Shown: positions 1 through 64,000 of the stretch, piece after piece
Numbering within the stretch: the first letter of the stretch is position 1
Layout of the letters: each line of letters begins with the position of its first letter
Assembly: GCA_000004985.1 (NCBI GenBank)
Contig: GG738853.1
From: Naegleria gruberi
Lineage: Eukaryota
Length of the DNA stretch: 64,000 nt
Reading direction: 5' to 3' (one strand)
The notes under the pieces: generated by a model
Databases searched by the model: none
Seen by the model: the letters and a program-made list of their open reading frames with translations, nothing else
What the model was told of the DNA's origin: nothing
Program-made: the position numbers and the translations under genes

Positions 1-77
1 GATCACTTTCATTAACCCCACAAGTTTATTATTTTAATTCATCATATTCATCCAGTTCATTACAATATTTATATTCC

Positions 78-3000
78 ATGTCAGATGGTTCAACATTGAA
101 AAGTGGCATGTCATTCACATCAAATGGTTTATTTACATTTTATCCAAATCCATCACAAATTGGTCAATTTAATATATTAAGAAATGTATCATATTATAAT
201 AGTGATAACAAGTTTACAATAATTTCACACACCATTACAATTCAAGTAATTTCATCACCTTCCAATAATGGTAATCAATTACAATTATTATTTTCAGATA
301 ATTTCACATTTAATTTATCAAATTGGAATTTAATTGATGGAACAATGAAATTACAATCAAATCAATTAAATTTATTCCAAAATAATACAATTTTAACAAG
401 TGTTAAATATTTTGATATTTTTAATAATAATAATAATGGTTTAACTTTTACTTTTAATTTATTAACTTCATGGACTTCTACAAGAGGTATATTACTATAT
501 ATAGATAAATTGAATTATTATGAAATTAATTTATCAAATTCACCTTTAACTATTAAACGTTATTTAAATGGTGAATTAACAATTGTATTACAAAGTACTA
601 AATTATTACAAGTTCATACTTCAAATTATTATTCAAGTTATAAATTATTTTTACAATTTACTAAAAATGGAATTTTAATCAATTTGGCTAAAATTGGAAC
701 ATTATCAAGTGATTATTATTTAAATGTAATTGATAATTTTACTAATATGGAATTATTTAAAAATATTAAATTTGGATTTTTTGATAAAAGTGCATCTTCA
801 CCAACTGTGTCCACTTTTAAAGTTTTACAATTTCAAGTTTTTAATGGAAAATTAATTCACACCAGACAAGCACAAACTTATCATGTTGATGCAACTAATG
901 GAAATGATTTAAATGATGGGTTAACAAAATCAACTGCTTTAAAAACATTAAATACAGCTCAATATCAATTATTACCTGATGATACTTTACTAGTTTATGA
1001 TTCTATTTATAGAGAAAGTTTCCAAATTAATAGAGAAGCATCAATTTATCATCCAATTACAATTAAAGCAGTTAATCAACCAACTACTACAACTACCACA
1101 TTTACAACAACACCATATACTCATACATCAATTATTGATGGTTCACTTGTATTAGATAATTCTAAATTAACTAAAATTAGTAATAGTAACATTTATCAAA
1201 CCTATATTAAATTTACACCAGATGTAGTTTATTTAAATGGTGTGAAAATGAGTTTAGCAATGAAACCACTTCCAGCTGATTTACAAGATGAATATTTTAC
1301 AGATAATTATATTCATCCATTAAATAATTCAAAATTTCATCTGATAATTTATTAATTTATTTAAAATTAGATGAAATGTTTAAATATGATTCATTTGGTA
1401 ATAGAGTTTCAGATAATTATTGGAATGGTGCTGATTTATATCATTATTATTATGGAGCTAATATTGTTTTCACACGTAGAATTTTATCTTACAATGCATC
1501 AACCAATACTATTGGAATGGAATATAGAGATTCTATATGGGGACAATTAATTATTTCAACAAGTGATTTCTATGCTATTGGTAATCATGTTGGTTGTTTT
1601 TCACAAGCTAATCAATATGTTTCCTCTAATAATCAAATATCAGTTTCATTGAGTAGTGATCCATATTATATTCAATCTAATTCTCTATTATTAGAAGTAT
1701 CATCTCTCTCGAATGGTATTAAATTTACAAATGGAATGGAAGGTATTAGAGTTCAAGGATTAATGATTAGAAAATTCACAAGTGATGGAATTCAATGTTC
1801 TTCTCAATGTAATAATATTGTTCAACTAAATATAATGGTGGATCAGGTGTCAGTTTCACATCCTCTCAAAACATACTCATTGATGGAGGTGAACATTCAC
1901 AAAATTTCAATAATGGAATTAATTTTGGAGGTGGAATGAAAGATTCAACTATTGAAAATTCCTACGTTCATGAAAATGTCAATAATGGTATTTGGGTAGG
2001 TAATGGTGGTTCCAATCTATTCTATTGTTGGAATATTCTATTAAAATCTAATAAGGTTGGACCACATTTTAGTCAACGTCTCCATCCAGATAATATTCAA
2101 TTAGCTAGTTCACATAATGTAACATTAGATTCTAATATTCTCATTCAATCAGGTGGTGATCAAAATATGTGGATGGAACAAAATGGTCTCGTCACATTTA
2201 AAAGAAATATTTTCATTAATGGACCACTTGGTTTAAATCATGCATTGAATTTAGTATTAATTAATAATATATTTTATCAATCATGGATGAGATATTCATT
2301 TAAATTTGAAAATTATGTTACTTATAGTTCACTTGTTGGTTTACAAAGTGTTTTAGATTGGAATCAAATGTTTAATAGTTTAAATAGTAGTACTACTACC
2401 ATTAATGGAAATGATTTACCTAATATACTTGTTTGGAAAGATTTAAATTTACAAATATCAAATAGAATTAAATCATATTCATCTTTTAATTTATTAACTA
2501 ATTCAGATAAAAATGATTTAATTAATCATTTAAATAATATTATTAATAATACTTTATTTATGAAAGAACATAAAGATTTAGTATTACCTTTATTAGGAAA
2601 ATCAAATGTTGCATATCCATATTGGACTGCAATTACTAAACGTGGATTATTAGATAATTCAACAGGTCAATTCAATTTAATGACAAGTGACATTTCAATC
2701 ATTGAAGAAGTTAGAGGTTTAACACGTGCTATTTTAGATGAATTAGTTTTTGATGGAATTTTATCAAAATCTTTAATGACATTTTATCCAAGAATTGTTT
2801 CAATTAAGAATAATGCATTTATTAATTCAAATTTACAATTACCAAATTCATCTTATAGTTTATTACCATATTGGGATTCAGATTTTAATTATATTGAACA
2901 AGGAACACCTTATCATGCAAATATTTGGAAAACATTGACTGGACCTAATACTATATTTGAAACATCATTGACCAATACTACTTTCTATTTTAAGAATATG

Positions 3001-3336
3001 ACATTGTATGATTTCCATTTAAATTGTAATAATCAAAATATTTCATTAATTGATAGAGGAATTAATGTTGGTGAATTTTATAATGATAAAGCACCTGACA
3101 TTGGTGCCTATGAATCTAATTGTAATAATAATAATTTAAATCCACAACCATCATCAACAACAAAACCTTCAACATCTGTAAATTCACCACAACCATCAAA
3201 ATCACCACAACCAAATAATTCAAAAATTGTTTCACTTGGTTCATCAATTAATGTTGGAGGAGGTATTGGTAGTGGTTTAATATTGATTGGATGGATAATG
3301 GTGATGATGGTTGTTGTACTCAACACAATGTTTTAA
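78..3336 (+). CDS. Large Asn/Ser/Thr-rich surface protein with parallel beta-helix (PbH1-like) repeats and a C-terminal membrane anchor. It reads as three ORF segments (78-1355, 1376-1939, 1936-3336) in three frames, so it is a frameshifted pseudogene or carries base-call errors.
   Basis: Three co-oriented ORFs abut with no GT..AG candidates at the frame breaks (one break lies near 1813-1834). Repeats of the form G-I-x-x-N-x-x-I-x-N-N occur (NGGSGVSFTSSQNILIDGGEHSQNFNNGINFGGG, NGIWVGNGGSNLFY). A Ser/Pro/Thr linker precedes the hydrophobic tail GLILIGWIMVMMVVVLNTMF. Confidence 0.45.
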
Positions 3337-3704
3337 TAAATTTATTGTTCTAATCCAAAAATGTTTGATTTTCCACAAAAGTAAATACTAATAATTTAGA
3401 AATTTTGTAAAGTTAATCTCAATCAAGAAGTGTAATCTATGTTCATCCAATATATATGCCTAACCAATCAACAAGATTATCAATCTGATGATCATTCAAT
3501 AAGTATCTTCTCCACAATGTATGGTCACTTCAGGGTATCTATTGATTTTTTTTTCTTATTGGTTTATTTTATCAAAATTTCCAATAATAGACCACAGCCA
3601 TCTAAAAAGGATGATAATCTGTTTTTGTTCTTGAGAAAAAAACTGTTAAGCCGTCTCTTTGAAAACCAAATAGAAAAAAATCACATTATATTCTGTATCA
3701 TAAA

Positions 3705-5176
3705 ATGTCTGTCGTCGTTCCAAAGGATGTTCCTACATTGGGTATTTTAGTTGGTGGTGGTCCAGCCCCAGGTATGTATTCTGTGTTGTATTCATAAATA
3801 ATAATAGTTGTGATGATTTTAATGTCATGATGATGCTGATGTAAATTTAACCTTACATACAAAATTTTGATCATTTCTATTATGATGTATTTCCGTGATT
3901 CCTATGATGATTAATATTTCCTATTAACAATTGAATAATCATTTACATATCTTTTAATTTAGGTATTAACGGAGTTATCAGTTCTGTTACTATTGAAGCA
4001 ATTAATAATGGATATCGTGTTTTGGGATTCTTGGAAGGTTTTAATTATTTGATTGCTCAAGATGATTCTAAAATTGTTGAATTGACCATTGATGCAGTTT
4101 CTCGTATTCACTTTGAAGGTGGAAGTATTTTGAAGACTTCACGTGCTAATCCAACTAAGAAGGCTGAAGATTTGACCAAGTGTGTCAAACAATTACAAAA
4201 ATTCAATGTTTCTCTTTTAGTTACAATTGGTGGTGATGATACTGCATTCAGTAGTATGAGTATTGCTAAGGCTGCTAATAATGAAATTCACGTTTGTCAC
4301 GTTCCAAAGACTATTGATAACGATTTACCATTGCCATATGGTATTCCAACATTTGGTTATGAAACTGCTCGTGAATTTGGTGCTTCTGTTGTTCGTAGTT
4401 TAATGTCAGATGCTCAAACTGCTTCACGTTATTTCATTGTTGTTGCTATGGGTAGACAAGCTGGTCATTTGGCTTTGGGTATTGGTAAATCTGCTGGTGC
4501 TCATTTAACTTTAATTCCAGAAGAATTCACCAATGAAGCTGGTGAAATTCAAGTTACTTTTAAGAGAATTTGTGATCTTATTGAATCAAGTATTATTAAG
4601 AGATTAGCTTTGGGTAAAGATCATGGTGTCATTATCTTGGCTGAAGGTTTATTGGAATACATGTCAACTGAAGAATTGAAACAAGCATTCGGAAATCAAT
4701 TGAAATATGATGCTCACGATCACATTATGTTGGCTGAATTGGATTTCGGACGTCTTGTTCGTGATGAAATGAGAGATCGTGTCTCTAAACGTGGATTGAA
4801 ATTTGCTTTCACTGAAAAGAATTTGGGTTATGAATTGAGATGTGTTTCTCCAAATGCTTTTGATCGTGAATATACTCGTGATTTGGGTAATGGCGCTGCT
4901 CGTTATTTATTATCTGGTGGTAATGGTGCTTTGATTAGTGTTCAAGGTGATAAGATGGTTCCAATGAATTTCGAAGATTTGAAGAATCCAAAGACTGGTA
5001 AGACTCGTACTCGTCAAGTTGATATTAAGAGTGAAGGTTTCCAAGTTGCTAAGAGATATATGATTCGTTTGACTTCTAAGGATTTGAATGATCAAGAATT
5101 CCTTGCTCGTTTGGCTCAAGCTGCCAAGATGTCTGTAACTGAATTTGTTGAAACTTATGGATATTTGGTTCAATAA
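3705..5176 (+). CDS. 6-phosphofructokinase family enzyme of about 425 aa with the pyrophosphate-dependent (PPi-PFK) signature. Exons are 3705..3771 and 3963..5176.
   Basis: Exon 1 encodes MSVVVPKDVPTLGILVGGGPAPG and ends at a GTATGT donor. An AG acceptor at 3962 restores the frame into GINGVISSV. PFK motifs present are GGxxAPGxN, GGDDT (Asp where ATP-PFKs have GGDG), PKTIDNDL (Lys before TIDND where E. coli has G124) and MGR. Confidence 0.8.
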
Positions 5177-5312
5177 TTTGAATAACTTGTAAATAATAAT
5201 AATAATAACAATCAATAACATTTGAAACTCTCTTTTAATTCATAAATTGGTCAATCGATTAAGAACAATGAATCCAATTAAAAACGTTTTAAACAATTCA
5301 ACAGTTAGAAAA

Positions 5313-5322
5313 TTCCCGCCAT
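5313..5322 (+). promoter_or_regulatory. TTCCCGCCAT motif (E2F-like) about 35 bp upstream of the lin9 start codon
   Basis: A GC-rich decamer in roughly 90% AT DNA; the same decamer recurs at 8381 and 14318. Confidence 0.3.
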
Positions 5323-5353
5323 CCCGCAACCAAACTTTTGAAAAAATAAAAAA

Positions 5354-8300
5354 ATGCAAACAAACGAAGGCTCGGGATCAGAAATGTCTTCTTCCTCATC
5401 ATCAACATCATCCGCTGCCCAACAACAACTGCAGCAACAAGAACAACAATATAACGAACAAGGTGAAGATTTTCCTTCTCTTTTTATTCGTGCTGCTTCC
5501 TTCTCCTCTTCATCAGAGTCTGACGACATAATTCCTAATCATCAACAACATACCACCCAACCAATCAAAACATATGAATCCAAGATTAATTATGAACATC
5601 AAATGGTAATTGATAATGAAGAATCGGAATTAAACTTATCGCCAAGGAGAAGTTCTAGAAAGAAAACGCCAAAAAAACAATTCAGTCCAACCCACAAAGA
5701 GCAATCTGATAAAAAAACTACACCTTCTAAAATACAGATTCCACCATCACCAATACAATCACAAGTTATTCAACATGATTATCCATTTGGAGAACCTTGG
5801 ACACAAGAAGAACTTTCAACTTTTTTAGAAGGGTTCAACAAGTATAAAACTGATTGGGGTATGATCAAACCACTTTTACCAAGTAGAAGTGTTTCTATGA
5901 TTAATTCACTTTACGAAACTCACAAAAGATTTATTGAAGCAGACTGTGGTTTAGATGTGAAAAAATTACAATTTCATGATATTCACTTGGATTACATATC
6001 ATTCAAACAACAACAAATGATTCCATCTCCTCAACCACAACAATTCCAACAACTTCCACCACAACCTATTCCACCAAGAGCAAAGAATTCTGCTAGAAAA
6101 CGTTTGCAAGATGAATTTGATGCCATCTCATCACCTAAGAAGAAAGGTTCACCAAGACAACGTTTTTCAAAAACCTCTAAAATAATACCTACCACCAGTA
6201 ATTCAAATACCCTAATTCCAAACTTTAAAAGAAAACAAAAAATAATAATGGAACAATTACCACTTGAAGTAATTGAATCATTCCAATCAGATTCAGATAC
6301 TGTAACATTAACAAGCTCTCAAAGTTCTCTTTCTGTTTCAAATACTGAAAGTCAACCAACTTCACCACCTCCACCACAATCCCTTCAATCTCCATTATCA
6401 CCAACAAGTGATCTTTCCTCTTTCACAGCAGCTATTGGAATGTTATCACCTGATAGTAAAAAGAATTATGAAAAGAACAAAATGTTACCAATCAAACTAA
6501 GAAAGAAGGGTACTCACGGTAATCCTTTGCTAAAATATATTCAAATTGCTAATGGAGATCAAAATGATACAGAATTGTTAGAATCAGCTCAAAATGCTGG
6601 AATGAAAATTGTAAAAATACTATCAAGAAAGAAAACAAGAACATTTTGCTCAAGTGAATGGTTTTACCCAACGATAGACTTTGGATTTTTCGAAAAGAAT
6701 GAATTTTTGGAATGCTTATCTTGCTTGGATGAACCATATAGAAATAGAAAATCCTTTAAAAAATCAGAACTTAAAGGTTTAAGAGCAGAAATGTGTAAAA
6801 AGTTTGGTAAACCAAGAAGATTTTCTCAAGCTTATTTAAAACAAGAAAGAGCCAAGCTGGAAATGAATAGAAGTTTTGCTAGAGAATACTATCAAAAGTT
6901 TAAACAAGTATATCAACTCTCTCAAGATAATCAACCATTTGTTCCTCCTCCAGTCATTATGGACTACCCACTTGTATCTGAACTTCAATTTATTGAAAGA
7001 TTGGCTGCTCCATTTAAAAAGAACGATCAAGTTTTGGTTTTAAATCCAGAAACCCAACATGTACAACTTGCTACAATAATGGATGATATTCCTCATTCAA
7101 AAACAGATTATAGAGTTAAATTTTTATACACTAAAGAGGAACGTATAGTCCAAGATACAGAAATTATGCAATTAGGAACTGTTTCAGTATTACCAGTTCA
7201 AAGAAGAGTACCAGAAATGTTCAGACCTGTCATTCAAGATGGAATTCTCCCACCACAAACTCCACCAAGAAAAAGCAATTATAGTTTCCTCTCAGGTGAT
7301 AATAATTTGAACAATAGTATGTTATCTGCATCCTCACCACATTCCCCATTCTTTTCGAATAATCATCCAATTTTCCAAAGTCCTCCGTCATCAGCCAATG
7401 ATATTCATGATAATGGGGCTTCATTACAAACCCCAACAAAGAAACAAAAACTGGATGGTGGGTTAATGTCACCAAGTAATATATTTGCAAGTCCAAATAT
7501 GGAGAGTCATGAATTTTCTAATCCATTATCCTCTCCACAACACGGATTTGCTCAAAATCAACCACCTCCAGTTATGGCTACTGGTATTGTTGATCTTTCA
7601 AATCCATCTCAAGAAGTTGTTAGAAATATTTCCAAATGCATATTTTTATTAAGAAAGAAACATGAACACATGGTATTATTTAAAAATTTGAATGAAAAGG
7701 CGAGACATGCCATGATGAAACACTCTTTAGCTATGGCCTCATCTAATACATCAGAAGAAGGATCAAGCTCTTCTGTGACTCCAATAATATTTCAAAAATC
7801 ATTCTGTATTGAATATACCAAATTGGTACTTGATTTGAGTAAGATTAATAATGAATTGGAAGTTTTATTACCTCAAGTTAGAAGCTACAGTTCAACTCCA
7901 AATTATGCAACAACTAATTATCCTATCCATAGTATTTTTTCTCAATCAATCACAAAACAATCAACTTTCCTTTTCCAAAAACAAACAAATGGACCAGCAA
8001 GACAACAAATGTGTCAAGATATATTTGAGTCAAATAGAAATCATGCTAAAGATATTGTAAATTGTGTAATGGCTCAATTATTAACACAACTTCCATCCAC
8101 TACCTCTGAAAATGGTAAAACACTTTCATCAAATGTTATACAAACATGTCATGGAAAGATTGGAGATTGTATTGCTTTACTATTGCATTTAAGAGCTTGT
8201 AGTATTAATCTTGGTATTTTAGAAAATAATGATATTGATCTAATGCTTGATGCTGGTTTAATGGCATTGAAAGAACCAAATCAATCTGATGAAATATCTC

Positions 8301-8356
8301 AATATATTACTTTCATCAAGGATACTTTCTTGAGGACAAGAAATGATGAACAATAA
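5354..8356 (+). CDS. lin9: LIN9/ALY-type DIRP-domain protein (MuvB/DREAM complex subunit homolog) with an N-terminal Myb/SANT-like domain; 1000 aa
   Basis: The DIRP core SEWFYPTIDFGFFEKNEFLECLSCLDEPYRNRKSFKKSELKGLRAEMCKKFGKPRRFSQAYLKQERAKL aligns to human LIN9 EWFYSNID...GKPRRCSSAF..EER. The N-terminal WTQEELSTFLEGFNKYKTDWGMI is SANT-like, as in plant ALY proteins. Single long ORF. Confidence 0.7.
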   Translation: MQTNEGSGSEMSSSSSSTSSAAQQQLQQQEQQYNEQGEDFPSLFIRAASFSSSSESDDIIPNHQQHTTQPIKTYESKINYEHQMVIDNEESELNLSPRRSSRKKTPKKQFSPTHKEQSDKKTTPSKIQIPPSPIQSQVIQHDYPFGEPWTQEELSTFLEGFNKYKTDWGMIKPLLPSRSVSMINSLYETHKRFIEADCGLDVKKLQFHDIHLDYISFKQQQMIPSPQPQQFQQLPPQPIPPRAKNSARKRLQDEFDAISSPKKKGSPRQRFSKTSKIIPTTSNSNTLIPNFKRKQKIIMEQLPLEVIESFQSDSDTVTLTSSQSSLSVSNTESQPTSPPPPQSLQSPLSPTSDLSSFTAAIGMLSPDSKKNYEKNKMLPIKLRKKGTHGNPLLKYIQIANGDQNDTELLESAQNAGMKIVKILSRKKTRTFCSSEWFYPTIDFGFFEKNEFLECLSCLDEPYRNRKSFKKSELKGLRAEMCKKFGKPRRFSQAYLKQERAKLEMNRSFAREYYQKFKQVYQLSQDNQPFVPPPVIMDYPLVSELQFIERLAAPFKKNDQVLVLNPETQHVQLATIMDDIPHSKTDYRVKFLYTKEERIVQDTEIMQLGTVSVLPVQRRVPEMFRPVIQDGILPPQTPPRKSNYSFLSGDNNLNNSMLSASSPHSPFFSNNHPIFQSPPSSANDIHDNGASLQTPTKKQKLDGGLMSPSNIFASPNMESHEFSNPLSSPQHGFAQNQPPPVMATGIVDLSNPSQEVVRNISKCIFLLRKKHEHMVLFKNLNEKARHAMMKHSLAMASSNTSEEGSSSSVTPIIFQKSFCIEYTKLVLDLSKINNELEVLLPQVRSYSSTPNYATTNYPIHSIFSQSITKQSTFLFQKQTNGPARQQMCQDIFESNRNHAKDIVNCVMAQLLTQLPSTTSENGKTLSSNVIQTCHGKIGDCIALLLHLRACSINLGILENNDIDLMLDAGLMALKEPNQSDEISQYITFIKDTFLRTRNDEQ

Positions 8357-8380
8357 AAATTTGATGTCTTTTTAATTCTC

Positions 8381-8390
8381 TTCCCGCCAT
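8381..8390 (+). promoter_or_regulatory. TTCCCGCCAT motif about 80 bp upstream of the 8472 gene
   Basis: Identical decamer to the ones at 5313 and 14318. Confidence 0.3.
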
Positions 8391-8471
8391 TTTAAAAAAT
8401 AACTGTTTTCTAAATTACAACTTTCAGCGCCAAAATTTTAATTTAGCTTTAAAAAAAAATTAAGGGTCTGA

Positions 8472-10607
8472 ATGTCATCATCATCTTCGTCAAGTAGAGA
8501 AGGGAAAATTAAGAAAAGCCTTCCACCTAAGATACACCAATCTCCAAATAGCAGCAGCAGTAGCAGTAGCAGCTATGGTAGTGATGATAGTTTTACTACA
8601 AATTCATCACTAGTAACTTCTAGTTTGGCTGCAGATTCGGAAGAAATTAATTATGCTGCTAATACATCAACAAGTCATTTGACAACAACACACCGTTCCG
8701 GAAGTGGATCTGATTCTGATTCTGAATTTCTACCATCTTCAAAACCACAAATTCCACCTTCAAATAAGAATATTTTCAATCCACCTTCATCAATATCATC
8801 TGAAAAACCACCTTTACATTATGTTCATAAGCATTACCATCACTATACTGATACAAGCCAAAATTCAAAATTATCTGGAGCTTCACAATCCTTGAGATCA
8901 TCTGTTTCCACCTCAACTAGTTCTTCCTCAAAGATTCATCAAACAAATATTGATAGTATATCCTCATCATCTCTTTCTTCTTCTTCAAGGAGAATGGGAC
9001 AAGGAGTAGCGCCACCATCTTCAACTTTATCAAGTACAATTCTTACAAATACCACGGCTGCCTCGCCACCAATGCAACACGACAGTAAAGCTATTTTGTC
9101 TGCTCTTCAGTCACTGCAAGAAAAGATCAAAACATTGCAAACAAGAGTTGATGAATTGGAAAGAGAAAAAGTTGAACAAAGGCATAGATATGAACAGGAA
9201 CTGTTTTCACTCAAAATGAAGTTAGAAAGTGAAAGAGATTCCTACAAGGAACAATTGGATATCACTCGTACTGAATGTAAAAGATATAGTGATAAATTGA
9301 CTGAAACTGAAAAGGAGCTAACTCAATGTAAAGATTCTAGAAGAGAAATCAGTACCAATAATAGTAAATCTCAACAGAGAACTCTTGAGCTTGAAAGAAA
9401 ATCCAATACACTTGAAACAGAATTGCTAGATCTTAAAGAAAATCACTCTAGGTTGAATAATCTTTATGAACAATCTTTGAATAAGATTGAAGAACTCCAA
9501 TCTAATTTGGTTAAATATCATAGAAGAAAGGAGAGATTAGAAGTTGAAAAGAAAGAGCTTGATACTGCTCTTAAGGAAATGATTGACCTTCACCAACAAT
9601 TTGTTAATCAAACACTAGGAGAACAAACTACTCAAAACCATATGTCTTCATCTCAACACATTCATCATCAACAACAACAATATGTTTCAAATAATCATCA
9701 CAATCATGTCCATAATTCAAACACTATCAAATCATCTCCTATGGTTCAACAACCAGCTATAATACCACAACAAACAATAAGCCCACCACCTAGATCATCC
9801 TCCCCAACAATGGATAAGAAAAAGAAGAAGTTAGCAAGCTTGGCACGTCCTAAATCTGCTGGTGTTCTCCAACCAACAATAAGCTCTTCAAGAAAGAAAA
9901 GAAGAGAACAAACTTCTAAGAGAATGACAGCTGTTCACTACTCAACCAATCAAATTCCTGTGAGTAGTTCCGCCCAACAACAACTACAACAACCATATGT
10001 TAATCAATCTGCTACAAATATAATTTCTAAGCTTTCCTTAAATAAGAACCTTCATGAGAGACTTAAAAAGTCCAATAACAATACTGCACCACCTTTCTTG
10101 CCTAATAGCTTTAACAGCAATTCTAGGACCTTCCACGCTGCAGGACAAGCTCAGAATCTTCTAAGCACAACAGTTGGAATTGGTAAAAAAGAATCCACAA
10201 ATTATTACGGAGCCAACGAACACGCTCAGGACAGAGAGCATATTCAAGTTCTGAGAGAGGTTGATGCATTCAACAGTGGTGAAGAAATAAGGGATTGTAT
10301 CGCTCAACTCGAAGAAGAATATTTACAATCTCAGGAACAGTACAAGCTCTACTTGAGTAAGCTGTCTGAACCAGAAGTGAATATTGATTTTGTCAAGGAA
10401 CAACTCAAATATTTGACAGAGTCAATGGATAGAAAGAATAAGCAACTGAATACTTTGAAGACTTATCATTTGAGTGTTTGCGAAAGAATTCGAGATGCAA
10501 CATCACCACCAAAAATTAGGGGTAGTGAAAAGAGAGTTCAAGCTCTTCGATTGTTTAATGACTTGAGAAAATTACAACAGCAAGGAACTGTTGCAAATCA
10601 CTGCTAG
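8472..10607 (+). CDS. Ser-rich coiled-coil protein, 711 aa, function unknown
   Basis: Single ORF with poly-Ser N-terminus, a central heptad-rich segment (LQEKIKTLQTRVDELEREKVEQRHRYEQELFSLKMKLESERD...) and Dictyostelium codon usage. Confidence 0.55.
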   Translation: MSSSSSSSREGKIKKSLPPKIHQSPNSSSSSSSSYGSDDSFTTNSSLVTSSLAADSEEINYAANTSTSHLTTTHRSGSGSDSDSEFLPSSKPQIPPSNKNIFNPPSSISSEKPPLHYVHKHYHHYTDTSQNSKLSGASQSLRSSVSTSTSSSSKIHQTNIDSISSSSLSSSSRRMGQGVAPPSSTLSSTILTNTTAASPPMQHDSKAILSALQSLQEKIKTLQTRVDELEREKVEQRHRYEQELFSLKMKLESERDSYKEQLDITRTECKRYSDKLTETEKELTQCKDSRREISTNNSKSQQRTLELERKSNTLETELLDLKENHSRLNNLYEQSLNKIEELQSNLVKYHRRKERLEVEKKELDTALKEMIDLHQQFVNQTLGEQTTQNHMSSSQHIHHQQQQYVSNNHHNHVHNSNTIKSSPMVQQPAIIPQQTISPPPRSSSPTMDKKKKKLASLARPKSAGVLQPTISSSRKKRREQTSKRMTAVHYSTNQIPVSSSAQQQLQQPYVNQSATNIISKLSLNKNLHERLKKSNNNTAPPFLPNSFNSNSRTFHAAGQAQNLLSTTVGIGKKESTNYYGANEHAQDREHIQVLREVDAFNSGEEIRDCIAQLEEEYLQSQEQYKLYLSKLSEPEVNIDFVKEQLKYLTESMDRKNKQLNTLKTYHLSVCERIRDATSPPKIRGSEKRVQALRLFNDLRKLQQQGTVANHC

Positions 10608-10723
10608 TCAATGTATATCATCTATCAATGTTCAAGAGAGAACTTTAAATAAAGAAAGCATTTAAAAATTTACAACCTTGTAAATATTTCAATGGTTATC
10701 AAGTCTTCTATGCATTCAAGTAT

Positions 10724-10764
10724 AGATGTAAAAACGTTCAGCAGCTGCTAACGTTTTTACATCT
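10724..10764. repeat. Perfect 15-bp-stem hairpin (agatgtaaaaacgtt / aacgtttttacatct) with a palindromic loop cagcagctgct, about 120 bp downstream of the 8472 gene stop
   Basis: Read directly; stem arms are exact reverse complements. Confidence 0.6.
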
Positions 10765-11110
10765 GTGTTGTATCTCCCATCCTTCTCTCTCACTATTATC
10801 TAATATCTGAAAAGGACATCAAAAGAGTCATTTTTGGCTCCTAGCCTTAGTTTTATTTAAAAAAATAGCTCTACTACAGCATCAGCAGGTTTTTTTGAGC
10901 ACCAGCTACAACAAACTAGTACAAAACCTTCCTAACTTTCTCTAACTCTAAATTGTACAAAGTATGTAATATTATTAATTTAATAGTAGTGATTGTAATG
11001 ATTATCTTTATATTCCGTTATTTAAATAATTTTGCACTTCATCTTTTTCATCATCATTAATACAACAACAATAATAATAACAATAACAACAATAATAACA
11101 AAACAATAGA

Positions 11111-12299
11111 ATGTCTACTCCGACAATGACAGCAGAGTTTGACGATAGTCATTTAACTACGTTTAAATTTGGACAGTCTGATGCTCATATGCATGACTCA
11201 CTCGATCCTTCCCAATGGAAAATAACAGATTTTGAATTGTTAGAAATTATTGGTACTGGTACTTTTGGTAGTGTTAGATTAGTTAAACATAAACATACAC
11301 AACAATACTATGCTATGAAAATTATTAAAAAGTATGATGTAATTAGAATGAAACAAGTAGAACATATCATTAGTGAGAAGAATATTCTCTCTCAAGTTGA
11401 TCATCCTTTCATTGTTAGACTTTATAGAACATTCCAAGATGAAAATTATTTATTCATGATTATGGAATATGTGTGCGGAGGTGAATTGTTTTCACATTTG
11501 AGACGTGTTGGTAAATTCCCTAATGATGTTGCAAAGTTTTATGCTGCTGAAATTATTTTAGCTATGGAATATCTTCATATGAAGAATATTGTTTATCGTG
11601 ATTTGAAACCAGAAAATGTTTTATTAGATAATGATGGTCATGTAAAAATTACTGATTTTGGTTTTGCTAAGAAGGTTCTTGACCGTACGTGGACTTTATG
11701 TGGTACTCCTGAATATTTAGCGTAGGTTTTTATTAATCTCTTAATATTTAAATTACTCTTTAATCTCTTAATCATAATGATAATACTCTTAATCATTCTG
11801 ATAATCTAAATCATCTAATTATTTTATTATGAATAGTCCTGAAATTATTCAATCTAAGGGTCATGGTAAAGCTGTTGACTGGTGGGCATTAGGTATTCTT
11901 ATTTATGAAATGTTAGTTGGTTATCCACCATTCTTTGATGATTCACCTTTCAAAATTTATGAAAAGATTTTACAAGGAAAGGTTGAATTTCCAAGATTTA
12001 TGGATCCAATGGCTCGTGATTTAATTAAACGTCTCTTAACTACAGATAAGATGAAACGTTTGGGTAATTTGAAAGGAGGTGCTGCTGATATTAAGGAACA
12101 CAAATGGTTTAAGGGTGTTGATTGGGATGAATTATATAATAGACAAATTGCATCTCCAATTCCTGTCAAGATTAGTTTTGCAGGTGATTCTAGATACTTT
12201 GAAACTTATCCGGAATCTCAAGATCATTGTATTCACCACACTGGTACTCCACATCAACAATTATCTGCTGATGTTCAAGCTCTATTTGATGGTTTTTAA
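11111..12299 (+). CDS. AGC-family Ser/Thr kinase closest to the PKA catalytic subunit / PRKX. Exons are 11111..11721 and 11837..12299.
   Basis: [11 protein letters not shown]...[37 protein letters not shown]|[39 protein letters not shown] and C-terminal FETYPE. A GTAGGT donor at 11722 and an aatAG acceptor at 11836 rejoin the frame as GCT Ala. Alignment to human PRKX is close throughout. Confidence 0.85.
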
Positions 12300-13977
12300 T
12301 TTTTATTAAATGTATGTGAGAATACTGTATATACATCAAATAAAGTTATACATATTGTCACTGTACTTTTACTAAACAAGGTTTTAAACACTTGTTTCCA
12401 TTCATTTGTAAATAATGATTGAATAGTTTTCAAATCAATAACAATGTCAATAAAACACCAAAATCTAATCCATTCACAACCCCAATCTAATTCAATTGGA
12501 ATTCTAATGACTTGTTCCCTTGTTAATGATGGTGGTGAGGTTGGTGATGGTGATTCATCATGATTTTTATCATTATTCATTGTTTCATCTCCATTTGTTG
12601 TAGCAGTAGTAGTTGAATCATTTCCATTCACCGTCATTGTATCATCATTATTTTCATTATAATAAGAATTATCAAATTCAATTGACCATCTAGATCTAAA
12701 ACCAATACTAAATAAATATAATTGTTCATAAAATTTTGAAGTCATGTAATAAAATAGAGTATTATAAAATTTTCCATACGATTGAAATAAACCTCCAACA
12801 GAATGTTCAGCAGTTGCAACTTGTAAATCAATGAAATAACGTAAAATTTTAGAAATTTGAACAAGAATATTTCTACACTTGTTAATTAAATGAATAATTC
12901 TATTCAATTTTGATAAATAATTCATATTATTAGAATTTTTATAATTATTTAAAATTCTCAATTCAGGTAAAAGTTCATTATCTAAAATAGGAGGTGGTGG
13001 TAATTCAACTTTAGAAAAAACTTCTTGTTGATCATAATATTCTTTCCATTTTTGTAAAAATACTTGTTGTGAATTTTCTGAAAAAGGAGTCCATAATAAA
13101 CCTCTTTTTGTTAAAGAAATATTAAAATCATTTAATAAATTTGATCTAATTTGTAAACTATATCCTTTTATAGAAGTAGAAATTCCATAAATTAATTTTT
13201 TAAAATTATGAAAATTCATAATTGATAAACTTAAATATAAATATCTTGCTAAATAAGGAATATAAAATTTTCTTCTTAACATTAATTTAGTAATAAAATC
13301 TTTAATTTTCATTTGATATCCAAAATTAGTAGATAATTTATATTTACCAAAAATAAAACCAATATAATTAATTAAAATTAAATATAATTTTGATTTTTCA
13401 TTAAAAGGTTTATGTAAATGTAATTTAAATATACCATATATATATTTCATATCTAAATATTTAAATAATTTTTTAAAATAATTTTTAAAATAATTTATAT
13501 TTTTTTCATTTAATTTAATTTTATATTTAAATGTTTCTCTATTTGTATAATTTTCATTTCCAATATTAGAATTAAATGTATTATAAAAGGAAGTATATTG
13601 ATTATATTCTTCTTCTTGTTCTCTTTGCATTTCTTCAATATCATCATCTTGATAATAAATATTATTTCCATCTTTGGTAATATTATATATATCATAATGA
13701 TATTCACTTCCAATTGAATATCCTATTTTTTTATCTAATTGAATAAAACTTTATATATTTTATAATAATATTTAAAAATTATATTTAATTAATATTAAAA
13801 TTATATTTAATTAATATTATATTTAAATTAAAAAAAAACATACTTTATAGGTATTTGTAAATTATGAGTAGGATAACATCTCATTGAAATATCAAATGTA
13901 GCATATTCTAAATCCCATGGATGTGTATCTTCATAAGAATCCCAATTTAATGATGCATTTAATTTATATATTTCCAT
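12296..13977 (-). CDS. Hypothetical protein of about 529 aa. Exons on the minus strand are 13977..13844 and 13748..12296.
   Basis: ATG at 13977 (MEIYKLNASLNWDSYEDTHPWDLEYATFDISMRCYPTHNLQIPI), GTATGT donor, 95-nt AT-rich intron, taaAG acceptor, then the long ORF. The stop codon overlaps the stop codon of the convergent kinase gene. Confidence 0.5.
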
Positions 13978-14317
13978 TTTTTAATATTATTATTAATATT
14001 AATATATTATTATATTATTATTAGTATGTTATCAATTAGTTATATTGTTGAATTATGTTATTATATTGTTTGTTACATGAATTCCGAGAGTATGATCATT
14101 ATTTGTTGTTGTTGTTGTTGTTGTTGTAAATATAACAATAGAAGTGATGTTATTTTTTTCACGTATTAATGAAGGCTTGTTTCTAATTCAACATTATTAT
14201 CATCATAATAAAGTTTCAATGAATAATTTAAAGAAGAAATAAACATTGGAATTCAAATGTCCAAGTCTAGACTTGAGAATAATTGAATGGCCATTAGAAA
14301 GAATTTTCATGACATTA

Positions 14318-14327
14318 TTCCCGCCAT
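14318..14327 (+). promoter_or_regulatory. TTCCCGCCAT motif about 85 bp upstream of the RIIa-domain gene
   Basis: Third identical copy of the decamer. Confidence 0.3.
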
Positions 14328-14411
14328 AAATTAAATCTACAGTTGTTTTATTCAAATATTAAAAAAAAAGTGTAAATAATTGAGGAGGGAAATTTTAAGA
14401 AAATAATAATA

Positions 14412-14539
14412 ATGGACAATCAAGTGTTGTATTCAGCAGAACAAATTCAAATTCCCAATGATTTAGGAGAAGTTCTTAAACAATATACAAAGGATGCTAT
14501 CAGAGCCTCACCAGCTGATTTGATCCGATGGAGTGCAAA
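14412..14539 (+). CDS. First exon of a small RIIa (PKA regulatory-subunit dimerisation/docking-like) domain protein; the 3' structure is unresolved
   Basis: MDNQVLYSAEQIQIPNDLGEVLKQYTKDAIRASPADLIRWSA followed by a GTAAGT donor at 14540. Compare the RIIa consensus IPxGLxELLxxYTxEVLRxxPxDLxxFAxxYF. Candidate acceptors at about 14570 or 14617 give different short tails. Confidence 0.45.
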
Positions 14540-14880
14540 GTAAGTATTATTATTCCATATAATCAATAATTTAGCCTTCCTTACATGAAACAGTTATTTT
14601 GCAACCAAGACTAATAAACCACTTCCATTCCCTAATGTTCCTCTCACTAACACTACCCCTACTAGTACTACTGCTCAAAGTAAATAATAGAAATATTAAT
14701 AGCAAAATGACGTTTGTTGCCAACTCACACAATGTAAATATCTCGAAAACATCTTCCTAATAATATATCATTGCCCAACAATGCATATTGTTCAATACAG
14801 CAAATAACTGTAATTGTCTTGCAAAACACGTATTGGTGATTTCATCATTCAATTTGAAAATAAAAATAGCAAACAAAAAA

Positions 14881-16453
14881 ATGAAAATATTTAAACTTTT
14901 AATTGTATTATTATTTTTGATTTCATCAATAGTACTTGTTGCTAATTGTTCAGATGCTACTTCAACTGCTGGTAGTGAAAATATAGAAATTAAAAGTAAA
15001 TTAAATGATCAACAAAATACATATACACAAGATTCATTATTGGGAAATGGTATTTTAACTGGAATTAAAAAGGATGGAACAATTGATAGTATTATTGCTC
15101 AATATAAACAATTAGATAATGAATATATTAAATCTAATAATATTGATAATGGTGATGAAAAGAAGGAAGATATTACAATTGAAAATCCATCAGTAACAAC
15201 TCCTACAACACCTACTACTACACCAACAACAACAACACCACCTATTGATATTACAACACCATCATTACCTAGTACTGTTAATAATCCAATTGATGAAAAA
15301 CCAAAAGATATTGAATTGCCACCATTGGAAGAAAAGAAATCATCAACTGAATCATCAAAACCAACAGTTGATACTCCAACAACAACAACAAAAACAACAA
15401 CAACTACTACTACAACTCCATTACAAGATAAACCTGGAAAGGAAGAAGAATCAGCTGCTGAACAAAAATTGAGAGAAGAAATTAGTAAACTTAAGGCTAA
15501 ACTTGAAGAAATTCAAAAGAAGGAACAAGAAAAGTCAACACCAACAGCACCAATTGAAAAACAAAATAAGCCTATTACAATTGAAAATCCATCACCAGTA
15601 ATAACTCCTACAACAACAACAACTCAACCAAAGGCTGAAAAATCAATTGAAACTACTAAACCATCTACAACTACTACTACTACACCTTCTAAACCATCTA
15701 CAACTACAACTACAACTATTCCATCTAAAATTGATAATAAGAGTAGTACTCCAAGTAAACAGACAACATCATCTACTACTAGTAAAACATCGACAACAAC
15801 AACAACTCCTAATACTACTACTAACAAATCAACAACAACAACTACACCAACAAACAAACAATCATCATCTACTACTAGTAGCAGTTCATCATCAACAAGT
15901 AAATCATCTTCCAAATCAAAGAATAAGTCTACAACAAGTAGTACAACAAGTAAGAATAAGACTAAACCATCAAGTACTTCTCCAACTACCAACAACAAAC
16001 AATCATCATCTGCTAGTACTACTTCTACAACTCCGACAACAAAAACTCCAACAACAACAACAACTCCAAGTAACAAACAATCATACTACCACTGGTTCTA
16101 CTACTACTACTTCCAATACTAATAAACCAAGTAGTACTACTTCTACAACAACAACTCCAAGTAACAAACAACCAATTCAACCTAATAAGAATACAGTTGT
16201 ACGTCCAACACTTAAAGAAGAAGAAGAAAAGAATAATGGAATATCACAAGTATTTATATTTGGATTTGGTATAATTCTATTTTTAGTAATTATTGCAATT
16301 TTCTTTTTATTTATGAGAAAGAGAAAACCAACATTAAAATATGAACCAGTTTCACAATATGAAAATGATTCAATTCAAAATAATGATAATTCCATTGTTG
16401 AATTAGATGATAAACATAAAGTAATTAATGAACCTGTTGATTTGGAAATTTAA
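14881..16453 (+). CDS. Mucin-like Thr/Ser/Pro-rich type I membrane glycoprotein, with an apparent frame break in the repeat region
   Basis: Signal peptide MKIFKLLIVLLFLISSIVLVANCS, long TTTPTT/SSS repeats and a coiled KLREEISKLKAKLEEIQKKEQEK segment. The TM anchor ISQVFIFGFGIILFLVIIAIFFLFMRKRKP and tail are in a different frame (ORF 15647-16453). Both frames are open across 15647-16122. Confidence 0.55.
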
Positions 16454-16846
16454 ATAAATTCAAATATTATATATTACAATTATTATGTTATGTGTGTGTA
16501 TTTATTATTATTATAAAGTATTATTAATGGAGTGTGTGTATATTACAGTTAATCTAATATCAATGATTCAATCAAATAATTACATAAAAAAATTAACAAT
16601 AAAAAAAATGTCCAATCAACATGATTCCGATTCCAATTCATCATCATCATCATCTAAACAACAATTACATCATGATTCAAATAATTCAAATAATTCAAAT
16701 AATTCAAATAATATAATACAAATAATAATAATTCAAATATAAAAAAAACAAGATTTGAACGTGAAATTGAATCATTAACAAAACAAACGATTGAATTAGA
16801 AAATGTAGAAAATAAATTAAAACAATTATTTCCACAAGAATATGCA

Positions 16847-17299
16847 ATGAATAATTCAAACAAATTTGAAAATGATCAAATATTAAGACATCAAGATCCA
16901 ACTGTTAAATATTTTACTTTAATTGGAGGTTCAATTGGTGCAATTTCAAGTGCTTATTTACTTTATCAACCAATTGATAAATTTGGAAGATTATTTTTTA
17001 AACAATTTACTTCAAATTATAGAATTAGATATTATTTTACAATTCCAACTTTTACTTTTTTAACAATTACTATAAGTGGTATTTTATCAGGTTTATATCC
17101 ATATGGTACACATAGAATTATGAAATTTTTAAATAATCAATTTAATATTGATGTTAATGATAATTTTGATGATTTTTTAATTTCTGGTTTACCTTTAACT
17201 AAAAATGATTTACTTTCTCATTTAAATAAATTTAATAATAATAATAATAATAAATTAATTATTAATAATTTAATTATAATAAAATTAAAATTAAATTAA
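16847..17299 (+). CDS. Small two-TM protein; a possible 5' extension to the ATG at about 16609 through a poly-Asn tract involves a frame change
   Basis: ORF with TM segments GGSIGAISSAYLLYQ and FTFLTITISGILSGLYPYG. The upstream ORF MSNQHDSDSNSSSSSSKQQLHHDSNNSNN... runs into (AAT)n and stops at 16742. The 16847 frame stays open back to 16712 and reads EREIESLTKQTIELENVENKLKQLFPQEYAM. Confidence 0.45.
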   Translation: MNNSNKFENDQILRHQDPTVKYFTLIGGSIGAISSAYLLYQPIDKFGRLFFKQFTSNYRIRYYFTIPTFTFLTITISGILSGLYPYGTHRIMKFLNNQFNIDVNDNFDDFLISGLPLTKNDLLSHLNKFNNNNNNKLIINNLIIIKLKLN

Positions 17300-17319
17300 T
17301 ATTATGTTTAAAATTATTT

Positions 17320-18462
17320 TTATTTATTTAAATTAATATATTTAACATTTAATTCAATACCATTATTACTTTGATTTCTAAAAATGGAATTAAAATTATC
17401 ATTTTTTAAATTATTTGAATAATCAAATGCAATTCCCATACTTTCAGTACTAAAAGTATAACCAAATTCTAATTGATCATAATCAGTAACTTTACATGAT
17501 AAACATCCAATTTTTCTTTCATTTGTAAAATTAATTAAATTACCATAAATAGAAAATAAAGCTTGTTCCATTGGAATTTCAAATATTTTATCAACTAGAT
17601 AATTTGACATTTGATTTAACATGATATCTTCACCAATTCCACTAAAATTACTTGCAATTTGTATAAAATTATCATTATCACTATCTTGTACATATTTAGT
17701 ATCTGAATAACATCCACTTCCATATATAGAAGCTTCACCAATTCTACCTGAATATTTTAATGATATTCCACCACTACTAACACCTGATGATAATATTCCA
17801 TTATAATATATTATACATCCAACTGTATCATATNNNNNNNNNNNNNNNNNNNNNNNNNNNNNNNNNNNNNNNNNNNNNNNNNNATTATTTAAATTATTTA
17901 TATTATTATTACCATTTATATTATTATTATTAAAATTATAAATAGATGAAAAACATAAACATGCATCACATTCAACTAAACCATTTCTATTTAAATTACT
18001 ACCATATCCAGCATTTGTAAATGGTGAATTTTCTAAAATAGAAATAGCATATGAACATGCATTTAAACATTTTTTTATTTTTTCATTTTCATCATTTTTA
18101 TTTATAAATTTACTATTATTTAAATTATTTAAATTATTAAAATATTGATTAATAGTTTGTTGTATAGATTGTTTCATTAAATTTCTATATAAATTATTAT
18201 TATTAATAGAATGATATCCTGCTCCACAATGAACTGCAATAAAATATACATCATCTTCATCTTCATCATCTTTTAAATCATTATTTAAATCATTATTTAA
18301 ATTATTATATTCTATTATTTCATTATTATTATTATTATCTTGTTGTTGTTGAATAGATAAAGATGATGATGATGAATTATTCCGATCAACATGTTGATGA
18401 TGATTAACTTGTTCACTCATTTTTTTAAAGTTTATAATAGAAAAAAACAAATTGTAACACAC
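17320..18462 (-). CDS. Asparaginase-2 / taspase-like N-terminal-nucleophile hydrolase; the ORF spans a 50-N assembly gap. The likely true start is MSEQ at 18423.
   Basis: VYFIAVHCGAGYHS and YDTVGCIIY...SSGGISLKYSGRIGEASIYGSGCYSD match the isoaspartyl-peptidase/taspase motifs (HGGAG, DTVG, GG..K..GR.G...GAG.Y). Confidence 0.6.
   Translation of the reverse strand: MCYNLFFSIINFKKMSEQVNHHQHVDRNNSSSSSLSIQQQQDNNNNNEIIEYNNLNNDLNNDLKDDEDEDDVYFIAVHCGAGYHSINNNNLYRNLMKQSIQQTINQYFNNLNNLNNSKFINKNDENEKIKKCLNACSYAISILENSPFTNAGYGSNLNRNGLVECDACLCFSSIYNFNNNNINGNNNINNLNNXXXXXXXXXXXXXXXXXYDTVGCIIYYNGILSSGVSSGGISLKYSGRIGEASIYGSGCYSDTKYVQDSDNDNFIQIASNFSGIGEDIMLNQMSNYLVDKIFEIPMEQALFSIYGNLINFTNERKIGCLSCKVTDYDQLEFGYTFSTESMGIAFDYSNNLKNDNFNSIFRNQSNNGIELNVKYINLNK
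17834..17883. other. Assembly gap (50 N)
   Basis: Run of n characters. Confidence 1.
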
Positions 18463-18582
18463 AACTATTTCAAATTTAATTTTATTACATTTTCAATACA
18501 TACAATACTTTTAATACATATGATTCAGATTACAAAATATATAAATAAATATATAAACACATAATAATAAATATATAAAATA

Positions 18583-19836
18583 TTATTGTAAAATATTATA
18601 CATTAATAATTCTAAAATATTTGTAATTAAAATAACATGTTTACAACTTTGTATATTTTTAGAATCACATACTAATAATGGTAATTGATAATTAATAGCT
18701 AATTCAATAGAATTATTTAATAAATTTAAATGATTATTATTTAAATATTTAATTAAATTATTTTCATTTTCATTATTAAAAGTATTTAATAACATTATTT
18801 CCATTACATCTAATTGTTCTTCATCATCTTTAAATTTACTACCAATTAATGAATTTGATTTTACTTTTAATCCATTTATAGATTCATTTGTATCTAATTT
18901 CCATATTGGTATATTTAATAAATTATTTAAATTTTCATTAAATAAATAAATTACATAAGTTTTACCTGAATATAAATTTGCTGAAAATATTGATTTTCTT
19001 GAATGTGGTGATTTTATACCACCATGATCTTGAAATGATATTTGTATATATTTACTATTATTATTATTATTATTATTACTATTTATAGAATTATTTAAAT
19101 TATTAAATTCAATTAAATTATTATTATTATTAATAAATAATTCAAATGATTTCATTACAATTCTAAAATCAATAGTTTGATCATATTTATTAAAATCTTG
19201 ATCAATTTTATCACAAATATTATTAACAAATTTAGATTTACCTGTTTTAGAATTACCTTTTACATGAATTCTAAAAAATAAATTAGTTAAATCATCTGAT
19301 CTATTATTAAATTGTGTTTTTGTAATTTCTTTAAATTTAAAATAATATTTTGTAATTGTTTGACATAAAATTCTTTCATTTTTTAAATTATTTAATTTTA
19401 AATTTTTAATTTTATCAGAATTAAATGGAAAATATAATATTCCAATTTCATTTTTTAATAAATATTTCCATATTTGATCACATGGTGTTTTTATTTCATT
19501 ATTTAAATTATTATTTAAAATAGATTGACCACAAATATATTCATACCAATCTTTATTTAACATTGATAATAATGTTAATTCATAAGTATTTAAAAATGAT
19601 ATTATTTCAAATGTCATTTCATGTGTTAAATCAAAATTATTATTAAATATAAATGAAATTGTTTTAATTGATGTACTTGTTGTTGTAGTTGTTGTACTTG
19701 TAGTTGTAGTAGTAGTTGTATTATTATCATTATTATCATTGTTATCATTGTTAATAGTAGTTGTATTATTATCAATTAAATGATGATCGGAAGGATCTTC
19801 TTGTTGATCAATAATAATATGATTATTGTTGATCAT
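18583..19836 (-). CDS. F-box-like protein with a P-loop NTPase-like segment, 417 aa
   Basis: FEIISFLNTYELTLLSMLNKDWYEYI is F-box-like; GNSKTGKS fits Walker A GxxxxGKS; poly-Thr and poly-Asn tracts. Confidence 0.5.
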   Translation of the reverse strand: MINNNHIIIDQQEDPSDHHLIDNNTTTINNDNNDNNDNNTTTTTTTSTTTTTTSTSIKTISFIFNNNFDLTHEMTFEIISFLNTYELTLLSMLNKDWYEYICGQSILNNNLNNEIKTPCDQIWKYLLKNEIGILYFPFNSDKIKNLKLNNLKNERILCQTITKYYFKFKEITKTQFNNRSDDLTNLFFRIHVKGNSKTGKSKFVNNICDKIDQDFNKYDQTIDFRIVMKSFELFINNNNNLIEFNNLNNSINSNNNNNNNSKYIQISFQDHGGIKSPHSRKSIFSANLYSGKTYVIYLFNENLNNLLNIPIWKLDTNESINGLKVKSNSLIGSKFKDDEEQLDVMEIMLLNTFNNENENNLIKYLNNNHLNLLNNSIELAINYQLPLLVCDSKNIQSCKHVILITNILELLMYNILQ

Positions 19837-21308
19837 TTTTTTTTAATTTGATAGAGAAATGTGTGGATTGTATGAGTAGAAGAAATTGTACAAAGAATAA
19901 TAAGAACATGGAACAATTACATGTTCAGTGTTCAACATATCCTCAAAAGCATTTAAAGGAAAACAGCTGTTTTGTGACATCAATTGCTGGTGGTTTCTTG
20001 CATGGATTCGTATATAAGTGGCTCTTATGAGTCCTCAATCCATGATTCTGCTTATTGTTCCAACTGAACCAAAGAATAAGGATGTTAATCATTCAGTTGT
20101 AAATTACTGAAAAGTTTTCTGAATTGGAAGAACATTAAAAGGTCAAACATTTAGAAGATCAAATTCAAATTGAGAAAAAGATAAGAACAAGAAGGATAGA
20201 CAAGAGGAAGCCAGACATAAGAAGGATGTAGAAGACAGAAAGAAGAAGGAAGAGGAAGATCGTTTGAGAAAAGCCCAATTAGAAGAGGATGATTAGAAGA
20301 TGAAAGAAAGAGAAAAGCCTAAATTGAAGAAGAACGTAGGAGAAAGGCAGATTTGGAAGAGGAAAACAAGAAGAGCAACCTGCTCAAGAGGAAGAGGAAA
20401 AGAAAAAGGTTAAATGAGTGAGGTCATGAAAGATCTCCTTTCCAAGTCTGCAACAGAAGTACTCGTTATCAATCATTTGAAGGAATTAACGTCGATTACA
20501 AGGCCTCATTCATCATCATTTTTTGGAAAATACTTTAATAGCTTGGTTTTGTAAACTTTGGAGAGGATCGCAATTTTGGCGTCGATTTGATGTAAATGGA
20601 ACCACAAGGATTGAGCACAAATATTCGTTATGGTAAACAAAATCATTATGTTATCAAACAAACTAGCCGTTCCATTTTAAAATGTAGATTTCGTCTAGAT
20701 GGAACCACCAAAGGTGAGTCAACACGTGCCGATTTCACAACATATTACAATCGTTCCAAGCTGTTGGCCAATCGACAAATTAGCACATAATTTCATAATA
20801 GCGCAATATGATTATTTCACCTACCATTTGGACTACTCATAATTTATCCTTATAATAGAGTTACTTATCTTAACCACTTTGATTTTGTATTCTACTCTTC
20901 TGTTAAAAATATTTGATGATCCTTGGATTCTGTTACTGGTAGTACACTTACACTAAATACTTACGTTGTCTGTCCTGCATGTCTGTTCTGCGACCATTCT
21001 ATGAAGTTTCAAAATGAATTGTGTAAATAATATGCCAATGTCAGAAAAGCAAAGCAACAATTCGATATGTAAAGTTTAAAACAAAATTGAACGCATATGT
21101 ATTCAGAGATATGGTATCTTTAACAATCTTCAGTAGTTATTTTGTTTTACACACTTACACAATTTTGTAGATTCAGTAATGCATTTCTACTCACAAATGA
21201 GAACTGTACTGATTAACGAAGCTGACCCTCCAAACCAATAAAGAAAAATTGAATATTTTGTTTATTTTATTCCGAAAGTTCTAAGTCAATGGTTTTCCAT
21301 TTGGCCAA

Positions 21309-22415
21309 TCAGGCATCTTCATCTTCTTTATATTGAAAGTCTTTGTTGTGATCTTTTAATTGGTTCATTTCACTCAAGTATTTTGTTCCTTCATCACCAA
21401 TATAGTTGTTGTTAATATAAAGATACATTATTTCTTTCAATTCACTTATGTATTTAACTCCTTCATCTCTAATCTTATTGTAGGAAATATCAAGATGGGT
21501 CAATTGTTTCAATCCACTCAAATATTTAATTCCTTCATCACCAATGTCATTACAAGAAATATCAAGATCCATTAATTGTTTCAATTCACATAAATATTTA
21601 GCTCCCTCATCACCAATTTGATTGTTAGAAATATTAAGAAGTATTAAATGTTTTAATTCACTTAAATATTTTGCTCCTTCATTTCCAATTTGATTGTTAT
21701 TAATATAAAGATCAGTTAATTGTTTCAATTCTCCAATATATTTAGATCCTTCATCACCTATACGATTATCTTGAATATTAAGATAGGTCAATTGTTTTAA
21801 TTCACTTAAATATTTTGCTCCTTCATCATCAATATTATTTTTATCAATAATAAGAATGGTCAATTGTTTCAATTCACTTATATATTTTGATCCTTTAGCA
21901 CCAATATTATTTTTATCAATAATAAGAAAAGTTAATTGTTTCAATTCACTTAAATATTTAGCTCCATATTCAGAAATACCATTATTACGAATATCAAGAG
22001 TGGTCAATTGTTTCAATTCACTTATAAATCTAACACCCTCATCACCTATATAACTATCATAAATATGAAGTTTTTTTAATTGTTTCAATTCACTTAAATG
22101 ATTTAATGCTTCTCCTTCTTTAATTCTAATTTTAAGTTTTGTTAATGATTTCATCATTTTTAATTTTTTAACAGTATTAATAGTGCTGGCAGTAGTACTA
22201 ACATGAAGATTACAACATGTTGATAAAATAACATTCAACCACTGTTTAGATACCAATGTACAATTCAAGATAATAAAATTAAAATCATCAAAGAAGGAAA
22301 TTATTTCATATATTATATCATTATGAAATTTATAATCATTGTGTGACAAGTTCTCCATCCTTGTTTGAACCATGTTAGTTGAATGTTGTGTACACAATGT
22401 TGGGAGTTTTTCCAT
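21309..22415 (-). CDS. F-box/leucine-rich-repeat protein (ribonuclease-inhibitor-type LRRs), 368 aa
   Basis: N-terminal IIYEIISFFDDFNFIILNCTLVSKQWLNVI, then about 11 tandem 24-aa units SELKQLTxLxIxxNxIGDEGAKYL. Confidence 0.7.
   Translation of the reverse strand: MEKLPTLCTQHSTNMVQTRMENLSHNDYKFHNDIIYEIISFFDDFNFIILNCTLVSKQWLNVILSTCCNLHVSTTASTINTVKKLKMMKSLTKLKIRIKEGEALNHLSELKQLKKLHIYDSYIGDEGVRFISELKQLTTLDIRNNGISEYGAKYLSELKQLTFLIIDKNNIGAKGSKYISELKQLTILIIDKNNIDDEGAKYLSELKQLTYLNIQDNRIGDEGSKYIGELKQLTDLYINNNQIGNEGAKYLSELKHLILLNISNNQIGDEGAKYLCELKQLMDLDISCNDIGDEGIKYLSGLKQLTHLDISYNKIRDEGVKYISELKEIMYLYINNNYIGDEGTKYLSEMNQLKDHNKDFQYKEDEDA
21350..22105. repeat. About 11 tandem 72-bp coding repeats (LRR units) inside the F-box/LRR gene
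   Basis: Periodicity visible in both the DNA (caattgtttcaattcacttaaatattt...) and the protein. Confidence 0.7.
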
Positions 22416-23396
22416 TTTTTTTTAATAATGTTGTGATTGATCAACCAAGTTTATTATTATATATGGTCAACTCAACATTCAAATTAAAGATCAATTACAC
22501 AATATCAATGACTATAATTTAGATATTTAAATATGCTACATTCTATTTATTCAAGTTAAATTATCATCATGATGGTTTTAATGTTATTATTCGGATCTGT
22601 TTAAATTTTTGAATTAATTGAAAAATCCAAACTTTAGAACTCAATCAATGGGGAAAAAGAGAATGTCTAGTTTCTCCATATCATATTCCAATGTACCAAT
22701 GTATAATTTGATTCATTGAAAAGTGAAAAGTTTCTCTGCCAAATATTATGGAAATTGGAAGTGATTGTTTATATTTATTACTTATTTTAATAGTTAGGCC
22801 TTCTTTGAGCATTTGATAAGAGAGCACTCTCCAAGTTGCCAATTCCATTTTATTAATTTAATGTAATTGTTACAATATAAAGATTTGATTTTTTAAATTT
22901 ATACTATTATATAATAGTATTTTAATGCACTTATGCATGACATGATATGAAATTATTATTTCAACAAATCACTTTACATATTTAGTGCATGCATATTAAT
23001 CAAGTATTAATAAGGACCCTTAGATATTTTTATTAATAATTGATCATCACTCTATTATTCCTAAAAAGCTCTCATCATTAAAAATTAACATTTATATTTT
23101 ATCACATCTTAAACTTCTTAATATCCAAGAATGACTTAATAGTTAGGACTATTATTTAACTGAACCTTATCGATAGGCCCAAATAAGTACTAAATATCAA
23201 ACAAAATGAATAACGCGAAATTTTCTCGCTTTTTAAATTGATTGGTTGTTTTAATCACAGATTACAATGATTTTCACAACGCAAGCACTCCGTTATCATA
23301 TCATTCGACAAAGGTCACCTTTTGAAAAATCGCTTTACGGACTCTAATTTGGAGCGTTCACATTCCACTCTACACCTCAACAATAATATAAAAAAA

Positions 23397-25232
23397 ATGT
23401 TCAAATCAATTGCTCAACCAATTATCAAGAAGGCTAATCAAACAACACCAATTAAATCTGCTGTTGTTCAATCTAGATTCCTCAGCAAGGTTGTTAAAGA
23501 TGCCAAGACTGCTGTTCAAGATATTCCTGATGGTGCTACACTGTATGTATTAATATAATTTATTAATTTATTAATTTTTATAAATATATATTAATATTAA
23601 TATGATGATGATTGATCAATATGATGATGATATTACTATTATATTACAATCTATTATCTAAACACTCCCATAACCACTAAACTATAATCTAAAATCACAC
23701 CAATCTACTATTTAAACTACTTATCTACACTTAATCACACCAATCTAAATCACCAATCTACAATCTACAATCTACACTAAATCTACAATCTAAACACAAT
23801 GTAAAAACTCTCTTAATATTATTTAAATAGTTGTGTTGGTGGATTTGGTTTATCTGGTACACCACAAAAATTGATTGAAGCCTTGAGAGATTTGGGTAGT
23901 AAAAATTTAACAATTGTTTCAAATAATTGTGGTGTTGATGATTGGGGATTAGGATTATTATTATCTAATGGACAAATTAAAAGAATGGTTTCATCCTATG
24001 TTGGTGAAAATGCAACATTTGAAAAATTATATTTAGGAGGACATTTAGAAGTTGAATTACTTCCACAAGGTACATTAGCTGAAAAGTTAAGAGCTGGTGG
24101 TGCTGGTATTCCTGCATTCTTTACACCTACTGCTGTTGGTACTGTTATTCAAGAAGGTGGTTTTGCTATTAAATTTAAACCAAATTCAAAGGAAATTGAA
24201 ATTGCTTCTAAACCAAGAGAAGTTAGAGAATTTAATGGTAGAAAATATTTAATGGAAGAATGGATTAGAGGTGATTTTGCTTTAATTAAGGGATGGAAAG
24301 CTGATGAACATGGTAATGTTGTTTTTAGAAGAACTGCTAGAAATTTCAATCCAATGTGTGGTCAAGCTGGTAAAATTTGTATTGTTGAAGTTGAAGAATT
24401 AGTTAAACCAGGTGAAATTGATCCAGATCATGTTCATTTACCAGGTGTTTTTGTTGATAGAATTTATTTAGCTGAACCATATGAAAAGAGAATTGAAAAG
24501 AGAACTCTTTCTAAACCTACTGATGCTAATTCATCATCATCATCTTCTACTTCTTCAAATGATCCATCAAAATGGGATACACGTGAACGTATTGTTAGAA
24601 GAACTGCATTAGAATTCCAAGATGGAATGTATGTTAATTTAGGTATTGGTATTCCAACACTTGCATCCAATCATTTACCAAAAGGTGTTACCATTACTTT
24701 ACAATCTGAAAATGGTATTTTAGGTATGGGACCATATCCAACACCTGGTAATGAACATGCTGATTTGATTAATGCAGGTAAAGAAACAATTACAACATTA
24801 CCTGGATCATCAACATTTTCTTCATCTGATTCATTTGGTATTATTAGAGGTGGTCATATTGATTTGACTGTTTTGGGTGCTTTACAAGTATCTGAAAGTG
24901 GTGATTTAGCCAATTGGATTATTCCAGGTAAAATGGTTAAAGGTATGGGTGGTGCTATGGATTTAGTTTCATCTGGTTCACGTGTTGTTGTTACAATGGA
25001 ACATACTGCTAAGGGTAATTCTCCAAAGATTTTGAAATCATGTTCTTTACCTTTAACTGGTAAACAAGTTGTTAATAGAATTATTACTGAATTGGCTGTA
25101 TTTGATGTTACTCCACAAGGTTTAGTTTTAATTGAACATTTCCCTGGTGTTACTGTTGATGAAATTAAATCAAAGACTGAAGCTAACTTTATTGTTTCTG
25201 ATCAATTGAAGGAAATGCAATTTGTTCAATAA
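23397..25232 (+). CDS. oxct1: Succinyl-CoA:3-ketoacid CoA transferase (SCOT/OXCT), mitochondrial precursor. Exons are 23397..23542 and 23831..25232.
   Basis: Exon 1 is a presequence ([33 protein letters not shown]...DIPDGATL) followed by a GTATGT donor. Exon 2 ([21 protein letters not shown]...[15 protein letters not shown]...[12 protein letters not shown]...[12 protein letters not shown]) aligns along its length with human OXCT1. Confidence 0.85.
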
Positions 25233-25313
25233 ATTTATAATTTTTATTTAATTTTAATACTAATATTTAATAATATTTGACTGTTTTAATAATAATTTTT
25301 TAAATTTGAAATT

Positions 25314-26447
25314 TTATTGAATTGGAATGTATTCTTCTTCATGTTGTTGAGGTGGATGTTGTAGTGATGGAATAATTAGTGTTGAAATTGACTTGTTATT
25401 TTTATAATAATAAAATTGAATAGCAATAATAAAACTAAATAATAAAGTAAAAATACTTCCTAAAATGTAAGGAAATGTTGAAACTACATCCATTGTATTT
25501 GTAATATAAAATAATATTATACTTATTAAATACAATACTTGTGTTAATGTATCAATAATAAACATTAATAACTATAAATATATTTAATAATTAATCATAA
25601 TTAAATTAATTTTGTTAAAAATAATTAAATAAATAAATTTAAAACAAATTATTTCAAAACTTACAGATAAACCTTCAACACTCTTCTTTTTATAATTTTT
25701 AATAATTTGTGGAATGTATGCAATAATATAACAAGTACATGATATATATGAAATTATAATTCCAATTATATTTGCAATTTCATTATCATTATTAATAATT
25801 GAAGTATTACATAATTTTACAGTACTGCTACCATCACCACTACTACTACTAATAAATATATTAAAAAATAATAATAAAACAAATAAAGAAATAATCCAAT
25901 GTGAATTTAATTGATTATATTTTAATTGATTAAATTTTTTTAAAATAAAATTAAAAAATAAAATAAATAATTTTTCATAATAACAATATTGAGTAATAAT
26001 TAAAATATCCATAAAAACATAATAAATAGCTAAATATAATTGAGTAGGTAATTGATTTGTTAAAATACAACCAATTAAATTAGTAACATCACCAATCATC
26101 CAAATAAGGAATAAATAAATTGATAAACCTTTTGCAGATTTAAATACAAAATTTTTAATAACTTGTGGAAATAAACTAATCATACTTGTTAATATACTTA
26201 ATAATCCTAATATATAACTTGTTATTTCATTTGTTTCATAAAAACATTCTCTAAATATTAATGCAATAAATTCATTATAATGATTATTTCCTTTTTTAGT
26301 AGGTAAACATTGACATAAAAATGATGAAAATAATATTTCTTGATTATTTTCATTATTATTATTTAATAAAAATGTTTCATTATTAAATAATATAGGTAAT
26401 GATGATGATGATGATGAATAAAATGATAAAAATTGTTTACTATTCAT
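25314..26447 (-). CDS. PQ-loop repeat 7-TM transporter (PQLC2/LAAT-1/cystinosin family). Exons on the minus strand are 26447..25665 and 25571..25314.
   Basis: Two PQ-loops (LFPQVIKNFVFKSAKGLSIYLFLIWMIGD and YIPQIIKNYKKKSVEGLS) with seven hydrophobic helices. GTAAGT donor after ...GLS and a 93-nt intron. The ATG could also be 26501. Confidence 0.7.
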
Positions 26448-26497
26448 TTCAGTGCATTTTTTTAAAAAAATCTTTACAATAAAATTATTTTTTATTA

Positions 26498-27004
26498 TCA
26501 TAATATTATCATCAATATTATCATTAACATATTATTATTATTAGATATAATATTATTATTATTTTCAATATTAATAGTAAAATCATCATGATAATAAGGA
26601 CCAAATAAATCTCTAAATAAAGCATATGAACATAATTTAGTAGTATAATATGTTTTTAAATAAAAATTAGATAATGGTAATGATATTTGATAAAATAAAA
26701 ATCCAAATGTTAATCCAGTTGATATTTGTGTTAGAGTATTAATATATTTATTAGATATCTTTTTAAATGATTTTTGAAATATAAATAAAGATGAAAATGT
26801 TCCGATTATTGAAAATGGATATTTAATTAATGTTGAATATCCATCTTGTGGTATTTTAATCATTAATGATGTTAAATAGGCTCTTTTTGTATATTTATAT
26901 TTACTATTATTATTATTATTATTATTATTGGATGATGATGATGGTATTGTTGTTGTTATTGATGATGATTTGAGTTGTTGTTGTGTAGTTGAATTATTTT
27001 CCAT
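26498..27004 (-). CDS. Hypothetical 168-aa ORF with two hydrophobic segments; either a separate gene or a 5' exon of the PQ-loop gene
   Basis: ORF with a poly-Asn tract. Its start is only 55 bp downstream of the PDE stop and its stop overlaps the PQ-loop ORF by 4 nt in another frame. Confidence 0.3.
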   Translation of the reverse strand: MENNSTTQQQLKSSSITTTIPSSSSNNNNNNNNSKYKYTKRAYLTSLMIKIPQDGYSTLIKYPFSIIGTFSSLFIFQKSFKKISNKYINTLTQISTGLTFGFLFYQISLPLSNFYLKTYYTTKLCSYALFRDLFGPYYHDDFTINIENNNNIISNNNNMLMIILMIIL

Positions 27005-27059
27005 TTTTTATTATTGAATTATGAAAAGATAAATTGATTGTGTGTGTTTATTATTTATA

Positions 27060-29939
27060 TTATAAATCTTCTTCTTCAAGAGGATCTGAATGTTTATGTT
27101 CTGTTGTTGTGGTATTGTGATTAGAATGTTCAAGACTTGAATCATTCTTTTCCTCATTATCATTATGAGGTGGTTGTTCAATGGTAATATCTTGATGTTT
27201 TGTATCCTCAGCCTTAACAATGTGATGTTCCTTCTTTGTATCATCAATTTCATGAACATCATTGAGAGGACTATCATCTCTATTAGTTTTAATAATTTTA
27301 TAATTCTCTTCATATTGAATAATATTTAAACCAGTTTGTTGATGAACATGTTCCAACACTAAAGGTAAAGTTAATTGAGTTGATTTTGTTAAATCTTGCA
27401 TTGTTAAATGATTGGATTGAATTTGTTTCTTAATTAATTCAGTTTCTTCAGGTTTAAAATCAAATAATAAATTAAATAGAGGCATTACAATAAATTCAAT
27501 AAAACCAGTTTGACATTTTGGTACATTTTGAGTATTTCTATCCATAAAAGGTGAAATATCAATTTTTAAATTTCTTTCAGTATCACCCTGATTATAAAAT
27601 TCAGTCATTACTCTATTAACCCATTTACCATAAACTTGATATGATTTTGTTGGATTTGAAACATCTGCACATTTAATTATTACTTTTAATAAGGCTAATA
27701 AACATTCCTTTCTTTCAATACTAAACTTTTCCTTATTAAATATATCATTGGATTTAATTTGACCAACAATTAAGAAATGTTGACTTATATCTGTTGCTAA
27801 TATCATTTCAACTATTAATTCTCTTAAATATTCATATTGATTACTTGACATATTTACAAATATATTAAATTCTTCCTTTCCTAGTATTTTAAATAAATTA
27901 TAACAATGAAAATTTTCTAAAATTGAACGATCATTAAACATGATTGCCTTTTCACTTCTTGTTTTCTTTTCAAATAAATTTGTAACTCCTGGATGACAAA
28001 CATCATGAGCTAAACATGCAACAACTAATGCTAATATATCTAATGGTACTAGATTGAAATTTAAATTATTTTCTAATGTAAAATTATTAAATTGAATAGA
28101 TTGAGATGATTGTGACTGTGATTGTGTTGATTGTGATTGAGATTGAGGTGAATGAGGTGAAGATGGACTTGTATGTGAAAAACATTTAACATATAAACTA
28201 ATAGCAGTTTGAACAACATCAGTTGCATGACAATTATTATGATATGGATTATTAAAATAATTAGATTCTACTTGTTTTAAGAATTTCTTCAAAGTACCAA
28301 TTGGTATATTCAATGGTCCAATTAAATCAAATGTTTGAAATATATATAAACATGTATAATATAATGGTTCACCTTCTGCAATCTTATTAAATTCAAATAC
28401 ATCAAATTTAAAATAATCCAATAAATTTTCTTTTAAATATTCCTTAACTTTCAATGGAATATCATCCTTAGGTACAATTGCTAATGAATCTTTGGCACTC
28501 TTTCTACCTATTGAACTCATTTCTTTTAAATAATTTGTAAATACTAATGCTTTAGTATATGCCTTAATACGTTTCTTCCATGATAAATCTGTACTATCTT
28601 CAACAAGTGATCCATGTAATACTTCAGATGATAACCATTTTTGTGTTTCAGAATCATGTTCATCTGATATTAAAATATCTTTAACAGTTGATTTAACTCC
28701 CATATTATGTGATGATGCTTTTGATACTAATAAACTTGCTAATGGTGATTTTGTTGAATTGGTGGCTGTTGGATCTGTTAAAATTAATTCAATTCTTGAA
28801 ACTAATTGTCTCACTTCATCATTTTCATGAGCTTTTAAAGAAGATATCAATTCAGTTAAATTACTACTAGTAGCACCACCTTTAGAATGATGATCATTAG
28901 ATACACTTGCTGTTATTGGTTGTGATGGTGGAGCTAAATCTTCTGGTGTAATTGGAGTATGTGGATCATCTTCAATTTTCTTAATATCATCACCCAGAAA
29001 TCCATCCTCTTCTTCATTAACATCTTGATTTGATGATCTTTGAGAAGATAAATGTAAAACTTCAACAGTTAAATTCTTTTCAGATTCTTGTTTTAATTTT
29101 AATTCCAAACTATGTTGTCTTTCTAAATCATCCTTCTTTTCAGAATCAAATTTTTGTTTCTGCAATTTTGAATATTTTGTAATCATCATAAAAGTATCTC
29201 TAATGTTAATATCAATATTATGTTTTAGAGGATATAAATGTAATGCAATTGTAATAACTTTTCCAACATCATTTTTCAATTTTTGGAAAACTTCAATTGA
29301 TTCATCTGGTTGAGGTTCAATTGTTAATTCTGAATTAAGAACACAATTTTGAACTGATAGAATAAATAAAGATAATTGTTCCTTTTCATTCGATGGACTA
29401 TCTTCAAATACCATAAATTTATCTTGATGAATACTTTCAGCATCTCTAATATGATAATAAAACTTATCTAAACCATCAGATAGAGAATAAATAACAATAT
29501 TCTTATCTACATTTGAAAATACACAAAACATAAAATCACTCTCCATTAATTGATGAGTGTTATAAGCAATTACCTCATCCATTCTATATAATACTCTCAT
29601 TAAATCTGTTTCCTTATCTTGATGTAAATCTTTACATGTTATATATCTTAGTGATTTTCCTTTTGGTATTTCAACTATAACAGAAGATTCAAAGGCTTCA
29701 TTGGATGAAGTGGTATCTTCCTTCTTTTCTTCTGCTTCATCCTTTATATTTGAAATTGGTTGAACAAGTGTAGATTGTGCTTTTTCATCCCTTGTTGATC
29801 GTTCTTGATGTGCTATTGTTGTAGTTGCTGATTTCCCCACATCTTGTGGTACATCATTGTCTTTATAACGATCATGACTATTTTGCTGAGGTTGAACACT
29901 ATTTGTTGTTGCACATCCAGCTGCATTACCCATTTTCAA
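27060..29939 (-). CDS. Class I 3',5'-cyclic-nucleotide phosphodiesterase with a roughly 480-aa N-terminal region; probable start is MGNAAGC (Gly2 myristoylation-type)
   Basis: YHNNCHATDVVQ and HDVCHPGVTNLF metal-binding signatures (HNxxH, HDxxH), with a catalytic helical core in the C-terminal half; single ORF. Confidence 0.75.
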   Translation of the reverse strand: MKMGNAAGCATTNSVQPQQNSHDRYKDNDVPQDVGKSATTTIAHQERSTRDEKAQSTLVQPISNIKDEAEEKKEDTTSSNEAFESSVIVEIPKGKSLRYITCKDLHQDKETDLMRVLYRMDEVIAYNTHQLMESDFMFCVFSNVDKNIVIYSLSDGLDKFYYHIRDAESIHQDKFMVFEDSPSNEKEQLSLFILSVQNCVLNSELTIEPQPDESIEVFQKLKNDVGKVITIALHLYPLKHNIDINIRDTFMMITKYSKLQKQKFDSEKKDDLERQHSLELKLKQESEKNLTVEVLHLSSQRSSNQDVNEEEDGFLGDDIKKIEDDPHTPITPEDLAPPSQPITASVSNDHHSKGGATSSNLTELISSLKAHENDEVRQLVSRIELILTDPTATNSTKSPLASLLVSKASSHNMGVKSTVKDILISDEHDSETQKWLSSEVLHGSLVEDSTDLSWKKRIKAYTKALVFTNYLKEMSSIGRKSAKDSLAIVPKDDIPLKVKEYLKENLLDYFKFDVFEFNKIAEGEPLYYTCLYIFQTFDLIGPLNIPIGTLKKFLKQVESNYFNNPYHNNCHATDVVQTAISLYVKCFSHTSPSSPHSPQSQSQSTQSQSQSSQSIQFNNFTLENNLNFNLVPLDILALVVACLAHDVCHPGVTNLFEKKTRSEKAIMFNDRSILENFHCYNLFKILGKEEFNIFVNMSSNQYEYLRELIVEMILATDISQHFLIVGQIKSNDIFNKEKFSIERKECLLALLKVIIKCADVSNPTKSYQVYGKWVNRVMTEFYNQGDTERNLKIDISPFMDRNTQNVPKCQTGFIEFIVMPLFNLLFDFKPEETELIKKQIQSNHLTMQDLTKSTQLTLPLVLEHVHQQTGLNIIQYEENYKIIKTNRDDSPLNDVHEIDDTKKEHHIVKAEDTKHQDITIEQPPHNDNEEKNDSSLEHSNHNTTTTEHKHSDPLEEEDL

Positions 29940-30107
29940 ACTATTAAAACCTAGAGTGAGTTAGAAGTTATATATTATTTTGATGATAATAATGTTGATA
30001 ATATACAGTGGTTGCAATACGTTTGAATCCACTGAAAGAAGAGACTCTGCAAAGCCTTTAAACTTGTTTTTTTAATCTCTACATATTTGTAACGATTTGT
30101 AGTTTGT

Positions 30108-30118
30108 GGGCGGGAAAA
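30108..30118 (-). promoter_or_regulatory. TTTCCCGCCC (E2F-consensus-like) element about 170 bp upstream of the PDE gene in gene orientation
   Basis: The plus strand reads gggcgggaaaa inside AT-rich intergenic DNA. Confidence 0.25.
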
Positions 30119-30635
30119 AATACTTTACTGTTTTGGATTGTCCACCTTGTACGTATTGGTCATTGAGAATCTATAAGGTACAACAATGTTTGAAATAGTC
30201 ATGGATTGGTTTGTCTCTCTAATCACATCTAGTTGTCACATCGATGAAGATCACTTGAACTTGCAACATTTAAAGAATGAAATCTCTCTATGGTTTTGGA
30301 TATTTAGCTAATTGATATAAACTCTCCAATTAATAACAACTGTTTAATAAATATCTGATGATGAGGTGGTACGTGGTTAATACTTGTTGATCTCAAAATT
30401 AAGAAAGGAGAGAGAAAATTATCAAATAATAAGTAGTGTTAAAGTTGTAAATGACCGTTTATATATTACACGAGTAATACCCATACCTAATTTGAAATTA
30501 TGAAAATATGATTAATAAGGTAATTTCTTAATAAATCAATATATAAAAAAATTAAAGAATTTTTAAGGTTCTTCCCCTCACTGATTATTTTCCATAATAT
30601 ATTCATCTATCATCATCATCACACTTAATAATTAA

Positions 30636-33243
30636 ATGATCAAAATATTAAATCCTCTATTACTATGCCTATTAATATTATTATTTCTAATTAATAATAT
30701 TAAATGTGCATCATTTACAACAAGTTATTCAATGAAAACATGTTCATTATCAAATTCATTATTATCCAATTCTAATAGTGATATATTTACATCTACATCT
30801 ACTACATCATCTGGATGTTCCTCATCATCAACATTTCAAATTGCCATTAAATTTGGAGATGAAGGAGTTCCACGTGATTTAAAACTCTCACTCTCAAAAG
30901 ATGATAAAATTCAAAATAGTTTAGATTCAACTGATTTTTATTCATTATCTAATGATATTATTATTAAAATAGAAAGAACTGATTTAAAAGTATCATATCC
31001 ATTAACTTTTATTAAAACATTAAAAAATTCATATGAAACTATTGAAACAAGTGTTAAAGATTGTAATAATTTAAATAATAATAATATGGATGAATATTCT
31101 AAATGTTGTGGACCCTATTATTATAATGATAATTCAAATTCAAATTTAAATTCAAATAAATATTATAATATTAGAAAATTAAATTATAATACTACCAATT
31201 ATAATCAATATGAAATTGGAAAATCACAATTACAATATTATATTCAATTTACAATACAACAATTAGATTTAAAATATAGTTTAATGTTATCAAATAATCA
31301 AAAATCATTAATTTTTAAAGGAATTAAAATTTCAATTGAAAATGATTTTTTAAAATTAACAAATTTAGATTTTTATTATTTAACACATTATTATATTATA
31401 CCTGAAAATCAATTAGATGGTTTTGTAATTCCTAAAAATTTAATTAATAAAGATATAAATAAAATTGGAATTACTAAAGAAATTTATAAAAATAATATTA
31501 ATTGTAATGATGAATTAGGTGATATAGTTACCATATTAGGAAATAATAATATATATGATCAATTTTATAGTTTTAGATCTAAATTTTTATTAAATTTAAT
31601 TGATGATTGTTATTTTAAAGATAAAAATCAAAATTTAATTAATTTTAATTGTGTAAAAACTATTAAAAATACAATTTTAATTAATTTACCATTTGGAGAT
31701 TCAAATTCATTTTCATTATTAAAATTAAAATCAAATCCAAATATAGTATCAAAAGGTTCTTTTAAAATTGATAATTATTTAATTTCTATTTATTTAGATA
31801 TTTTTAATAATATTGAATCTGATGGTTTAGTTGAAATTACTTTAATTGATTGTTGTATTTTACAAAATAATAATTTTATTTGTAATGTATGTTTTTTTAT
31901 TAATATATTTTTAATTTAATTATTTTTATATTTTATTTAATATTTTTATTTAATTATTAAATATAGAAAACATCAAGTCAATTTACTCAAAAAAGAATAT
32001 CAGGATATGATGTTAGTAAATTTATATTTAATACTAATTTAAATGTAAGTATTCATTAATTATTCAAAAATGATTCAAAAATAATTTATATAATAATTGT
32101 TATGATAATATTACATGATAATAATTTAATTAATATTATTTAATAATAATTTAATCTAATAATTAATATAAATAGATAAATTCAGGTAAATGTATATTTA
32201 ATATAGGTGATAATGGACAAGTATTATTTGAAGAAATTGTAACATTTCAATATCAATCCAATGATAATTCTAATAATAATAATAATAATATAATAATACC
32301 AATATCTAAAGATGAATCACAATGTAATATAATACCAACATCACCAACATCATCTTTATCTAATAGTAATATTAATAGTGTATTTAAATTAAATATAAAA
32401 ACTATAATTGAAAATAATAAAATTAAATGTGAATATGATTGTAATAATATAGATTTAGAATTTGATTATAATGAATATATATGTAAACCAATTAATTGTT
32501 CATCTAAATATTTAGATAAAATTATATTTAATTATAATTTATTAAAATGTGAAATACCAATACAATGTAATCAATTTACACAAATTTATAATTTACAAAA
32601 TAATACATGTATAAATATAGTAAATAATATATATAGTAATGATATATTAAATAGTATTGAAAATATTAATTTTAAAAATATTGAATGTAATAATGGTATT
32701 TTAAATAATTATTTTACATGTATTTGTAATGAAAATTATATTTCCTATTGGAATGATTCAATTTTAAATTTACAATTTTGTAAAATTAATTTATTATTAG
32801 AAAATAATTTACAAAATTTAAATATTAATACAATTTTAGATTATATTTTACAATTAGATTCATATATTCAAATTATTTTAATTATTATTTTATTTTTATT
32901 AATTTTAATTATTTTATTTTTATTTACTTTTACTTGTACTTGTTCATGTTATAAAAAATTAAATAGAAATTATTTTAATAAAATTAAATATGGTAAATTA
33001 GAAAAGAAATCTATTTTTAAATTATTATTTACTATTATATTTCAATGTGATTTTACAACAAGTGAATTTAATTTATCAGAAAAACATTTTAAAAAAATTA
33101 AAAAATTAAAATTAAAATATTTAAATAATAATAATATTGATAATATTGTTGATAACACATTAAATAATGATATTATTAGTAATAATAATAATAGTAATGA
33201 TAATGATATTAAATGTAATAATAATAATAATAATAACAATTGA
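30636..33243 (+). CDS. Cys-rich type I membrane protein with EGF-like modules. Exons are 30636..31886, 31967..32044 (optional, in-frame) and 32176..33243.
   Basis: Signal peptide MIKILNPLLLCLLILLFLINNIKCASF; GTATGT and GTAAGT donors; aatAG acceptors. Exon 3 was checked codon by codon to the TGA at 33241. It carries CEYDCNNIDLEFDYNEYICKPINC and CNNGILNNYFTCICNENY patterns, the TM segment IILIIILFLLILIILFLFTF and a poly-Asn tail. Confidence 0.6.
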
Positions 33244-33878
33244 TAATAATGGTGGTAATCAACAAGTGTCAACAAATAACATCAATAATTGTCATTCTCA
33301 TCGTAATCATATTGTTTATAAACATCATACAATTAATGATGGTGATGATGATAACACTCAATCATTTAAACAATTTGAAAAACAAGCCTTCAATTATAAA
33401 AAGGCTAGGAAATAAAATCTTTTTTAAAATCATTTTGACTGAAGTTTACAATGTTATTATTTTGACAAGATATTATTAATGTTCGTTGTCATTATGCAAA
33501 TTATGAAGTTTAATTGTTGTATTGTACCTTTCAATAATAATGTATGCATTTAATATTCCCTCTATTATTTACAGGAGGTAATGACAATGATTAACTAATG
33601 GATAATGAAGGTGTTATTGTTGTCAAGTCGGACCATTTTGAAAAAGAGAATTGAAAGTATCAACATCCATCTTGTCTCTTCGTCACACCACAACAAACAA
33701 CAAAAACTAATTGAAGGCTTTGGTTTACGTTGTGTGGTGTGTGAATTTTGCTGTGTGATGATGACTTGTTGTGCGTGTGGGCGCAGAAGCCGGAACAAAA
33801 ATAGCGGGAAGTGGTTGTAAATAAAGAGGTTGTAACGAAGGAGAAGGGTTGACTCTCCAAAAAAAAAACCTCGAAAAA

Positions 33879-35815
<1,937 letters not shown>

Positions 35816-36096
35816 GTGTATCAAATGTAAATTTACGAACGTGGGAACCCAATTTTCATCTCAGGAAAAATAAAAAGAACTTGAGGTTTTTTCTCTTATA
35901 TATTAATTTCAATTTTAATTATTATTATTTCAAGTTAATATTCAAAGACATTGTCATCATGTGAATCACCTTCAATCTTCAACTAACAATATCTATTAAT
36001 TCTATCATACAATTTTCAAGTTAAATCCATAAATAAACTTCATACAACACCATGCCAACTACAACAATTAGGCTTTGAAAAAACAAATACAAAAAA

Positions 36097-37208
36097 ATGG
36101 ACAAACCAAGAATCATTGAACATATTAGCAAACCTCTTAATTGGACCATAAATGATTGCAAATGGGTTCCAAGTAGTGCTAGATTTGTAGCAGCAGGAGG
36201 TGTAGCAAGAGGAACAGGATGTTTACAAGTGTATGCATTATCGGATGATGGTAAAGATGTAAACATGTTGTATGAGATTGAGAATAAACATCCGATCAAG
36301 TGTTGTACATTTGAGGCAACAGGAATTGAAGAAAGACATTTAGCTTGTGGAGATTTTGATGGAAATGTATTATTATATGATATTTCAAAACAAGCAAAAC
36401 AACCAATATTTAAAATTGAACATGCTCATTCACAAATAATTAATTGTATTGATGGATGTGGATTAAGTTATGGACCTCCTGAAATTGCAACTGGATCACG
36501 AGATGGTTGTGTTAAAATTTGGGATTTAAGACAAAAACAAAAACCAATTGTTAGTTTAGAACCTTCAAATGGAAAAGTTGATTGTTGGGCTGTTTGTTTA
36601 GGAAATTCTTTCAATGCAAATGAAAGAGTTTGTGCAAGTGGTTATGAAAATGGTGATTTAAAGATTTTTGATTTGAGAACTAATAGTATTCTGTGGGAAA
36701 CTAATTTAAAGAATGGTATTTGTTCTTTACAATTTGATAGACGTGATATTGAAATGAATAAGTTATTAGCAACTACTCTTGAGGGTAGATTCAATGTTTT
36801 AGATATGAGAACAAGACATCCAGAGAAGGGTTATGCTTCAGTGAGTGAAAAATTGAAAGAAAATACATCAACTATATGGATGGGAAGACATTTACCTCAA
36901 AATAGAGATGTTTTCCTTGTAGCCTCTGGTTCAGGTTTACTTTCACTTTACAAATAGTAAGTAGTTTTTTTTCTCTTTTTATAACACATACTTATTAAAT
37001 GCTTAATAGTAATTATCCTTCTGAGAGAAAGATTGGAAATCCACCTGAAGGTGTGGCTGGTACAGTTTCACTCATTCAAAAACAAACAATTTCTTCACAA
37101 CCTATTTGCTGTTTCGATTGGAATAGAGATAAGGAAGGTTTAGCTGTTGCAGGTGCATTAGATCAATGTTTGAGAGTTATTGTTTGTACAAAATTAAATT
37201 TACTTTAA
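36097..37208 (+). CDS. wdr92: WD-repeat protein, WDR92 (Monad) homolog. Exons are 36097..36956 and 37010..37208.
   Basis: Near-colinear match to human WDR92 (KPRIIEHISK...TGSRDGCVKIWD...CSLQFDRRDI.MNKL..T.LEG.F.V.DMRT.HP.KG.ASVSEK). GTAAGT donor after ...LYK ta| and a tag|t acceptor restoring YNYPSE. Confidence 0.85.
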
Positions 37209-37302
37209 ATTATTACTTGATAAAAGATTAGATGAATTTATTAAATTTTAAAGAGATTATTTGTTTATTCAAAATAGTTACTAAGGTATTATTGGTAAAG
37301 AA

Positions 37303-38970
37303 TTATCCAAAGTGGAATCTGAAACCACCACCTCCACCACCTGGGAAACCACCACCTTCTTGGAAGAATGAACCGAAAGGATTACCATGTTGGAAACCTC
37401 CGTGATGACCACCTTGATCACCATGTTGGAAATCATTTTCACCAGCATCATATCTTTGCCTCTTTGAATCGTCACTTAAAACTTCATAGGCTTCAGTAAT
37501 TTCCTTATACTTTTTAGCAGCCTTATCTTTATCTGCTTGAGTTTTATGTTTATCAGGGTGATAGATTTTAACTAATTTTCTATAGGCTTTCTTAATATCT
37601 GATAATGTAACTTGATCCTTATTCTTTCTATCAAAACCAAGAGCCTTATAGTGATCTCTTTGAGAATTAATTCTTTCTTGTTGTTGAATTCTACCAAGAA
37701 TTTGTTGTAACTTTTGTTGATGTTTGTTAGCATGTTCAGATTCTCTAACTTGATTAGCATCTGCTTTAGCTTTATCAAAATCATCTAAAGTGACATGTAA
37801 TTGAGCTCTACTAATTAAACATGCCATTTTATATTCAGAATTATCTGAATTACCTAATGAATCAATAACTGATGTACACAATTTAATACCCTCATCTGCA
37901 TTTGTATGATCTTGTGCTTCACCATATGATTGACATGTTTTAACTTTAACATCAATCATATCAACACCAGGTAAAATTGATTTAGCATCATTTTCCATTA
38001 ATTCAATATATTCTTTAAAATGTTTAATTGCAGAATTATGATTTCCAGAATTGAAATCATTATTTGCTTGTTCATTTAATCTTTCTGCTTGTTTAAATAA
38101 TTTAAATAATTCTTTACAATTTCTATTTTCTGGATCTACTCTTAAACATTTAGTTTTAATAGTATTTTTAGCAGTTTCAATATCTCCTAATAAATATAAA
38201 TATTTTGAATAGAGTATTGTTGCTTGTACATTTGTATTATCTTTAGCATAAATAGTTTTAATATCTTGCATTAAGAGTTGTAATAATTTTGATCGAAGTG
38301 AACAATGTGCACGTTCAATTATTAAATCAACGCTTTCTCTTGCTCCAACTTCTTCTGAAAGTAATTTTGTAATTACTTGTACACATCTCTTACTATTTTC
38401 ATTAGAATTTAAATCAAACTTTTCTTGAATATCACTACTTTCTGGATTTTTAACAATTTCAGAATATAATGATTTACCTAATAAGGCTTTTTTCAATTTT
38501 TCCTTAGTATCATCACTTGGTTTCAATTTTAATAAAGAATTAAAAGCTGAAACTGATTGATCAAATAATCCAAGTGATAAGGCTAATTGTCCTTTCATAG
38601 ATAATGCTTGAGTATGATCAGATTGAATATTAATTAAAGAATCAACATCAGATAATGCAAATTTAAACTTTTTCAATAATTGATAAGTTTCTGCTCTTTT
38701 TAAATAGGCTCTCTTATTTTCTCTTTCAACTTCAAGTGCAGAAGTATATTTTGAAATAGCTTGTTGATAATCTCTATTTCTAAAATCTTTATCTCCAAGT
38801 TCAATCCATTCTTCTGCTGTTTTACTTTTTTGTTGTGGTTGAGCAATGGTACATATTGCTGTAATAATAAGAAGAATAAAAATAACTTTAATTGATGGAG
38901 TTGTACAACTCTTCAGAAGACTAGTCTTTCCGAGAGTGTTGTCGTTGATGGTCTTCGGAATCAGCAGCAT
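37303..38970 (-). CDS. dnajc3: DnaJ subfamily C member 3-like (p58IPK-type) ER co-chaperone: signal anchor, multiple TPRs, a C-terminal J domain and a Gly-rich tail
   Basis: The J domain is DHYKALGFDRKNKDQVTLSDIKKAYRKLVKIYHPDKH...EITEAYEVLSDDSKRQRYD. TPR-like 34-residue repeats lie upstream. The N-terminal hydrophobic segment is IKVIFILLIITAICTIAQ. Confidence 0.8.
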   Translation of the reverse strand: MLLIPKTINDNTLGKTSLLKSCTTPSIKVIFILLIITAICTIAQPQQKSKTAEEWIELGDKDFRNRDYQQAISKYTSALEVERENKRAYLKRAETYQLLKKFKFALSDVDSLINIQSDHTQALSMKGQLALSLGLFDQSVSAFNSLLKLKPSDDTKEKLKKALLGKSLYSEIVKNPESSDIQEKFDLNSNENSKRCVQVITKLLSEEVGARESVDLIIERAHCSLRSKLLQLLMQDIKTIYAKDNTNVQATILYSKYLYLLGDIETAKNTIKTKCLRVDPENRNCKELFKLFKQAERLNEQANNDFNSGNHNSAIKHFKEYIELMENDAKSILPGVDMIDVKVKTCQSYGEAQDHTNADEGIKLCTSVIDSLGNSDNSEYKMACLISRAQLHVTLDDFDKAKADANQVRESEHANKHQQKLQQILGRIQQQERINSQRDHYKALGFDRKNKDQVTLSDIKKAYRKLVKIYHPDKHKTQADKDKAAKKYKEITEAYEVLSDDSKRQRYDAGENDFQHGDQGGHHGGFQHGNPFGSFFQEGGGFPGGGGGGFRFHFG

Positions 38971-39381
38971 GGGATTTGAACAAAGCCTTTTTTTTATGTC
39001 GACGTGCTGAATTTTTTTTATTGTTTATTTGAATGGATGTTGGGTCGTGTTGGAGGAACACGTGTTTTTCAAATTCCTTCACCTCCATCATGAAGAATCT
39101 CTAGCTGTTGTTAGATATTACTTCAGTATCGGAATTTTTGGATAGCTTCTAATGGGAAGACTAGAGAGTTATCAAGTATTAAATGAATAGCTGTCAATTA
39201 TCAAAGTCATACAATAATTATTGAGTAAATTTCAACAAGCCTATTAAGCAATGAACAACCATCAATTGTGTCTCATCAAAACTAATAGTGTATTCATTGT
39301 TCTTCTTATTGTTGTATTAGTATGGTGATTGTCAAGTGATGCTAATATTCATCAAATCATCATCAAATAATAAATTAAAAA

Positions 39382-39990
39382 ATGAGTGAATCTGAATTTA
39401 CACAACAACAAGAAGACCAAATTCTTGAACAATTCTCCAAGTTGCAACAAGAATACAACAACTTTGCCTCCACTGTGGCAAGAATTGAATTGGAAGTTAG
39501 AGATCATGGGTATGTTTGATCATCATAGGTGGAAAAATAATTTATTAAATTGTATAATTTAGTTCCGTTATTTCTGCTCTCAAGGAATTGGATGGTGATA
39601 GAAAATGTTTTAGAGTTGTCGGAGGTGTTTTAGTTGAACGAACAATCAAAGAAGTTATTCCAGCCGTCGAAGGTAATTTGGAAAATGTAAGTTTATAATA
39701 TCAATGAAAAAGATAATTGAAATATGTCTTCGTCGTCATCATCTTACTATTTGTCATCATCAATCTTTCCTGATAATAATTGAAAATGATAATAATAATA
39801 ATATGGACGCACTTGAAAATTCGGAATTATTTAGCTTGAACTCACTGAAAAGAAATTAAAACAAGATTTAGAAGATAAAGAATTAGAATTACTTGCATTC
39901 AAGGAAAAGTACAAGATTAAATTTAAACATGAAGCTATTGCTGAAACTGAAAGAAAGAGTACTGGTAAATCAAGTGGAGTTTTAGCCTAA
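39382..39990 (+). CDS. pfdn2: Prefoldin subunit 2. Exons are 39382..39509, 39563..39686 and 39835..39990.
   Basis: The spliced product is MSESEFTQQQEDQILEQFSKLQQEYNNFASTVARIELEVRDHG-SVISALKELDGDRKCFRVVGGVLVERTIKEVIPAVEGNLEN-LELTEKKLKQDLEDKELELLAFKEKYKIKFKHEAIAETERKSTGKSSGVLA. Human PFDN2 matches at RKCYRMVGGVLVERTVKEVLPALE. Canonical GT..AG junctions. Confidence 0.8.
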
Positions 39991-39994
39991 AAAA

Positions 39995-40264
39995 ATGTCT
40001 CAACAAAATAAATCAGAATTTGATCAAGAAATTGAACAACAAGGAGGTTTTATTGTTCCATTCGAGGAAAAGAAAAGAAATAGAACACAATTATGTAATT
40101 TAGAAGAAGATGCTCTTCAAGTTTGTGTTTTAAATAATAGAGGTATTGTCGGATGTGAAAAGGAAATTGAAAAATTTAATAATTGTAGAATGAAGGAATT
40201 TGCAAAACAATCAAGAGAAGAAAATAGAAAATTGGAAAGAGAACATTCTGCAAGAAAAAGATAA
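39995..40264 (+). CDS. Twin Cx9C (CHCH-fold) small protein, probably of the mitochondrial intermembrane space
   Basis: CNLEEDALQVC and CEKEIEKFNNC, each with exactly 9 residues between the cysteines. 89 aa. The ATG lies 4 bp after the pfdn2 stop. Confidence 0.55.
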   Translation: MSQQNKSEFDQEIEQQGGFIVPFEEKKRNRTQLCNLEEDALQVCVLNNRGIVGCEKEIEKFNNCRMKEFAKQSREENRKLEREHSARKR

Positions 40265-40306
40265 TTTATTTACAATGAATCGATGAAGGGGAATATACAC
40301 ATTAAT

Positions 40307-41734
40307 TTAAACATTTCTTACAACAAAGTCAATAGCATCGGCTACATATTCAACATTCTTTCTATTTAAACCACACATACTAATTCTACCATTATCAGTA
40401 AGATAAATATGGTATTTTTCAATCAAGACAGCAACGTGTTTCTTTTGAAGACCAGTGAATGAAAACATGCCAATTTGTTCAAGAATGTGATTCCAATTAC
40501 CTGGTGTATTTCTCTTCTTGAGGGCATCAAAAAGTAATTGTCTCATTTCCTTAATTCTGTCACTCATCATGATTAATTCCTTCTTCCATTCAGCAAAATA
40601 TTCAGGATTACTTAAAGTCATTGCAACAATTCTAGCACCTTGCAATGGTGGTGATGAATATAAACATCTGACAATAACCTTCATTTGTGATTGAATTTGC
40701 TTGGCAGTTTCAACATTATTTACAACAATGTTCAATGCACCAATTCTTTCACCATATAAACCAAAATTCTTGGCATAACTTTGAGATGCCAACATTTCAA
40801 TACCACGATCAACAAACATTCTAATAGCAGCAGCATCCTTATCCAAATCACCACTTGCAAATCCTTGATAAGCACTATCAAAGAAAGTAAAGTGACCCTT
40901 TTCTTGCATAACATCAGCAATGATTGACCATTGTTCTGGAGTTGGATCAACACCTGTTGGATTGTGAGCACAAGAGTGCAAAAGAACGACTGACTTGTTT
41001 GGAATTGTCTTTAAATCATGAATCATATCATTGAAAGCCAATCCATTTGTCTTATTATCGAAATATCTGTAATATCCAACTGGAACACCAGCAGATTGAC
41101 AAATTTGAATGTGATTAATCCAAGTTGGATTACTAACATATAAGGCAGTACCAGCAGGTAAAAACTTGGCAATAAATTCAATTCCCAATCTCAATGCACC
41201 TGTACCAGAGATTGATTGCACACAAACAATACGACCTTCTTGGAGGGCCTTGCAGTTTTCTCCGAACATTAATTTTGGTGAGACTTTTTTGAATGCTTCC
41301 AAACCATCTTGTGGAATGTATTCCTTGTCCAAGTTTTGTTCGAGGATCTTTTGTTCAACCTTCTTAACAACATTTAAAACCAATGGTTTACCTTCTTCTG
41401 TTCTATAAGCACCAACACCAAGATTAACCTTGCTTGGACTTGTATCTTCTTTGAATGCTTCACTTAAACCCAAGATTGGATCTCTAGGAGCAGTAGGAAT
41501 GGTACCGAAAATGCTTGTCATTTTGTTAGAAGCTGCTGTTGTGTTACTATACAAAAATGATTGTTGCTCGTAGTCAATGCTATCAGAGAGGAGTGATTTT
41601 TTTTGATTAAGAAAATCAAGGCTGGAAGAACTATTAATACTCTCATCATGACTTAAACTTCCTGGTGCGATATGATGAGCGATCATTTCAATTCTCCTGT
41701 TAGAGTTGTTATTGTTATTACTTTGATTGACCAT
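40307..41734 (-). CDS. Aspartate aminotransferase (class I aminotransferase). The longest ORF is 475 aa; the conserved start is the internal Met at 41518 (MTSIFGTIPTAPRDPILGL), giving a cytosolic-type enzyme.
   Basis: NLGVGAYR, SYAKNFGLYGERIGAL (PLP-Lys region) and the family-wide alignment. The upstream 72 codons are Asn/Ser-rich. Confidence 0.8.
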   Translation of the reverse strand: MVNQSNNNNNSNRRIEMIAHHIAPGSLSHDESINSSSSLDFLNQKKSLLSDSIDYEQQSFLYSNTTAASNKMTSIFGTIPTAPRDPILGLSEAFKEDTSPSKVNLGVGAYRTEEGKPLVLNVVKKVEQKILEQNLDKEYIPQDGLEAFKKVSPKLMFGENCKALQEGRIVCVQSISGTGALRLGIEFIAKFLPAGTALYVSNPTWINHIQICQSAGVPVGYYRYFDNKTNGLAFNDMIHDLKTIPNKSVVLLHSCAHNPTGVDPTPEQWSIIADVMQEKGHFTFFDSAYQGFASGDLDKDAAAIRMFVDRGIEMLASQSYAKNFGLYGERIGALNIVVNNVETAKQIQSQMKVIVRCLYSSPPLQGARIVAMTLSNPEYFAEWKKELIMMSDRIKEMRQLLFDALKKRNTPGNWNHILEQIGMFSFTGLQKKHVAVLIEKYHIYLTDNGRISMCGLNRKNVEYVADAIDFVVRNV

Positions 41735-42329
41735 AATGATAGAATTGATAGAGTTGATAGAGTGAGAATCTATTTTGTATGATGGTTAAATTGCAATAAA
41801 TAATAAATAATAATAATAATATTATTATGTGTGATGAAATTATATTGTGATGAAAATATATGGGTAAAAGCCTTGGTTTGTAAATGTTTCTACATTTGTT
41901 AAAATGGTTTTGTTTGAACGTTCCAAAGAGCATAATGTACATATTTAGAGTGATTGTAAAGTGTGTTTCAGTTCATAAAGAATAGAAAAATATTAATTTC
42001 GGAATGATGATGAAAATACTTACTCCAATAGAAAGTAATATGAAGCAAATGTTTAATTGCTGTTGACAGCCACAATCAATGGAAATATTTTTAATTATTG
42101 TGTTCTTCTTGTGGTTGCTCATATTGTTGTTGGTTGTTAAGAATCCGACGGAAAATTAATGAAATATCCAATTCAACTACAAATTTTGTGCTGTTCATCC
42201 CATACACTCTCTACTTTACAAATCTCTTGTTTACAAATAATTATTAAGATTATGAGCTGTTCATTAATGATTGGCTTTATTCACAAGAAGTGAAATTGCT
42301 TCATATTTTCTGTTCAATGAATTCAAAAG

Positions 42330-43703
42330 TTAATTTCCTAATATTGTTGGTGATGATGATGGTAAATATAATTCAGGATAACAATTATTCATTCTCGCTC
42401 TCAATAATTCAATTGAATAGTTAAGTGAAAATCCATTTTGATAAATTGCTTGTAAAATCATTTCCTCTGAAATTCTATTTGATGGAATGTAACCTACTAC
42501 ATACTTTAATACGAATCCATTTCTCTTAATAGCTTCAAGAATAAACTCTTCATTAGTTCTCAATTTAGATTCAGTGAAGACTAATGCTCTTCCACTTAGA
42601 CTGAGTGCAGTTAGTGCAATTTCTAAATCCAATTTAAATTCAGTATTTGCAACACAACTTATCATTAAACCATCTCCTTGAACAGCTTTCAAAGCTAATT
42701 CTCTATCAGTCTTACGTAATTGAGATGAAACCCATTCATAAGCATATGGAGTTTTAGTGACAGCTGTCATTGCTATTTCTCTATCATTTTGTAATTCTGT
42801 TGATGCCTCAGAAAGAGCTGACCCTGTTTGTTGAATTGCTGCCATTACAACTTGTTTATCATTTTTCAATCTTTTAGAAGCAAATCTTAAAGCAAAAGGT
42901 TCTCCTCTGTTGATTGCCATTAATATCAAATCCTTATCATCCATTAATTTCAATGCAAATGGTGAAATAATTTCAAGAGTTTTATATGCATTCTTATTGA
43001 TTGCTTCCATTATAACATCTCTATCCTTCTTAAATTGATTACTTAAATAGGAAAGTGTTTTTACATTTCTGGAAACAACTTTTAAAACCATTGATTTTTC
43101 CTTTTTAAATTTTTTAGGTGCTTTTTGGATAACAACTGCATTTGATTCAATTGCTTTCAATATCATTTCATCATCATTACATTTCTTATAATTAATTTCC
43201 GGTTGAGTTTTGTCGATTTTTGAATTTTTAATTTCTAAATATCTTTCTAATAGAATTGGATCTTTAAATATAGAATAATTATATGATAAATAATTAACTT
43301 CAATTGCTTTGAATATGAATTCTCTATCATTTCTCAATGAATAACTTGCTTGTTCAAGTAAATAAGGACACTCTCTAATAAATTGTAACATTAAATTCGA
43401 ATCTCCATTAACATTCTCTAATGAATCGGCGATTGAATATTTTTTATGAATTATTACTTTAATCCAATAAAATTCCTTATCACCCATAAATTCAATCGGA
43501 GTAAATTCATCATTTTTAGAAAATTCCCATCGATTGGTTAAATATTTCATTTTGTAAAATTGTTGATTCCTAAATTTACATTTCAACAATTCAAGTAATT
43601 GCTCCAAAGATGATGAAACAATGGTATGATTATTCGAATCATCATGATCACTACTATATTGAATATTAACGTCAGAGAAATTTGGTTTCATTTTTTTTAA
43701 CAT
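42330..43703 (-). CDS. DUF4116-repeat protein, 457 aa
   Basis: Tandem repeats of about 36 aa of the type D(R/K)E(I/L)xL.A(I/V)..NG.aL.Y....L; paralogous to the gene at 50890. Confidence 0.55.
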   Translation of the reverse strand: MLKKMKPNFSDVNIQYSSDHDDSNNHTIVSSSLEQLLELLKCKFRNQQFYKMKYLTNRWEFSKNDEFTPIEFMGDKEFYWIKVIIHKKYSIADSLENVNGDSNLMLQFIRECPYLLEQASYSLRNDREFIFKAIEVNYLSYNYSIFKDPILLERYLEIKNSKIDKTQPEINYKKCNDDEMILKAIESNAVVIQKAPKKFKKEKSMVLKVVSRNVKTLSYLSNQFKKDRDVIMEAINKNAYKTLEIISPFALKLMDDKDLILMAINRGEPFALRFASKRLKNDKQVVMAAIQQTGSALSEASTELQNDREIAMTAVTKTPYAYEWVSSQLRKTDRELALKAVQGDGLMISCVANTEFKLDLEIALTALSLSGRALVFTESKLRTNEEFILEAIKRNGFVLKYVVGYIPSNRISEEMILQAIYQNGFSLNYSIELLRARMNNCYPELYLPSSSPTILGN

Positions 43704-44241
43704 CCAGATTTCTAATTCCTTCTTACTATTATTATGCTAACAAAATCACGAGATGAAAAACAATGAAAATTAGTTTTCCATTTCCTACATTGGAAGGTTA
43801 GCTGGTCAATCAAGATAAATGCAGAGAATGATTAGTCAAAGAATGAGTTGCCAAACCATGGTTTGTTTATTGAATGTTATTTTGTAATATGTGAAATAGG
43901 TTAAATTGTAAAATCATGCAGTAATGTGTTCATTTGGAGCATGTTAAACAACTATTTACCTCTTCTGAATTGTTTCAGGAGTATATTCCAGTGCAATGGA
44001 ATTCATGGGATTTCAAATTCAATTTTTGGCAATCAATTAAATGACTAGATTTGGAGGTATGGAATAATACATCCTTTGAGTGCGTACATTCATACACCAC
44101 TCAATACATGCTATTTATCCTCATCCCTATTAAATAACATGTAACGGTAACATTTTCATAAAGAAGAAGAAATTTTGGAGGGAAATAAAATCACTATAAA
44201 ATTGAACGACTATGTGAATTATATGAAAAAAACAATTGAAA

Positions 44242-45258
44242 ATGAATCATTTAGAACCTAAACTCTTTGAACAATACAAACAATTAGAAAAAGAAGAGGA
44301 AATCCTCAAAGAAAATCCTCATCGTTTTGTTCTCTTTCCACTTCATTATCCTAAAATGTGGGAAATGTACAAAAAGACAATGGCTTCATTCTGGACAGTG
44401 GAGGAGGTTGATCTTCACACTGATATAACTGAATGGGAAAAACTCAATTCTAATGAACAACATTTCATCAAGACAGTGCTGGCCTTCTTTGCAGCCAGTG
44501 ATGGAATTGTCAATGAAAATCTATGTCAACAATTCATGGCACAAGTTCAAGTACCAGAAGCAAGATGTTTCTATGGATTTCAAATTGCCATTGAAAATAT
44601 TCATGCTGAAATGTATAGTACTCTCATTGAAACTCTGATTAAAGACCAAAGAGAAAGAAATCGTCTATTTCATGCCATTGATACAGTACCATCAGTTCAA
44701 AAGAAAGCTAACTGGGCATTGAAATGGATTAATTCTGAGAATTTGTTTGCTGAAAGATTGTTGGCATTTGCATGTGTGGAGGGAATTTTCTTCTCTGGAA
44801 GTTTTTGTTCAATTTTCTGGTTAAAGAAACGTGGTCTGATGCCTGGTTTATCATTCTCTAATGAATTGATATCTCGTGATGAAGGGTTACATACAGATTT
44901 CGCATGTTTACTCTATTCCACATTGAAATACACTAAATTACCTCAACAAGTAGTTCATTCACTTGTTTATGAAGCTGTTGAGATTGAGAAGGAATTTATC
45001 AGTGAAAGTTTACCAGTTGATTTGATTGGAATGAATAGTAGATTAATGCAACAATATATTGAAATGGTTGCTGATAGATTGTTGGTTTCTATTGGATATG
45101 AAAAGATTTATAACTCATCAAATCCATTCGATTGGATGAATATCATATCTGTCAGTGGAAAGACAAACTTTTTTGAGAAGAAAGTTGGAGAATATGCCAA
45201 GGCAAATATAATGTCCAATAAGAAAGATAAGGTTTTCAGATTGGATGATGATTTTTAA
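44242..45258 (+). CDS. rnrB: Ribonucleoside-diphosphate reductase small subunit (R2), 338 aa
   Basis: [50 protein letters not shown], the iron ligands and the Tyr-radical region. The ATG is at 44242; the track ORF starts at an upstream TTG. Confidence 0.9.
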
Positions 45259-46134
45259 ATAATTTGTATAAATTGTATTATTACTAATTAGCTACTACTA
45301 TTTTCCATCATCCTCAATTGTTTCAATTACTTTAAATTCAAGTACTATCTTTCTTGTGTTGACAAATAATCATGTAAGAATGCCTTCTGTGAATACAGGA
45401 GGATTTGTGTATGGCTGGTAATAGTCTCATGATTTATAAGGTAAAGTAAGTAATTTTCTCAACAATATTGATATAGGTTCTTATTTAAGAGCCATGAACA
45501 TTAATAAATCCGTCTTAATAGATGAAGTAATAGATGAATTAACAATTGAAAATTTCTCATTTGACTCTTGAATTGTTTACTCAACATCTAATATCGGATA
45601 GTCAATAGAACACTTTTCAAAAAATACAAGGCTTGCTGTTATTTCTTCAAAAGTTGCCAGCTTGGTTGTTCCTTTTTATATGAATTTTCATGATGAATAT
45701 TACTGTTGTGTTTATATTGCTGAAGGCAATCATTGAATTTAAACTCTAATACATTCTCGTTAGGTTTTGTTATTCTTTCTTTCTTCATACAAAAATCATC
45801 ATCACTAATATTTAATTCTTCCGAACAACAAGTAAGCAATGAAGAAGTGTAATAGTAACAGAATGATTAATTGATGAAGTATTAAACAGGAAAGTTAGAT
45901 GTTGTTGTTACTGGCATTTAAAACAAGGCTGTTGTGTGATTGTGAAGCAAGTAGTGTTGAAATTGCAACTTGTGAAATTTTTCTAAATATTTTTTCGCTT
46001 GAATCATTTTCATTGTAAAAATACTGTCAACCCCATTTTAAAAGTTTGTTGAAAAAAAAATCCTCAAATTGTTAGTGTCATTTTATTCTCACATTTTTTA
46101 ATTAACCACACCTTCTTTATCTTTAGATTATCCA

Positions 46135-46779
46135 ATGGTCTCCCATAACAACGCAGTCCCACAAAGCAAGTGGAAGAAGCAATGGACTAACAGAGTCAAA
46201 TTGTTCTTCGATGGTCCAGCTAAGGCTAAGAAGAGACAAGAATTGAGAATCAAGAAGGCTAAGAATGTCTTCCCAAGACCAACCGAATTGTTGAGACCTG
46301 TTGTCAGACTCTCCGGAAGAAGATATAACAGAAGAGTTGCTTTGGGTAGAGGTTTCTCTGTTGAAGAATTGAAGCAAGCTGGTATTCCACTCCAATTCGC
46401 AAAGACTGTTGGTATTGCTATTGACACCAGAAGAAAGGATTTGAGCGAAGAAAGACTCCAAGCTAACGTCCAAAGACTCCAAGAATACAAGCAAAGAGTT
46501 GTTTTGTTCCCAAGAAAGAAGGGTACCGTTAAGAAGGGTCCAATTGCTGATGCTCAAGTTGCTAAGGCTGAATCTCAAGTCAGAGGTACCGTCCTCCCAG
46601 TCAAGAGAGAAGTCGCTGTTGTTGAAACCAGAGATATTTCTGCTCAAGAAAAGGAATCATCAGCTGTTAAGTCTATTGTCAAGGCCAGAAAGTCCATCAA
46701 GCAATTCTCTTATCTCCAAAAGAAGAAGAATAAGGCTGTTGTTGCTACCCCAGCTGGTGCCGTTGTTGCTGACGAATAA
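46135..46779 (+). CDS. rpl13: 60S ribosomal protein L13 (eL13)
   Basis: Colinear with human RPL13 (…RPxxxLRPVVRxxxxRYNxRVxxGRGFSxEELKxAGI…QANVQRLxEYxxxxxLFPRK…). Confidence 0.9.
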   Translation: MVSHNNAVPQSKWKKQWTNRVKLFFDGPAKAKKRQELRIKKAKNVFPRPTELLRPVVRLSGRRYNRRVALGRGFSVEELKQAGIPLQFAKTVGIAIDTRRKDLSEERLQANVQRLQEYKQRVVLFPRKKGTVKKGPIADAQVAKAESQVRGTVLPVKREVAVVETRDISAQEKESSAVKSIVKARKSIKQFSYLQKKKNKAVVATPAGAVVADE

Positions 46780-46860
46780 ATTTATAAATAAAACACAAAC
46801 AAAAATTTCAAAAATCAAAATGTTCATTATTATTATGAAATATTTAACACTAAATAAATT

Positions 46861-47052
46861 TTATTGATTGTCATTTTCTTGTTTGACTCTTTTCTTGATC
46901 TCACTCTTCAAATTAGCTGTATTGCTTGTTCTTTTGGTTGATGTTTCTGTCAATTGTGCAGTTCCTTCCCTTATCTTTGCCTGATAGGATTGAAAGAGTT
47001 TTTCACATTCATCTTCTACTAGCTTAATAAATTGAGCATCAAATGAATCCAT
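46861..47052 (-). CDS. Possible 63-aa ORF starting 70 bp downstream of the MCM gene stop
   Basis: ATG-initiated ORF MDSFDAQFIKLVEDECEKLFQSYQAKIREG... with Dictyostelium-like codons; no homology recognised. Confidence 0.25.
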   Translation of the reverse strand: MDSFDAQFIKLVEDECEKLFQSYQAKIREGTAQLTETSTKRTSNTANLKSEIKKRVKQENDNQ

Positions 47053-47121
47053 ATTATTGTTTGGTTGGTTGTTTTTTTATAAAAGGAAACTGTCTTTTAA
47101 GGAATGGTCAATCGGTATTTA

Positions 47122-49547
47122 TTAAGAGAAGCGATAAATTGTTGGGACTCCATTCGTATCATCGCAAATAACGCAAAAACCTTGTTCATTGAATTGATTC
47201 AATACCAATGTTAAAACATCTTTTTCTACTACTTTTGGTTGTTGATTCAAAATGAATGATTTAAAGCTTTCCAATTCAATAGAGCCGCTCTGTGTCTTTC
47301 TTATTAAGTGATGCTTAATATAAGAGACATAGTCAAAATTGGCTGGTACTGTTGTTTCTTTCTTTGTTTTCTTTACAGTTTCTATTGTTGTAATTATTTG
47401 TTTAGCTCCACAATTTAAATAATTTAAACTTCCATCAAAAATTTTAAATACCATTTCAACATCCTCTTCCAAAATTTCATTTCTCATATGAAGTTTAGCC
47501 ATAGCTGATGATAATCTAATTAATGCTTCAAGTGTTCTTGGTGTAATTGGAAAATGAGCTCTTTGAGAATCCACTTTCATGAATTCACTTCTCAAATCCA
47601 CATATTTCTGTGAAATCATTTCTCTTGCTTTATCTGTTAAAGCTGGAGAATATTTCGTCTTGGCAAATTGTATATACTTTTTCAATATATTTAGAGGTAC
47701 ATGTAGAGAATCTAATTGTCCTCGTTCTGCTTTTTTAATAATCTCTTCTGTATCAGAGTATGAAATTTCATCTTTTAAATCATTCTTATTAGAGAAGAGA
47801 GTACTATTCAATTCTTCTTTAAGAATATGTGATGTTGATGAATCATTTGTAAATTTGTGAACTCCTAATACATGTCTCGCAATATCTCTATCTAATGTTG
47901 AATCATTTTCATCTGTTAAAACGAAAACCAGATCAAATCTAGATAATAAAGTATCAGGTATCATTATATTTCTATGAATTGGTAAATTTTTATCATATTT
48001 ACCATAAACAGGATTACATGCTCCCAGCACTGAACATCTTGCATTAAGTCTTACAGCAATACCTGCTTTGTAAACTGAAAAAGATTGTTGTTCCATAACT
48101 TCATGCATGTGAACTCTTTCCACATCCGTCATTTTATCCAATTCATCTATACATACAATTCCACCATCTGCTAGAACCATTGCTCCAGCTTGAAGTATTC
48201 TTTCATTATTTTCTGTAACTACAGCTGCTGTTAAACCAACACCACTCGAAGATCTGGCATTGGCTGAAATTGCTAAAGGTGCACAATTAAGTACAAATCT
48301 TAAAAATTGAGATTTAGCTGTTGATGGATCTCCTATTAATAATACATTAATATTTCCTCTTATTTTTGTATTAGTTTCAGTAAATTCCTTATCAACACCT
48401 CCTAGTAAGAAAAGCAATAATGCTTTTTTTATAATGTCATGTCCATATATAGATGGTGCTATTGAATTTGAAAGTATATGAAATATATTTGGACATTTAC
48501 AAAGTTGACTAATTAAAACACTTTCCTTAATAGATATATCATTTAAAGGTGTCACAATTCCACTAGTTTTGATTATATTATTTACAATAAGTGATACTCT
48601 TGCAAGTGATTTTTTCTTTTTTAAAATTCCAGGTATTGAAATCACTTTATAAGTTCCAAATATTTTAACTCGGTCTCCTGCTTTAACTTGATCACATAAA
48701 TCACATTCTAAAATACATTCTATTGATCTAGGTAATTGTCCAACAGGTGATTTTTCAGGTAAATCTTGTAAAACTATTCTTTGAGTATCCACAAAATCTG
48801 AAAGTCCAAATTCAAAATCTAAACTATTTCCTTCAACATCTTCTAATGGAATTGGATTTATAAAATTATTATCATTTAACAAGTTACTTTCATAGTCAAC
48901 TTTGGAAAATATTTTAGTTTTTTCACAATAATGTATTGATGATATTAATCTTTGTGAAATATTTCCACCTTTTTCAATGATATTCATAATATAATATATA
49001 TACAAATTGATAGAATATATAATGGACACATATTTCAAGTAATAAAAAGATATACACAGTATTAATATATAATTGAATAAAAATGGAAATTCATTAACAA
49101 CTTACAACAAGTAACAATTCCTTCTAAACAAATTAATTTTCCTATATGTATTGATTGTAAATATCTGGGCGATAAATCATAAATTGCATTTCCAGAAATC
49201 CCAATAGAAATTTTTGTATCTTGTTCAAAATATTTACAATCAATTTTCTGAATTTCTTCATGTAAAGCAATTTCCAATGAAGGAAATAAATATGAAGGAT
49301 TCATTTGTAATTTATGACAAAGTGTTGTATCATAACTTCGTAAATCATTTAAATCCACAACAAGCCTACAATAATCACTCTGTATAGAAAGTAATCTTTT
49401 TAATTTTGATGAATATACAATTTCTCCCTATACATTATTAATAAAGATGATACATGATGAAAAACCTACATTAACTTGATAGGTTGAGAGAAAATGTCGG
49501 AAGTGTTGAATTTGATGACGAAGTTCGCCTTCATCATTTAAATTCAT
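47122..49547 (-). CDS. MCM-family AAA+ helicase of the MCM8/9 type. The main exon is 47122 to about 49020, with two 5' exons at about 49106..49400 and 49470..49547; the 5' junctions are not resolved.
   Basis: Walker A GDPSTAKSQ, Walker B CIDELDKM, arginine finger SRFDL and the OB-fold GKLICLEGIVT. PRSIECILECDLCDQVKAGDRVKIFGTYKV parallels the MCM8 block [26 protein letters not shown]. The GTAAGT donor after ...GIVTC and the 5' ATG exon (MNLNDEGELRHQIQHFRHFLSTYQVN) are phase-inconsistent as I read them. Confidence 0.65.
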
Positions 49548-50889
49548 TTTTTTCTTTGAGGTTTTTTTTTAAAAAAAAAAAAGCATGAAATTGTGCGACC
49601 TCTCAATGGAAGCAAATATAACATTAAACTTAACATTAAACTTGATGAAGATGGTGTTGCTGCGATGGCAATGATAAAAGATTGAGAGTTTAATATAAAT
49701 CACATGTTTTATATTCCATGATTGAGAAGATTGGGAAGTAGATTAGATTTATGGAATTTTATAATTAAATGAACAAGTAAATGCTAATAACCATTAATGT
49801 TGTTATGAATGAAATGGTGGTGAAGGAATTAATGATGGAAATTGATGATGAGAATGGGATGAACATGATTTGATGGAATTGGATGGATTTAGAATTGGAA
49901 AATCAAAACATATTGAGTGTCAGAAGGTGGATATTGACTGTTTGTGAACACATGTTGAAATAATCATTTCATTCTTCAAATGTGAAATAACAGTTGAACC
50001 TTTTTTACATCCATCAAATGGTGGTTTACAAATATTGATAGAAAATGGATTTCCTTTTATGTAAATGTATGGGAAGGATTTGAAGATTTTTGATTTTCTG
50101 TTAGTTACTTTCCTTAATTTCACTCTTTACAAATGTTGAATTTAATCCATTTATATTCCAACCTCTTTACATATTTTTTTAGGATTGGATATTATTTTAC
50201 TATATTTGTTATTGATCCATGCAAATTTAACATTTTACATGTGGAAGAATATATTATTTACCTAATTTATAAATTAATAGCTAAAATAGAAGGAGCGGCT
50301 GAAGCTTTCCTACAACAAGATACAGAAGCCATTGAAAAATTCAATTTCCATTTTGTAAAATATTGGAATGATATGAGAATTGCAAGTTTATGTGGTTGTA
50401 AACTTAGAATGGTTGGTGTTTTAACACTTGATATTGATACACCTCTCTATAAGACTTGGTATTGTTGACTAATTATTGTAACAATTTTCAAAAATAATCA
50501 AACATTCATTTGAAAAATAGACAACTCTTCCACCAGCAATATTTAAATTAATTATTCAGAGAGAATAAAGTCTGGAAGAGGATCTATTCTGAAACTGAAG
50601 AAAGAATTCATGTTAGTTTAAGTGATAATTCACTTTCTAACACTATTACACCTCGAGATTCTATTGAGAAATCTGTATTAAAGACGAAACTGTTATTCAA
50701 ACTGCCATTAGAATTTGTATTGAAACGAATTCATGCAAATTGAAGAAAGTTAATGCAATTAATCCTCAACAATATATTTACAAATTTACATGCAAACTGT
50801 TTCACAATCACCTTATTCTGAAGAAGATTATTAGAAACAATTCTAAAATTGAATAAGTTTACAATTATTTCGAATAACAATAAAAAAAA

Positions 50890-53800
50890 ATGCCCAAACA
50901 TTCCTTCACTGATTTGTTAATTGTTGCAATAAGTGATGATCATCATACTTCCGATGATGATAATGATGATGAACATGATTGTGATAAATTAATATTTAAA
51001 CATTTTCAACAAATTTCCTCTGCCAGAATTGAAAAAAACAAATCAATTTATAAGCATCTATTATTATTAGAAAACCGATTAGAAACCATTTCCACATTCA
51101 TTGAAAAATATCCATTTCCTGATAATGATTGTAAATTGGCAATTTTTAAAGCAGTGAGTAAAAATGGATTATTTCTGGAAGCAGCTTCTGCAAATTTGAG
51201 AAATGATGAGGAAATTGTAATGAGAGCTGTTAAAAAAAATGTAAATGCTATAGAGTTTGTGAGTGAAGAATTGAGAAGTGATAGAGAATTTGTGAAGAGG
51301 ATGATTGTTTCTGCAAGGGAAAGACTTGGTGGTACTTGTAGCTTTTTCAAACATCTCGACAAATTTCATGACGATGAGGAAATTGTAAAAATGATGGTGA
51401 AGAAATTTGCCAATTCTCTAGAATTTGTATCTACACGATTGAAGAATGAGAGGGAAATTATTTTGGAGGCTGTTAAAAGGAGAGGTTCATCTATTAGATT
51501 TGTACCAGAACATTTGATCGATAGAGAGGTGGTGTTAATATCTGTGAAAAGTTTTTTTCTGGCACTGAAATATGTACCTTCAGAGTTTTTAAATGATAGA
51601 GAAATTCTCTCTGCTGCTATTGACTTTTCAGGAATTTCAATGCAATATGCATCTGATGAGATTAAGAGTGATAGAGAGTTTGTTCTAGAAATGGTAAAAT
51701 TGAAGGGTGATTGTTATTGTTATATAGCAGGCCATCTCAAACTTGATAGGGAAATAGCCATAGAAGCTATAAAGACAAGTTCACAAAGTTTAAGATATGC
51801 ACCTGATCATTTCAAAGATGATGATGAAATTGTTTCAATAGCAGTTAGAAAAGATTTGTCCATTGTTTCTGCTGCTTCACAGAGATTTAGAGATAATGCT
51901 GATTTTATCTATGATATGGCTTCATCAGCATCTCGAGTGCTTGATTATATTACAAATTGTAATTATCCTTTGGCTAACGATAGAGAATTTAATCTAAGAT
52001 TGGTAGAAAAATTTGCCAATTACAGTGAGGATATTAAATATGCACTAAATCACGGAATAGAAAAGGAACTTATTTTGAAATTAATAGAGATAGATCCTGA
52101 TTGCTTTGTAAAGGTACAGAGTGAGGATATTAAGAATGATAGAAAATTATTATTCGATTTATTACCACATGGGGAGGAAATTCTTGACCTAATTCCTGAG
52201 AGTTTGAGTAATGACAGAGAACTCATTCTAAGAGCTGTGAAAATTTATCCTATCGCTTTAAAGATGGCTTCCGAGGAGCTGCGTGCTGATAGAGATATTG
52301 CTGTTCAGGCATTAATGTGTAGTGTTGATAACTTTGAGTTTTTATCAGAGGAATTAAGAAGTGATGGAAAGATAATAGAGGACATTCTTATTAGGGATGC
52401 CTATGTGTTGCAATTTGCGCCAGAATCATTTGGAAATGATAGAGAAATAATAACAACAGCTATCAGAAACTCATTCTCTAATACTTATTCTTTTATAGGG
52501 TATGAACTAAAGGAGGATAGGGAGCTTATTTTAGACTATGTAAAGAGATGTGGATCTATTGAAAATATTCTTCAAGATTTTCGAAACGATAGGGAAATTG
52601 TACTAACAGCTATTCAACAAAATGGAAGTGAATTTCAGTACGCCTCCAAATCTCTACGTAGTGATAGAGAGCTAGCATTAATTGCCGTCAGAAACTCATG
52701 TTCTTTAGAGCATGTACTTGTGGAAAAATTCGATAGAGAGCTTGTTTATGAAGCTTGCAAAATTGAATCAGAAAATCTTGAATATGCTTCAGAGTTTAGA
52801 GATGATGAAGATATTGTTATGGTGGCAGCTTGTTCTGATACTGGTTCAAAGTTTTTCCAGTACGCAAGTGATCGATTGAGAAATAATAGAGATTTTGTTT
52901 TGAAGGTTGCAAAGGTAAATGCTGGAATCATTCGATACATTTCAGAAGAGCTTTGTCAAGATAGGGAAATTATCATGACTGCTGTTTCAGCTGATGGAAA
53001 GTTATTAAAACATGCATCAGAAGAATTGAAAGGCGATAGACAAGTTGTGGAAAAGGCAATCAATTCATATTCTCGTTCCTTGAAATTTGCTTCTGAATAT
53101 TTAAGAAAAGATCAAGAGTTATTTGAAAAAGCTATATCAAAAGAATTAACCTATTCTCTCGCCACAAATAAGGAAATGATGAACAAAATTGATGTGAAAA
53201 TAATAGAGAAATGTGTGGTTGAACAAGGATATTCACTTAGTTATGTACCTGATTCTGTAAAAAGGAATAGAAGTCTTGTTATTAAGGCTGTAAATGCTGA
53301 CATGGATAATATTTTACATGTGCCACACGAGTTGATTGACAAGGAATTCATTATGGAATTGTCTCCAGCCAAGTTCAATATATTATTACTTCCACTCAAA
53401 TGGAGAAGAGATAGAGATATAGTATTGAAGGCATTGGAAAGTAATGGAAAAACAATAGTTTACCTTTCAGAGGAATTTAAAAATGAATTTAAAAACAACA
53501 GGGAAATATTACTGAAAGCAATGAAAACTGACAGCATTCCTTTCATTTATGCAAGTGAAGAATTACAAAATGATAGAGAATTTGTTTTGGAATCTGTTGC
53601 AACAAATGGAAAGGTATTAAATCACGTACCACTTGAATATCAGCTAGACAGAGAAATTGTCTTGACAGCTGTCAAAAATGATGGAAATTCTATTGAATTT
53701 GGAGCCACTTGCTTCATGAAAGATAGAGAAATTATGTGGAATGTAGTTCAAAACTTTTTATCAGAGAAAAATACATCCAATCCACTTATTTATGGCTCAT

Positions 53801-54087
53801 TTGAAATACGAAGTGATAGAGAACTAGTTCTGGAAGCTGTTCGACATGATTACAACGCCCTAGACTATGCTGCTCAAGAATTGTTATGTGATGAAGAATT
53901 TATGACCCAATGTGTGGAAATTAACATTAACAGTCTAATGTATGCCCATTATCAATTAAGATTCAACATTGATTTCCTTAAACGATTGAACAAGACAGAA
54001 ATTATTAGTGAAACAACTGATTTACATGACTGTATTGATATTGAAGGACTATTAGGATATTATCCAAAGTTAAAAGGTTTAATTTAA
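50890..54087 (+). CDS. DUF4116-repeat protein, 1065 aa (about 25 tandem units)
   Basis: Repeats such as REIVMRAVKKNVNAIEFVSEELRSDREFVKRMI and REIILEAVKRRGSSIRFVPEHLIDREVVL; acidic N-terminus. Confidence 0.6.
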   Translation: MPKHSFTDLLIVAISDDHHTSDDDNDDEHDCDKLIFKHFQQISSARIEKNKSIYKHLLLLENRLETISTFIEKYPFPDNDCKLAIFKAVSKNGLFLEAASANLRNDEEIVMRAVKKNVNAIEFVSEELRSDREFVKRMIVSARERLGGTCSFFKHLDKFHDDEEIVKMMVKKFANSLEFVSTRLKNEREIILEAVKRRGSSIRFVPEHLIDREVVLISVKSFFLALKYVPSEFLNDREILSAAIDFSGISMQYASDEIKSDREFVLEMVKLKGDCYCYIAGHLKLDREIAIEAIKTSSQSLRYAPDHFKDDDEIVSIAVRKDLSIVSAASQRFRDNADFIYDMASSASRVLDYITNCNYPLANDREFNLRLVEKFANYSEDIKYALNHGIEKELILKLIEIDPDCFVKVQSEDIKNDRKLLFDLLPHGEEILDLIPESLSNDRELILRAVKIYPIALKMASEELRADRDIAVQALMCSVDNFEFLSEELRSDGKIIEDILIRDAYVLQFAPESFGNDREIITTAIRNSFSNTYSFIGYELKEDRELILDYVKRCGSIENILQDFRNDREIVLTAIQQNGSEFQYASKSLRSDRELALIAVRNSCSLEHVLVEKFDRELVYEACKIESENLEYASEFRDDEDIVMVAACSDTGSKFFQYASDRLRNNRDFVLKVAKVNAGIIRYISEELCQDREIIMTAVSADGKLLKHASEELKGDRQVVEKAINSYSRSLKFASEYLRKDQELFEKAISKELTYSLATNKEMMNKIDVKIIEKCVVEQGYSLSYVPDSVKRNRSLVIKAVNADMDNILHVPHELIDKEFIMELSPAKFNILLLPLKWRRDRDIVLKALESNGKTIVYLSEEFKNEFKNNREILLKAMKTDSIPFIYASEELQNDREFVLESVATNGKVLNHVPLEYQLDREIVLTAVKNDGNSIEFGATCFMKDREIMWNVVQNFLSEKNTSNPLIYGSFEIRSDRELVLEAVRHDYNALDYAAQELLCDEEFMTQCVEININSLMYAHYQLRFNIDFLKRLNKTEIISETTDLHDCIDIEGLLGYYPKLKGLI

Positions 54088-54347
54088 TTGACAGAATCAA
54101 ATACTGCTTACATTGTCATCCTTATTCATCTTTGAGAAAATGCAAATACTTGAAAGTTGAGTTGCTATTTGAATAGTAAATTATTTGAAAATTGAATCAG
54201 TCAAGTTTCTTTAATGAAATCAGTTTTCCATCCAAATATGGAACCTTACATCTAACTTTTTTTGGTTTGTTCCAAATGAAAAACTATCGAAATGGTTTAA
54301 ATTAGCACCATCCTGGTTGAACTATTCCATCCAACAAAAACAAAAAA

Positions 54348-55319
54348 ATGAAAGTGAATCTAATCTTTTCAATTGCAATTCTACTCTTGCTTGCAATCCT
54401 CTCAGTTCAAGCAAGTGACAACTATCAAACTAAACCTCCAGTTGTCGTAGTCGACAAGTATCACAAGCCAAGAGTTTGTAAGAGAAAATGCTTAAAGCAC
54501 AAGTGGATTAAGAAGTGTTTGAAACATAAACTCGTTGGTCAAAAGAAGGTCTGTGATCAATATGCAATTGTTGGCGCTGGCAAATGTCTCAAACATAAGA
54601 AATATTCCAAATGTGACAAGTACAGCAAGCCAACAAAGAAGTGTGTCTTACATGCATACAAGATTGTTGGATGCGCCAAGAAGAAGTACTGGAAAGTTTG
54701 CGATTCTTATGGAACTAAGAAGATTTGTGTTAAGAAGGGTTTCAAGAAATTCTGTGCCAAACACAAGATTATCAACAAGTGTTTCAAGAAGGGATTTAAG
54801 AAGGTCTGTAAGAAATTCAAGAAGGTTCCAATCAAGAAGTGTGAAAAGAAGAAGATTTGTGACAAGTACACTGTTGATTCCTACAATAAGAAGGTTGCCA
54901 AATGTAGATATGTTAAAAAGTGCAAGATTGTTTCATGGGCAAAGAAATGTGCCAAGTATAAGAAGGTTAAATATTGTAAGGAGAGAAAATCTGTTAAGAA
55001 GTGTTGTCTCATTAAGAAGAAATTCTTCTGTGCCAAGCATAAGATCTTCAAGTTCTGTAAGCACAAGAAGACTATTTCCAAATGTGTCAAATATCAAAAG
55101 AAGAAGTATTGTGCCAAGACAATTATTATTCCTCCAAGATGTATCAAGAAGAAGTATTATAAGAAGTGTTTGAAACGTTCAAAGGGAAAGAAGATTTGTA
55201 AGAAATTTAAGTTGGTTGGTGGAAAGAAGAAGTGTTGCAAGTCAATCAAGAAGAAGATTTGTATCAAGAGAAAGACATGTAAGAAGGTATCAAAGCCAAT
55301 CATCAAACCATCCTTGTAA
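54348..55319 (+). CDS. Secreted, extremely Lys- and Cys-rich repetitive protein, 323 aa
   Basis: Signal peptide MKVNLIFSIAILLLLAILSVQAS, then reiterated CxKHK / KKGFKKxC / KKC units. Roughly one third Lys and about 12% Cys. The +1-frame ORF 54535-55173 is a shadow of the AAG repeats. Confidence 0.6.
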   Translation: MKVNLIFSIAILLLLAILSVQASDNYQTKPPVVVVDKYHKPRVCKRKCLKHKWIKKCLKHKLVGQKKVCDQYAIVGAGKCLKHKKYSKCDKYSKPTKKCVLHAYKIVGCAKKKYWKVCDSYGTKKICVKKGFKKFCAKHKIINKCFKKGFKKVCKKFKKVPIKKCEKKKICDKYTVDSYNKKVAKCRYVKKCKIVSWAKKCAKYKKVKYCKERKSVKKCCLIKKKFFCAKHKIFKFCKHKKTISKCVKYQKKKYCAKTIIIPPRCIKKKYYKKCLKRSKGKKICKKFKLVGGKKKCCKSIKKKICIKRKTCKKVSKPIIKPSL

Positions 55320-55403
55320 ATTAAAATCATTACTTGATTTCCAAATATGTAAGATAATAAATGTACATTTGTGTAAATAAAAGAATAAATAGTTGTATTT
55401 ACA

Positions 55404-56999
55404 TTATTTTGAATTATTCACAACAGCAATCTCAGTTGAGGTTGACTTCTTTTTAGTGGAAGCTCCACTATTATCTAAACTTGTAATACCAATTACATCA
55501 GGAATTACAGGATTACTTGATGGGAGAGTTGTTTGAGTAATTTGTAATGGTTGCTTAATTTCAGATGATTCAAGAGCAGCAGGTTGTTCAGTAGATGCTG
55601 TTATAGCAGCTTGTTCCTCTGGTTTTTCTTCTGGTTTCTTTTCTTCTGTTGGTTTTTCTCCTTCAGGTGCAGGTTGTTCAGATGTTTGTTCTGGTGCATT
55701 TGGTGGTGGATGATAGAACCATGTTGGAGTTAATGAAACTTTAAGAGCTTCCCAAAGAGCAAATCCAGCATCATGTCGAACTTTTTGATTGGACAAAATT
55801 CCAGTAACAAACACTTCAGCATGTTGTTGAACATTTTGATCATCCATTACATTGTGAACAGTGTGCATTCCCAATTCTGATCCACTTTGTTTTACAACAT
55901 CATATAAAATTACAGAGGCAAATAGGTCTGCAACATGTTGTCTGAAAGCTTCATCTTTAAGTGCATTATTCAATAAAATAACCAAGTGATCTTTTGTTTC
56001 TGGTTTATCAATAATTTTCCAAGCAAATTCTGAAGCTACTTGTATAGTATATTCGTCTCGTAAAAGGTATAACGCTATTCTTTCTTTAGCAAATTGTGAA
56101 ACATATTCTTGAGTGATTGGATCTTGAAGAACTTGTAATAAAAGAGTAACTAGTAATTGTTGAGTTTCCTTTCTAGAAATTAAATCTTTCAAAAAATTGA
56201 CAGCATGTTCAGTAGTCTTTGCATCACTTAATACTTGTTGAACTACTGCCTTACTGAGTACTTCTGCACTCATTTGAACACTTTCTGATCCTAAAGATCT
56301 AGAGGCCACATCAGCACCATGTTGACTGAAGAAATTCTTAATATCTTCACTAAATAAGAAAATGAAAACAGCAAGACCAAGTGATGTTGTAACTAAAACT
56401 CTAAATGTTGAATAACCTCTTCTCTTTAACATCATATCCAATTCATTGGCTAAATTTCTAATTTTTTGTGTGTAAAAGTGATGTTCAGGATTGACCACAG
56501 CAGGAGGAACAGGATCACGAATTTGTGATGTCGGATTAGTAACAATTGGTTGTTGTTGCTGTGTTTCACCAATATTAGATTCTGTTATTGGTGGTGGTGT
56601 TGTTGTTGTTGATGTGGTTGGTGGTGTTGTTGTAGATGATTCATTCGTAGATGATGGTGATGTAATTTGTTCATCAACATTTGTTTTGATCTTTTCTTCT
56701 TCAAGAGGTGTAGAATTCACTTCTAAAGGCTTTTCTGTATTATTGTTAGATTTACTATCATCATTAGATAAATTTGATGAAGTAAAAGCAGGTTGTTTCT
56801 TTCTTGCTGAATTGACAATACAAATATGAAAGCCTTTTCTATTAATCATGTTCGGAACATTGAAATCACATAATGATGATTTCAAAGATCCTCCAAATCG
56901 CCCTCCTCCAACAATTGGACGATGAATTATCAATGATGAAGAAAAACTTGGAGCTGATTTCAATTTTCTTGCTAAGAATCGTGCGGCAAGTTTTTTCAT
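55404..56999 (-). CDS. Hypothetical single-pass membrane protein with a basic presequence-like N-terminus (possibly mitochondrial), 531 aa
   Basis: MKKLAARFLARKLKSAPSFSS..., a Thr/Pro linker, the TM segment VLVTTSLGLAVFIFLF, then a helical domain. Confidence 0.45.
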   Translation of the reverse strand: MKKLAARFLARKLKSAPSFSSSLIIHRPIVGGGRFGGSLKSSLCDFNVPNMINRKGFHICIVNSARKKQPAFTSSNLSNDDSKSNNNTEKPLEVNSTPLEEEKIKTNVDEQITSPSSTNESSTTTPPTTSTTTTPPPITESNIGETQQQQPIVTNPTSQIRDPVPPAVVNPEHHFYTQKIRNLANELDMMLKRRGYSTFRVLVTTSLGLAVFIFLFSEDIKNFFSQHGADVASRSLGSESVQMSAEVLSKAVVQQVLSDAKTTEHAVNFLKDLISRKETQQLLVTLLLQVLQDPITQEYVSQFAKERIALYLLRDEYTIQVASEFAWKIIDKPETKDHLVILLNNALKDEAFRQHVADLFASVILYDVVKQSGSELGMHTVHNVMDDQNVQQHAEVFVTGILSNQKVRHDAGFALWEALKVSLTPTWFYHPPPNAPEQTSEQPAPEGEKPTEEKKPEEKPEEQAAITASTEQPAALESSEIKQPLQITQTTLPSSNPVIPDVIGITSLDNSGASTKKKSTSTEIAVVNNSK

Positions 57000-57109
57000 T
57001 TTTTTGCTTTTTGGCGAATTTTATTTTTGGAATTTGCAATCAAAATGCAAGTTGAGTGGAGGAGGAATGGAGAATTTCAATCATTCAAGTCATGAATGGT
57101 CAATTAGTG

Positions 57110-58825
57110 TTAATCTTTCAAAGATGTAATGAAGGATGCAAATTCTGTATTGGAATTTTTCAATCTTTCGAATAAATCGGTCATGTCAATCAGACAATGT
57201 TGTTGAATTTTGTGAAATAGATTGGCAGGTGGTTTTTCAGTTAGTTGGGAAGTTATTTCAGAATTACATTGTTCAATTTTTGGAATGTTGAGCTCTAGGG
57301 GACTATTAATTGATAAGTACACTTGTAAAATGTGATTTGCAATCTTTTTTCTGTTTTTGGTTGACCTTTTGTATCTTTGAATATCTTTCCAACATTGTAA
57401 ACTCTCAGTGCAATAACTTCTTCTTGCAAAATCCAACATTATTTTAAACATCTTCTTATTTTTCAAAACTTTTTCAATATTTGATTCATTACTTTCATTG
57501 GAATTCAATTTTGTGTAATCGAAATAAATTGATCGAATTACTGGTATTGTACAACACATAAATAATTCAAAATACATGTAACCCCAAATGAAAAACCCAT
57601 AGGGAACATAATAATCTACCAATTCAGATATTACCTCAATACTTCCACATATAATAAATAATATTGCTGAGAGTAATTGAACTATGGTTACAATAAATGA
57701 TTCCTTCTTAATTCCCCACGTATCCTTATCTGCCTTAACACACAATGCAAGAAATATCAATTCCAAAATGACATAGCCAACTACCTCCAATCCAATAGTT
57801 AGAACAGTATAGAAAGTCATTGAACATCCATGTCTGAATTCAAACATACTCGATTCAACCACAAATATTCGATTGTTAGAATTGGAATTGAGTGCTTCAT
57901 CAATTCCTCCAAGAATGGCCCAAATAATAAATCCAAATATAAATGAACATAAATAAACTGTTCCCATAAATTTTGTACTGACTAGAAAATTGTAAATTTG
58001 TAATTTTCTCATTTCCTTTTTTAGAGAAGCCATATCTTTAACATCAGCAGCTGACCATGTTGTTGAAATAGTGTCATTATCTAAATCATCAGTACTGGCA
58101 CTAGATGTTCTATTAGATGAACCTCCATCAGAATGATATGATGAATTTTCAACTGGTTGTTGATGCTCATTATTTCCTTTGATAGTATTGGAAACTTCTT
58201 GTAAATTGACTCCATGTACTTGAAATGAATCCATTTTTGTAATGACAAGTTCTGCTCCACTATTTGGTGGTAAGCTTTCAATAGATTCCAATGTTAATTG
58301 TTGATCCACTAATTCATGTTTCTTTGATTCTGAATCAATTGTATTCGATTCAAATAGTTTCGTCTTGGTTAAATTAATCTTGTACATGAAGAAAGCTCTC
58401 ATAAATCTAAATATTAATGGCAATGCAATCGCCTGTGGGAATGTAAAGAAGCCAATTGTCATCAAACCACATGGAAATGTCTTGCTCGACACTATTCTCC
58501 TCAATGTCAACACAACAACAAACCAAATCGAAGCTCCCAAAGTAAAAAACAAATAAACTGGATTCCTAGCACTAACATAACTACTATTCCTCTTCCATAT
58601 TACTCCCAACAATGAAAAAACCAGTGTTATCAAATAAACTATTAGAAACGTTAATGTAATTGCGAAGGAAAAATAAGTGTCTGGACAAAGTCCATAATTT
58701 AAAGTTGCATTTGATGATTCCCTGCTCCAGGGCGTATTCATAAGTGAAGGATGACATCTACTAGCGTTTTGATTGTTATTATTGATTAATTGAAGAACAG
58801 AGAAGAGATTGTTAAATGGCGACAT
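57110..58825 (-). CDS. Seven-transmembrane protein with a C-terminal RGS domain (7TM-RGS architecture, as in plant RGS1)
   Basis: Seven hydrophobic helices (three, then a long loop, then four). The C-terminal MFKIMLDFARRSYCTESLQCWKDIQRYKRS...IANHILQVYLSINSPLELNI matches the RGS fold consensus. Confidence 0.6.
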   Translation of the reverse strand: MSPFNNLFSVLQLINNNNQNASRCHPSLMNTPWSRESSNATLNYGLCPDTYFSFAITLTFLIVYLITLVFSLLGVIWKRNSSYVSARNPVYLFFTLGASIWFVVVLTLRRIVSSKTFPCGLMTIGFFTFPQAIALPLIFRFMRAFFMYKINLTKTKLFESNTIDSESKKHELVDQQLTLESIESLPPNSGAELVITKMDSFQVHGVNLQEVSNTIKGNNEHQQPVENSSYHSDGGSSNRTSSASTDDLDNDTISTTWSAADVKDMASLKKEMRKLQIYNFLVSTKFMGTVYLCSFIFGFIIWAILGGIDEALNSNSNNRIFVVESSMFEFRHGCSMTFYTVLTIGLEVVGYVILELIFLALCVKADKDTWGIKKESFIVTIVQLLSAILFIICGSIEVISELVDYYVPYGFFIWGYMYFELFMCCTIPVIRSIYFDYTKLNSNESNESNIEKVLKNKKMFKIMLDFARRSYCTESLQCWKDIQRYKRSTKNRKKIANHILQVYLSINSPLELNIPKIEQCNSEITSQLTEKPPANLFHKIQQHCLIDMTDLFERLKNSNTEFASFITSLKD

Positions 58826-59003
58826 TTTTTTCTTGAATGAACTTGTGATGACAATTCCCTAAATGGATGACAGCTAGTCCAAATTAGTATATTTATGTCA
58901 ATTTGCCATTATAAAACATACGACAATGGTTGTAAAGATATTAATAATATATTAATATATTTACAGTTAATTTTATTGAATTGAAATTGCTTCAACTCTT
59001 GCT

Positions 59004-59228
59004 TTATTTTCCTTCATCTGAAAGAGAAGCTTTAAGTATTTCCAAATCAAGCGAACCCTTTGGAAATCTGAAAGATTTAGAGAATTGGAAATGACCATTT
59101 TCTGTTTTCTTTTCAGCACTAATTGTAATCAAATCACCAAGTGAATTTTCCTTAATCTTTACCTCAATATCTTTCTTTTCAAACACATCTCTTGGAATGT
59201 TATTAATATCAAGTGAGAGCTCATCCAT
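59004..59228 (-). pseudogene. Truncated duplicate of the small heat-shock (alpha-crystallin domain) gene at 61044
   Basis: About 255 bp (59008-59262) is roughly 97% identical to 61108-61362. The ORF stops early (…SLSDEGK*) and lacks the upstream region. Confidence 0.55.
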
Positions 59229-59615
59229 CTTGATTAATAGTTCTAATCACAAATGGAAACGGACTTTTCGTCAACCTGTATGAAAGAAATGATCAAGACT
59301 TTCAGGGGATATGGTATTAAAGAGTAAGCGATTTACAGATAAAATCTCATTGGCGAAAATCGTAGTTATCATTCGCATTGTAAAAATGGCAAAAGAAGAA
59401 CAATGAACAGTAGAATGGGATTGACCAAATATGTATTCAATACCAAAGTTGTTGTTTACAATGAGATTGTTCTAAATAGTTTCAAATATGTTTAGTATAA
59501 TTAGCAAGGTACGACTAGATTACAACAGTTTGCCTTCCTTTTTAGAGAAACAAAATAATCATCGGTTGACATTTACTTATCAAAAAAACTGAGCAAACTA
59601 TTTACCATCGTTTTT

Positions 59616-60155
59616 GTGGTCGGCATTTCTTTGTGTTGCGCCACTCTACTTGCAGCCTGTTCCTTCTTCATTGCTTCAATAGTTGTCAATTCAACTGCAG
59701 ATAAATTACAGGAAGAATTCTTCGACATTGTCAATGTTAAGATTACAGCCAAAATTGTCAATGTTTTCAATAATTGTAAAACCTATAGAAGAGAGACAGA
59801 ATGTTATCCAATTGTTCGAATGGTTGATTTCTATCCATTCCAAATAGAAAATGTTACAAACCCAAACAGCAATAACACAGTTACGAGAGCAACAACCATG
59901 GCCACATCCAATCTTTCAAAACTAAAAGTGGATGAGATTATTTCTCTCTACATTGAAGTGAATACAACACCATCCACAAGTTCTAAAATTACATGGAAGA
60001 AGGTAATGTATGAAAAACCTGGAAATCCAAAATATGATGAATATCAATACTACAAGGCCGTTTTTAGCCCACTTCTTTATATCATGCTGGCTTTATTTTG
60101 TCTTACTTTTATTTTCTTGTTTCTTCTTTTTGGTCTTATGTTTGCAAGCAGATAA
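59616..60155 (+). CDS. Non-ATG ORF with N- and C-terminal hydrophobic segments in a compositionally atypical island; doubtful gene
   Basis: GC-ending codons (gtc, ggc, gcc, ctg) atypical for this genome; NxT sites; no start codon. Confidence 0.2.
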   Translation: MVGISLCCATLLAACSFFIASIVVNSTADKLQEEFFDIVNVKITAKIVNVFNNCKTYRRETECYPIVRMVDFYPFQIENVTNPNSNNTVTRATTMATSNLSKLKVDEIISLYIEVNTTPSTSSKITWKKVMYEKPGNPKYDEYQYYKAVFSPLLYIMLALFCLTFIFLFLLFGLMFASR

Positions 60156-61043
60156 GACCATTAAATTAGAGTGTATTCGGAATCAGGGTTGGTCTTTTTT
60201 GATGAATTAAAGTCTTGATCACAATAAAGGTGATTCATTATGCATAATTACTTATCCTATAATCTAGATAATCCGAGTGTCCTATTTCATTAATTATTCC
60301 TTCTATTTCTTCTGAAATAAATTTGACAATTCCGTTGTTCAATGTTTAGATGAACTTTAACCGCCAACAATTTAACAATATTTTAACTTAAAAAAAGTCA
60401 TTGTTTCATGTTCGATCCAGCTGAAGAGCTACGAAAAATCATCCAACGACTGAACCAAAGGCTAAAAAAAGGAAACTCCATGATGTAATTAATAACCATG
60501 AATTTTTAGAACAAATGAAAGAATAATTGGGATGCACTATTGGTGAGATAATCAACTATTCCAAAAATATTAATTCTACAAGGGAATAATTTAATGACCT
60601 TTTAATAGAACTTATTTTGCATATGAAAGACCCGTCGATTAAGACTAGATGGTCAGTCGAAGAATGTATTACACGCTTAAAATCCCAATACAAAACAGAG
60701 CTAAAGACAAGGGTTGATCAAAAGGAAAAGTATAGGGATAGGGTGGATAAATTTAAAAAAACAAATCTATTGTTGATAAAGCACTATTTCAATAAACTTG
60801 ACAGAAACAGAACATTCTATGATTTCACCATCATCCAATGGTCCAAAAGTTTACTGTCTTTCCGTATAAAGGGACAATTTGGTTACAGCAGTTGGCAAAT
60901 ATTGTTAAAAGGATATCAATGAACAAGATTGAAAGCAAGTGTTTCTACTAAGGTAGTTTCAGAAATTGTGGAAATTTACGAAACCGTTGAACCAATTGAC
61001 CCAAATACGAAATTGGTTGTACAGACAATAGTTTCAGTTAATG

Positions 61044-61337
61044 TCATTCAATTGAAATTTCTTTAACTCTTTCTTTAATTTCTGGTTCATCAATTCTTGG
61101 AATTTTCACACTCAAAGTTCCTTCATCTGAAAGAGTTGCTTTAACTTTATCCAAATCAAGCGAACCCTTTGGAAATCTGAAAGATTTAGAGAATTGGAAA
61201 TGACCATTTTCTGTTTTCTTTTCAGCACTAACTGTAATCAAATCACCAAGTGAATTTTCCTTAATCTTTACCTCAATATCTTTCTTTTCAAACACATCTC
61301 TTGGAATATTATTAATATCAAGTGAGAGCTCATCCAT
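61044..61337 (-). CDS. Small heat-shock protein alpha-crystallin domain (HspG-like family)
   Basis: MDELSLDINNIPRDVFEKKDIEVKIKENSLGDLITVSAEKKTENGHFQFSKSFRFPKGSLDLDKVKATLSDEGTLSVKIPRIDEPEIKERVKEISIE matches the ACD consensus (G.F.R.F.LP...D...V.A.L.DGVL.V..PK). Confidence 0.65.
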   Translation of the reverse strand: MDELSLDINNIPRDVFEKKDIEVKIKENSLGDLITVSAEKKTENGHFQFSKSFRFPKGSLDLDKVKATLSDEGTLSVKIPRIDEPEIKERVKEISIE

Positions 61338-61950
61338 CTTGATTAATAGTTCTAATCACAGATGAAATTGGACCTCTACGTCTCAATGGCTTATCAGTAG
61401 ATGTTTCTCTCATTGAAGAACTTTCACTTGATGATGAAGATGAAGAGCTGATACTCTTTTGAGCATTATTATTCATAGAATTGAAAGAATTGGTATAATC
61501 TTCCCACCATTGATGATCATCAAAGAGGGAAGGCAACATGTTTGATCTTCTCATCATGTTATTCATTCTTCTTCTCATGGAATTGAAAGATTCATCAAAG
61601 TTAGAAAAAGGTGATGATTGAAACCATTGATTATCAAACCAATCATTCTGATATCCTTGGTTCAATCCTTTCATAACATTTTTCCAAATATTCTTCTTTG
61701 ATTTCTTCCTTGATAACTTTTTAGATTTCTCTTCTGTTTTAATATTTAATTGAGGATTTGATGAGGAAGAGTATTTACCAGATTGATCATGATCTGGTAA
61801 TGGTGTTGTTGATTGTCCCTCCTTCTCAACACGTACCTCTTCCTCTGCTGTTATAAGGGAAATATCCAAACAATAAACAATGAAGAGTACTGCAAGTAGA
61901 CTTGAAATGATTACTGTTGTTTTGAATTGTTGTTGATTAATCTTCATCAT
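61330..61950 (-). CDS. ORF with an N-terminal signal/anchor and a W/F-rich region like a sHSP N-terminal arm. Its stop overlaps the sHSP ORF start by 8 nt in another frame, so it is possibly the frameshifted 5' part of the same gene.
   Basis: MMKINQQQFKTTVIISSLLAVLFIVYCLDISL..., WFDNQWFQSSPFSNFDESF, ending RRRGPISSVIRTINQDG*. Confidence 0.4.
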   Translation of the reverse strand: MMKINQQQFKTTVIISSLLAVLFIVYCLDISLITAEEEVRVEKEGQSTTPLPDHDQSGKYSSSSNPQLNIKTEEKSKKLSRKKSKKNIWKNVMKGLNQGYQNDWFDNQWFQSSPFSNFDESFNSMRRRMNNMMRRSNMLPSLFDDHQWWEDYTNSFNSMNNNAQKSISSSSSSSSESSSMRETSTDKPLRRRGPISSVIRTINQDG

Positions 61951-62640
61951 TATGATTTTCTTTTTGAGAATTGATATTCTATGAAGCAGTTGATGATCAA
62001 TTTATTGTACTTCGGAATAAAACACGTATTATTGTTGTCTATTTTTAATACTTAACATTATGATTGGTAGGAGTAGAAAATCTCGAGTCTGGAACTTTGT
62101 TCGACAACTAAAAATAAACATTTTATTTAATTCATTTAAAAGGAAATTCTAAATTTCCCTTCCCTCCTTCTAAATTTGCTTGTTTTGTTGGATTCATTGT
62201 ATGTAGCAAGTGGTTGAGAAGGAGAGATTTGAGTGGATGAAGTTGTTGGTTTGGTTGAGAGAAGGATTTTGGTTTTCTACCCCTCTTCTTCTTGGTTGCT
62301 GTTAATCAATCCATTTGTTATTTAAATTCCGGTCTGACTTTTCCGGTCTGGTTTTTACTTCTAATTTCGGAATTAAAAATAGTCTATTTTTAATTTTTAA
62401 AATTTTATTTTTGGATGAGAGACCGGAAAATCTGGTCATTGACTCTGGCTTTTCTACTCCTACCTTATGATTATTTCTTATTCCGAAGTGAACAAAATTG
62501 GTCAATTAACAATTAAGGAATTATTAAAGTTCCGTAAGTTTTTAAATTAATTGCAGAGGAAGATACGCGGTGTTAAAATGAGAGGGTGGTAAAAACCTCC
62601 CAGCGATGGCTGTACAAAAAAACTCGGCTGATAATTAATA

Positions 62641-62671
62641 CCTGCAGTATTTTAAAAATAAATACTGCAGG
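62641..62671. repeat. Perfect hairpin cctgcagtatt-(9 nt)-aatactgcagg
   Basis: 11-bp exact inverted repeat with a GC core in AT-rich DNA. Confidence 0.6.
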
Positions 62672-62824
62672 CACCTATTATTCCATGCCGGAAGATTATG
62701 TATTATTATGTATCAAATGATTATTATTTAATACAAATTGTTTGCTTCATTATGATTAAACATTAAACTAGGTTTTATTAATAATAAATACTGTTAATTT
62801 ATTCAACAAATAGTAATATATATA

Positions 62825-62948
62825 AATAAACGTTAATATTTCAATAAACGTAAATAAACTTAAAAAGACGTTACTATTTGTAATTATTTGATATAAATAA
62901 ACGTAAATAAATGTAAATAAACGTAAATAAATGTAAATAAATGTAAAG
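62825..62948. repeat. Minisatellite, 10-bp unit AAATAAA(C/T)GT, about 5 clean and several degenerate copies
   Basis: aaataaacgt aaataaatgt aaataaacgt aaataaatgt aaataaatgt. Confidence 0.7.
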
Positions 62949-62961
62949 TCATGAAAATAGT

Positions 62962-63851
62962 TTATTTTTCTTCTGCAAAAAGCTTTTTCAATTCTTCTTT
63001 GATAGCAGCGTGTTCTATTTTATCTTGTATTTCTAGTTTCTCTCGTCTTTTAGTGATATAGGAAGATACTTTAATAGATAATGCCTCTATTTCACCGAAT
63101 TGGTTTTCTAACAATTCCATCTTTTTCTTATTTTCTGTAATAATCTTTTGATAAAATTGCATACAATACTCATAAAAACCTTCTTCTAGCTCAACTTTTC
63201 TTTTTAAAGCATCTCTTTCTTCTCTATCTGAAAGAATATCTGTTAATTCTTGTAAAAGTAATGAAGTTTCTGACATAGTATAATCGTTTTGTTCATTATC
63301 TGTCTTGATAGCTTTAACAGCTTTCTTTGATAATTCCTTCACATTAATTGCATCTACTTTTCTTTTGGTTGATGGAGATCTATTTACCAAAGTTTCGTCA
63401 CTGGTTGGAATTATGGTAGTGGTACTTGGTTTGTTAAGAAGAACTGTTGTTGGCGGGCTGCAATCAATAATAAATGACTCATTAACTTTAGAACTTTTCA
63501 TAGGAGTTCTTTCTATAATTGAAACTTGCTTATCATCATCACTTCTCCACAAATAATTACTTAAATTGCACATTCCTGAATCAATAAAGCATTCTACAGC
63601 ATCATTAATATCGCTGGAATACAAATTTCATTTGATGACTCCTTCTTATTCATTGAATCTTTTAATAAAGTTACTAGTGTTTCCGATTTAGAAAAGTGTA
63701 TTTGATTATTGATACAATTAACAATACACTTTCTAATCGATGAAGTTGTTGTTGTTGTTGTTGATGTTGTTGGGGTTGATGTTGTTGTTATTGATGAAGT
63801 TGTGTTTTGATGGTCCTGTTTTTGTTTTTTGCGTTTGGGTTGTTTAAGCAT
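62962..63851 (-). CDS. Hypothetical protein read as two overlapping ORFs (63594-63851 and 62962-63624) in different frames; poly-Thr tract and C-terminal coiled coil
   Basis: MLKQPKRKKQKQ...TTSTTTTTTSS... then ...EERDALKRKVELEEGFYEYCMQFYQKIITENKKKMELLENQFGEIEALSIKV; the 31-nt overlap implies a frame break. Confidence 0.4.
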
Positions 63852-63900
63852 TTTTTTGACCCTGCAATAAATTTTTTATTTTTACTGCAGGGTCAAAAAA
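63852..63900. repeat. Near-perfect hairpin ttttttgaccctgca-(loop)-tgcagggtcaaaaaa
   Basis: 15-bp arms with one mismatch in the extension; the core gaccctgca / tgcagggtc is related to the 62641 hairpin core cctgcag. Confidence 0.55.
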
Positions 63901-64000
63901 TACTTTGTTAGGTGAAACAGAAGTTGAAGTTGATTAATGTTATTGTTGAACTTGTTGATGTAAGTGATAATGATGGTATAGAAGTGATAGATTAAATGTT

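What the first reader, a model, noticed from the sequence alone, without database searches (positions are those of the whole stretch)
3705..5176. Short phosphofructokinase with the PPi-dependent signature (GGDD + K-TIDND)
The sequence shows GGDDT where ATP-PFKs have GGDG (E. coli G104), and Lys immediately before TIDND (E. coli G124). Those two substitutions are the established determinants of pyrophosphate rather than ATP use in the PFK family (Entamoeba and Propionibacterium PPi-PFKs). The protein is about 425 aa, the short-form PFK size, not the 800-aa eukaryotic ATP-PFK. A PPi-PFK in a dictyostelid would mean a PPi-linked, reversible glycolytic step alongside the canonical ATP enzyme.
Basis: partly seen in the sequence, partly recalled or inferred. 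Interest (0 to 1): 0.55.

Follow-up and report, generated by a model that had tools for sequence, protein, structure and literature searches.

The report
Naegleria gruberi pyrophosphate-dependent phosphofructokinase gene
This is the already annotated pyrophosphate-dependent phosphofructokinase gene of the amoeboflagellate Naegleria gruberi (not a dictyostelid), the orthologue of a Naegleria fowleri enzyme characterised in 1993, so the finding is correct in substance but ordinary.

Summary
A two-exon gene (3705-3771 and 3963-5176, + strand, with a 191-nt GT..AG intron) encodes a 426-aa PFK-family protein. It has GGDD at residues 112-115 and K138-TIDND at 138-143. These align with E. coli PfkA G104 and G124.

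The organism is wrong. The spliced protein is residue-for-residue identical to XP_002680445.1/EFC47701.1, [quoted passage not shown]. A second gene in the window (RPL13e) is an exact N. gruberi NEG-M protein on the same 695-kb contig.

The protein is 82% identical to N. fowleri Q27705, which the literature reports as a PPi-dependent, AMP-activated PFK. It passes the curated cut-off of the NCBIfam PPi-PFK equivalog NF041103 (586.7 against 550 bits) and fails every ATP-PFK and long PPi-PFK model. Its closest solved structure is Trichomonas vaginalis PPi-PFK (9DQM), and every PPi-contacting residue named for that structure is retained.

The literature describes heterolobosean glycolysis as using this enzyme instead of a classical ATP-PFK, not alongside one.

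Verdict: a real PPi-PFK, already known and annotated. Interest is low.

The parts
3705..3771 (+). Exon 1 of the PPi-PFK gene (codons 1-22 plus the first base of Gly23). It encodes MSVVVPKDVPTLGILVGGGPAP(G), including the GGG phosphate-binding loop (G17-G19).
   Evidence: The spliced product is identical to XP_002680445.1. The N-terminus aligns without a gap across the junction with N. fowleri Q27705, whose sequence was, to my knowledge, derived from cDNA.
3772..3962 (+). Spliceosomal intron: 191 nt, GT..AG, phase 1, inside the Gly23 codon of GGGPAP|GING.
   Evidence: 23% GC and stops in all frames (one search shows the exon-1 frame terminating at 3797). There is an intron at the same place in an environmental Naegleria contig (L004, phase 1) and in Willaertia magna (L003, 39 nt, phase 0). 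There is none in Acrasis kona (L005).
3963..5176 (+). Exon 2 (remainder of Gly23 to Q426, plus the TAA stop). It carries GGDD (aa 112-115, nt 4228-4239), K138-TIDND (aa 138-143, nt 4306-4323), the MGR motif (M185-R187), E250, Y312 and R315, and the C-terminal helical extension typical of the Naegleria/Trichomonas short PPi-PFKs.
   Evidence: The alignment to 9DQM spans residues 8-424.

Best explanation
[quoted passage not shown] This is a short (426 aa) PFK-superfamily enzyme of the Naegleria / Trichomonas / Thermotoga type.

Shown by alignment:
- The fold and the catalytic machinery of PFK are intact. The general base is D141 (E. coli D127). Also retained are T139, D143, the Mg2+ ligand D114, R83, the F6P ligands R178, M185, R187, E250 and R315, and Y312.
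- The nucleotide site carries the PPi-type residues. D115 takes the place of the GGDG glycine. S119 takes the place of G108. K138 precedes TIDND.

Inferred from solved PPi-PFK structures, as reported in the literature: D115 occupies the position of the ATP alpha-phosphate. [quoted passage not shown] K138 salt-bridges the PPi phosphate.

Inferred from the N. fowleri orthologue and from thermodynamics: the enzyme uses PPi and runs near equilibrium, so it is reversible. It serves as the main or only glycolytic PFK of the amoeba and saves one ATP per hexose. It is probably a tetramer activated by AMP, like the N. fowleri enzyme.
For: - Exact identity of the spliced product to EFC47701.1/XP_002680445.1/UniRef100_D2V5S2, 'pyrophosphate-dependent phosphofructo-1-kinase [Naegleria gruberi]'.
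- 82% identity over the full length to N. fowleri Q27705. The literature reports that enzyme as purified, PPi-dependent and AMP-activated (Mertens et al. 1993, as cited in PMC12203962, and in bioRxiv 10.1101/469072).
- NCBIfam NF041103, a PPi-PFK equivalog, scores 586.7 bits against a cut-off of 550, aligned end to end (12-423 onto 1-407 of 407).
- The best PDB match is T. vaginalis PPi-PFK 9DQM, E=1e-121.
- Every PPi-contacting residue listed for TvPPi-PFK (G14, G15, R83, G113, D115, T116, K139), plus D114 and D142, is conserved in N. gruberi.
- The E. coli G104, G108 and G124 equivalents are D, S and K, matching the signatures reviewed in PMC12203962.
- The gene looks native. It has a spliceosomal intron conserved in Naegleria and Willaertia, and its GC (36%) and GC3 (21%) fall within the range of neighbouring genes.
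Against: - No enzyme assay exists for the N. gruberi protein itself in anything I could read. Donor specificity is inferred from the orthologue and from signature residues.
- The K-TIDND lysine alone is not diagnostic, because the ATP-dependent T. brucei PFK has it.
- The primary biochemical paper (Mertens 1993, PMC1134184) was not available to read, so its results are taken second-hand from reviews.
- Absence of an ATP-PFK from the N. gruberi genome was not tested here. It rests on a literature statement.
Confidence: 0.95

Rival explanations
1. It is an ATP-dependent or dual-specificity short PFK that merely retains PPi-like residues. Donor switches have occurred repeatedly in this superfamily, for example in T. 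brucei PFK within a PPi-PFK clade.
For: The literature documents frequent phospho-donor changes and shows that the Lys motif is not diagnostic (PMC9512073; PMC12203962). No direct assay of the N. gruberi protein was found.
Against: Known switched enzymes have GGDG. This protein has GGDD plus Ser at the G108 position. It is 82% identical to an enzyme shown to be PPi-dependent. All ATP-PFK NCBIfam models score far below their cut-offs: PRK03202 193 against 253, TIGR02482 129 against 371, PRK06830 146 against 400.
Confidence: 0.03
2. One reading: a dictyostelid genome carries an unexpected PPi-PFK as a second, reversible PFK next to the canonical ~800-aa ATP-PFK.
For: Only the composition of the window fits (28.6% GC; Q/N/S-rich ORFs), and this superficially resembles Dictyostelium.
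Against: There are exact protein matches to N. gruberi NEG-M for two genes of the window, both on one 695,587-bp contig, with accessions nine apart: EFC47701 and EFC47710. All close homologues are heteroloboseans: Naegleria, Willaertia and Acrasis. No dictyostelid appears among the 120 best hits. The literature describes PPi-PFK as replacing the ATP enzyme in this lineage, not accompanying it.
Confidence: 0
3. The gene is a recent bacterial transfer or a contaminant, not a native eukaryotic gene.
For: Outside the Heterolobosea, named bacterial proteins (Acidobacteriota/Blastocatellia, Ignavibacteriota, Kiritimatiellae) are 50-55% identical by BLASTP. T. vaginalis is 49% identical by a different measure, MAFFT. 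The matching NCBIfam model is named for Thermotogales. The literature treats PFK phylogeny as shaped by lateral transfer.
Against: The gene has a canonical spliceosomal intron, conserved in position in Willaertia and in another Naegleria. It has AT-rich, host-like codon usage (GC3 0.21). It sits between ordinary eukaryotic genes such as DIRP/Myb and a protein kinase. Orthologues are present across Naegleria, Willaertia and Acrasis. Any transfer must therefore predate the divergence of these heteroloboseans.
Confidence: 0.02

Closest known systems
Naegleria gruberi NEG-M XP_002680445.1 / EFC47701.1 / UniRef100_D2V5S2 (annotated pyrophosphate-dependent phosphofructo-1-kinase)
   Same: Identical over all 426 residues, which means the same gene model, including the 3772-3962 intron.
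   Different: Nothing. It is the same gene.
Naegleria fowleri PPi-PFK, UniProt Q27705 (AAA85791.1). Purified and characterised by Mertens et al. 1993; cloned by Wessberg et al. 1995 (the latter from my own knowledge).
   Same: 82% identity. The same GGDD, S and PKTIDND residues and the same F6P residues. The same C-terminal extension ending in YLVQ.
   Different: N. fowleri has 8 extra N-terminal residues and a slightly longer insert after IPEEF (437 against 426 aa). PPi dependence, a Km for F6P of 0.01 mM and AMP activation were measured for N. fowleri only.
Trichomonas vaginalis PPi-PFK1 (UniProt A2DXT4; PDB 9DQM, 9MDT, 9MEA, 9MEC, 9MED, 9MF6)
   Same: Same short architecture (426 aa). Alignable end to end, E=1e-121. 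All PPi, Mg and catalytic residues are conserved.
   Different: Only 49% identity. Four of the seven residues that hold AMP at the Tv dimer interface are replaced in Naegleria: R33 to N37, Y65 to I65, Y236 to L239, W386 to I390.
NCBIfam NF041103 PFKA_PPi_Ttgales (Thermotogales-type PPi-PFK equivalog)
   Same: Scores above the curated cut-off over the full model length.
   Different: The model was built to name bacterial proteins. This member is eukaryotic and contains an intron.
E. coli PfkA / bacterial ATP-PFK (PDB 1PFK)
   Same: Same fold. The catalytic Asp, the TIDND motif, MGR and the F6P arginines are shared.
   Different: 27% identity. GGDG becomes GGDD, G108 becomes S, G124 becomes K and H249 becomes Y. 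There are about 100 extra residues (an insert after E250 and a C-terminal extension). The donor is PPi rather than ATP.
Long PPi-PFKs (Borrelia burgdorferi 1KZH, Entamoeba histolytica, plant PFP; TIGR02477)
   Same: The same donor-specificity signature, GGDD with PKTIDXD.
   Different: A different clade. TIGR02477 scores 148 bits against a cut-off of 588, and only residues 11-262 align. This protein lacks the ~550-aa architecture with its inserted helical domain.

Membership tests
Phosphofructokinase superfamily (Pfam PF00365) | Full-length PFK domain above the gathering score | tested here: met
   183.9 bits against a cut-off of 30.9. Residues 12-336 match profile positions 2-275 of 277.
Phosphofructokinase superfamily (Pfam PF00365) | Catalytic and F6P-binding residues (E. 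coli D103, T125, D127, D129, R72, R162, M169, R171, E222, R252) | tested here: met
   D114, T139, D141, D143, R83, R178, M185, R187, E250 and R315 are all conserved in the MAFFT alignment.
Short PPi-PFK of the Naegleria/Trichomonas/Thermotoga type (NCBIfam NF041103, EC 2.7.1.90) | Score above the curated equivalog cut-off, end to end | tested here: met
   586.7 bits against 550. Residues 12-423 match 1-407 of 407.
Short PPi-PFK of the Naegleria/Trichomonas/Thermotoga type (NCBIfam NF041103, EC 2.7.1.90) | GGDD instead of GGDG (Asp at E. coli G104) | tested here: met
   D115. The signature is as reviewed in PMC12203962.
Short PPi-PFK of the Naegleria/Trichomonas/Thermotoga type (NCBIfam NF041103, EC 2.7.1.90) | PKTIDXD (Lys at E. 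coli G124) | tested here: met
   P137-K138-TIDND. Supportive only, since T. brucei ATP-PFK also has this Lys.
Short PPi-PFK of the Naegleria/Trichomonas/Thermotoga type (NCBIfam NF041103, EC 2.7.1.90) | A residue larger than Gly at E. coli G108 (the B. burgdorferi N181 position), which blocks adenine | tested here: met
   S119, conserved in all heterolobosean sequences and in T. vaginalis. The criterion comes from PMC12203962.
Short PPi-PFK of the Naegleria/Trichomonas/Thermotoga type (NCBIfam NF041103, EC 2.7.1.90) | PPi-dependent, reversible phosphorylation of F6P, measured in vitro | not testable with these tools
   Reported for the 82%-identical N. fowleri enzyme (Mertens 1993). Not measured for N. 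gruberi in anything I could read.
Naegleria-type AMP-activated PPi-PFK | Activation by AMP | not testable with these tools
   Known for N. fowleri only. The AMP pocket seen in TvPPi-PFK is only partly conserved.
Bacterial ATP-PFK (TIGR02482 / PRK03202 / PRK06830 / PRK14071) | Score above the curated cut-off, and a GGDG motif | tested here: not met
   Scores of 128.7 against 371, 193 against 253, 145.6 against 400 and 98.4 against 544. The motif is GGDD, not GGDG.
Eukaryotic long ATP-PFK (TIGR02478) | A ~750-800 aa tandem-duplicated architecture above cut-off | tested here: not met
   98.6 bits against 708.4. The protein is 426 aa with a single PFK domain.
Long PPi-PFK / plant PFP type (TIGR02477, PRK07085) | Score above the curated cut-off | tested here: not met
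   148.4 against 588 and 164.3 against 446.

The most novel reading that the evidence does not exclude
The AMP activation known for the Naegleria PPi-PFK may work through a site that differs from the AMP pocket recently seen at the dimer interface of the T. vaginalis enzyme. The stacking Trp386, Arg33, Tyr65 and Tyr236 of that pocket are Ile, Asn, Ile and Leu/Ser/His/Lys in all heterolobosean sequences. If so, the N. gruberi protein would be a tractable, non-pathogenic model for locating a distinct allosteric site. This is a side issue. The gene itself is not novel.
Probability: 0.3. Interest if true: 0.3.

Novelty: already known. Interest (0 to 1): 0.08.

Why it matters
It matters little as a discovery. 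PPi-linked glycolysis in Naegleria has been known since 1993, and this exact gene has carried the annotation 'pyrophosphate-dependent phosphofructo-1-kinase' since the N. gruberi genome was deposited. The practical value is twofold. It corrects the taxonomic assumption for this window: it is Heterolobosea, not Dictyostelia, and that should be carried over to every other finding from the same window. It also shows that the sequence-only reading of the GGDD and K-TIDND signature was sound. PPi-PFK is absent from mammals and has been discussed as a drug target in T. vaginalis. The non-pathogenic N. gruberi orthologue, 82% identical to the N. fowleri enzyme, is a convenient surrogate for such work.

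Tried and rejected
- Rfam scan of the whole window: no RNA family, so no rRNA or tRNA marker for taxonomy.
- The look-up of encoding contigs with the spliced 426-aa product: not on record. The gene-position index holds only the prokaryote-style 384-aa ORF (P0001) from a metagenome. Direct DNA identity of the window to the NCBI N. gruberi scaffold could therefore not be shown. Exact protein look-ups of two genes were used instead.
- Exact look-up of two further ORFs (5354-8353 and 42333-43703): not in the collection. The annotated models probably differ through introns or start codons, so this is not evidence against N. gruberi.
- Mertens et al. 1993 (PMC1134184) is not held. Opperdoes et al. 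2011 and Wessberg et al. 1995 are not in the library. Their content is taken from citing papers or from my own knowledge and is marked as such.
- Dictyostelid origin was considered and rejected.
- A recent bacterial transfer or a contaminant was considered and rejected, given the conserved intron, host-like codon usage and eukaryotic neighbours.
- No structure prediction was run. A solved structure at E=1e-121 already covers residues 8-424.

Full report
**1. What is in the sequence**

An ATG at 3705 opens a 67-nt exon that ends at 3771. A 191-nt GT..AG intron follows (3772-3962; GTATGT...TTTAG; 23% GC against 36% for the coding sequence). A second exon runs from 3963 to the TAA ending at 5176. 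Spliced, the reading frame is 1281 nt and encodes 426 aa. The unspliced exon-1 frame hits a stop at 3797, and the longest uninterrupted ORF is only 384 aa, starting at an internal TTG at 4022. The protein contains GGDD at residues 112-115, followed by Thr, and TIDND at 139-143, preceded by Pro137-Lys138.

**2.

- Pfam PF00365 matches residues 12-336 at E=5e-54.
- I recalled the E. coli PfkA sequence and verified it as 320/320 identical to PDB 1PFK.
- I then aligned it with the window protein, four heterolobosean homologues and T. vaginalis PPi-PFK.
- In the classical Met-less E. coli numbering, G104 aligns with D115, G124 with K138 and G108 with S119.
- The catalytic and substrate residues are all kept: D103/D114, T125/T139, D127/D141 (the general base), D129/D143, R72/R83, R162/R178, M169/M185, R171/R187, E222/E250 and R252/R315. 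H249 is Tyr (Y312).
- A recent review of the superfamily (PMC12203962) states three points. [quoted passage not shown] PKTIDXD is a PPi-PFK motif, but it is not diagnostic on its own, because the ATP-dependent T. brucei PFK also has the Lys. The G108-equivalent residue is always larger than Gly in PPi-PFKs.
- The window protein has the PPi-type residue at all three of these positions.

**3. Which gene and which organism**

- An exact-sequence look-up of the spliced 426-aa product returned EFC47701.1 / XP_002680445.1 / UniRef100_D2V5S2, 'pyrophosphate-dependent phosphofructo-1-kinase [Naegleria gruberi]', on a 695,587-bp contig.
- A second ORF of the window, ribosomal protein L13e at 46135-46776, is an exact match to EFC47710.1 / XP_002680454.1 of N. 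gruberi NEG-M on the same contig. The accession is nine higher than that of the PFK, which agrees with the gene order in the window.
- The window is therefore N. gruberi NEG-M (Heterolobosea, Discoba), not a dictyostelid.
- The low GC (28.6%) and the Q/N/S-rich ORFs that probably suggested Dictyostelium are also features of this genome.
- The homology search tells the same story. After the self-hit come N. fowleri Q27705 (82%), two Willaertia magna paralogues (75% and 72%) and Acrasis kona (67%). Unnamed environmental sequences follow, and then bacterial proteins (Acidobacteriota, Ignavibacteriota, Kiritimatiellae) at about 50-58%.
- No dictyostelid is among the 120 best hits.

**4. Family assignment**

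- The NCBIfam equivalog NF041103 (PFKA_PPi_Ttgales, diphosphate--fructose-6-phosphate 1-phosphotransferase) scores 586.7 bits against a curated cut-off of 550, aligned end to end.
- Every other PFK model scores far below its cut-off. These are the bacterial ATP-PFKs (TIGR02482, PRK03202, PRK06830, PRK14071), the eukaryotic long ATP-PFK (TIGR02478), the long PPi-PFKs (TIGR02477, PRK07085), the 'mixed' group (TIGR02483) and the PPi models PRK14072 and PRK06555.
- The best solved structure by far is T. vaginalis PPi-PFK1 (9DQM and five further entries), at E=1e-121 over residues 8-424. The next matches are ATP-PFKs at about 1e-31.
- The TvPPi-PFK structure paper (bioRxiv 10.64898/2026.03.28.715000) lists G14, G15, R83, G113, D115, T116 and K139 as PPi contacts. 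It gives D114 as the Mg2+ ligand and describes D142 as a proton donor; D142 aligns with the E. coli general base D127.
- All of these residues are conserved in N. gruberi.

**5. How it works**

Shown here: an intact PFK active site with the complete PPi-type donor pocket.

Inferred from the orthologue and from established biochemistry:
- The enzyme transfers phosphate from PPi to the 1-OH of fructose 6-phosphate.
- D141 acts as the general base.
- D115 excludes ATP and sets the register of PPi.
- K138 binds the PPi phosphate.
- The reaction is close to equilibrium and reversible.

The N. fowleri orthologue is reported as PPi-dependent, with a very low Km for F6P (0.01 mM) and activation by AMP (Mertens et al. 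1993, as cited in PMC12203962, and in 10.1101/469072).

On its physiological place, PMC7285305 cites Opperdoes et al. 2011 for N. gruberi. I could not scan the whole genome for an ATP-PFK myself. The N. fowleri glucokinase paper still leaves open the formal possibility of an undetected ATP-PFK.

**6. The intron and whether the gene is native**

- The intron lies inside the GGGPAP|GING motif.
- An environmental Naegleria contig (L004, 82% protein identity) has an intron at the same phase-1 position.
- W. magna (L003) has a 39-nt intron one base upstream, in phase 0.
- A. kona (L005) has none.
- Several metagenome ORF calls for Naegleria-like PFKs start at the same internal [M/L]GF[L/V]EGF position (P0001, P0004, P0005), which is what this intron would cause.
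- The N. fowleri protein sequence runs uninterrupted through the junction.
- The CDS composition (GC 0.36, GC3 0.21) is within the range of its neighbours.
- The flanking genes are ordinary eukaryotic ones: a DIRP/LIN9-Myb protein immediately downstream, a protein kinase, LRR, PDE, MCM, the RNR small subunit, RPL13e and others.
- The gene is therefore a long-resident heterolobosean gene. The bacterial affinities of the clade are old and fit the lateral-transfer history of PFKs described in the literature.

**7. Novelty and verdict**

The gene, its exon structure and its function are already annotated, and the orthologous enzyme was characterised three decades ago. The host assignment and the metabolic framing were wrong. 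Interest is low (0.08) and novelty is 'already known'.

**8. One side observation**

Four of the seven residues that hold AMP at the T. vaginalis dimer interface are replaced in all five heterolobosean sequences: R33 to N, Y65 to I, Y236 to L/S/H/K and W386 to I. Yet it is the Naegleria enzyme for which AMP activation was reported. The allosteric AMP site of the Naegleria enzyme may therefore not be the pocket seen in 9DQM. This is unexplored and of modest interest.

**9. What did not work**

- Rfam found nothing in the window.
- The spliced product is not in the gene-position index.
- Two other ORFs gave no exact match.
- The primary 1993 paper could not be read.

Noticed in passing
window 46135-46779 (+): A single-exon ORF for ribosomal protein L13e. 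It is an exact match to N. gruberi NEG-M XP_002680454.1, on the same 695,587-bp contig as the PFK. This settles the origin of the whole window as Naegleria gruberi, not a dictyostelid, and should be applied to other findings from this window.
   Followed up: yes
window protein residues I36, N37, I65, K235, L239, M389, I390 (nt about 4001-5068): The AMP pocket seen in T. vaginalis PPi-PFK structures (L32, R33, Y65, K232, Y236, M385, W386) is only partly conserved. R33, Y65, Y236 and the adenine-stacking W386 are replaced in Naegleria, Willaertia and Acrasis, although the N. fowleri enzyme is the one reported as AMP-activated.
   Followed up: partly
window 3772-3962; L003 3001-4314; L004 1-420; L005 3001-4281: The intron in the GGGPAP|GING motif is conserved in an environmental Naegleria (phase 1). 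In Willaertia magna it is shifted by one base (39 nt, phase 0). It is absent from Acrasis kona.
   Followed up: yes
window 3319-6529 against L001 (ENA ERZ929261 / ERR1078381, contig k127_198647): A 3.2-kb contig from a public 'metagenome' run is 98.8% identical to the window (10 mismatches, 8 gaps) and encodes an identical PFK exon 2. N. gruberi-like DNA from a slightly different strain is therefore present in that sample.
   Followed up: partly
window 42330-43703 (-) and 50890-54087 (+): Two proteins are built almost entirely of DUF4116 repeats: 7 repeats in one and 22 in the other (624 bits). Their function is unknown.
   Followed up: no
window 5354-8356 (+): Immediately downstream of the PFK lies a 1000-aa ORF with a Myb-like domain (aa 147-190) and a DIRP domain (aa 436-527). 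It looks like a LIN9/Mip130-type DREAM-complex subunit. The exact ORF translation is not in the protein collection, so the annotated model probably differs.
   Followed up: partly
window 23871-25232 (+): A CoA-transferase (PF01144, 375 bits, both halves). The ORF starts at a TTG, so an upstream exon is likely. It may be a succinyl-CoA:3-oxoacid or acetate:succinate CoA-transferase, which would be relevant to Naegleria's lipid-based energy metabolism.
   Followed up: no
window 78-1355 (+), 1936-3336 (+), 12296-13630 (-): Long ORFs with very low GC (20-26%) and no Pfam match. ORF 1936-3336 ends in an S/P-rich stretch followed by a hydrophobic tail, which suggests a surface-anchored protein.
   Followed up: no

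Follow-up and report, generated by a model that had tools for sequence, protein, structure and literature searches.

Promoter-proximal E2F-class sites in Naegleria gruberi and their predicted recognition by an E2F family

The window, that is, the whole stretch of DNA analyzed here, comprises 64,000 nucleotides of Naegleria gruberi (scaffold_9:288001-352000), and not of Dictyostelium as implied by a pointer to rblA in the first-pass annotation. It contains three exact copies of the decamer TTCCCGCCAT, all on the plus strand and each in the orientation of the gene whose ATG follows 31-84 nt from the motif end. A fourth copy of the decamer core, TTCCCGCC (30109-30116, minus strand), lies within a GC-rich element upstream of a minus-strand phosphodiesterase (PDE) gene (Table 1). 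All four occurrences had been spotted in the first-pass annotation, and the identities it proposed for the associated genes hold with some refinement. The first gene can be assigned to the LIN9/ALY proteins because it combines Myb and DIRP domains; its orthologues are P0002 and P0003, and the public model EFC47702 is a fusion of this gene with the next one. The second, previously described as a coiled-coil gene, belongs to the CEP57 family: its weak match to Cep57_CLD_2 recurs in the N. lovaniensis orthologue, and eight of ten distant relatives match Cep57_CLD and/or Cep57_MT_bd, and in two of these the match exceeds the curated cutoff. The third encodes an RIIa-only protein that is missing from the public N. 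gruberi protein set and resembles the N-terminal part of ROPN1L / radial spoke protein 11 (PDB matches: ROPN1L, 2e-12; RSP11, 6.5e-10); the ORF downstream of it is unrelated. As site 3 lies within a bidirectional promoter, with the ATG of a divergent minus-strand gene near 13977, its target is ambiguous. The fourth gene is a class I PDE. For gene annotation the gain is one corrected fused model and one added gene. Three additional elements had escaped the earlier inspection, namely GCGCCAAA, CCCGCAA and GCGGGAA, the last of which precedes a gene for a mitochondrial-type ATP synthase alpha/beta subunit.

Table 1. Coordinates of the E2F-class sites, neighboring elements and genes in the window
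Feature	Position	Strand	Remarks
Site 1, decamer TTCCCGCCAT	5313..5322	+	exact match; 31 nt 5' of LIN9 ATG
Half-site CCCGCAA abutting site 1	5323..5329	+	seen in sequence; putative function
TTTGAA, CHR-like hexamer between E2F-class site and LIN9 ATG	5337..5342	+	lead only
LIN9/ALY-type gene, single ORF, 1000 aa	5354..8356	+	Pfam DIRP 1.3e-13, Myb 5e-6
Site 2 (distal), decamer TTCCCGCCAT	8381..8390	+	exact match; 81 nt 5' of CEP57-like ATG
Canonical E2F octamer GCGCCAAA (TTTGGCGC on minus strand)	8427..8434	+	proximal site, promoter 2
CEP57-family coiled-coil gene, 711 aa	8472..10607	+	weak Cep57_CLD_2 match
Site 3, decamer TTCCCGCCAT	14318..14327	+	exact match; 84 nt 5' of RIIa ATG
RIIa-only gene, two exons (14412-14539, 14594-14687), 73 aa	14412..14687	+	splice model fits 66-aa N. 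lovaniensis orthologue
Class I cyclic-nucleotide phosphodiesterase (PDE), 957 aa, N-terminal MG...	27060..29933	-	Pfam PDEase_I 3.4e-70; identical to EFC47848
Site 4, TTTTCCCGCCC (plus strand GGGCGGGAAAA)	30108..30118	-	canonical TTTSSCGC site; 175 nt upstream of PDE ATG 29933
Weaker E2F-class heptamer GCGGGAA (gene strand AGCGGGAAG)	33804..33810	-	68 nt 5' of ATP-synthase ATG 33879
TAACGGT (Myb/MSA-type), contrast element outside motif family	44142..44148	+	RNR2 promoter

The recurrence of the decamer far exceeds chance, as had been supposed: for the ~15 kb of noncoding DNA chance predicts approximately 0.002 copies, none appears in 100 dinucleotide shuffles, and the core TTCCCGCC is seen four times against an expectation of 0.08. 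The motif-bearing promoters are 72-79% AT, rather than the roughly 90% on which the first-pass annotation had based this argument. Outside coding repeats, no GC-rich octamer with a CpG other than GGCGGGAA recurs in the window. The sequences surrounding the three copies are unrelated to each other, which identifies TTCCCGCCAT as a short stand-alone element; a dispersed repeat as the source of the copies was rejected on the same grounds.

The core TTCCCGCC is an E2F site of the plant and animal type. All sites listed as E2F-class match the consensus TTSSCGC, with the full TTTSSCGC present at 30110 and 8427, and the decamer, which in all three N. gruberi copies ends in AT, amounts to nine-tenths of the full palindrome TTTCCCGCCAAA and agrees with 9 of the 10 positions of TTCCCGCCAA. 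The earlier proposals that the motif is of the E2F type and lies close to start codons are supported. In 203 kb of heterolobosean DNA with 103 promoters, twelve of the 28 TTSSCGC sites fall in the 200 nt that precede a start codon, a compartment making up 9.4% of the sequence (binomial P=3.6e-6), and just 11 of the 103 promoters carry one. E2F-class sites are, accordingly, concentrated directly upstream of the start codons of a subset of genes.

In orthologous promoters of other heteroloboseans, E2F-class sites persist where the rest of the promoter is no longer alignable. They occur in the same place in the LIN9 promoter, and also in the CEP57-like promoter, in three of three species (N. gruberi, N. 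lovaniensis and N. fowleri), the latter two of which are close sisters, so that the footprinting represents about two or three independent lineages. The CEP57-like promoter (promoter 2) has a pair composed of a decamer-type and a GCGCCAAA-type site in all three Naegleria species: the distal site is kept in N. lovaniensis and N. fowleri as CCGCCAT / CCCGCC, and the proximal one takes the form CCGCCAAA in N. lovaniensis and TTGGCGCCAA in N. fowleri. Both species compared have an E2F-class site at the RIIa promoter, the N. lovaniensis version being TCCCGCCAA, in the same intergenic region and 160 nt from the ATG. The ATP-synthase promoter likewise carries a site in N. gruberi and Willaertia, where the orthologue is preceded at 91 nt by an identically oriented GCGGGAAG. 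The identical decamer also recurs in Willaertia, a sister genus, in front of a replication gene, that for an RFC small subunit, in the arrangement TTCCCGCCAT-N14-TTTGGCGC-N12-ATG. Control DNA (~27 kb with 22 other genes) contains zero E2F-class sites. Between species, orthologous sites differ in sequence and orientation, and the locally preferred form ends in CCAT or CCAA.

This pattern of variation bears on the proposal that an unrelated factor, such as a YY1-like or Sp/KLF-like C2H2 zinc finger or a lineage-specific reader of CCGCCAT, binds the element and that its likeness to E2F sites is coincidental. A YY1-type factor had been raised at the outset on account of CGCCAT, the YY1 core, which is indeed found in the three copies (site 2 reads CCGCCATTTT); similarly, GGGCGGG at site 4 resembles a GC box, the terminal AT is common to the three N. 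gruberi copies, and RNR2 and MCM3, discussed below, lack the motif. However, GCCAT is found in the three N. gruberi sites and one N. lovaniensis site, and is not an invariant core: other orthologous sites drop CCAT, reading CCGCCAA, GGCGCCAA, CCCGCCTC, TTGGCGCCAA or GCGGGAAG, and remain in the E2F class. The canonical TTTGGCGC / GCGCCAAA is found alongside the decamer, and flips in orientation across species are expected of a pseudo-palindromic E2F site. We regard recognition by an unrelated factor as highly improbable.

The corresponding trans-factors E2F, DP, DEL and RB are all encoded in N. gruberi (PMC4862756, supplement files 4 and 6), as in animals and plants. The DNA-binding domain of NgruE2F matches that of E2F4 in the E2F4-DP2-DNA structure 1CF7 with E=7e-25, has a recognition helix identical to that of human E2F4, and is closest in similarity to E2F4 and E2F5; NgruDP carries RRRVYD. 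NgruDEL contains two E2F-type DNA-binding domains, which would be compatible with the decamer being read mainly by this atypical DP-independent protein of the E2F7/8 type, a repressor preferring the longer TTCCCGCCAA(AA). E2F7/8 prefer TTCCCGCCAAAA, and the extended TTCCCGCCA-W form is common to all three decamers and several orthologous sites (TCCCGCCAA, CCCGCCAA). Against this, the short canonical sites GCGCCAAA, TTTGGCGC and TTGGCGCCAA found beside or instead of the decamer fit E2F-DP at least equally well, the second domain of NgruDEL has RRLND in place of RRxYD, and family members are not distinguishable by sequence alone; DEL as the principal reader seems to us distinctly improbable. The E2F/DP sites of animals and plants (TTTSSCGC; plant TTTCCCGCC; E2F4 ChIP motif GGGCGGGAA) share with the Naegleria motif their core, their proximity to gene starts and their frequent pairing, and, as in those lineages, heterolobosean sites are found at RFC (Willaertia) and LIN9. 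The differences are that the host is a discoban amoeboflagellate, that RNR2 and MCM3 are without a site, that the form ends in CCAT/CCAA, and that the Naegleria sites are predicted ones. We think it probable that TTCCCGCCAT and its relatives (TTTCCCGCC, GCGCCAAA, GCGGGAA) serve as promoter-proximal binding sites of the Naegleria E2F family of winged-helix factors, which would make the motif a predicted further example of a familiar regulatory element.

The cell-cycle module envisaged in the first-pass annotation is, in a straightforward form, not supported by the set of genes bearing these sites. RNR2 is a near-universal E2F target and MCM3 another classic one, and both lie in the window without the motif. 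Among the canonical E2F target classes, a site is present at Willaertia RFC and at LIN9, and none at RNR2 in five of five heteroloboseans examined or at MCM3 in two of two (N. gruberi and N. fowleri). Its absence from MCM3 fits the E2F reading because this gene is not induced in mitotic synchrony. RNR2 (44242-45258, jgi_31365) is, on the other hand, the strongest cell-cycle-induced gene encountered in the analysis, with a log2FC of ~10 (~1000-fold) and up to +10.6 after mitotic release in the Naegleria expression table (Kennard et al. Data S2), and RNR2 promoters carry conserved Myb-type AACGG elements in place of E2F-class sites. In addition, two site-bearing genes, those for the radial-spoke-type protein and the PDE, are not obvious cell-cycle genes, and the gene behind the weaker site encodes a subunit of ATP synthase.

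These observations raise the question of whether the same factor family might, instead of or besides the mitotic cycle, serve the amoeba-to-flagellate differentiation with its de novo assembly of centrioles and flagella, an E2F4/5-like factor switching on centriole and axoneme genes in the manner of E2F4/5-DP1-Multicilin (EDM) in vertebrate multiciliated cells. There, E2F consensus sites at centriole-biogenesis promoters are active outside the normal cycle, and in Xenopus the E2f4/5-Dp1-Multicilin complex binds and activates centriole-biogenesis genes with other cell-cycle genes off (PMC4083089). The Naegleria case is comparable in its targets, since among the four in N. gruberi one encodes a CEP57-family centriole protein and another an RSP11/ROPN1L-like axonemal RIIa protein, in the E2F4/5-like character of NgruE2F and the de novo formation of centrioles, and in the absence of the site from the S-phase genes RNR2 and MCM3. 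Moreover, Naegleria is without RFX, FOXJ1 and XAP5, and the regulators of its cilia genes are unknown (PMC12183034). Giardia lamblia E2F1, as summarized in PMC7866390, is induced during encystation and activates genes for cyst-wall proteins, with sites beside AT-rich initiators; it offers a precedent for an E2F factor driving differentiation in an 'excavate' protist, although Giardia is a metamonad and Naegleria a discoban, and the targets and motif details differ. Unlike the vertebrate system, however, the Naegleria set comprises just two such genes, one of them behind a bidirectional promoter; CEP57 is needed elsewhere also for centrosome function in cycling cells, the Willaertia decamer fronts a replication gene, and LIN9 regulates the cell cycle. 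In our judgment it is rather unlikely that these sites serve a differentiation programme, whether in place of the mitotic cycle or next to it. A more specific arrangement, in which an E2F4/5-like factor would act through TTCCCGCC-type sites in a centriole/flagellum switch with S-phase genes such as RNR2 placed under a Myb/MSA-type (AACGG) system, we consider unlikely. If such a role of E2F in a centriole switch were true, the E2F-centriole link would be ancestral to eukaryotes and not a vertebrate co-option, and LIN9/MuvB would stand at the junction of both programmes.

LIN9 is a core subunit of MuvB and a regulator of the cell cycle, and because it is itself one of the predicted targets of the E2F family, a feedback loop acting on the MuvB/DREAM complex is plausible, in line with the auto-regulation of lin9 suggested earlier. 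CHR elements (TTTGAA) are bound by LIN54, and promoters with CDE/CHR or E2F plus CHR are bound by DREAM/MuvB, the classic CDE-CHR spacer being 4 nt. The LIN9 promoters of the three Naegleria species have a candidate counterpart, an E2F/CDE-like GC element followed by TTTGAA shortly before the ATG; TTTGAA stands in sense orientation in the last 40 nt ahead of the ATG in 3/3 species versus 12 of 103 promoters (12%) overall, in an AT-rich genome and with two of the species being sisters. The N. fowleri arrangement, GCGGGAAG-TTTGAA, comes close to the 4-nt spacing, but between the GC element and TTTGAA the distance varies (~3, 6 and 10 nt). In Dictyostelium discoideum, lin9 belongs, with lin54 and DP, to the cell-cycle-regulated set repressed by RblA (Rb), and this organism, which lacks a clear G1, expresses its S-phase genes jointly with its mitotic ones; that study gave no promoter motif analysis (PMC3386910). 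Dictyostelium belongs to another supergroup, and its rnrB and mcm genes are RblA-repressed, in contrast to the site-less RNR2 and MCM3 of Naegleria.

Under the E2F interpretation, an E2F-DP heterodimer, and possibly also the DP-independent DEL, would bind the predicted sites 30-180 nt upstream of start codons in very short promoters. If animals, plants and Dictyostelium are a guide, bound E2F-DP may be kept inactive by the RB pocket protein, conceivably inside a DREAM-like RB-E2F-DP-MuvB assembly, until CDK activity releases or activates it and the small set of site-bearing genes is switched on together. We infer physical binding, the participation of RB or MuvB, whether control activates or represses, and its timing (cell cycle or differentiation).

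To our knowledge, studies of E2F cis-elements have dealt with animals and plants and with hardly any other organisms, and none of the papers found on both E2F and Naegleria is about Naegleria promoters. The E2F-DP-RB system is inferred to have existed already in the last eukaryotic common ancestor. If the elements described here are conserved in Heterolobosea (Discoba), the recognition code would be as ancient as that system, and so would its use in promoter-proximal positions. For work on Naegleria they provide a handle in the form of a 10-bp element, three factors (E2F, DP and DEL) and a short list of candidate targets. A link to the building of centrioles and flagella is possible, as hinted at by targets that include a DREAM subunit, a centriole protein and a flagellar protein. 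With a centriole protein and an axonemal protein among its predicted targets, the motif also suggests an inexpensive and testable hypothesis about what regulates the fast formation of centrioles and flagella de novo.

The window holds exactly three copies of the decamer TTCCCGCCAT, starting at 5313, 8381 and 14318 (sites 1-3), always on the plus strand and in the orientation of the genes whose ATGs lie 31, 81 and 84 nt away. Local noncoding composition predicts about 0.002 copies, and none appeared in 100 dinucleotide-preserving shuffles. A fourth copy of its 8-mer core TTCCCGCC lies on the minus strand (30109-30116), 175 nt before the start of the minus-strand PDE gene, giving four cores in the window against 0.08 expected. 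A chance origin of the sites is excluded. These figures bear out the first-pass annotation, which had reported a recurrence improbable by chance near three start codons and a further copy upstream of PDE; its promoters of roughly 90% AT were an overstatement, as the four motif-bearing intergenic regions are 72-79% AT. The 45-60 nt on each side of the three decamers share no similarity, so the decamer is a short autonomous motif rather than part of a repeat family, and a dispersed repeat or transposon end is ruled out. GGCGGGAA/TTCCCGCC is also the sole recurring CpG-containing GC-rich octamer in the window, the remaining recurrent GC-rich octamers being Gly/Pro-type coding repeats.

Few eukaryotic cis-elements are as well known as E2F sites, whose classical form is TTTSSCGC and whose plant form is TTTCCCGCC. 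The assignment to this consensus made at first pass stands: the core fits TTTSSCGC, the decamer matches nine of the ten positions of the palindromic full site TTCCCGCCAA, and promoter 2 carries a canonical GCGCCAAA as well. The proposed comparison of the motif near start codons and elsewhere was run on the window pooled with eight heterolobosean loci (203 kb, 103 called promoters): 12 of 28 TTSSCGC sites fall in the 200 nt upstream of starts, which make up 9.4% of the 203 kb (binomial P=3.6e-6), and only 11 of the 103 promoters have one. GGAGGGAAA, found at 14384-14392 and 44177-44185, 25-65 nt before the ATGs of the RIIa gene and RNR2, is weak as a degenerate E2F variant (two copies versus 0.27 expected) and probably recurs by chance, since RNR2 orthologues lack it in their promoters. 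The A-run beside the ATG was likewise rejected as part of the motif, being generic: about 13 of 22 genes have 6-10 A directly 5' of their start codon, within the 50 nt before it (e.g. 49548-49575, 33850-33878). AAAAAAACCTC(A/G)A is common to the MCM3 and ATP-synthase leaders, and an A-run with TTGAGG is found in the RIIa promoter and the CEP57-like promoters of other species; such A-run features may represent a Naegleria signature of the core promoter or leader.

Features of the window and of orthologous promoters (positions are window coordinates unless prefixed by a locus; L008 is from Willaertia)
Feature	Position	Strand	Details
Gene 1, LIN9/ALY-type MuvB subunit	5354-8356	+	so assigned because of its Myb and DIRP domains
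Gene 2, CEP57-family	8472-10607	+	sub-threshold Cep57_CLD_2 match and distant relatives
Gene 3, 73-aa RIIa-only protein	14412-14539 + 14594-14687	+	two exons; structure matches, N. lovaniensis orthologue
Divergent gene by site 3	12296-13977	minus	start near 13977
RNR2	44242-45258		jgi_31365
MCM3	47122-49547	minus	
Half-site CCCGCAA			promoter 1, abuts decamer
Canonical E2F site GCGCCAAA	8427		promoter 2, additional to decamer
Weaker site GCGGGAAG	33804-33810		gene orientation, 68 nt before ATP-synthase subunit ATG
AACGG-core elements, RNR2 promoters	44142-44148; L007 9850-9856 and nearby; L008 ~9900; L009 694-726; L010 ~9840-9930		
LIN9 promoter, N. gruberi			TTCCCGCCATCCCGCAA...TTTGAA...ATG
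LIN9 promoter, N. lovaniensis			CCGCCAAAAAGTGTTGGCGGGCG...TTTGAA...ATG
LIN9 promoter, N. fowleri			GGCGCGCC...GTGCGGGAAGTTTGAA...ATG
CEP57-like promoter, N. gruberi			TTCCCGCCAT-N36-GCGCCAAA
CEP57-like promoter, N. lovaniensis			CCGCCAT-N11-CCGCCAAA
CEP57-like promoter, N. fowleri			CCCGCC-N20-TTGGCGCCAA
RIIa promoter, N. gruberi			TTCCCGCCAT
RIIa promoter, N. lovaniensis			TCCCGCCAA

By the coordinates that Kennard et al. (bioRxiv 10.1101/2024.01.08.573270) give for RNR2 in Data S2, the window corresponds to scaffold_9:288001-352000, with LIN9 at 293354-296356, the CEP57-like gene at 296472-298607, the RIIa gene at 302412-302687 and PDE at 315060-317933. The LIN9 ORF is 100% identical to an N. 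gruberi protein, and the PDE and RNR2 ORFs are EFC47848 and EFC47709, so that the earlier framing in terms of Dictyostelium (rblA) does not apply. The public model EFC47702 / XP_002680446 (1574 aa, "DIRP domain-containing protein", window 5384-10604) wrongly fuses LIN9 to the CEP57-family gene; its predicted intron 8114-8594 deletes the conserved LIN9 C-terminus, the stop codon and the whole motif-bearing promoter, and the two are separate genes in N. lovaniensis and N. fowleri. Looked up as exact sequences, the ORF-derived LIN9, CEP57-like and RIIa proteins gave no match, the public models being different or missing. Gene 2, at first described simply as a coiled-coil gene, can be refined to the CEP57 family: exhaustive search found only 21 relatives, its Cep57_CLD_2 match is sub-threshold, as in the N. 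lovaniensis orthologue, and Cep57_CLD and/or Cep57_MT_bd occur at matching N-/C-terminal positions in eight of ten distant relatives scanned (above the Pfam cutoff in two of the eight). Gene 3, absent from the public protein set, has a 66-aa orthologue in N. lovaniensis (L001 20587-20839), and the solved structures that it matches best are those of ROPN1L (2e-12) and Chlamydomonas radial spoke protein 11 (6.5e-10); the downstream ORF 14788-16122 is unrelated and was rejected as additional exons. Site 3 lies in a bidirectional promoter, between gene 3 and the divergent gene; PDB and NCBIfam searches assigned no identity to the latter or to gene 30636. This second gene (30636-33420, plus strand) is very AT-rich (GC ~20%) and Asn/Ile-rich, lies between PDE and the ATP-synthase gene, and has a 713-aa Willaertia orthologue (L005 14937-17135).

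N. lovaniensis (L001) and two N. fowleri assemblies (L002, L003; 99.7% identical) share the gene order PFK, LIN9, CEP57-like, kinase, unknown gene, RIIa. Around the DnaJ/TPR gene, the anchor toward the PDE and RNR2 promoters, synteny is rearranged in other species. The orthologous promoters are hardly alignable apart from the E2F-class elements and the generic A-run, and no E2F-class site occurs across 27 kb of N. fowleri carrying 22 other genes. The sister relationship of N. lovaniensis and N. fowleri (coding DNA 82-95% identical) means that this footprinting samples about three lineages rather than four. In Willaertia magna, the promoter of the RFC small-subunit gene (KPWIEKYRP box) reads TTCCCGCCAT-N14-TTTGGCGC-N12-ATG, the identical decamer in the same two-site layout; RFC is a textbook E2F target. 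At the ATP-synthase gene, Willaertia has retained GCGGGAAG with unchanged orientation (L005 14108-14114), ~70-90 nt before the mitochondrial-type alpha/beta subunit ATG in both N. gruberi and Willaertia, so that a metabolic gene carries a conserved E2F-like half-site. The Willaertia RFC gene and a divergent 494-aa gene lie 33 nt apart (L008 17281-17323); the start of the latter may be miscalled, because its ATG is part of the decamer's reverse complement, ATGGCGGGAA. Elsewhere on this locus (L008 15222-15288) the E2F-class heptamers TTCCCGCCAA and, on the opposite strand, TTCCCGC are separated by 60 nt within an Asn-rich part of a 473-aa called ORF, reflecting either chance or a miscalled gene boundary.

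It is very likely that the sites are functional cis-elements; that they are bound by the E2F family is a narrower claim which we consider probable. The resemblance of the core to a YY1-type site had left the factor uncertain at first pass, and an unrelated YY1-like or Sp/KLF-like protein might be the reader; this is disfavored because the orthologous sites drop GCCAT yet remain E2F class. N. gruberi has the appropriate factors: Medina et al. 2016 (PMC4862756) list NgruE2F, NgruDP, NgruDEL and NgruRB in their supplement. Over its DNA-binding domain NgruE2F matches human E2F4 of the E2F4-DP2-DNA crystal structure 1CF7 (E=7e-25) with an identical 24-residue recognition helix, and in the dimerization and marked-box region it most resembles E2F4 and E2F5. 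NgruDP retains RRRVYD, and NgruDEL has two E2F-type domains. With these DNA-binding residues conserved, the same specificity is expected of the family. DEL, instead of E2F-DP, is a less likely candidate for main reader of the sites.

The promoters of two further genes bear on the proposed cell-cycle module. Kennard et al. (bioRxiv 10.1101/2024.01.08.573270) report that N. gruberi RNR2 rises by log2FC ~10 (about 1000-fold) after release from mitotic block and that MCM3 is not induced in mitotic synchrony. No E2F-class site is present in RNR2 promoters of N. gruberi, N. lovaniensis, Willaertia, a metagenomic heterolobosean or Acrasis kona (0/5), nor at MCM3 in N. gruberi and N. fowleri; for MCM3 the lack of both site and induction is self-consistent. 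All five RNR2 promoters instead share AACGG-core (Myb/MSA-type) elements (TAACGGT, AACCGTTA, CTAGCCGTTT), and a CAGCCGTTA block is common to the CEP57 promoters of N. lovaniensis and N. fowleri. Together with the RNR2 induction, these elements point to a Myb-type system as the driver of at least some S/M-phase genes. RNR2 has a second N. gruberi paralogue on another scaffold (P0027, 91% identity), and its closest relatives listed outside Heterolobosea (~70-72% identity) include many Bacteroidota. Two genes consist almost wholly of DUF4116 repeats, 42330-43703 (minus, 7 copies) and 50890-54087 (plus, 22 copies), one of them divergent from RNR2.

Since the RNR2 and MCM3 promoters lack it, the E2F-class site marks a particular gene subset and not S-phase genes generally. 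In N. gruberi its members are the genes for a MuvB subunit and a centriole protein, the gene for a radial-spoke-type protein (or its divergent neighbor), PDE and, weakly, an ATP-synthase subunit gene. This makes a simple cell-cycle module, as suggested in the first-pass annotation, harder to maintain. In LIN9 promoters a sense-strand TTTGAA follows the GC element in all three Naegleria species, versus 12 of 103 promoters overall. In DREAM promoters LIN54 binds this hexamer, the CHR, and its presence here is no more than a lead toward a DREAM-type module.

We propose that Naegleria E2F-DP and/or DEL would bind sites near the starts of a limited set of genes, a regulon controlled by RB/CDK in which LIN9 would be a feedback target. 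In Dictyostelium lin9 is Rb-repressed (PMC3386910), and in Giardia an E2F drives encystation genes, as summarized in PMC7866390. Alternatively, and less probably, the same factors might serve differentiation, in centriole and flagellum assembly, as E2F4/5-Multicilin serves the centriole program in vertebrates (PMC4083089). This alternative is attractive because Naegleria is without RFX, FOXJ1 and XAP5 and no regulators of its cilia are known (PMC12183034), though it draws on two genes only. As E2F sites are well known and our literature search found no report of them in Naegleria promoters, those described here are a new instance of a familiar element, namely predicted, conserved E2F-class sites in a discoban. 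The finding is of moderate interest in itself, and would be of more if the connection to the centriole and flagellum is true.

What the first reader, a model, noticed from the sequence alone, without database searches (positions are those of the whole stretch)
39382..40264. Prefoldin-2 and a twin-Cx9C gene separated by 4 bp on the same strand
The pfdn2 TAA is at 39988-39990 and the Cx9C ATG at 39995. Intergenic regions normally run to hundreds of bp, so this implies a dicistronic transcript (reinitiation), alternative use of one locus, or an annotation subtlety. Small mitochondrial Cx9C proteins are among the known partners in eukaryotic bicistronic genes. The AAT gene then ends 43 bp after the Cx9C stop on the other strand.
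Basis: seen in the sequence. Interest (0 to 1): 0.55.

Follow-up and report, generated by a model that had tools for sequence, protein, structure and literature searches.

The report
Two amoeba genes four bases apart
In the amoeba Naegleria gruberi, a chaperone gene (prefoldin subunit 2) ends 4 bases before an unannotated small mitochondrial-type protein gene starts, and related amoebae keep the same 3-13 base gap, so the two genes must share RNA in some way that sequence alone cannot settle.

Summary
The window is Naegleria gruberi NEG-M.

- **pfdn2:** three exons, 135 aa, ending at TAA 39988-39990.
- **Second ORF:** an 89-aa twin-Cx9C ORF starts at ATG 39995 on the same strand, 4 nt later.
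- **Annotation:** the public pfdn2 model is truncated inside intron 2, and the Cx9C gene is not annotated.
- **The Cx9C ORF is a real gene:** dN/dS is 0.13-0.20 between genera, and the two Willaertia copies show no amino-acid change.
- **Conservation:** the gap is 3 nt in N. lovaniensis and 8 and 13 nt in the two Willaertia magna copies. Other same-strand gene pairs are at least 41 nt apart.
- **Age:** a more distant relative has the Cx9C gene without pfdn2 upstream, so the juxtaposition arose later.

Tested and rejected: leaky scanning, readthrough or frameshift fusion, spliced fusion, and a structured RNA element or TURBS motif.

An AAUAAA sits 17-23 nt after the pfdn2 stop, inside the Cx9C ORF, in all four loci. 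This hexamer is avoided in N. gruberi coding sequence. It is probably the pfdn2 poly(A) signal.

Two mechanisms remain about equally likely:
- a read-through dicistronic mRNA with short-range termination-reinitiation (0.42);
- a separate Cx9C start site inside pfdn2 (0.40).

Published nanopore RNA data (GSE260731) could decide between them. Interest is moderate.

The parts
39382..39509 (+). pfdn2 exon 1 (start codon in the context AAATTAAAAAATG)
   Evidence: It is identical to residues 1-43 of the N. gruberi reference model XP_002680452.1.
39510..39562 (+). pfdn2 intron 1 (GTATGT...TTTAG, 53 nt)
   Evidence: An intron is found at the same position in N. lovaniensis and W. magna.
39563..39686 (+). 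pfdn2 exon 2
39687..39834 (+). pfdn2 intron 2 (GTAAGT...TTTAG, 148 nt). The reference model reads into it and stops at VSL*.
   Evidence: The intron position is conserved in the orthologues.
39835..39990 (+). pfdn2 exon 3, ending with the conserved C-terminus SSGVLA and the stop TAA at 39988-39990
   Evidence: C-terminal motif shared with animal PFDN2; orthologues P0002, P0004, P0005.
39991..39994 (+). Inter-ORF spacer AAAA. Together with the stop codon it forms TAAAAAAATG, the ordinary A-run start context of this genome.
   Evidence: The orthologous spacers are 3, 8 and 13 nt.
39995..40264 (+). Unannotated twin-Cx9C gene (89 aa; C34/C44/C54/C64), stop TAA at 40262-40264
   Evidence: Purifying selection is shown. 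The AF2 model is a helical hairpin. The family has 10 representatives.
40007..40012 (+). AATAAA at codons 5-6 (N-K) of the Cx9C ORF, 17 nt after the pfdn2 stop. It is the probable pfdn2 poly(A) signal, with predicted cleavage near 40025-40035.
   Evidence: conserved at +17/+19/+18/+23; the hexamer is about 9-fold rarer in coding sequence than in non-coding sequence. (the relative without pfdn2 uses AATAAG). (PMC11529991). (no U-rich downstream element).
40265..40274 (-). TGTAAATAAA on the minus strand: UGUA plus AAUAAA, the predicted poly(A) signal of the AAT gene. It abuts the Cx9C stop codon.
   Evidence: TGTA upstream; T fraction 0.55 downstream.
40307..41734 (-). Aspartate aminotransferase gene, convergent with the Cx9C gene and 42 nt away
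   Evidence: It is an exact match to XP_002680594.1.

Best explanation
**What it is.** pfdn2 and the twin-Cx9C gene form one conserved, physically overlapping expression unit.

**Proposed mechanism (inferred).**
- Transcription from the pfdn2 promoter gives two products by alternative polyadenylation.
- Most transcripts are cut about 15-20 nt after the AAUAAA at 40007-40012. This gives a monocistronic pfdn2 mRNA whose roughly 40-nt 3' UTR is the first part of the Cx9C ORF.
- This signal has no U-rich downstream element. Some transcripts therefore read through and carry both ORFs.
- On read-through mRNAs, ribosomes finishing pfdn2 at UAA restart at the AUG 3-13 nt downstream. That AUG lies in an unstructured A-run with the genome's normal start context. 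This is short-range termination-reinitiation.
- The expected result is a small, fixed fraction of Cx9C protein per prefoldin subunit.

**Shown.**
- Both genes are real, and the gap is conserved in four loci.
- The AAUAAA is conserved and is an otherwise avoided hexamer in coding sequence.
- The junction is unstructured.
- pfdn2 is neither AUG-poor nor weakly initiated.

**Inferred.** The transcripts themselves, use of the poly(A) signal, and reinitiation.
For: **The spacer is far below the range of other gene pairs.**
- The spacer is 4, 3, 8 and 13 nt in N. gruberi, N. lovaniensis and the two W. magna copies.
- Annotated same-strand gaps in the related loci are 41-1119 nt.
- In the window, ORF gaps not attributable to split genes are 55 nt or more and cluster near 100 nt.
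- In the same lineages the neighbouring Cx9C-AAT gap ranges from 5 to 240 nt. The pfdn2-Cx9C gap therefore looks more constrained than its neighbour.

**The spacer cannot hold normal signals.** The median N. gruberi 3' UTR is 39 nt, and AAUAAA lies 15-20 nt before the cleavage site (PMC11529991). A 4-nt spacer cannot hold a 3' end plus a promoter.

**The conserved AAUAAA.**
- It lies +17 to +23 nt from the pfdn2 stop in all four loci.
- It occurs at 0.29 per kb in the window's long ORFs against 2.7 per kb per strand outside them.
- Only 9 of 51 N-K codon pairs use it, where codon usage predicts 56%.
- The relative that lacks pfdn2 upstream encodes the same N-K as AATAAG.
- The downstream T fraction is 0.20-0.28, against a median of about 0.40 at other presumed signals. 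This suggests a leaky signal.

**The junction suits restart.** It is unstructured (z = +0.89; consensus energy -1.1 kcal/mol). The AUG has the standard A-run context.

**The relative frame varies.** This is expected for independent initiation and not for a fusion protein.

**Precedent.** Reinitiation is favoured by spacers of a few nucleotides (PMC11291117).
Against: - No transcript, ribosome or protein data were available.
- Reinitiation after a 135-codon ORF is normally inefficient in eukaryotes (discussed in PMC11291117).
- No TURBS motif 1 (UGGGA) and no conserved structure is present.
- An AAUAAA just inside ORF 2 works against making a dicistronic mRNA. In N. gruberi the hexamer is reported to be the main determinant of cleavage.
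- Heterolobosea are regarded as monocistronic, and I found no report of bicistronic genes in Naegleria.
- The two Willaertia copies already differ by 5 nt in the spacer. Spacers of 3-13 nt could therefore partly reflect slow drift near a lower bound rather than selection.
- Four other ORF pairs 20 nt apart or closer in the window could not be resolved. The uniqueness of this pair is therefore not proven.
Confidence: 0.42

Rival explanations
1. **Overlapping but separate transcription units.** The Cx9C mRNA starts at its own site inside pfdn2, in exon 3 or intron 2, possibly close to the TAAAAAAATG element. pfdn2 mRNAs end at the AAUAAA inside the Cx9C ORF. Each protein comes from its own capped monocistronic mRNA, and the Cx9C transcript bypasses the AAUAAA because it lies very close to the cap.
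For: - Intergenic space in this genome is very small: same-strand gaps are commonly about 100 nt, and 41 nt occurs in W. magna with AATAAA overlapping the upstream stop. Promoters plus 5' UTRs must therefore be tiny or embedded in the upstream gene.
- The spacer plus stop codon forms TAAAAAAA. This 8-mer is found upstream of 8 of 26 gene starts against 2 of 26 gene ends. The Cx9C start therefore looks like any independent gene start.
- The conserved AAUAAA fits a pfdn2 mRNA that ends independently.
- In a more distant relative (L004) the Cx9C gene stands alone, 100 nt from a divergent gene. It can therefore run from a minimal promoter.
- From general knowledge, transcripts that start inside upstream genes are common in compact eukaryotic genomes.
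Against: - No conserved nucleotide block beyond coding constraint is visible in the 3' part of pfdn2.
- No promoter motif could be defined.
- It does not explain why the spacer stays at 3-13 nt when the neighbouring gap varies from 5 to 240 nt, and when N. lovaniensis intergenic regions are otherwise 100-480 nt.
- If promoters were readily embedded in coding sequence, gaps between 13 and 41 nt should occur. None was seen in about 30 pairs.
Confidence: 0.4
2. **Dicistronic mRNA read by leaky scanning**, as in green-algal polycistronic genes. Some 40S subunits skip the pfdn2 AUG and scan through to the Cx9C AUG.
For: This is the mechanism shown for green-algal bicistronic loci (PMC7896298, PMC11291117).
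Against: - The pfdn2 AUG is in the genome's consensus A-run context (AAAAAATGA).
- The spliced pfdn2 ORF holds 4-7 internal AUGs in the four loci, several with A at -3. There is no depletion against synonymous shuffles.
- ORF 1 is 408 nt, not short.
Confidence: 0.04
3. **One protein from both ORFs.** A prefoldin-Cx9C fusion would be made by stop-codon readthrough, by frameshifting on the A-run, or by alternative splicing from exon 2 to the TTTTAG at 39980-39985.
For: - In N. lovaniensis the two ORFs are in frame (TAA AAA ATG).
- In N. gruberi, exon 2 (phase 0) joined after AG 39985 would read PKK-MSQQ... in frame.
- The A7 run is potentially slippery.
Against: - Gap mod 3 is 1, 0, 2 and 1 in the four loci, so no single recoding event is conserved.
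- The splice would be out of frame in N. lovaniensis (8 nt before the ATG) and would meet a stop in W. magna (CAT AAA TAA) (sequences).
- The conserved PFDN2 C-terminus ends exactly at the stop codon.
- The Cx9C protein begins with a conserved M-S in all loci.
Confidence: 0.02
4. **The downstream ORF is not a gene.** It would be a chance ORF lying in the pfdn2 3' UTR.
For: It is absent from the N. gruberi and N. lovaniensis annotations. Its Pfam CHCH score is below the cut-off.
Against: - Amino-acid identity is 60-73% across species while synonymous sites are saturated, with dN/dS 0.13-0.20.
- The two W. magna copies show no nonsynonymous change against pS 0.28.
- All four cysteines are invariant in 12 family members.
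- Homologues exist in unrelated genomic contexts.
- The AF2 model is a confident helical hairpin.
Confidence: 0.01

Closest known systems
Conserved dicistronic transcripts that carry a twin-Cx9C ORF: plant homology group HG8 (At3g12010) and Drosophila CG9865 (PMC3426882, PMC2276209)
   Same: A small twin-Cx9C (CHCH) protein is encoded on the same strand, tightly linked to an unrelated larger gene. The pairing is conserved across species, and the Cx9C gene stands free in some other taxa (compare L004 here).
   Different: - In those cases the Cx9C ORF is the 5'-proximal short ORF, so ordinary scanning reaches it first. Here it is the downstream ORF, after a 135-codon ORF with a spacer of only 3-13 nt.
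- The partner gene is different.
- Homology between this Cx9C family and HG8 was not tested.
Green-algal polycistronic genes (Chlamydomonas, Chromochloris, Auxenochlorella; PMC7896298, PMC11291117)
   Same: These are nuclear loci with two independent ORFs in variable relative frames, unusually short inter-ORF distances, conservation between species and small ORFs. Some loci have overlapping stop and start codons.
   Different: - The algal loci work by leaky scanning: ORF 1 is short (median about 291 nt in A. protothecoides), has a weak start context and few AUGs, and the median spacer is 40-183 nt.
- Here ORF 1 has a consensus start context and 4-7 internal AUGs.
- Co-transcription is proven by long reads in the algae and is unproven here.
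Viral coupled termination-reinitiation (hypovirus CHV1 UAAUG, PMC2699510; caliciviruses and influenza B from general knowledge)
   Same: A long upstream ORF is followed by a restart codon overlapping or within a few nucleotides of the stop codon, with no fixed frame relation.
   Different: - The viral systems depend on an upstream element (TURBS, with UGGGA pairing to 18S rRNA) or on specific structures.
- No UGGGA occurs in the last 160 nt of pfdn2 in any of the four loci, and no conserved structure was found.
- This is a cellular locus, and it has a poly(A) hexamer just inside ORF 2.
Overlapping transcription units of compact eukaryotic genomes (microsporidia, nucleomorphs, Giardia; from general knowledge, not checked here)
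   Same: The 3' end of one gene's mRNA lies inside the next gene, and start sites lie inside the upstream gene. This would match the predicted pfdn2 poly(A) signal inside the Cx9C ORF.
   Different: The Naegleria genome is not that compact overall: typical same-strand gaps are about 100-500 nt. This pair is an outlier rather than the rule.

Membership tests
Prefoldin subunit 2 (beta-type prefoldin) | Pfam Prefoldin_2 (PF01920) match above the gathering score | tested here: met
   76.5 bits against a cut-off of 27.6, E = 1.8e-21, residues 13-115.
Prefoldin subunit 2 (beta-type prefoldin) | Closest named relatives are PFDN2, and the PFDN2-type C-terminus is shared | tested here: met
   Hits are named prefoldin subunit 2 in Naegleria, Exaiptasia and Centruroides. 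The C-terminal SSGVLA aligns with SSGVLV/SSGVLA in other PFDN2 proteins.
Twin-Cx9C (CHCH) proteins of the mitochondrial intermembrane space | Two Cx9C motifs | tested here: met
   C34-x9-C44 and C54-x9-C64. All four cysteines are invariant in 12 family members.
Twin-Cx9C (CHCH) proteins of the mitochondrial intermembrane space | Antiparallel helix-loop-helix hairpin, with each helix carrying one Cx9C motif | tested here: met
   The AF2 model has helices 35-48 and 55-88 with pLDDT 84-93. The Foldseek PDB matches are CHCH-type mitochondrial proteins (mS37, complex I and complex III subunits), but all have E > 1.
Twin-Cx9C (CHCH) proteins of the mitochondrial intermembrane space | Pfam CHCH (PF06747) match above the gathering score | tested here: not met
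   14.8 bits against a cut-off of 27.2. The best family member reaches 18.7 bits. The protein is therefore filed by motif and fold, not by profile.
Twin-Cx9C (CHCH) proteins of the mitochondrial intermembrane space | Intermembrane-space location and oxidative import | not testable with these tools
   No localisation data are available. The mitochondrial assignment is an inference from the motif.
NDUFB7 / B18 subunit of complex I | Significant match to the Pfam NDUF_B7 profile or to a solved NDUFB7 chain | tested here: not met
   NDUF_B7 scores 14.1 bits against a cut-off of 26, and only for the W. magna orthologue. The PDB profile search gives E = 0.86-1.5 over about 21 residues. This is a weak lead only.
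Dicistronic gene translated by termination-reinitiation | Both ORFs are present on one mature capped mRNA | not testable with these tools
   No RNA data could be reached. The supplements of PMC11529991 are not held.
Dicistronic gene translated by termination-reinitiation | The stop codon of ORF 1 and the start codon of ORF 2 overlap or lie within a few nucleotides | tested here: met
   Spacers of 4, 3, 8 and 13 nt in four loci.
Dicistronic gene translated by termination-reinitiation | An upstream ribosome-tethering element (TURBS motif 1, UGGGA) or a conserved structure | tested here: not met
   No TGGGA occurs in the last 160 nt of pfdn2 in any locus. The consensus structure energy is -1.1 kcal/mol and the fold z-score is +0.89.
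Leaky-scanning polycistronic genes (green-algal type) | Weak start context at ORF 1, and an ORF 1 depleted of AUG triplets | tested here: not met
   The start context is the consensus A-run. There are 4-7 internal AUGs with no depletion against synonymous shuffles.
Overlapping transcription units (3' end of gene 1 inside gene 2) | The poly(A) signal of the upstream gene lies inside the downstream ORF | tested here: inconclusive
   AATAAA is conserved at +17 to +23 nt in four loci, in a genome that avoids the hexamer in coding sequence. The relative without pfdn2 uses AATAAG instead. Actual use of the signal was not observed, and there is no U-rich downstream element.

The most novel reading that the evidence does not exclude
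This would be a genuine cellular termination-reinitiation dicistron in a heterolobosean. After translating a full-length 135-codon ORF, ribosomes would restart 3-13 nt downstream without any TURBS-like element. Output would be set by a leaky poly(A) signal embedded in the second ORF. It would be the first polycistronic protein-coding mRNA in Heterolobosea, the sister group of Euglenozoa, where polycistrony is universal. It would also be a rare natural case of efficient restart after a long ORF.
Probability: 0.35. Interest if true: 0.7.

Novelty: new member of a known kind. Interest (0 to 1): 0.45.

Why it matters
**Annotation, regardless of mechanism.**
- The result corrects the N. gruberi reference annotation: the pfdn2 model is truncated and the Cx9C gene is missing.
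- It defines a small, previously unnamed family of twin-Cx9C proteins.

**If the dicistronic reading is right.**
- It gives a simple natural system, conserved across genera, for studying restart of translation after a long ORF.
- It shows that polycistronic mRNAs exist in the sister lineage of the Euglenozoa.

**If the nested-promoter reading is right.**
- It shows how far transcription units can interpenetrate in Naegleria. One gene's poly(A) signal would be written in the next gene's codons, and a promoter would lie in coding sequence.
- That matters for gene finding and for designing expression constructs in Naegleria.

Both readings can be tested with RNA data that already exist.

Tried and rejected
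**Mechanisms tested and rejected.**
- **Leaky scanning.** The pfdn2 start context is the consensus, and pfdn2 has 4-7 internal AUGs with no depletion.
- **Readthrough or frameshift fusion.** The relative frame differs in the four loci.
- **Alternative-splice fusion via the TTTTAG at 39980-39985.** It is in frame only in N. gruberi.
- **IRES or structured element.** No conserved structure was found, the junction folds less well than shuffled sequence, and there is no meaningful Rfam match.
- **TURBS motif.** Absent.
- **Chance ORF.** Rejected by purifying selection and by the existence of homologues.

**Assigning the Cx9C protein to a named family failed.**
- Pfam, two PDB profile searches, an AF2 model with Foldseek, and a profile search of the large protein collection gave nothing significant.
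- Only weak resemblance to CHCH and NDUFB7 appeared.

**Searches that found nothing.**
- Two metagenome scans for more pfdn2-Cx9C loci.
- The DNA of the 634-nt contig encoding P0001 could not be fetched.
- Per-gene 3' UTR tables of the N. gruberi direct-RNA study are not held.
- A promoter motif search in 26 upstream regions found only the A-run.
- Literature searches for bicistronic or polycistronic genes in Naegleria found no report.

**Other ORF pairs 20 nt apart or closer in the window.**
- One pair is clearly split by an intron.
- The others have no canonical intron and no Pfam match.
- With one exception (62962-63573), they are not stand-alone reference proteins.
- They remain unresolved.
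Full report
**Observation**

- A three-exon gene (39382-39509, 39563-39686, 39835-39990; GT..AG introns) encodes a 135-aa protein. It matches Pfam Prefoldin_2 at 76.5 bits against a cut-off of 27.6.
- Its stop codon TAA is at 39988-39990. After the spacer AAAA (39991-39994), an ATG at 39995 opens an 89-aa ORF that ends at 40264.
- That ORF has cysteines arranged C34-x9-C44 and C54-x9-C64. The two ORFs are in different frames.
- The convergent aminotransferase gene (40307-41734, minus strand) lies 42 nt beyond the Cx9C stop, not 43.

**Source and annotation**

- The aminotransferase ORF is identical to XP_002680594.1 of Naegleria gruberi NEG-M.
- The prefoldin protein is identical over exons 1-2 to the reference model XP_002680452.1. 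That model then reads into intron 2 and stops (VSL*), so it is truncated.
- Exon 3 is real. The N. lovaniensis and Willaertia magna orthologues have it, and its C-terminal SSGVLA aligns with the C-terminus of animal PFDN2.
- The UniProt identifiers of the two reference proteins are consecutive (D2V5T3, D2V5T4), and the exact Cx9C protein is not on record. The Cx9C gene is therefore unannotated in N. gruberi.
- It is also uncalled in N. lovaniensis. In W. magna it is called as a hypothetical protein.

**The downstream ORF is a gene**

- Orthologues are 60-73% identical in protein.
- Synonymous sites between genera are saturated, with dN/dS of 0.13-0.20. The two W. magna copies differ at 28% of synonymous sites and at no nonsynonymous site.
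- A profile search of 1.8 billion representative proteins found only ten members, all small proteins of 74-146 aa. The four cysteines are invariant.
- None reaches a Pfam cut-off, and none carries a functional name.
- AlphaFold predicts a helical hairpin (helices 35-48 and 55-88, pLDDT 84-93).
- Structure and sequence searches of the PDB give only sub-threshold resemblance to CHCH-type mitochondrial proteins: mS37, NDUFB7 and the complex III hinge protein.
- I file it as a twin-Cx9C protein by motif and fold, of an unnamed family. A mitochondrial location is an inference.

**Conservation of the juxtaposition**

| Locus | Junction | Spacer |
|---|---|---|
| N. gruberi | TAA-AAAA-ATG | 4 nt |
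| N. lovaniensis | TAA-AAA-ATG | 3 nt |
| W. magna copy 1 | TAA-ATAAAAAA-ATG | 8 nt |
| W. magna copy 2 | TAA-GCCTATAAAAAAA-ATG | 13 nt |

- These junctions are read.
- Introns and upstream flanks of the same loci cannot be aligned even between the two Willaertia copies.
- Same-strand gaps between other annotated genes in the related loci are 41-1119 nt.
- In the window, gaps that are not obviously split genes are 55 nt or more and cluster near 100 nt.
- The adjacent Cx9C-aminotransferase gap varies from 5 to 240 nt in the same lineages.
- In two uncultured relatives (L004, L005) the Cx9C gene is again convergent with the aminotransferase gene. In L004 the upstream neighbour is a divergent gene 100 nt away, not pfdn2.
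- The Cx9C-aminotransferase pairing is therefore older. The pfdn2 juxtaposition arose in the lineage leading to Naegleria and Willaertia.
- Two further homologues (L007, L008) show no synteny.

**What the spacing implies**

- In N. gruberi the median 3' UTR is 39 nt, AAUAAA is the dominant poly(A) signal, and it lies 15-20 nt before the cleavage site (PMC11529991).
- A 4-nt spacer cannot hold a 3' end and a promoter.
- Any RNA encoding the Cx9C protein must therefore start inside or upstream of pfdn2. The pfdn2 mRNA must in turn end inside or beyond the Cx9C ORF.

**A probable poly(A) signal inside the second ORF**

- AATAAA occurs 17, 19, 18 and 23 nt after the pfdn2 stop in the four loci. 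In each it encodes the N-K at codons 5-6 of the Cx9C protein.
- The hexamer is strongly avoided in N. gruberi coding sequence. It occurs at 0.29 per kb in the window's long ORFs against 2.7 per kb per strand elsewhere.
- Only 9 of 51 N-K codon pairs use it, where codon usage predicts 56%. This agrees with the published depletion.
- The one relative without pfdn2 upstream encodes the same N-K as AATAAG.
- Cleavage 15-20 nt downstream would give pfdn2 a 3' UTR of about 40 nt, the species median.
- The site lacks the U-rich downstream element seen at other presumed signals. Its T fraction is 0.20-0.28, against a median near 0.40. It may therefore be leaky.
- Use of this site is inferred, not observed.

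**Mechanisms tested and rejected**

- **Leaky scanning.** pfdn2 starts in the consensus A-run context. It contains 4-7 internal AUGs with no depletion.
- **Fusion by readthrough or frameshift.** The spacer length modulo 3 is 1, 0, 2 and 1.
- **Spliced fusion.** A splice from exon 2 to the TTTTAG just before the stop would be in frame only in N. gruberi.
- **Structured element.** There is no conserved RNA structure, the junction folds less well than shuffled sequence (z = +0.89), and there is no Rfam match of note. The UGGGA motif of viral reinitiation elements is also absent.

**The two remaining explanations**

- **(a) Read-through dicistronic mRNA.**
  - Ribosomes terminating at the pfdn2 UAA restart at the AUG 3-13 nt away.
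  - The embedded AAUAAA diverts most transcripts to a short pfdn2 mRNA.
  - In favour: the spacer is constrained far below the range of normal gene pairs, while neighbouring gaps vary freely. The junction is unstructured and A-rich, which suits short-range restart.
  - Against: restart after 135 codons is normally inefficient (PMC11291117). A poly(A) hexamer inside ORF 2 also works against dicistronic RNA.
- **(b) Nested Cx9C start site inside pfdn2.**
  - This gives two overlapping monocistronic mRNAs.
  - In favour: intergenic space in these amoebae is tiny. The stop codon plus spacer reads TAAAAAAA, the element typical of gene starts here (8 of 26 upstream regions against 2 of 26 downstream). 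The Cx9C gene also works alone from a 100-nt region in L004.
  - Against: nothing in this model explains the constrained spacer, and no conserved non-coding signal is visible in the pfdn2 3' exon.

I rate (a) at 0.42 and (b) at 0.40. The sequence cannot separate them.

**Comparison with what is known**

- Twin-Cx9C ORFs are known partners in conserved dicistronic transcripts of plants and flies (PMC3426882, PMC2276209). There they are the upstream ORF.
- Green-algal polycistronic genes use leaky scanning, with short, AUG-poor first ORFs (PMC7896298, PMC11291117).
- Viral termination-reinitiation has the same stop-start geometry but depends on tethering elements that are absent here.
- Heterolobosea are treated as monocistronic, and I found no report of bicistronic genes in Naegleria.
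- The locus is best called a new member of known kinds: tightly linked, overlapping eukaryotic gene pairs, and twin-Cx9C proteins. If (a) holds, it has an unusual configuration.

**Verdict**

- The dicistronic interpretation is plausible but unproven.
- Interest is moderate (0.45). It would rise to about 0.7 if reinitiation were shown.
- The published direct-RNA data set GSE260731 and a 5' RACE would settle the question.

Noticed in passing
window 39687-39698 and 39835-39990: The N. gruberi reference protein for pfdn2 (XP_002680452.1, 87 aa) reads through the exon 2 donor into intron 2 (VSL*). It lacks exon 3, so the public model is truncated.
   Followed up: yes
window 40245-40309; L003 6778-6788; L004 1828-1893; L005 305-386: The Cx9C gene and the aspartate aminotransferase gene are convergent in every related locus, with stops 5-240 nt apart. 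In N. gruberi the aminotransferase signal TGTAAATAAA (minus strand, 40274-40265) abuts the Cx9C stop. Predicted cleavage falls inside the last Cx9C codons, so the two mRNAs should overlap antisense at their 3' ends.
   Followed up: partly
L001 6787-6792; L002 6586-6591; L003 6607-6612: N. lovaniensis and W. magna carry a second AATAAA about 90-95 nt after the pfdn2 stop, at the N-K-T codons 29-31 of the Cx9C ORF. N. gruberi has AATAGA there. In N. lovaniensis none of 7 other N-K codon pairs sampled uses this hexamer.
   Followed up: partly
L002 5950-6003: In one W. magna copy a Homeobox_KN gene ends only 41 nt before the pfdn2 ATG, with AATAAA overlapping its stop codon. This shows how little same-strand intergenic space these amoebae can work with.
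   Followed up: no
window 78-3336 (+); 25584-27004 (-); 61044-61950 (-); 62962-63851 (-): Several other same-strand ORF pairs abut within 20 nt or overlap by 4-8 nt (ATGA-type). One involves an ORF holding only an HSP20 domain. I found no canonical GT[AT]NGT...AG intron joining them, and most are not stand-alone reference proteins. They may be split genes, assembly frameshifts or further tight pairs.
   Followed up: partly
window 25566-25583 region (minus strand, PQ-loop gene 25314-26501): A clear 93-nt GTAAGT...TTATAG intron joins ORF 26501-25584 (PQ-loop repeats) to ORF 25565-25314. This pair is a single gene.
   Followed up: yes
window about 5290-5300 and about 8380-8390: The motif TTCCCGCC(A) occurs about 60-90 nt upstream of the start codons at 5354 and 8472. 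It resembles an E2F-type site (from memory). No statistics were run.
   Followed up: no
window about 62900-62960 (minus strand, downstream of ORF 62962-63573): A short tandem repeat of about 10 nt (TTTATTTACR, at least 5 copies) lies directly after the stop codon of ORF 62962-63573.
   Followed up: no
L005 1-18: The Logan contig begins with an Illumina adapter remnant (CGTGTGCTCTTCCGATCT). Its first bases are not genomic, and the upstream neighbour of that Cx9C homologue cannot be read.
   Followed up: no

What the first reader, a model, noticed from the sequence alone, without database searches (positions are those of the whole stretch)
54348..55319. Secreted polycationic Lys/Cys-rich repeat protein
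After a clean signal peptide, 300 residues consist almost only of K, C and a few hydrophobics, in iterated CxKHK / KKGFKKxC / KKC units (pI well above 10, about 40 cysteines). No enzymatic motif is present. Candidate roles are a disulfide-knotted extracellular matrix or spore-coat component, a nucleic-acid or polyanion binder, or an antimicrobial effector of a bacterivorous amoeba. I do not recognise it as a described family.
Basis: partly seen in the sequence, partly recalled or inferred. Interest (0 to 1): 0.6.

Follow-up and report, generated by a model that had tools for sequence, protein, structure and literature searches.

The report
Secreted lysine-rich disulfide-ladder hairpin protein
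This is a real, probably abundant secreted Naegleria protein from an undescribed family; its chain appears to fold back on itself into one long, positively charged rod held by about 15 disulfide rungs, but its role (cyst wall or matrix is my best guess) is untested.

Summary
The ORF at 54348-55319 (+) is real: 323 aa with a signal peptide. The mature part is 35% Lys and has 32 Cys (not about 40), net charge about +104 and pI 10.6-11.2.

The window comes from a Naegleria close to N. gruberi NEG-M. The protein belongs to a small family with no description. It has four N. gruberi paralogues, N. fowleri FDP41_004030, N. lovaniensis C9374_009239, a Willaertia magna protein and a few soil or metagenome sequences. 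All are labelled "hypothetical". There is no Pfam, PDB-sequence or PDB-fold match.

The new result is that the Cys spacing is mirror-symmetric about a loop at residues 172-185. A nested antiparallel pairing fits all eight full-length members better than every shuffle of their own spacings. Insertions and deletions are compensated on the two halves in different lineages. AlphaFold2 places its strands in the same register. I infer one giant hairpin with about 15 disulfide rungs plus two spare Cys.

All 7 Asp lie in D-x-Y motifs, which concentrate in the tails and the apex loop. Codon usage matches the ribosomal-protein and ATP-synthase genes in the window.

Best guess at function: an abundant, cross-linkable polycationic strut of the cyst wall or extracellular matrix. 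An antimicrobial or prey-binding role is not excluded.

The parts
54348..54413 (+). Signal peptide, residues 1-22 (MKVNLIFSIAILLLLAILSVQA), with predicted cleavage after V-Q-A
   Evidence: Read directly from the sequence. The MK + hydrophobic stretch is conserved in all full-length homologues. AF2 predicts a helix at residues 3-21. No SignalP run was possible.
54414..54476 (+). N-terminal tail, residues 23-43 (SDNYQTKPPVVVVDKYHKPRV), outside the ladder; carries two D-x-Y motifs (D24, D36)
   Evidence: AF2 pLDDT is below 50 here.
54477..54860 (+). N strand of the inferred hairpin, residues 44-171. It carries 15 rung cysteines: 44, 48, 57, 69, 80, 89, 99, 109, 118, 127, 136, 145, 154, 165, 171. 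It has three C-D-x-Y motifs and matched Gly/Pro irregularities at residues 63-65, 76-79 and 93-95.
   Evidence: Cys positions are. The pairing comes from the dynamic-programming fit. AF2 strands are E47-63, E66-75, E80-92 and E96-145.
54861..54902 (+). Apex loop, residues 172-185 (DKYTVDSYNKKVAK), between C171 and C186; carries two D-x-Y motifs
   Evidence: This is the centre of the mirror symmetry. The first AF2 model places a hairpin, E147-171 with E186-211, around it.
54903..55280 (+). C strand of the inferred hairpin, residues 186-311. It carries 15 rung cysteines: 186, 192, 201, 210, 219, 228, 237, 246, 255, 265, 274, 284, 296, 305, 311. These pair with the N-strand cysteines so that residue numbers i + j sum to about 353-357.
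   Evidence: cost 12 against a shuffle mean of 29.1 and minimum of 18. AF2 strands are E213-261, E265-277, E281-290 and E293-309, which mirror the N-strand set.
55005..55007 (+). Spare cysteine C220 (second Cys of the CC doublet 219/220), unpaired in the ladder model; candidate for an intermolecular disulfide
   Evidence: The codon was checked.
55236..55238 (+). Spare cysteine C297 (second Cys of the CC doublet 296/297), unpaired in the ladder model; candidate for an intermolecular disulfide
   Evidence: The codon was checked.
55281..55319 (+). C-terminal tail, residues 312-323 (KKVSKPIIKPSL), plus the TAA stop; not hydrophobic, so there is no GPI-type or transmembrane end
   Evidence: Paralogues carry tandem (V/I)D(S/T)YKP repeats at this position.

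Best explanation
**What it is**
The gene encodes a secreted protein of about 35 kDa. It belongs to an undescribed family restricted to heteroloboseans: Naegleria, Willaertia and environmental relatives.

**How it folds (inferred)**
- After signal-peptide removal, the 268-residue core (residues 44-311) folds back on itself at a 14-residue apex loop (172-185).
- This gives a single, very long two-stranded antiparallel ribbon.
- About 15 disulfide rungs staple the two strands: C171-C186, C165-C192, and so on out to C44-C311. There is one rung roughly every 9 residues on each strand.
- The rungs hold together two strands that would otherwise repel each other, because the rod carries about 105 positive charges, almost all from Lys.
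- If extended, the rod would be about 40 nm long.

**Features that suggest cross-linking (inferred)**
- Two spare cysteines, C220 and C297, are left unpaired by the ladder.
- The D-x-Y tyrosine motifs cluster in the tails and the apex loop, that is, at the two ends of the rod.
- These suggest covalent intermolecular cross-linking through disulfides and possibly oxidative Tyr/Lys chemistry.

**Most likely role**
It is an abundant extracellular structural polycation. I think it is a strut or mortar of the cyst wall or another secreted matrix. It would stick electrostatically to anionic polymers or surfaces and be locked in place by cross-links.

**Shown versus inferred**
- Shown: the gene, its composition, the Cys periodicity, the family and its taxonomic range, the mirror symmetry with compensatory indels, and the codon bias.
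- Inferred: the disulfide map, the rod shape, secretion, cross-linking, and location in a wall or matrix.
- My confidence is about 0.75 in the hairpin-ladder architecture and about 0.4 in the structural wall or matrix role.
For: **Gene and family**
- The ORF is intact and aligns end to end with homologues.
- A profile search of 1.84 billion representative proteins found only 21 hits. Every named one is from Naegleria or Willaertia.

**Hairpin ladder**
- Read outwards from the apex, the N-half Cys spacings are 6, 11, 9, 9, 9, 9, 9, 10, 10, 9, 11, 12, 9, 4. The C-half spacings are 6, 9, 9, 9, 9, 9, 9, 9, 10, 9, 10, 12, 9, 6.
- A nested antiparallel pairing fitted by dynamic programming beats all 300 spacing shuffles for each of the 8 full-length members.
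- Lineage-specific indels are compensated on both strands:
  - P0003 shortens 12/12 to 9/9 and 11/10 to 9/9.
  - P0005 and P0006 have 17 opposite 18.
  - P0007 and P0025 have 15-17 opposite 21.
  - P0015 has 11/11, 13/13 and 12/12.
- Facing segments share irregularities: KLVGQKK faces KLVGGKK, Gly-rich faces Gly-rich, and Pro faces Pro.
- AF2 with 16 sequences gives pLDDT above 90 for about residues 70-140 and 220-290. Its strand boundaries are mirrored with i + j of about 356-358. The low-confidence 4-sequence model independently places a hairpin around the apex.
- A DNA duplication cannot produce a mirror-image protein spacing, so the symmetry must reflect a structural constraint.

**Abundance**
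- Third-position GC outside Lys codons is 0.33. This equals RPL13e (0.30) and ATP synthase (0.33). Eight other genes in the window score 0.11-0.22.
- ATA is never used and TTC is 73% of Phe codons.

**Cross-linking and structural lean**
- There are 1-3 spare Cys in every member.
- All 7 Asp are in D-x-Y, against 0.35 expected by chance. The enrichment holds in the Naegleria paralogues.
- The non-ladder motifs, (V/I/P)D(S/T/P)Y..P, sit in the tails, apex loops and the lengthened segments.
- There are no N-glycosylation sequons and no anchor.
- Regularly spaced Cys with presumed intermolecular disulfides is the hallmark of apicomplexan oocyst-wall proteins (PMC4514997).
Against: - No expression, localisation or biochemical data exist for any member. 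The wall or matrix role therefore rests on analogy.
- The disulfide map is inferred, not measured.
- A 9-residue (odd) rung period would place alternate rungs on opposite faces and at hydrogen-bonded sites of a regular beta-ribbon. The real geometry may therefore be irregular.
- Two tests that could have supported cross-strand packing gave no signal. These were enrichment of facing hydrophobic pairs and dyad sequence similarity of facing segments.
- The AF2 alignment is shallow (16 sequences) and pTM is 0.29. AF2 is prone to drawing long hairpins for repetitive sequences.
- The AAG preference could partly reflect avoidance of poly(A) runs. The longest A-run is 5 despite 107 Lys codons.
- The main known cyst-wall polysaccharides, cellulose and chitin, are neutral. 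An anionic partner is therefore hypothetical.
Confidence: 0.4

Rival explanations
1. It is an antimicrobial or prey-handling polycation. The protein would be delivered to phagosomes or released into the medium, where its polylysine-like surface binds, agglutinates or permeabilises bacterial envelopes. In effect it would be a giant version of the cationic disulfide-stapled beta-hairpin peptides.
For: - The inferred architecture is the same principle as protegrin and tachyplesin: one antiparallel hairpin, cross-strand disulfides and strong positive charge (class definition in PMC13001179).
- Naegleria feeds on bacteria.
- Codon bias fits an abundant granule cargo as well as it fits a wall protein.
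- Multiple diverging paralogues are typical of defence effectors.
Against: - The class defined in PMC13001179 is 11-25 residues long and strongly enriched in Arg over Lys. This protein is 301 residues with Lys:Arg of 107:7.
- No amphipathic face or facing hydrophobic stripe was detected.
- The conserved feature across the family is the Cys frame, not the charge. The distant members P0013 and P0015 have only about 13% Lys and 7-8% Glu.
- Spare Cys and terminal Tyr motifs suggest polymerisation rather than a soluble effector.
Confidence: 0.2
2. It is a secreted adhesive. The Lys-plus-Tyr rod would glue trophozoites or cysts to negatively charged substrata such as mineral surfaces or biofilm, in the way Lys/DOPA mussel foot proteins work.
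For: - Very high Lys content, together with (V/I)D(S/T)YKP-type tandem motifs in the tails of paralogues, for example IDSYKP x3 at the N. fowleri C-terminus.
- These resemble in composition the Lys/Pro/Ser-Thr/Tyr decapeptides of mussel foot protein 1. That comparison is from my own knowledge and was not tested.
- The protein is secreted and has no anchor.
Against: - Tyr is only 5% in the window protein, and its own tails carry just two such motifs.
- There is no evidence for DOPA formation or for a tyrosinase partner.
- This reading overlaps with the structural-matrix explanation rather than excluding it.
Confidence: 0.1
3. The cysteines pair with their sequence neighbours, giving C-x8-C loops. 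The protein would then be a string of about 16 small cationic disulfide loops, possibly a polyprotein cut at basic sites into loop peptides, rather than one hairpin.
For: - The dominant C-x8-C spacing is compatible with small loops.
- Single-loop cationic peptides exist as a class (from my own knowledge).
- Naegleria is known to make pore-forming peptides from multi-peptide precursors (from my own knowledge).
Against: - Neighbour pairing predicts no coupling between the N and C halves.
- Spacing irregularities are nevertheless mirrored, and indels are compensated across the two halves in five independent lineages. All 8 proteins beat all 300 shuffles.
- The CC doublets are awkward for neighbour pairing.
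- There are no regular dibasic processing sites flanking the units, because Lys is everywhere.
Confidence: 0.07
4. It is not a functional secreted protein. It would be either a low-complexity ORF or annotation artefact, or an intracellular nucleic-acid-binding (protamine-like or histone-like) protein whose N-terminus is not a signal peptide.
For: - The composition is extreme.
- The AAG-rich frame spawns a spurious overlapping 212-aa ORF.
- The N. gruberi NEG-M model of the orthologue is a chimera.
- The linear charge density would suit DNA binding.
Against: - The reading frame, the Cys frame and the N-terminal hydrophobic segment are conserved from Naegleria to Willaertia and in metagenomic relatives, at 27-76% identity.
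- Codon usage is selected.
- 32 regularly spaced Cys make sense only in an oxidising, secretory compartment.
Confidence: 0.04

Closest known systems
Cationic beta-hairpin antimicrobial peptides with cross-strand disulfides (protegrin, tachyplesin, gomesin; the theta-defensin 'cystine ladder')
   Same: A single antiparallel hairpin, nested cross-strand disulfides and strong net positive charge (definition in PMC13001179). This is the closest match in structural principle.
   Different: - The known peptides are 11-25 residues with 1-3 rungs and are rich in Arg.
- This protein is 301 mature residues with about 15 rungs and Lys:Arg of 107:7.
- No amphipathic face was detected.
- There is no sequence relationship.
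Apicomplexan oocyst wall proteins (COWP/TgOWP/EnOWP)
   Same: Signal peptide, regularly spaced cysteines throughout the protein, multigene family in a cyst- or oocyst-forming protist, and presumed disulfide cross-linking in a resistant wall (PMC4514997).
   Different: [quoted passage not shown] They are not polycationic and are not reported to be mirror-symmetric.
- No sequence similarity was detected by Pfam or profile searches.
- They come from a different eukaryotic supergroup.
Plant extensins (basic hydroxyproline-rich wall glycoproteins); comparison from my own knowledge
   Same: Secreted, rod-like, basic, and rich in Lys, Tyr, Val and His. They are thought to scaffold walls by binding acidic polymers and by Tyr-Tyr cross-links at short motifs.
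   Different: - In extensins the rod is a glycosylated polyproline-II helix of SPPPP repeats. Here the inferred rod is a disulfide-stapled hairpin.
- This protein has no SPPPP, no YxY motif and no glycosylation sequons.
Antistasin-like domain proteins of Naegleria and Willaertia (PMC12482156)
   Same: Another lineage-typical set of secreted, Cys-rich repeat proteins in the same genera.
   Different: The antistasin domain (Pfam PF02822 / IPR004094) is not detected in the window protein or in any of 16 family members at E<=1. The Cys pattern is different.
Lys/Tyr (DOPA) adhesive and tanning proteins: mussel foot protein 1 and trematode eggshell precursors; comparison from my own knowledge
   Same: Short tandem motifs that combine Lys, Pro, Ser/Thr and Tyr in secreted proteins that harden by oxidative cross-linking. 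The family's (V/I)D(S/T)YKP tail repeats have a similar composition.
   Different: - Those proteins are dominated by the Tyr motif and lack a Cys ladder.
- Here the motif is confined to tails and loops.
- DOPA or dityrosine has not been shown.

Membership tests
Undescribed heterolobosean 'Lys/Cys ladder' family (N. gruberi NAEGRDRAFT_67458, _64980, _66117, _76199; N. fowleri FDP41_004030; N. lovaniensis C9374_009239) | Significant full-length sequence similarity with a conserved Cys frame | tested here: met
   E-values are 1e-126 to 1e-14 for full-length members. The Cys columns are conserved in alignments A1 and A2.
Undescribed heterolobosean 'Lys/Cys ladder' family | N-terminal signal peptide followed by a mirror-symmetric Cys spacing (nested antiparallel pairing) | tested here: met
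   All 8 full-length members fit better than 300 of 300 spacing shuffles.
Beta-hairpin antimicrobial peptides (PMC13001179) | Length of 11-25 residues | tested here: not met
   The mature protein is 301 residues.
Beta-hairpin antimicrobial peptides (PMC13001179) | Single antiparallel hairpin closed by two or more cross-strand disulfides; cationic | tested here: inconclusive
   The protein is cationic (+104). The hairpin and nested pairs are inferred from spacing symmetry and AF2 and have not been measured.
Beta-hairpin antimicrobial peptides (PMC13001179) | Strong enrichment of Arg over Lys | tested here: not met
   107 Lys against 7 Arg.
Beta-hairpin antimicrobial peptides (PMC13001179) | Membrane-disruptive antimicrobial activity | not testable with these tools
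   Needs a bactericidal assay.
Apicomplexan oocyst wall proteins (COWP/OWP) | Type I or type II repeats of six regularly spaced Cys; sequence homology | tested here: not met
   No apicomplexan protein appeared among the 21 profile hits and there was no Pfam hit. The Cys pattern is a 9-residue mirror ladder, not six-Cys tandem units.
Apicomplexan oocyst wall proteins (COWP/OWP) | Localisation in a resistant cyst or oocyst wall | not testable with these tools
   No localisation or stage-expression data were found.
Antistasin-like domain proteins | Match to the antistasin domain model | tested here: not met
   hmmscan against Pfam-A at E<=1 gave 0 families for the window protein and no antistasin hit in 16 members.
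Extensins / hydroxyproline-rich glycoproteins | Ser-Pro(3-5) repeats and YxY / VYK cross-link motifs | tested here: not met
   The sequence was inspected directly. There are only 9 Pro and no SPPP or YxY motif.
Metallothioneins | Small cytosolic protein with about 30% Cys in CxC / CC / CxxC clusters | tested here: not met
   Cys is 10%, spaced 9 residues apart, and the protein has a signal peptide.

The most novel reading that the evidence does not exclude
The family would represent a protein architecture not seen among solved structures. A single chain of about 270 residues would zip into one two-stranded ribbon about 40 nm long, stapled by 14-19 nested disulfide rungs and coated with about 100 lysines. 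Heteroloboseans would secrete it as a redox-settable, cross-linkable polycationic strut. It would also be the first molecularly defined component of the Naegleria cyst wall, with an orthologue in the pathogen N. fowleri.
Probability: 0.3. Interest if true: 0.8.

Novelty: new variant of a known kind. Interest (0 to 1): 0.6.

Why it matters
- **Protein architecture.** If the ladder model holds, this is by far the longest cystine-ladder hairpin known. It would be a natural design for a stiff, highly charged protein nanorod whose integrity depends on redox state.
- **Naegleria biology.** I found no paper describing Naegleria cyst-wall or matrix proteins, although my searches were not a systematic review. 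The family has an orthologue in N. fowleri, whose cysts resist disinfection. It is therefore a concrete candidate for localisation and knock-down studies.
- **Proteomics blind spot.** Trypsin would cut the mature protein into 109 peptides. Only 7 of these are 7 residues or longer, so standard proteomics would tend to miss it.
- **Method.** Mirror-symmetric Cys spacing with compensatory indels is a simple sequence-only signature. It could be used to search for similar hairpin ladders elsewhere.

Tried and rejected
- **DNA-level tandem repeats.** Only two trivial arrays were found, so this is not a recent repeat expansion.
- **Paralogues in the window.** tblastn found none.
- **Domain and structure libraries.**
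  - Pfam gave nothing for the window protein or for 16 family members.
  - The PDB sequence profile search gave nothing at E<=10.
  - Foldseek against PDB gave only E>1 hits with TM about 0.05, to the long hairpin stems of lysenin and aerolysin pores.
  - The AFDB Foldseek library was not available.
- **Second word-indexed homologue search with the alignment.** It was swamped by low-complexity candidates and added nothing.
- **Genomic context of N. gruberi paralogues.** They are not on record.
- **Literature and supplements.** There were no hits for the locus tags or accessions. Nothing relevant appeared in the supplements of the N. fowleri cyst/trophozoite and omics papers or in the Acrasis paper. 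I could not retrieve the early biochemical work on N. gruberi cyst walls.
- **Enrichment of facing hydrophobic pairs in the mirror register.** No signal: 0.109 against 0.11-0.15 for shifted registers.
- **Dyad sequence similarity of facing segments.** No general signal. It is only anecdotal for the KLVGxKK, Gly and Pro segments.
- **Simple fixed-apex mirror test.** It failed for P0003 and P0013 because of extra or doubled Cys. The dynamic-programming version that allows unpaired Cys resolved both.
- **Direct internal duplication of the two halves as the cause of the pattern.** Rejected. Mirrored spacing fits better than direct spacing (summed difference 6 against 16, from the values). A duplication cannot create a mirror image.
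- **Metallothionein, antistasin, extensin and COWP membership.** All rejected; see the membership tests.
Full report
**1. The observation**

The window holds an uninterrupted ORF at 54348-55319 on the + strand, encoding 323 aa.
- The N-terminus, MKVNLIFSIAILLLLAILSVQA|SD, has the layout of a cleavable signal peptide.
- The rest is 35% Lys and 10.7% Cys, with about 30% V, I, Y, F, L and A. It has only 7 Asp, 2 Glu and 7 Arg.
- There are 32 cysteines, not about 40.
- Net charge at pH 7 is about +103 to +105. pI is 10.6, or 11.2 if all Cys are oxidised.
- The repeat is not a DNA-level tandem array.
- It is a degenerate 9-residue protein periodicity. Cys autocorrelation at lag 9 is 16, against a maximum of 12 at any lag in 5000 shuffles, with harmonics at 18, 27 and 36.
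- The 14 exact 9-mers give the consensus C-x-K-(K/H/Y)-K-Φ-x-K-(K/Φ), where Φ is a hydrophobic residue.

**2. Organism and family**

The best database hits are Naegleria proteins.
- The C-terminal 137 residues are 94% identical to the end of N. gruberi NEG-M model NAEGRDRAFT_76199.
- That model is a chimera with an unrelated SAM/PB1 protein that is not in this window.
- The exact window protein is not in the 15-billion-sequence collection. The window therefore comes from a close relative of NEG-M.

A profile search of 1.84 billion representative proteins found only 21 hits.
- Named members are N. gruberi NAEGRDRAFT_67458, _64980 and _66117, N. fowleri FDP41_004030, N. lovaniensis C9374_009239 and Willaertia magna ABK040_005866.
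- The remaining hits are soil, metagenome or SRA-assembly fragments.
- All are labelled predicted or hypothetical.

No Pfam family matches the window protein or any of 16 members at E<=1. No PDB chain matches the family profile at E<=10. No paper in the library mentions the locus tags.

The Cys columns are conserved across the family. This includes the distant members P0013 and P0015, which have only about 13% Lys and 7-8% Glu. The conserved core of the family is therefore the cysteine frame. The extreme lysine content is an elaboration in Naegleria.

**3. Architecture: a mirror-symmetric cysteine ladder**

I listed the Cys positions and saw that the spacings are palindromic about the loop C171-DKYTVDSYNKKVAK-C186.
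- Read outwards from the loop, the N half gives 6, 11, 9, 9, 9, 9, 9, 10, 10, 9, 11, 12, 9, 4.
- The C half gives 6, 9, 9, 9, 9, 9, 9, 9, 10, 9, 10, 12, 9, 6.
- The second Cys of the two CC doublets is left over.

I then fitted a nested antiparallel pairing by dynamic programming, allowing unpaired Cys at a penalty. I compared each fit with the same fit on shuffled spacings.
- Each of the eight full-length members scored better than all 300 shuffles. For the window protein the cost was 12, against a null mean of 29.1 and a minimum of 18.

The irregular spacings differ between lineages but change together on both halves:

| Lineage | N strand | C strand |
|---|---|---|
| P0003 (compared with the window protein) | 12 → 9 and 11 → 9 | 12 → 9 and 10 → 9 |
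| P0005 / P0006 | 17 | 18 |
| P0007 / P0025 | 15-17 | 21 |
| P0015 | 11, 13, 12 | 11, 13, 12 |

P0005 and P0006 also have a 40-residue apex loop.

A DNA duplication yields a direct repeat of spacings, never a mirror image. The direct comparison also fits worse (summed difference 16 against 6). The symmetry must therefore be a structural constraint: residue i is held opposite residue about 355-i.

Facing segments also share their irregularities:
- KLVGQKK faces KLVGGKK.
- IVGAGK faces SKGKK.
- SKPTKK faces IIIPPR.

AlphaFold2 agrees independently.
- With 4 sequences the model was poor (pLDDT 45). It still placed a hairpin, E147-171 with E186-211, around the apex.
- With 16 sequences mean pLDDT rose to 72.8, with values above 90 for about residues 70-140 and 220-290.
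- The strand set is E47-63, 66-75, 80-92 and 96-145, mirrored by E213-261, 265-277, 281-290 and 293-309. This gives i + j of about 356-358.

I infer one giant antiparallel hairpin with 15 disulfide rungs and strands of 128 and 126 residues. It would be about 40 nm long if extended. It would have matched kinks and two spare cysteines, C220 and C297. Other members have 14-19 rungs and 1-3 spare Cys.

**Caveats on the architecture**
- The disulfide map has not been measured.
- An odd rung period is awkward for a perfectly regular beta-ribbon.
- Two further tests gave no signal: facing hydrophobic pairs and dyad similarity of facing segments.
- A domain-swapped antiparallel dimer would satisfy the same symmetry.

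**4. Other features that bear on function**
- **D-x-Y motifs.** All seven Asp residues lie in D-x-Y, against 0.35 expected, and no shuffle in 500 reached this. The same enrichment holds in the Naegleria paralogues but not in the distant metagenomic members.
  - One class is C-D-x-Y, directly after a rung Cys.
  - The other class is (V/I/P)D(S/T/P)Y..P. It sits in the N and C tails, the apex loops and the lengthened inter-rung segments, that is, in the parts that protrude from the ladder. An example is IDSYKP x3 at the N. fowleri C-terminus.
- **Codon usage.**
  - GC3 is the highest of all long ORFs in the window (0.48).
  - With Lys codons excluded it is 0.33, equal to RPL13e (0.30) and ATP synthase alpha/beta (0.33). 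Eight other genes score 0.11-0.22.
  - ATA is absent, and TTC, AAG, GAC and ATC are preferred.
  - This suggests high expression in some stage.
  - The AAG preference may also reflect avoidance of A-runs. The longest is 5.
- **Other sequence features.** There are no N-glycosylation sequons and no hydrophobic C-terminus.
- **Proteomics.** Trypsin would yield 109 peptides. Only 7 are 7 residues or longer, covering 67 of 301 residues. This may explain why the protein does not appear in proteomic studies.

**5. Most likely mechanism**

*Supported by the sequence analysis above:*
- a probably abundant protein that enters the secretory pathway;
- a core built on a conserved, mirror-symmetric Cys frame.

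*Inferred:*
- oxidative folding zips the two halves into a disulfide-stapled rod;
- the rungs counteract the repulsion between two polycationic strands;
- the lysine surface binds anionic polymers or surfaces;
- the spare Cys and the tyrosine motifs at the rod ends allow covalent assembly into a network.

I judge the most likely setting to be the cyst wall or another secreted matrix. This is by analogy with periodic-Cys oocyst wall proteins (PMC4514997). It is also by analogy with basic, rod-like, Tyr-cross-linked extensins, which I cite from my own knowledge. My confidence is about 0.75 for the architecture and about 0.4 for the role.

**6. Rivals**
- **Antimicrobial or prey-binding polycation (0.2).** This shares the structural principle of beta-hairpin antimicrobial peptides. 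It fails two of that class's defining features as compiled in PMC13001179: length 11-25 residues, and Arg over Lys.
- **Surface adhesive (0.1).** This overlaps with the matrix idea.
- **String of neighbour-paired C-x8-C loops, or a polyprotein (0.07).** The coupling between the halves contradicts it.
- **Artefact or intracellular nucleic-acid binder (0.04).** Conservation, codon selection and the signal peptide contradict it.

**7. Comparison with known families and novelty**

There is no sequence or fold membership in any described family. This includes antistasin-like proteins, a different secreted Cys-rich repeat set reported in Naegleria and Willaertia (PMC12482156).

In working principle it combines two known ideas: cross-strand disulfide-stapled cationic hairpins, and periodic-Cys wall proteins. 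It does so at a scale (about 15 rungs, about 270 residues) and with a mirror-symmetric design that I could not find described. I rate it a new variant of a known kind. There is a substantial chance that the architecture itself is new.

**8. Verdict**

Its functional suggestions remain open. The added value here is the family definition, the inference about abundance and the hairpin-ladder model, which gives a precise and falsifiable disulfide map. Interest: 0.6.

Noticed in passing
window 50890-54087 (+): The gene immediately upstream encodes a 1065-aa protein made almost entirely of 24 DUF4116 repeats (Pfam E = 9e-193). This is a repeat family of unknown function.
   Followed up: partly
window 17320-18420 (-), 18583-19836 (-), 30636-31919 (+), 25584-26501 (-), 12296-13630 (-): Several long ORFs have extremely AT-rich third positions (GC3 0.02-0.08, with virtually no AAG, TAC or TTC). 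Other genes in the same 64-kb window have GC3 of 0.2-0.5. Codon usage in the window is therefore strikingly bimodal. One of these ORFs has an Asparaginase_2 domain and two have no Pfam hit.
   Followed up: partly
N. gruberi NEG-M model NAEGRDRAFT_76199 (P0002), compared with window 54906-55316: The public gene model fuses a SAM/PB1-domain protein to the last 137 residues of the orthologue. The SAM/PB1 part has no counterpart in the window. The model, or its 39.8-kb scaffold, is probably chimeric or misassembled.
   Followed up: partly
window 54535-55173 (+), overlapping frame: A 212-aa Arg/Ser-rich ORF lies in another frame of the same strand. It is a by-product of the AAG-rich coding frame and is not a gene.
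   Followed up: yes
L002 3836-5977 (P0013; also P0024): A metagenomic relative carries the ladder module at its C-terminus. It also has an N-terminal module of about six further Cys repeats with spacing 18-5-5-(8-12), rich in 'CP' and 'C(K/R)AG'. That module has no Pfam match either. The organism is unknown.
   Followed up: no
P0022 (539 aa, profile hit at E = 6e-7): This protein has about 25 tandem copies of CDRH(K/T)LIGAGH, followed by what looks like an enzyme domain. It resembles the CDQYAIVGAGKC segment of the window protein. The match is probably spurious, or the repeat may be a translated intron.
   Followed up: no
L003 290-1264 (SRR32051688): An orthologue from another Naegleria-like source is split into two ORFs (114 aa and 198 aa) by a stop or frameshift after residue 114. 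This could be an assembly error, a short intron or a pseudogene.
   Followed up: partly
window 46135-46779 (+), 34124-35815 (+), 47122-49038 (-), 44236-45258 (+), 57110-58825 (-): The window also holds housekeeping genes: ribosomal protein L13e, an ATP synthase alpha/beta-family subunit, an MCM helicase, the ribonucleotide reductase small chain and an RGS-domain protein. The first two served as references for high-expression codon usage.
   Followed up: yes

What the first reader, a model, noticed from the sequence alone, without database searches (positions are those of the whole stretch)
57110..58825. 7TM-RGS protein (receptor-like GAP)
Seven predicted helices are followed by a C-terminal RGS box, the architecture of plant AtRGS1, in which a receptor-like protein is itself the G-alpha GTPase-activating protein. 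The long loop between TM3 and TM4 (about 140 aa, Ser/Asp-rich) is unusual.
Basis: partly seen in the sequence, partly recalled or inferred. Interest (0 to 1): 0.55.

Follow-up and report, generated by a model that had tools for sequence, protein, structure and literature searches.

The report
Naegleria seven-helix receptor fused to RGS
This is a real Naegleria gruberi gene for a receptor-shaped membrane protein carrying its own G-protein "off switch" (an RGS domain); the design is already known in Naegleria and plants, so it is a new member of a known kind, and its public gene model is wrongly truncated.

Summary
Window 57110..58825 (-) is one uninterrupted 571-codon ORF. It encodes a short extracellular N-terminus, seven TM helices, a 138-aa TM3-TM4 loop and a C-terminal RGS box (Pfam PF00615, 42.2 bits against a cutoff of 23.9).

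The 7TM domain defines a family found only in Heterolobosea among members that could be named: 191 representative clusters, and 48 of 59 long members carry RGS. The long Ser/Thr- and acid-rich ICL2 is an insertion confined to the clade with named Naegleria and Willaertia members. Its sequence is not conserved but its composition is.

The architecture is not new. Bosch et al. 2022 reported 28 7TM-RGS proteins in N. fowleri and showed GAP activity for three, from a different large-ectodomain subgroup.

New here: the public model (481 aa) splices a spurious upstream exon across 1173 nt and loses TM1-3; the fold is class C-like; and ICL2 is expanded. Interest is modest.

The parts
57110..58825 (-). 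Complete intronless CDS of the 7TM-RGS protein (571 aa plus stop)
   Evidence: ORF listing. Eleven paralogues/orthologues each align to it by tblastn in one collinear HSP, together spanning 58765..57113. P(no stop by chance) is about 7e-21.
58679..58825 (-). Extracellular N-terminal segment, aa 1-49. It carries two N-glycosylation sequons (N20, N39) and two clade-conserved cysteines (C24, C47).
   Evidence: Sequons and charge distribution. C24/C47 conservation in the long-loop clade. pLDDT rises above 84 from about aa 21.
58388..58678 (-). TM1-TM3 (aa 50-146). Includes near-invariant R109, P118 and C119 at the extracellular end of TM3. The public gene model lacks most of this block (everything upstream of 58433).
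   Evidence: Hydropathy, AF2 helices 51-77, 89-112 and 119-174, conservation, comparison with P0001.
57974..58387 (-). Expanded second intracellular loop (ICL2), aa 147-284. It consists of the cytoplasmic helical extension of TM3 (147-174), a disordered Ser/Thr/Asn- and acid-rich segment (175-258 = 58052..58303), and a helix leading into TM4 (259-282).
   Evidence: AF2 secondary structure and pLDDT, composition. No conserved interior positions. The compositional bias is conserved in 35/35 (S/T) and 33/35 (D/E) long-loop relatives.
57500..57973 (-). TM4-TM7 (aa 285-442). Contains an ECL2 beta-hairpin with invariant G333-C334, a short and highly conserved ICL3 motif (A)DKDTWGIKKE (aa 365-375), and invariant P428 in TM7.
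   Evidence: AF2 model, invariant columns, ICL3 motif across 59 members.
57116..57481 (-). RGS box (aa 449-570), joined to TM7 by about 6 residues. E474, N513, D550 and R554 correspond to RGS4 E87, N128, D163 and R167. S475 replaces RGS4 N88.
   Evidence: Pfam, PDB sequence hits to RGS17/5/6/10/8/4, alignment to rat RGS4, family conservation, fold matches.
59606..59728 (-). Spurious first exon of the public N. gruberi gene model P0001 (MSKNSS...TKTM). That model joins it to 58432 across a 1173-nt 'intron' (58433..59605). It is not part of the gene.
   Evidence: Mapping of the P0001 N-terminus, with GT at 59605 and AG before 58432. The 'intron' contains the conserved TM1-3 coding sequence and a separate HSP20-like ORF.

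Best explanation
The gene encodes a plasma-membrane 7TM-RGS protein of Naegleria gruberi. A GPCR-fold seven-helix module, structurally closest to class C receptors, has an extracellular N-terminus about 49 aa long and a TM3-ECL2 cysteine pair. Its TM7 runs almost directly (about a 6-residue linker) into a canonical cytoplasmic RGS box.

The most likely mechanism is that of AtRGS1 and the N. fowleri 7TM-RGS proteins. The membrane-tethered RGS box binds the transition state of one or more of Naegleria's many G-alpha subunits, some of which exchange nucleotide spontaneously, and accelerates GTP hydrolysis. This holds signalling off. An unknown extracellular or membrane cue acting on the 7TM module then changes GAP availability.

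The expanded ICL2 has a helical stalk and a disordered, acidic, Ser/Thr-rich tip. I take it to be a regulatory element, either a phosphorylation or adaptor-docking site, or an occluder of the surface where class C receptors engage G proteins.

Shown here: the ORF, the domain architecture, the fold, conservation of the G-alpha contact residues, the family distribution, and the gene-model error. Inferred: GAP activity of this particular protein, topology, ligand regulation, and the role of the loop.
For: Architecture and fold:
- RGS Pfam hit above threshold.
- AF2 model with pLDDT 83.1 and pTM 0.75.

Catalytic-interface residues:
- E474, N513, D550 and R554 align with RGS4 E87, N128, D163 and R167.
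- E and N are invariant, and D and R nearly so, across divergent family members.

Topology (N-terminus out, C-terminus in):
- N-terminal sequons, and four conserved Cys confined to the predicted extracellular segments.
- No Cys in the cytoplasmic loops, and K/R enrichment of ICL1, ICL3 and the ICL2 flanks.

Family:
- A 7TM-only profile finds 191 representative clusters at E<=1e-3.
- 48 of 59 long members carry RGS.
- Named members come from N. gruberi, N. lovaniensis, N. fowleri, Willaertia magna and Pharyngomonas kirbyi.

Precedent:
- N. fowleri encodes 28 7TM-RGS proteins.
- The RGS boxes of Nf 7TM RGS2-4 accelerate GTP hydrolysis on Nf G-alpha 2/3/5/7, and a switch-I G-to-S mutation abolishes this.
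- Nf G-alpha 5 and 7 are self-activating (PMC9283941).
- N. gruberi has 229 RGS proteins and 30-44 G-alpha subunits (PMC3971589; PMC8584482; PMC5784254).

Loop: length 92-309 aa. The S/T and acidic bias is conserved in 35/35 and 33/35 relatives, although no interior position is conserved.
Against: - No biochemical or expression data exist for this protein.
- RGS4 N88 is replaced by Ser, and the family has S, A or P at that position.
- The biochemically tested N. fowleri proteins are 1215-2459 aa with EGF/lectin/GPS ectodomains. No protein longer than 798 aa is among the top 150 hits of the 7TM profile, so they belong to a different 7TM subgroup.
- The window protein has no Pfam 7tm_3 hit. The best hit in the family is 28.8 bits against a cutoff of 33.5, in P0099. 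Class C affinity therefore rests on a predicted structure.
- The ligand, the cognate G-alpha and the role of the loop are all unknown.
Confidence: 0.72

Rival explanations
1. It is a bifunctional GPCR-RGS. On ligand binding, the class C-like 7TM module acts as a genuine exchange factor for slow-exchanging G-alpha subunits. The fused RGS box then terminates the signal, giving a self-limiting receptor rather than a pure GAP receptor.
For: The GPCR fold has a conserved TM3-ECL2 Cys pair, conserved charged residues at the cytoplasmic ends of TM3 and TM6 (R140, E375), and a conserved ICL3. Naegleria has both slow-exchanging and self-activating G-alpha subunits, and both types engage 7TM-RGS proteins (PMC9283941).
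Against: No 7TM-RGS protein has been shown to have GEF activity in the literature read here. The 90-300 aa ICL2 sits where class C receptors engage G proteins (my own knowledge of the mGlu2/GABA-B-Gi structures). A large insertion there, with the RGS tethered about 6 residues from TM7, might hinder productive heterotrimer docking. This last point is inference.
Confidence: 0.15
2. The RGS box is a non-catalytic G-alpha-binding or scaffolding module, like GRK RH domains or RGS-RhoGEF-type effectors. On this view the protein is a G-alpha effector or anchor rather than a GAP.
For: Some RGS domains have lost GAP activity (PMC3971589 citing Anantharaman 2011). N88 is substituted. GRK RH domains appear among the weaker Foldseek hits.
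Against: The best sequence and fold matches are canonical R4/RZ RGS domains, not RH domains. The Asn equivalent to RGS4 N128 and the Glu equivalent to E87 are invariant in the family. Even the N. fowleri RGS-RhoGEF uses a canonical GAP-type interface.
Confidence: 0.07
3. The public gene model is right. The mRNA starts at 59728 and splices 59605 to 58433, and the product is a 481-aa protein with only about four TM helices plus RGS.
For: GT and AG dinucleotides lie at the proposed junctions. The model is the one deposited in NCBI/UniProt.
Against: The proposed 1173-nt intron would contain an in-frame, stop-free extension encoding TM1-3. That extension is conserved in sequence with more than 30 relatives, including the invariant P118-C119. 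The intron would also contain a separate HSP20-like ORF. The proposed exon 1 has no counterpart in any relative and lies antisense to another ORF. The full-length protein gives a confident GPCR fold.
Confidence: 0.03
4. It is a non-functional or unexpressed member of a large, rapidly duplicating family, i.e. a recent pseudogene that is still open.
For: N. gruberi has 229 RGS genes. The family is highly paralogous with tandem duplicates. No expression data were available here.
Against: The ORF is an intact 571 codons in a 31 % GC genome. Every family-invariant residue is retained in both the 7TM and RGS modules.
Confidence: 0.03

Closest known systems
Naegleria fowleri 7TM RGS proteins (28 genes; Nf 7TM RGS2-4 characterised; Bosch, Jeck & Siderovski 2022, PMC9283941)
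   Same: [quoted passage not shown] The family studied here has an N. fowleri member, FDP41_001330 (P0017).
   Different: The tested proteins are 1215-2459 aa with EGF-like, lectin and GPS ectodomains of the adhesion-GPCR type. This protein has a 49-aa N-terminus, a class C-like bundle and an expanded ICL2. No hit longer than 798 aa appears among the top 150 hits of its 7TM profile.
Arabidopsis AtRGS1 (plant 7TM-RGS)
   Same: [quoted passage not shown]
   Different: Homology of the two 7TM modules was not tested. By my own knowledge, AtRGS1 carries its regulatory phospho-cluster in the C-terminal tail and has no long ICL2. Here the Ser/Thr-rich element is ICL2 and the protein ends with the RGS box. 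Plants have one such gene, whereas Heterolobosea have a large radiation.
Metazoan class C orphan receptors GPR158/GPR179 with RGS7-Gbeta5 (PDB 7shf, 7ewp)
   Different: In metazoans the RGS is a separate protein recruited in trans, and the receptor has a large ectodomain and forms dimers. Here the RGS is fused in cis and the ectodomain is minimal. There is no sequence-level relationship.
Class C GPCRs (Pfam 7tm_3: mGlu, GABA-B, TAS1R, GPRC5, GPR156)
   Different: The window protein has no significant 7tm_3 sequence match. Two relatives have sub-threshold hits only. It has no Venus-flytrap or Cys-rich domain, and it carries an RGS fusion.
Trichomonas vaginalis and other protist or early-fungal 7TM-RGS proteins
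   Same: The same fused architecture is reported in many bikonts, chytrids, filastereans and ichthyosporeans (PMC3971589).
   Different: The relationship of the 7TM modules is unknown. RGS architectures are reported to arise repeatedly and independently.

Membership tests
RGS domain (Pfam PF00615) | Profile score above the curated gathering threshold | tested here: met
   42.2 bits against 23.9, E 1.2e-10, aa 450-548.
RGS domain (Pfam PF00615) | All-helical RGS-box fold | tested here: met
RGS domain (Pfam PF00615) | G-alpha switch-contact residues of canonical GAP-active RGS boxes (RGS4 E87, N88, N128, D163, R167) | tested here: met
   E474, N513, D550 and R554 are conserved. N88 is replaced by S475. 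E and N are invariant, and D and R nearly so, across the family. Four of five residues are met.
RGS domain (Pfam PF00615) | GTPase-accelerating activity on a G-alpha subunit | not testable with these tools
   Requires a biochemical assay. Demonstrated only for other Naegleria 7TM-RGS proteins (PMC9283941).
7TM-RGS architecture (AtRGS1 type) | Seven transmembrane helices N-terminal to the RGS box | tested here: met
7TM-RGS architecture (AtRGS1 type) | RGS box on the cytoplasmic face (N-terminus out, C-terminus in) | tested here: met
   This is a prediction only. It rests on N-terminal sequons, conserved Cys restricted to the predicted extracellular segments, positive-inside charge bias, and an odd helix number.
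7TM-RGS architecture (AtRGS1 type) | 7TM module homologous to that of AtRGS1 | not tested
7TM-RGS architecture (AtRGS1 type) | Partner G-alpha that self-activates, so that the GAP is rate-limiting | not testable with these tools
   Shown for N. fowleri G-alpha 5 and 7. N. gruberi G-alpha kinetics are unknown to me.
Naegleria/Heterolobosea 7TM-RGS radiation | Heterolobosean origin and significant similarity of both modules to other heterolobosean 7TM-RGS proteins | tested here: met
   The window is 100 % identical to an N. gruberi protein over its shared part, window aa 132-571. Relatives occur in N. lovaniensis, N. fowleri, Willaertia and Pharyngomonas. 48/59 carry RGS.
Naegleria/Heterolobosea 7TM-RGS radiation | Same 7TM subgroup as the biochemically characterised Nf 7TM RGS1-4 | tested here: inconclusive
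   No protein longer than 798 aa is in the top 150 hits of the 7TM profile, and the tested proteins are 1215 aa or longer. Their sequences could not be retrieved for a direct comparison.
Class C GPCR (Pfam 7tm_3, PF00003) | 7tm_3 profile score above the gathering threshold | tested here: not met
   No hit for the window protein at E<=1. The best hits in relatives are 28.8 bits (P0099) and 16.8 bits (P0142), against a cutoff of 33.5.
Class C GPCR (Pfam 7tm_3, PF00003) | 7TM bundle geometry closest to class C structures | tested here: met
Class C GPCR (Pfam 7tm_3, PF00003) | Large ligand-binding ectodomain (Venus flytrap, with or without a Cys-rich domain) | tested here: not met
   The N-terminus is only 49 aa with no domain hit. 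By my own knowledge, some class C members (GPRC5, GPR156) also lack this ectodomain.

The most novel reading that the evidence does not exclude
A class C-type 7TM module was coupled to an RGS GAP long before animals. In Heterolobosea the two are fused in cis. In one clade ICL2, the loop class C receptors use to engage G proteins, has expanded into a helical stalk with a phospho-regulated disordered tip. This loop would block GEF-type coupling and gate access of G-alpha-GTP to the RGS box tethered about 6 residues from TM7. On this reading the protein is a ligand-gated GAP switch whose logic parallels metazoan GPR158/179-RGS7, but built into one polypeptide.
Probability: 0.15. Interest if true: 0.55.

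Novelty: new member of a known kind. Interest (0 to 1): 0.3.

Why it matters
7TM-RGS proteins are central to the model in which G-alpha subunits activate spontaneously and are controlled by GAPs rather than by exchange factors. Naegleria is the one lineage in which both regimes have been shown to coexist.

This gene adds a compact subfamily with a minimal ectodomain and a class C-like fold. That subfamily would be easier to express and dissect than the very large adhesion-like N. fowleri proteins studied so far.

The corrected gene model also matters for surveys that count TM helices in RGS proteins. The deposited 481-aa model lacks TM1-3, so it would not be scored as 7TM.

Beyond that, the finding is confirmatory rather than surprising.

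Tried and rejected
- First AF2 run with the 12-sequence alignment: mean pLDDT 55.5, too weak to classify the 7TM part. It was superseded by the 59-sequence run.
- Word-index homology searches with the 7TM-only alignment (9 hits) and the RGS-only alignment (2 hits) added almost nothing. The exhaustive profile search was what revealed the family.
- 7TM profile against PDB sequences: no meaningful hit.
- NCBIfam: only a spurious sub-threshold hit.
- Exact-sequence look-ups of the window protein and of P0001 for genomic context: not on record.
- The afdb50 fold library was unavailable, so AtRGS1 and other predicted 7TM-RGS models could not be compared.
- Bradford et al. 2013 could not be read.
- I considered that the long loop might be an unspliced in-frame intron, and rejected it. 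The chance of 84 stop-free codons is about 1e-3, and of 138 about 1e-5. Its GC content equals that of the flanking coding sequence. Every close relative has an in-frame loop of 92-309 aa with the same compositional bias. The public model also treats it as coding.
- I looked for a second paralogue or another G-protein signalling gene next to it. tblastn found only this one copy in the window, and none of the 15 other ORFs scanned against Pfam is a G-alpha, G-beta or RGS protein.

Full report
**What is there.** The minus strand of window 57110..58825 carries one uninterrupted ORF of 571 codons starting with ATG. The window averages about 30 % GC. At that composition the chance of 571 codons without a stop is about 7e-21. 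From residue 132 to the C-terminus the translated protein is identical to a deposited 'predicted protein [Naegleria gruberi]' (P0001). The window is therefore N. gruberi nuclear DNA. Its neighbours are ordinary eukaryotic genes: MCM, a V/A-ATPase subunit, DnaJ-TPR, an aminotransferase, a cyclic-nucleotide phosphodiesterase and DUF4116-repeat proteins.

**Checking the observation.**
- *RGS box.* Pfam RGS (PF00615) matches residues 450-548 at 42.2 bits against a gathering score of 23.9. PDB sequence searches with the C-terminal 136 aa return only RGS domains (RGS17, 5, 6, 10, 8, 4 and others).
- *Helices.* Kyte-Doolittle analysis gives hydrophobic segments at 50-79, 88-112, 121-139, 285-312, 336-366 and 374-405, plus a weaker seventh around 408-432.
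- *First model.* An AlphaFold run on 12 sequences was poor, at pLDDT 55.5.
- *Second model.* With 59 relatives the model is confident: mean pLDDT 83.1, pTM 0.75, 394 residues at 90 or above. It shows helices 51-77, 89-112, 119-174, 284-316, 338-363, 372-406 and 411-442, followed by the RGS helices 449-570.
- *Loop.* Between the TM3 and TM4 cores lie 138 residues (147-284). The model reads 147-174 and 259-282 as cytoplasmic helical extensions of TM3 and TM4, and 175-258 as disordered. The loop is enriched in S, T, D, E and N and has net charge -7.

**Gene model.** The deposited model P0001 (481 aa) starts with 41 residues encoded at 59728..59606. It then jumps across a 1173-nt 'intron' (GT at 59605, AG before 58432) into the middle of TM3. 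Four results argue against it:
- That 'intron' holds the in-frame TM1-TM3 coding sequence, which is conserved in all full-length relatives.
- Eleven relatives each align to the window by tblastn in a single collinear HSP, together spanning 58765 to 57113.
- The 'intron' also contains a separate small HSP20-like ORF.
- The supposed exon 1 has no counterpart in any relative and is antisense to another ORF.

The intronless 571-aa reading is therefore correct and the public model is truncated. No exact full-length entry was found in the protein or contig collections.

**The 7TM module.** It has no Pfam hit and no sequence hit in the PDB.
- *Weak sequence link.* Two relatives give sub-threshold 7tm_3 hits: P0099 at 28.8 bits and P0142 at 16.8 bits, against a cutoff of 33.5.
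- *Conserved features.* These include a near-invariant cysteine at the top of TM3 (C119) and an invariant one in ECL2 (C334), the classical GPCR disulfide positions. There is also a short, strongly conserved ICL3 (D-R/K-D-T-W-x-I-K-x-E), conserved charges at the cytoplasmic ends of TM3 (R140) and TM6 (E375), and an invariant TM7 proline.
- *Orientation.* Sequons and conserved cysteines lie only on the predicted outside, and K/R are enriched inside. This supports N-terminus out and C-terminus in, which puts the RGS box in the cytoplasm.
- *Linker.* TM7 ends at 442 and the RGS box starts at 449, so the RGS box is held right under the bundle.

**Family and distribution.** A profile of the 7TM region alone was searched exhaustively against 1.84 billion representative proteins. 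It finds 191 clusters at E<=1e-3 and 78 at E<=1e-30. Of 59 long members, 48 have a Pfam RGS domain. Those without RGS that I examined lack the C-terminal region, and at least one of them (P0012) comes from a very short contig. Named members come from N. gruberi, N. lovaniensis, N. fowleri (FDP41_001330), Willaertia magna and Pharyngomonas kirbyi. The rest are unnamed metagenome or read-assembly contigs. As far as I could see, the family is restricted to Heterolobosea.

**The long loop.**
- In the clade with named Naegleria and Willaertia members the TM3-TM4 loop is 92-309 aa. In the distant members, including Pharyngomonas, it is 9-50 aa.
- Interior positions are not conserved. Only the basic stretch after TM3 (YKINLxKTKLF) and the helix before TM4 are.
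- The composition is conserved. S+T is 24 % in the loop against 14 % elsewhere (35/35 members). D+E is 15 % against 8 % (33/35). The loop is net negative in 30/35.

This pattern is typical of a functional disordered region. I infer a phospho-regulated or adaptor-binding element. By my own knowledge, ICL2 is the main G-protein-contacting loop of class C receptors, so an insertion there may also affect how G proteins approach.

I considered that the loop might be an unspliced intron and rejected the idea (details under tried and rejected).

**What is already known.**
- Bosch, Jeck and Siderovski (2022; PMC9283941) reported 28 7TM-RGS genes in N. fowleri.
- They showed that the RGS boxes of Nf 7TM RGS2-4 are selective GAPs for Nf G-alpha 2, 3, 5 and 7 through a canonical interface.
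- They also showed that Nf G-alpha 5 and 7 self-activate.
- Those proteins are 1215-2459 aa with EGF, lectin and GPS ectodomains. They are not among the top hits of this family's 7TM profile, where the longest hit is 798 aa.
- de Mendoza et al. (2014; PMC3971589) counted 229 RGS proteins in N. gruberi and noted 7TM-RGS architectures in many bikonts.
- The AtRGS1 paradigm is summarised.

**Mechanism and verdict.** The best-supported reading is a membrane GAP of the AtRGS1 and Naegleria 7TM-RGS kind (confidence about 0.7). The rivals are a bifunctional GEF+GAP receptor (0.15), a non-catalytic RGS scaffold (0.07), the public 4TM model being correct (0.03), and a silent gene (0.03).

New here are:
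- the corrected gene model;
- the recognition of a compact subfamily with a minimal ectodomain and a class C-like fold;
- the clade-specific, compositionally conserved ICL2 expansion;
- the parallel with metazoan GPR158-RGS7.

I rate it a new member of a known kind, with modest interest (0.3).

Noticed in passing
window 54348..55319 (+): A 323-aa ORF with a signal-peptide-like N-terminus. It is extremely Lys- and Cys-rich, with reiterated 'KKC.KHK'-type motifs, and has no Pfam hit. It looks like a secreted, highly basic Cys-repeat protein.
   Followed up: partly
window 59004..59228 (-): A 74-aa ORF with a sub-threshold HSP20/alpha-crystallin match (16.5 bits against 20.8). It lies inside the 1173-nt 'intron' of the public model of the RGS gene.
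   Followed up: partly
window 59606..59728 (-) and 59616..60155 (+): The spurious first exon of the public model P0001 overlaps, in antisense, a 179-aa ORF with hydrophobic N- and C-terminal segments. Which strand, if either, is really coding here was not resolved.
   Followed up: no
window 50890..54087 (+) and 42330..43703 (-); also P0104: The window holds two DUF4116-repeat proteins, with 19 and 7 repeats. A distant member of the 7TM-RGS family (P0104, 736 aa) combines an RGS box with 11 DUF4116 repeats, so this repeat is sometimes joined to RGS signalling proteins.
   Followed up: no
window 27060..29939 (-): A 959-aa ORF with a strong class I 3'5'-cyclic-nucleotide phosphodiesterase domain (236.9 bits) and a long uncharacterised N-terminal region.
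   Followed up: no
window 55404..56999 (-): A 531-aa ORF starting only about 110 bp downstream of the RGS gene's stop codon. It has Thr/Pro/Gln-rich low-complexity stretches and one hydrophobic segment, with no significant Pfam hit.
   Followed up: partly
N. lovaniensis proteins P0004 and P0013 (locus tags C9374_011232 and C9374_011233): Two family members carry adjacent locus tags, which indicates tandem duplication of these 7TM-RGS genes in N. lovaniensis. Only one copy lies in this N. gruberi window.
   Followed up: partly
P0017 (N. fowleri FDP41_001330, 508 aa), P0083, P0085, P0086: Several deposited family members end right after TM7 and lack the RGS box. This looks like further gene-model truncation rather than true RGS-less paralogues, but it was not checked against genomic DNA.
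   Followed up: no
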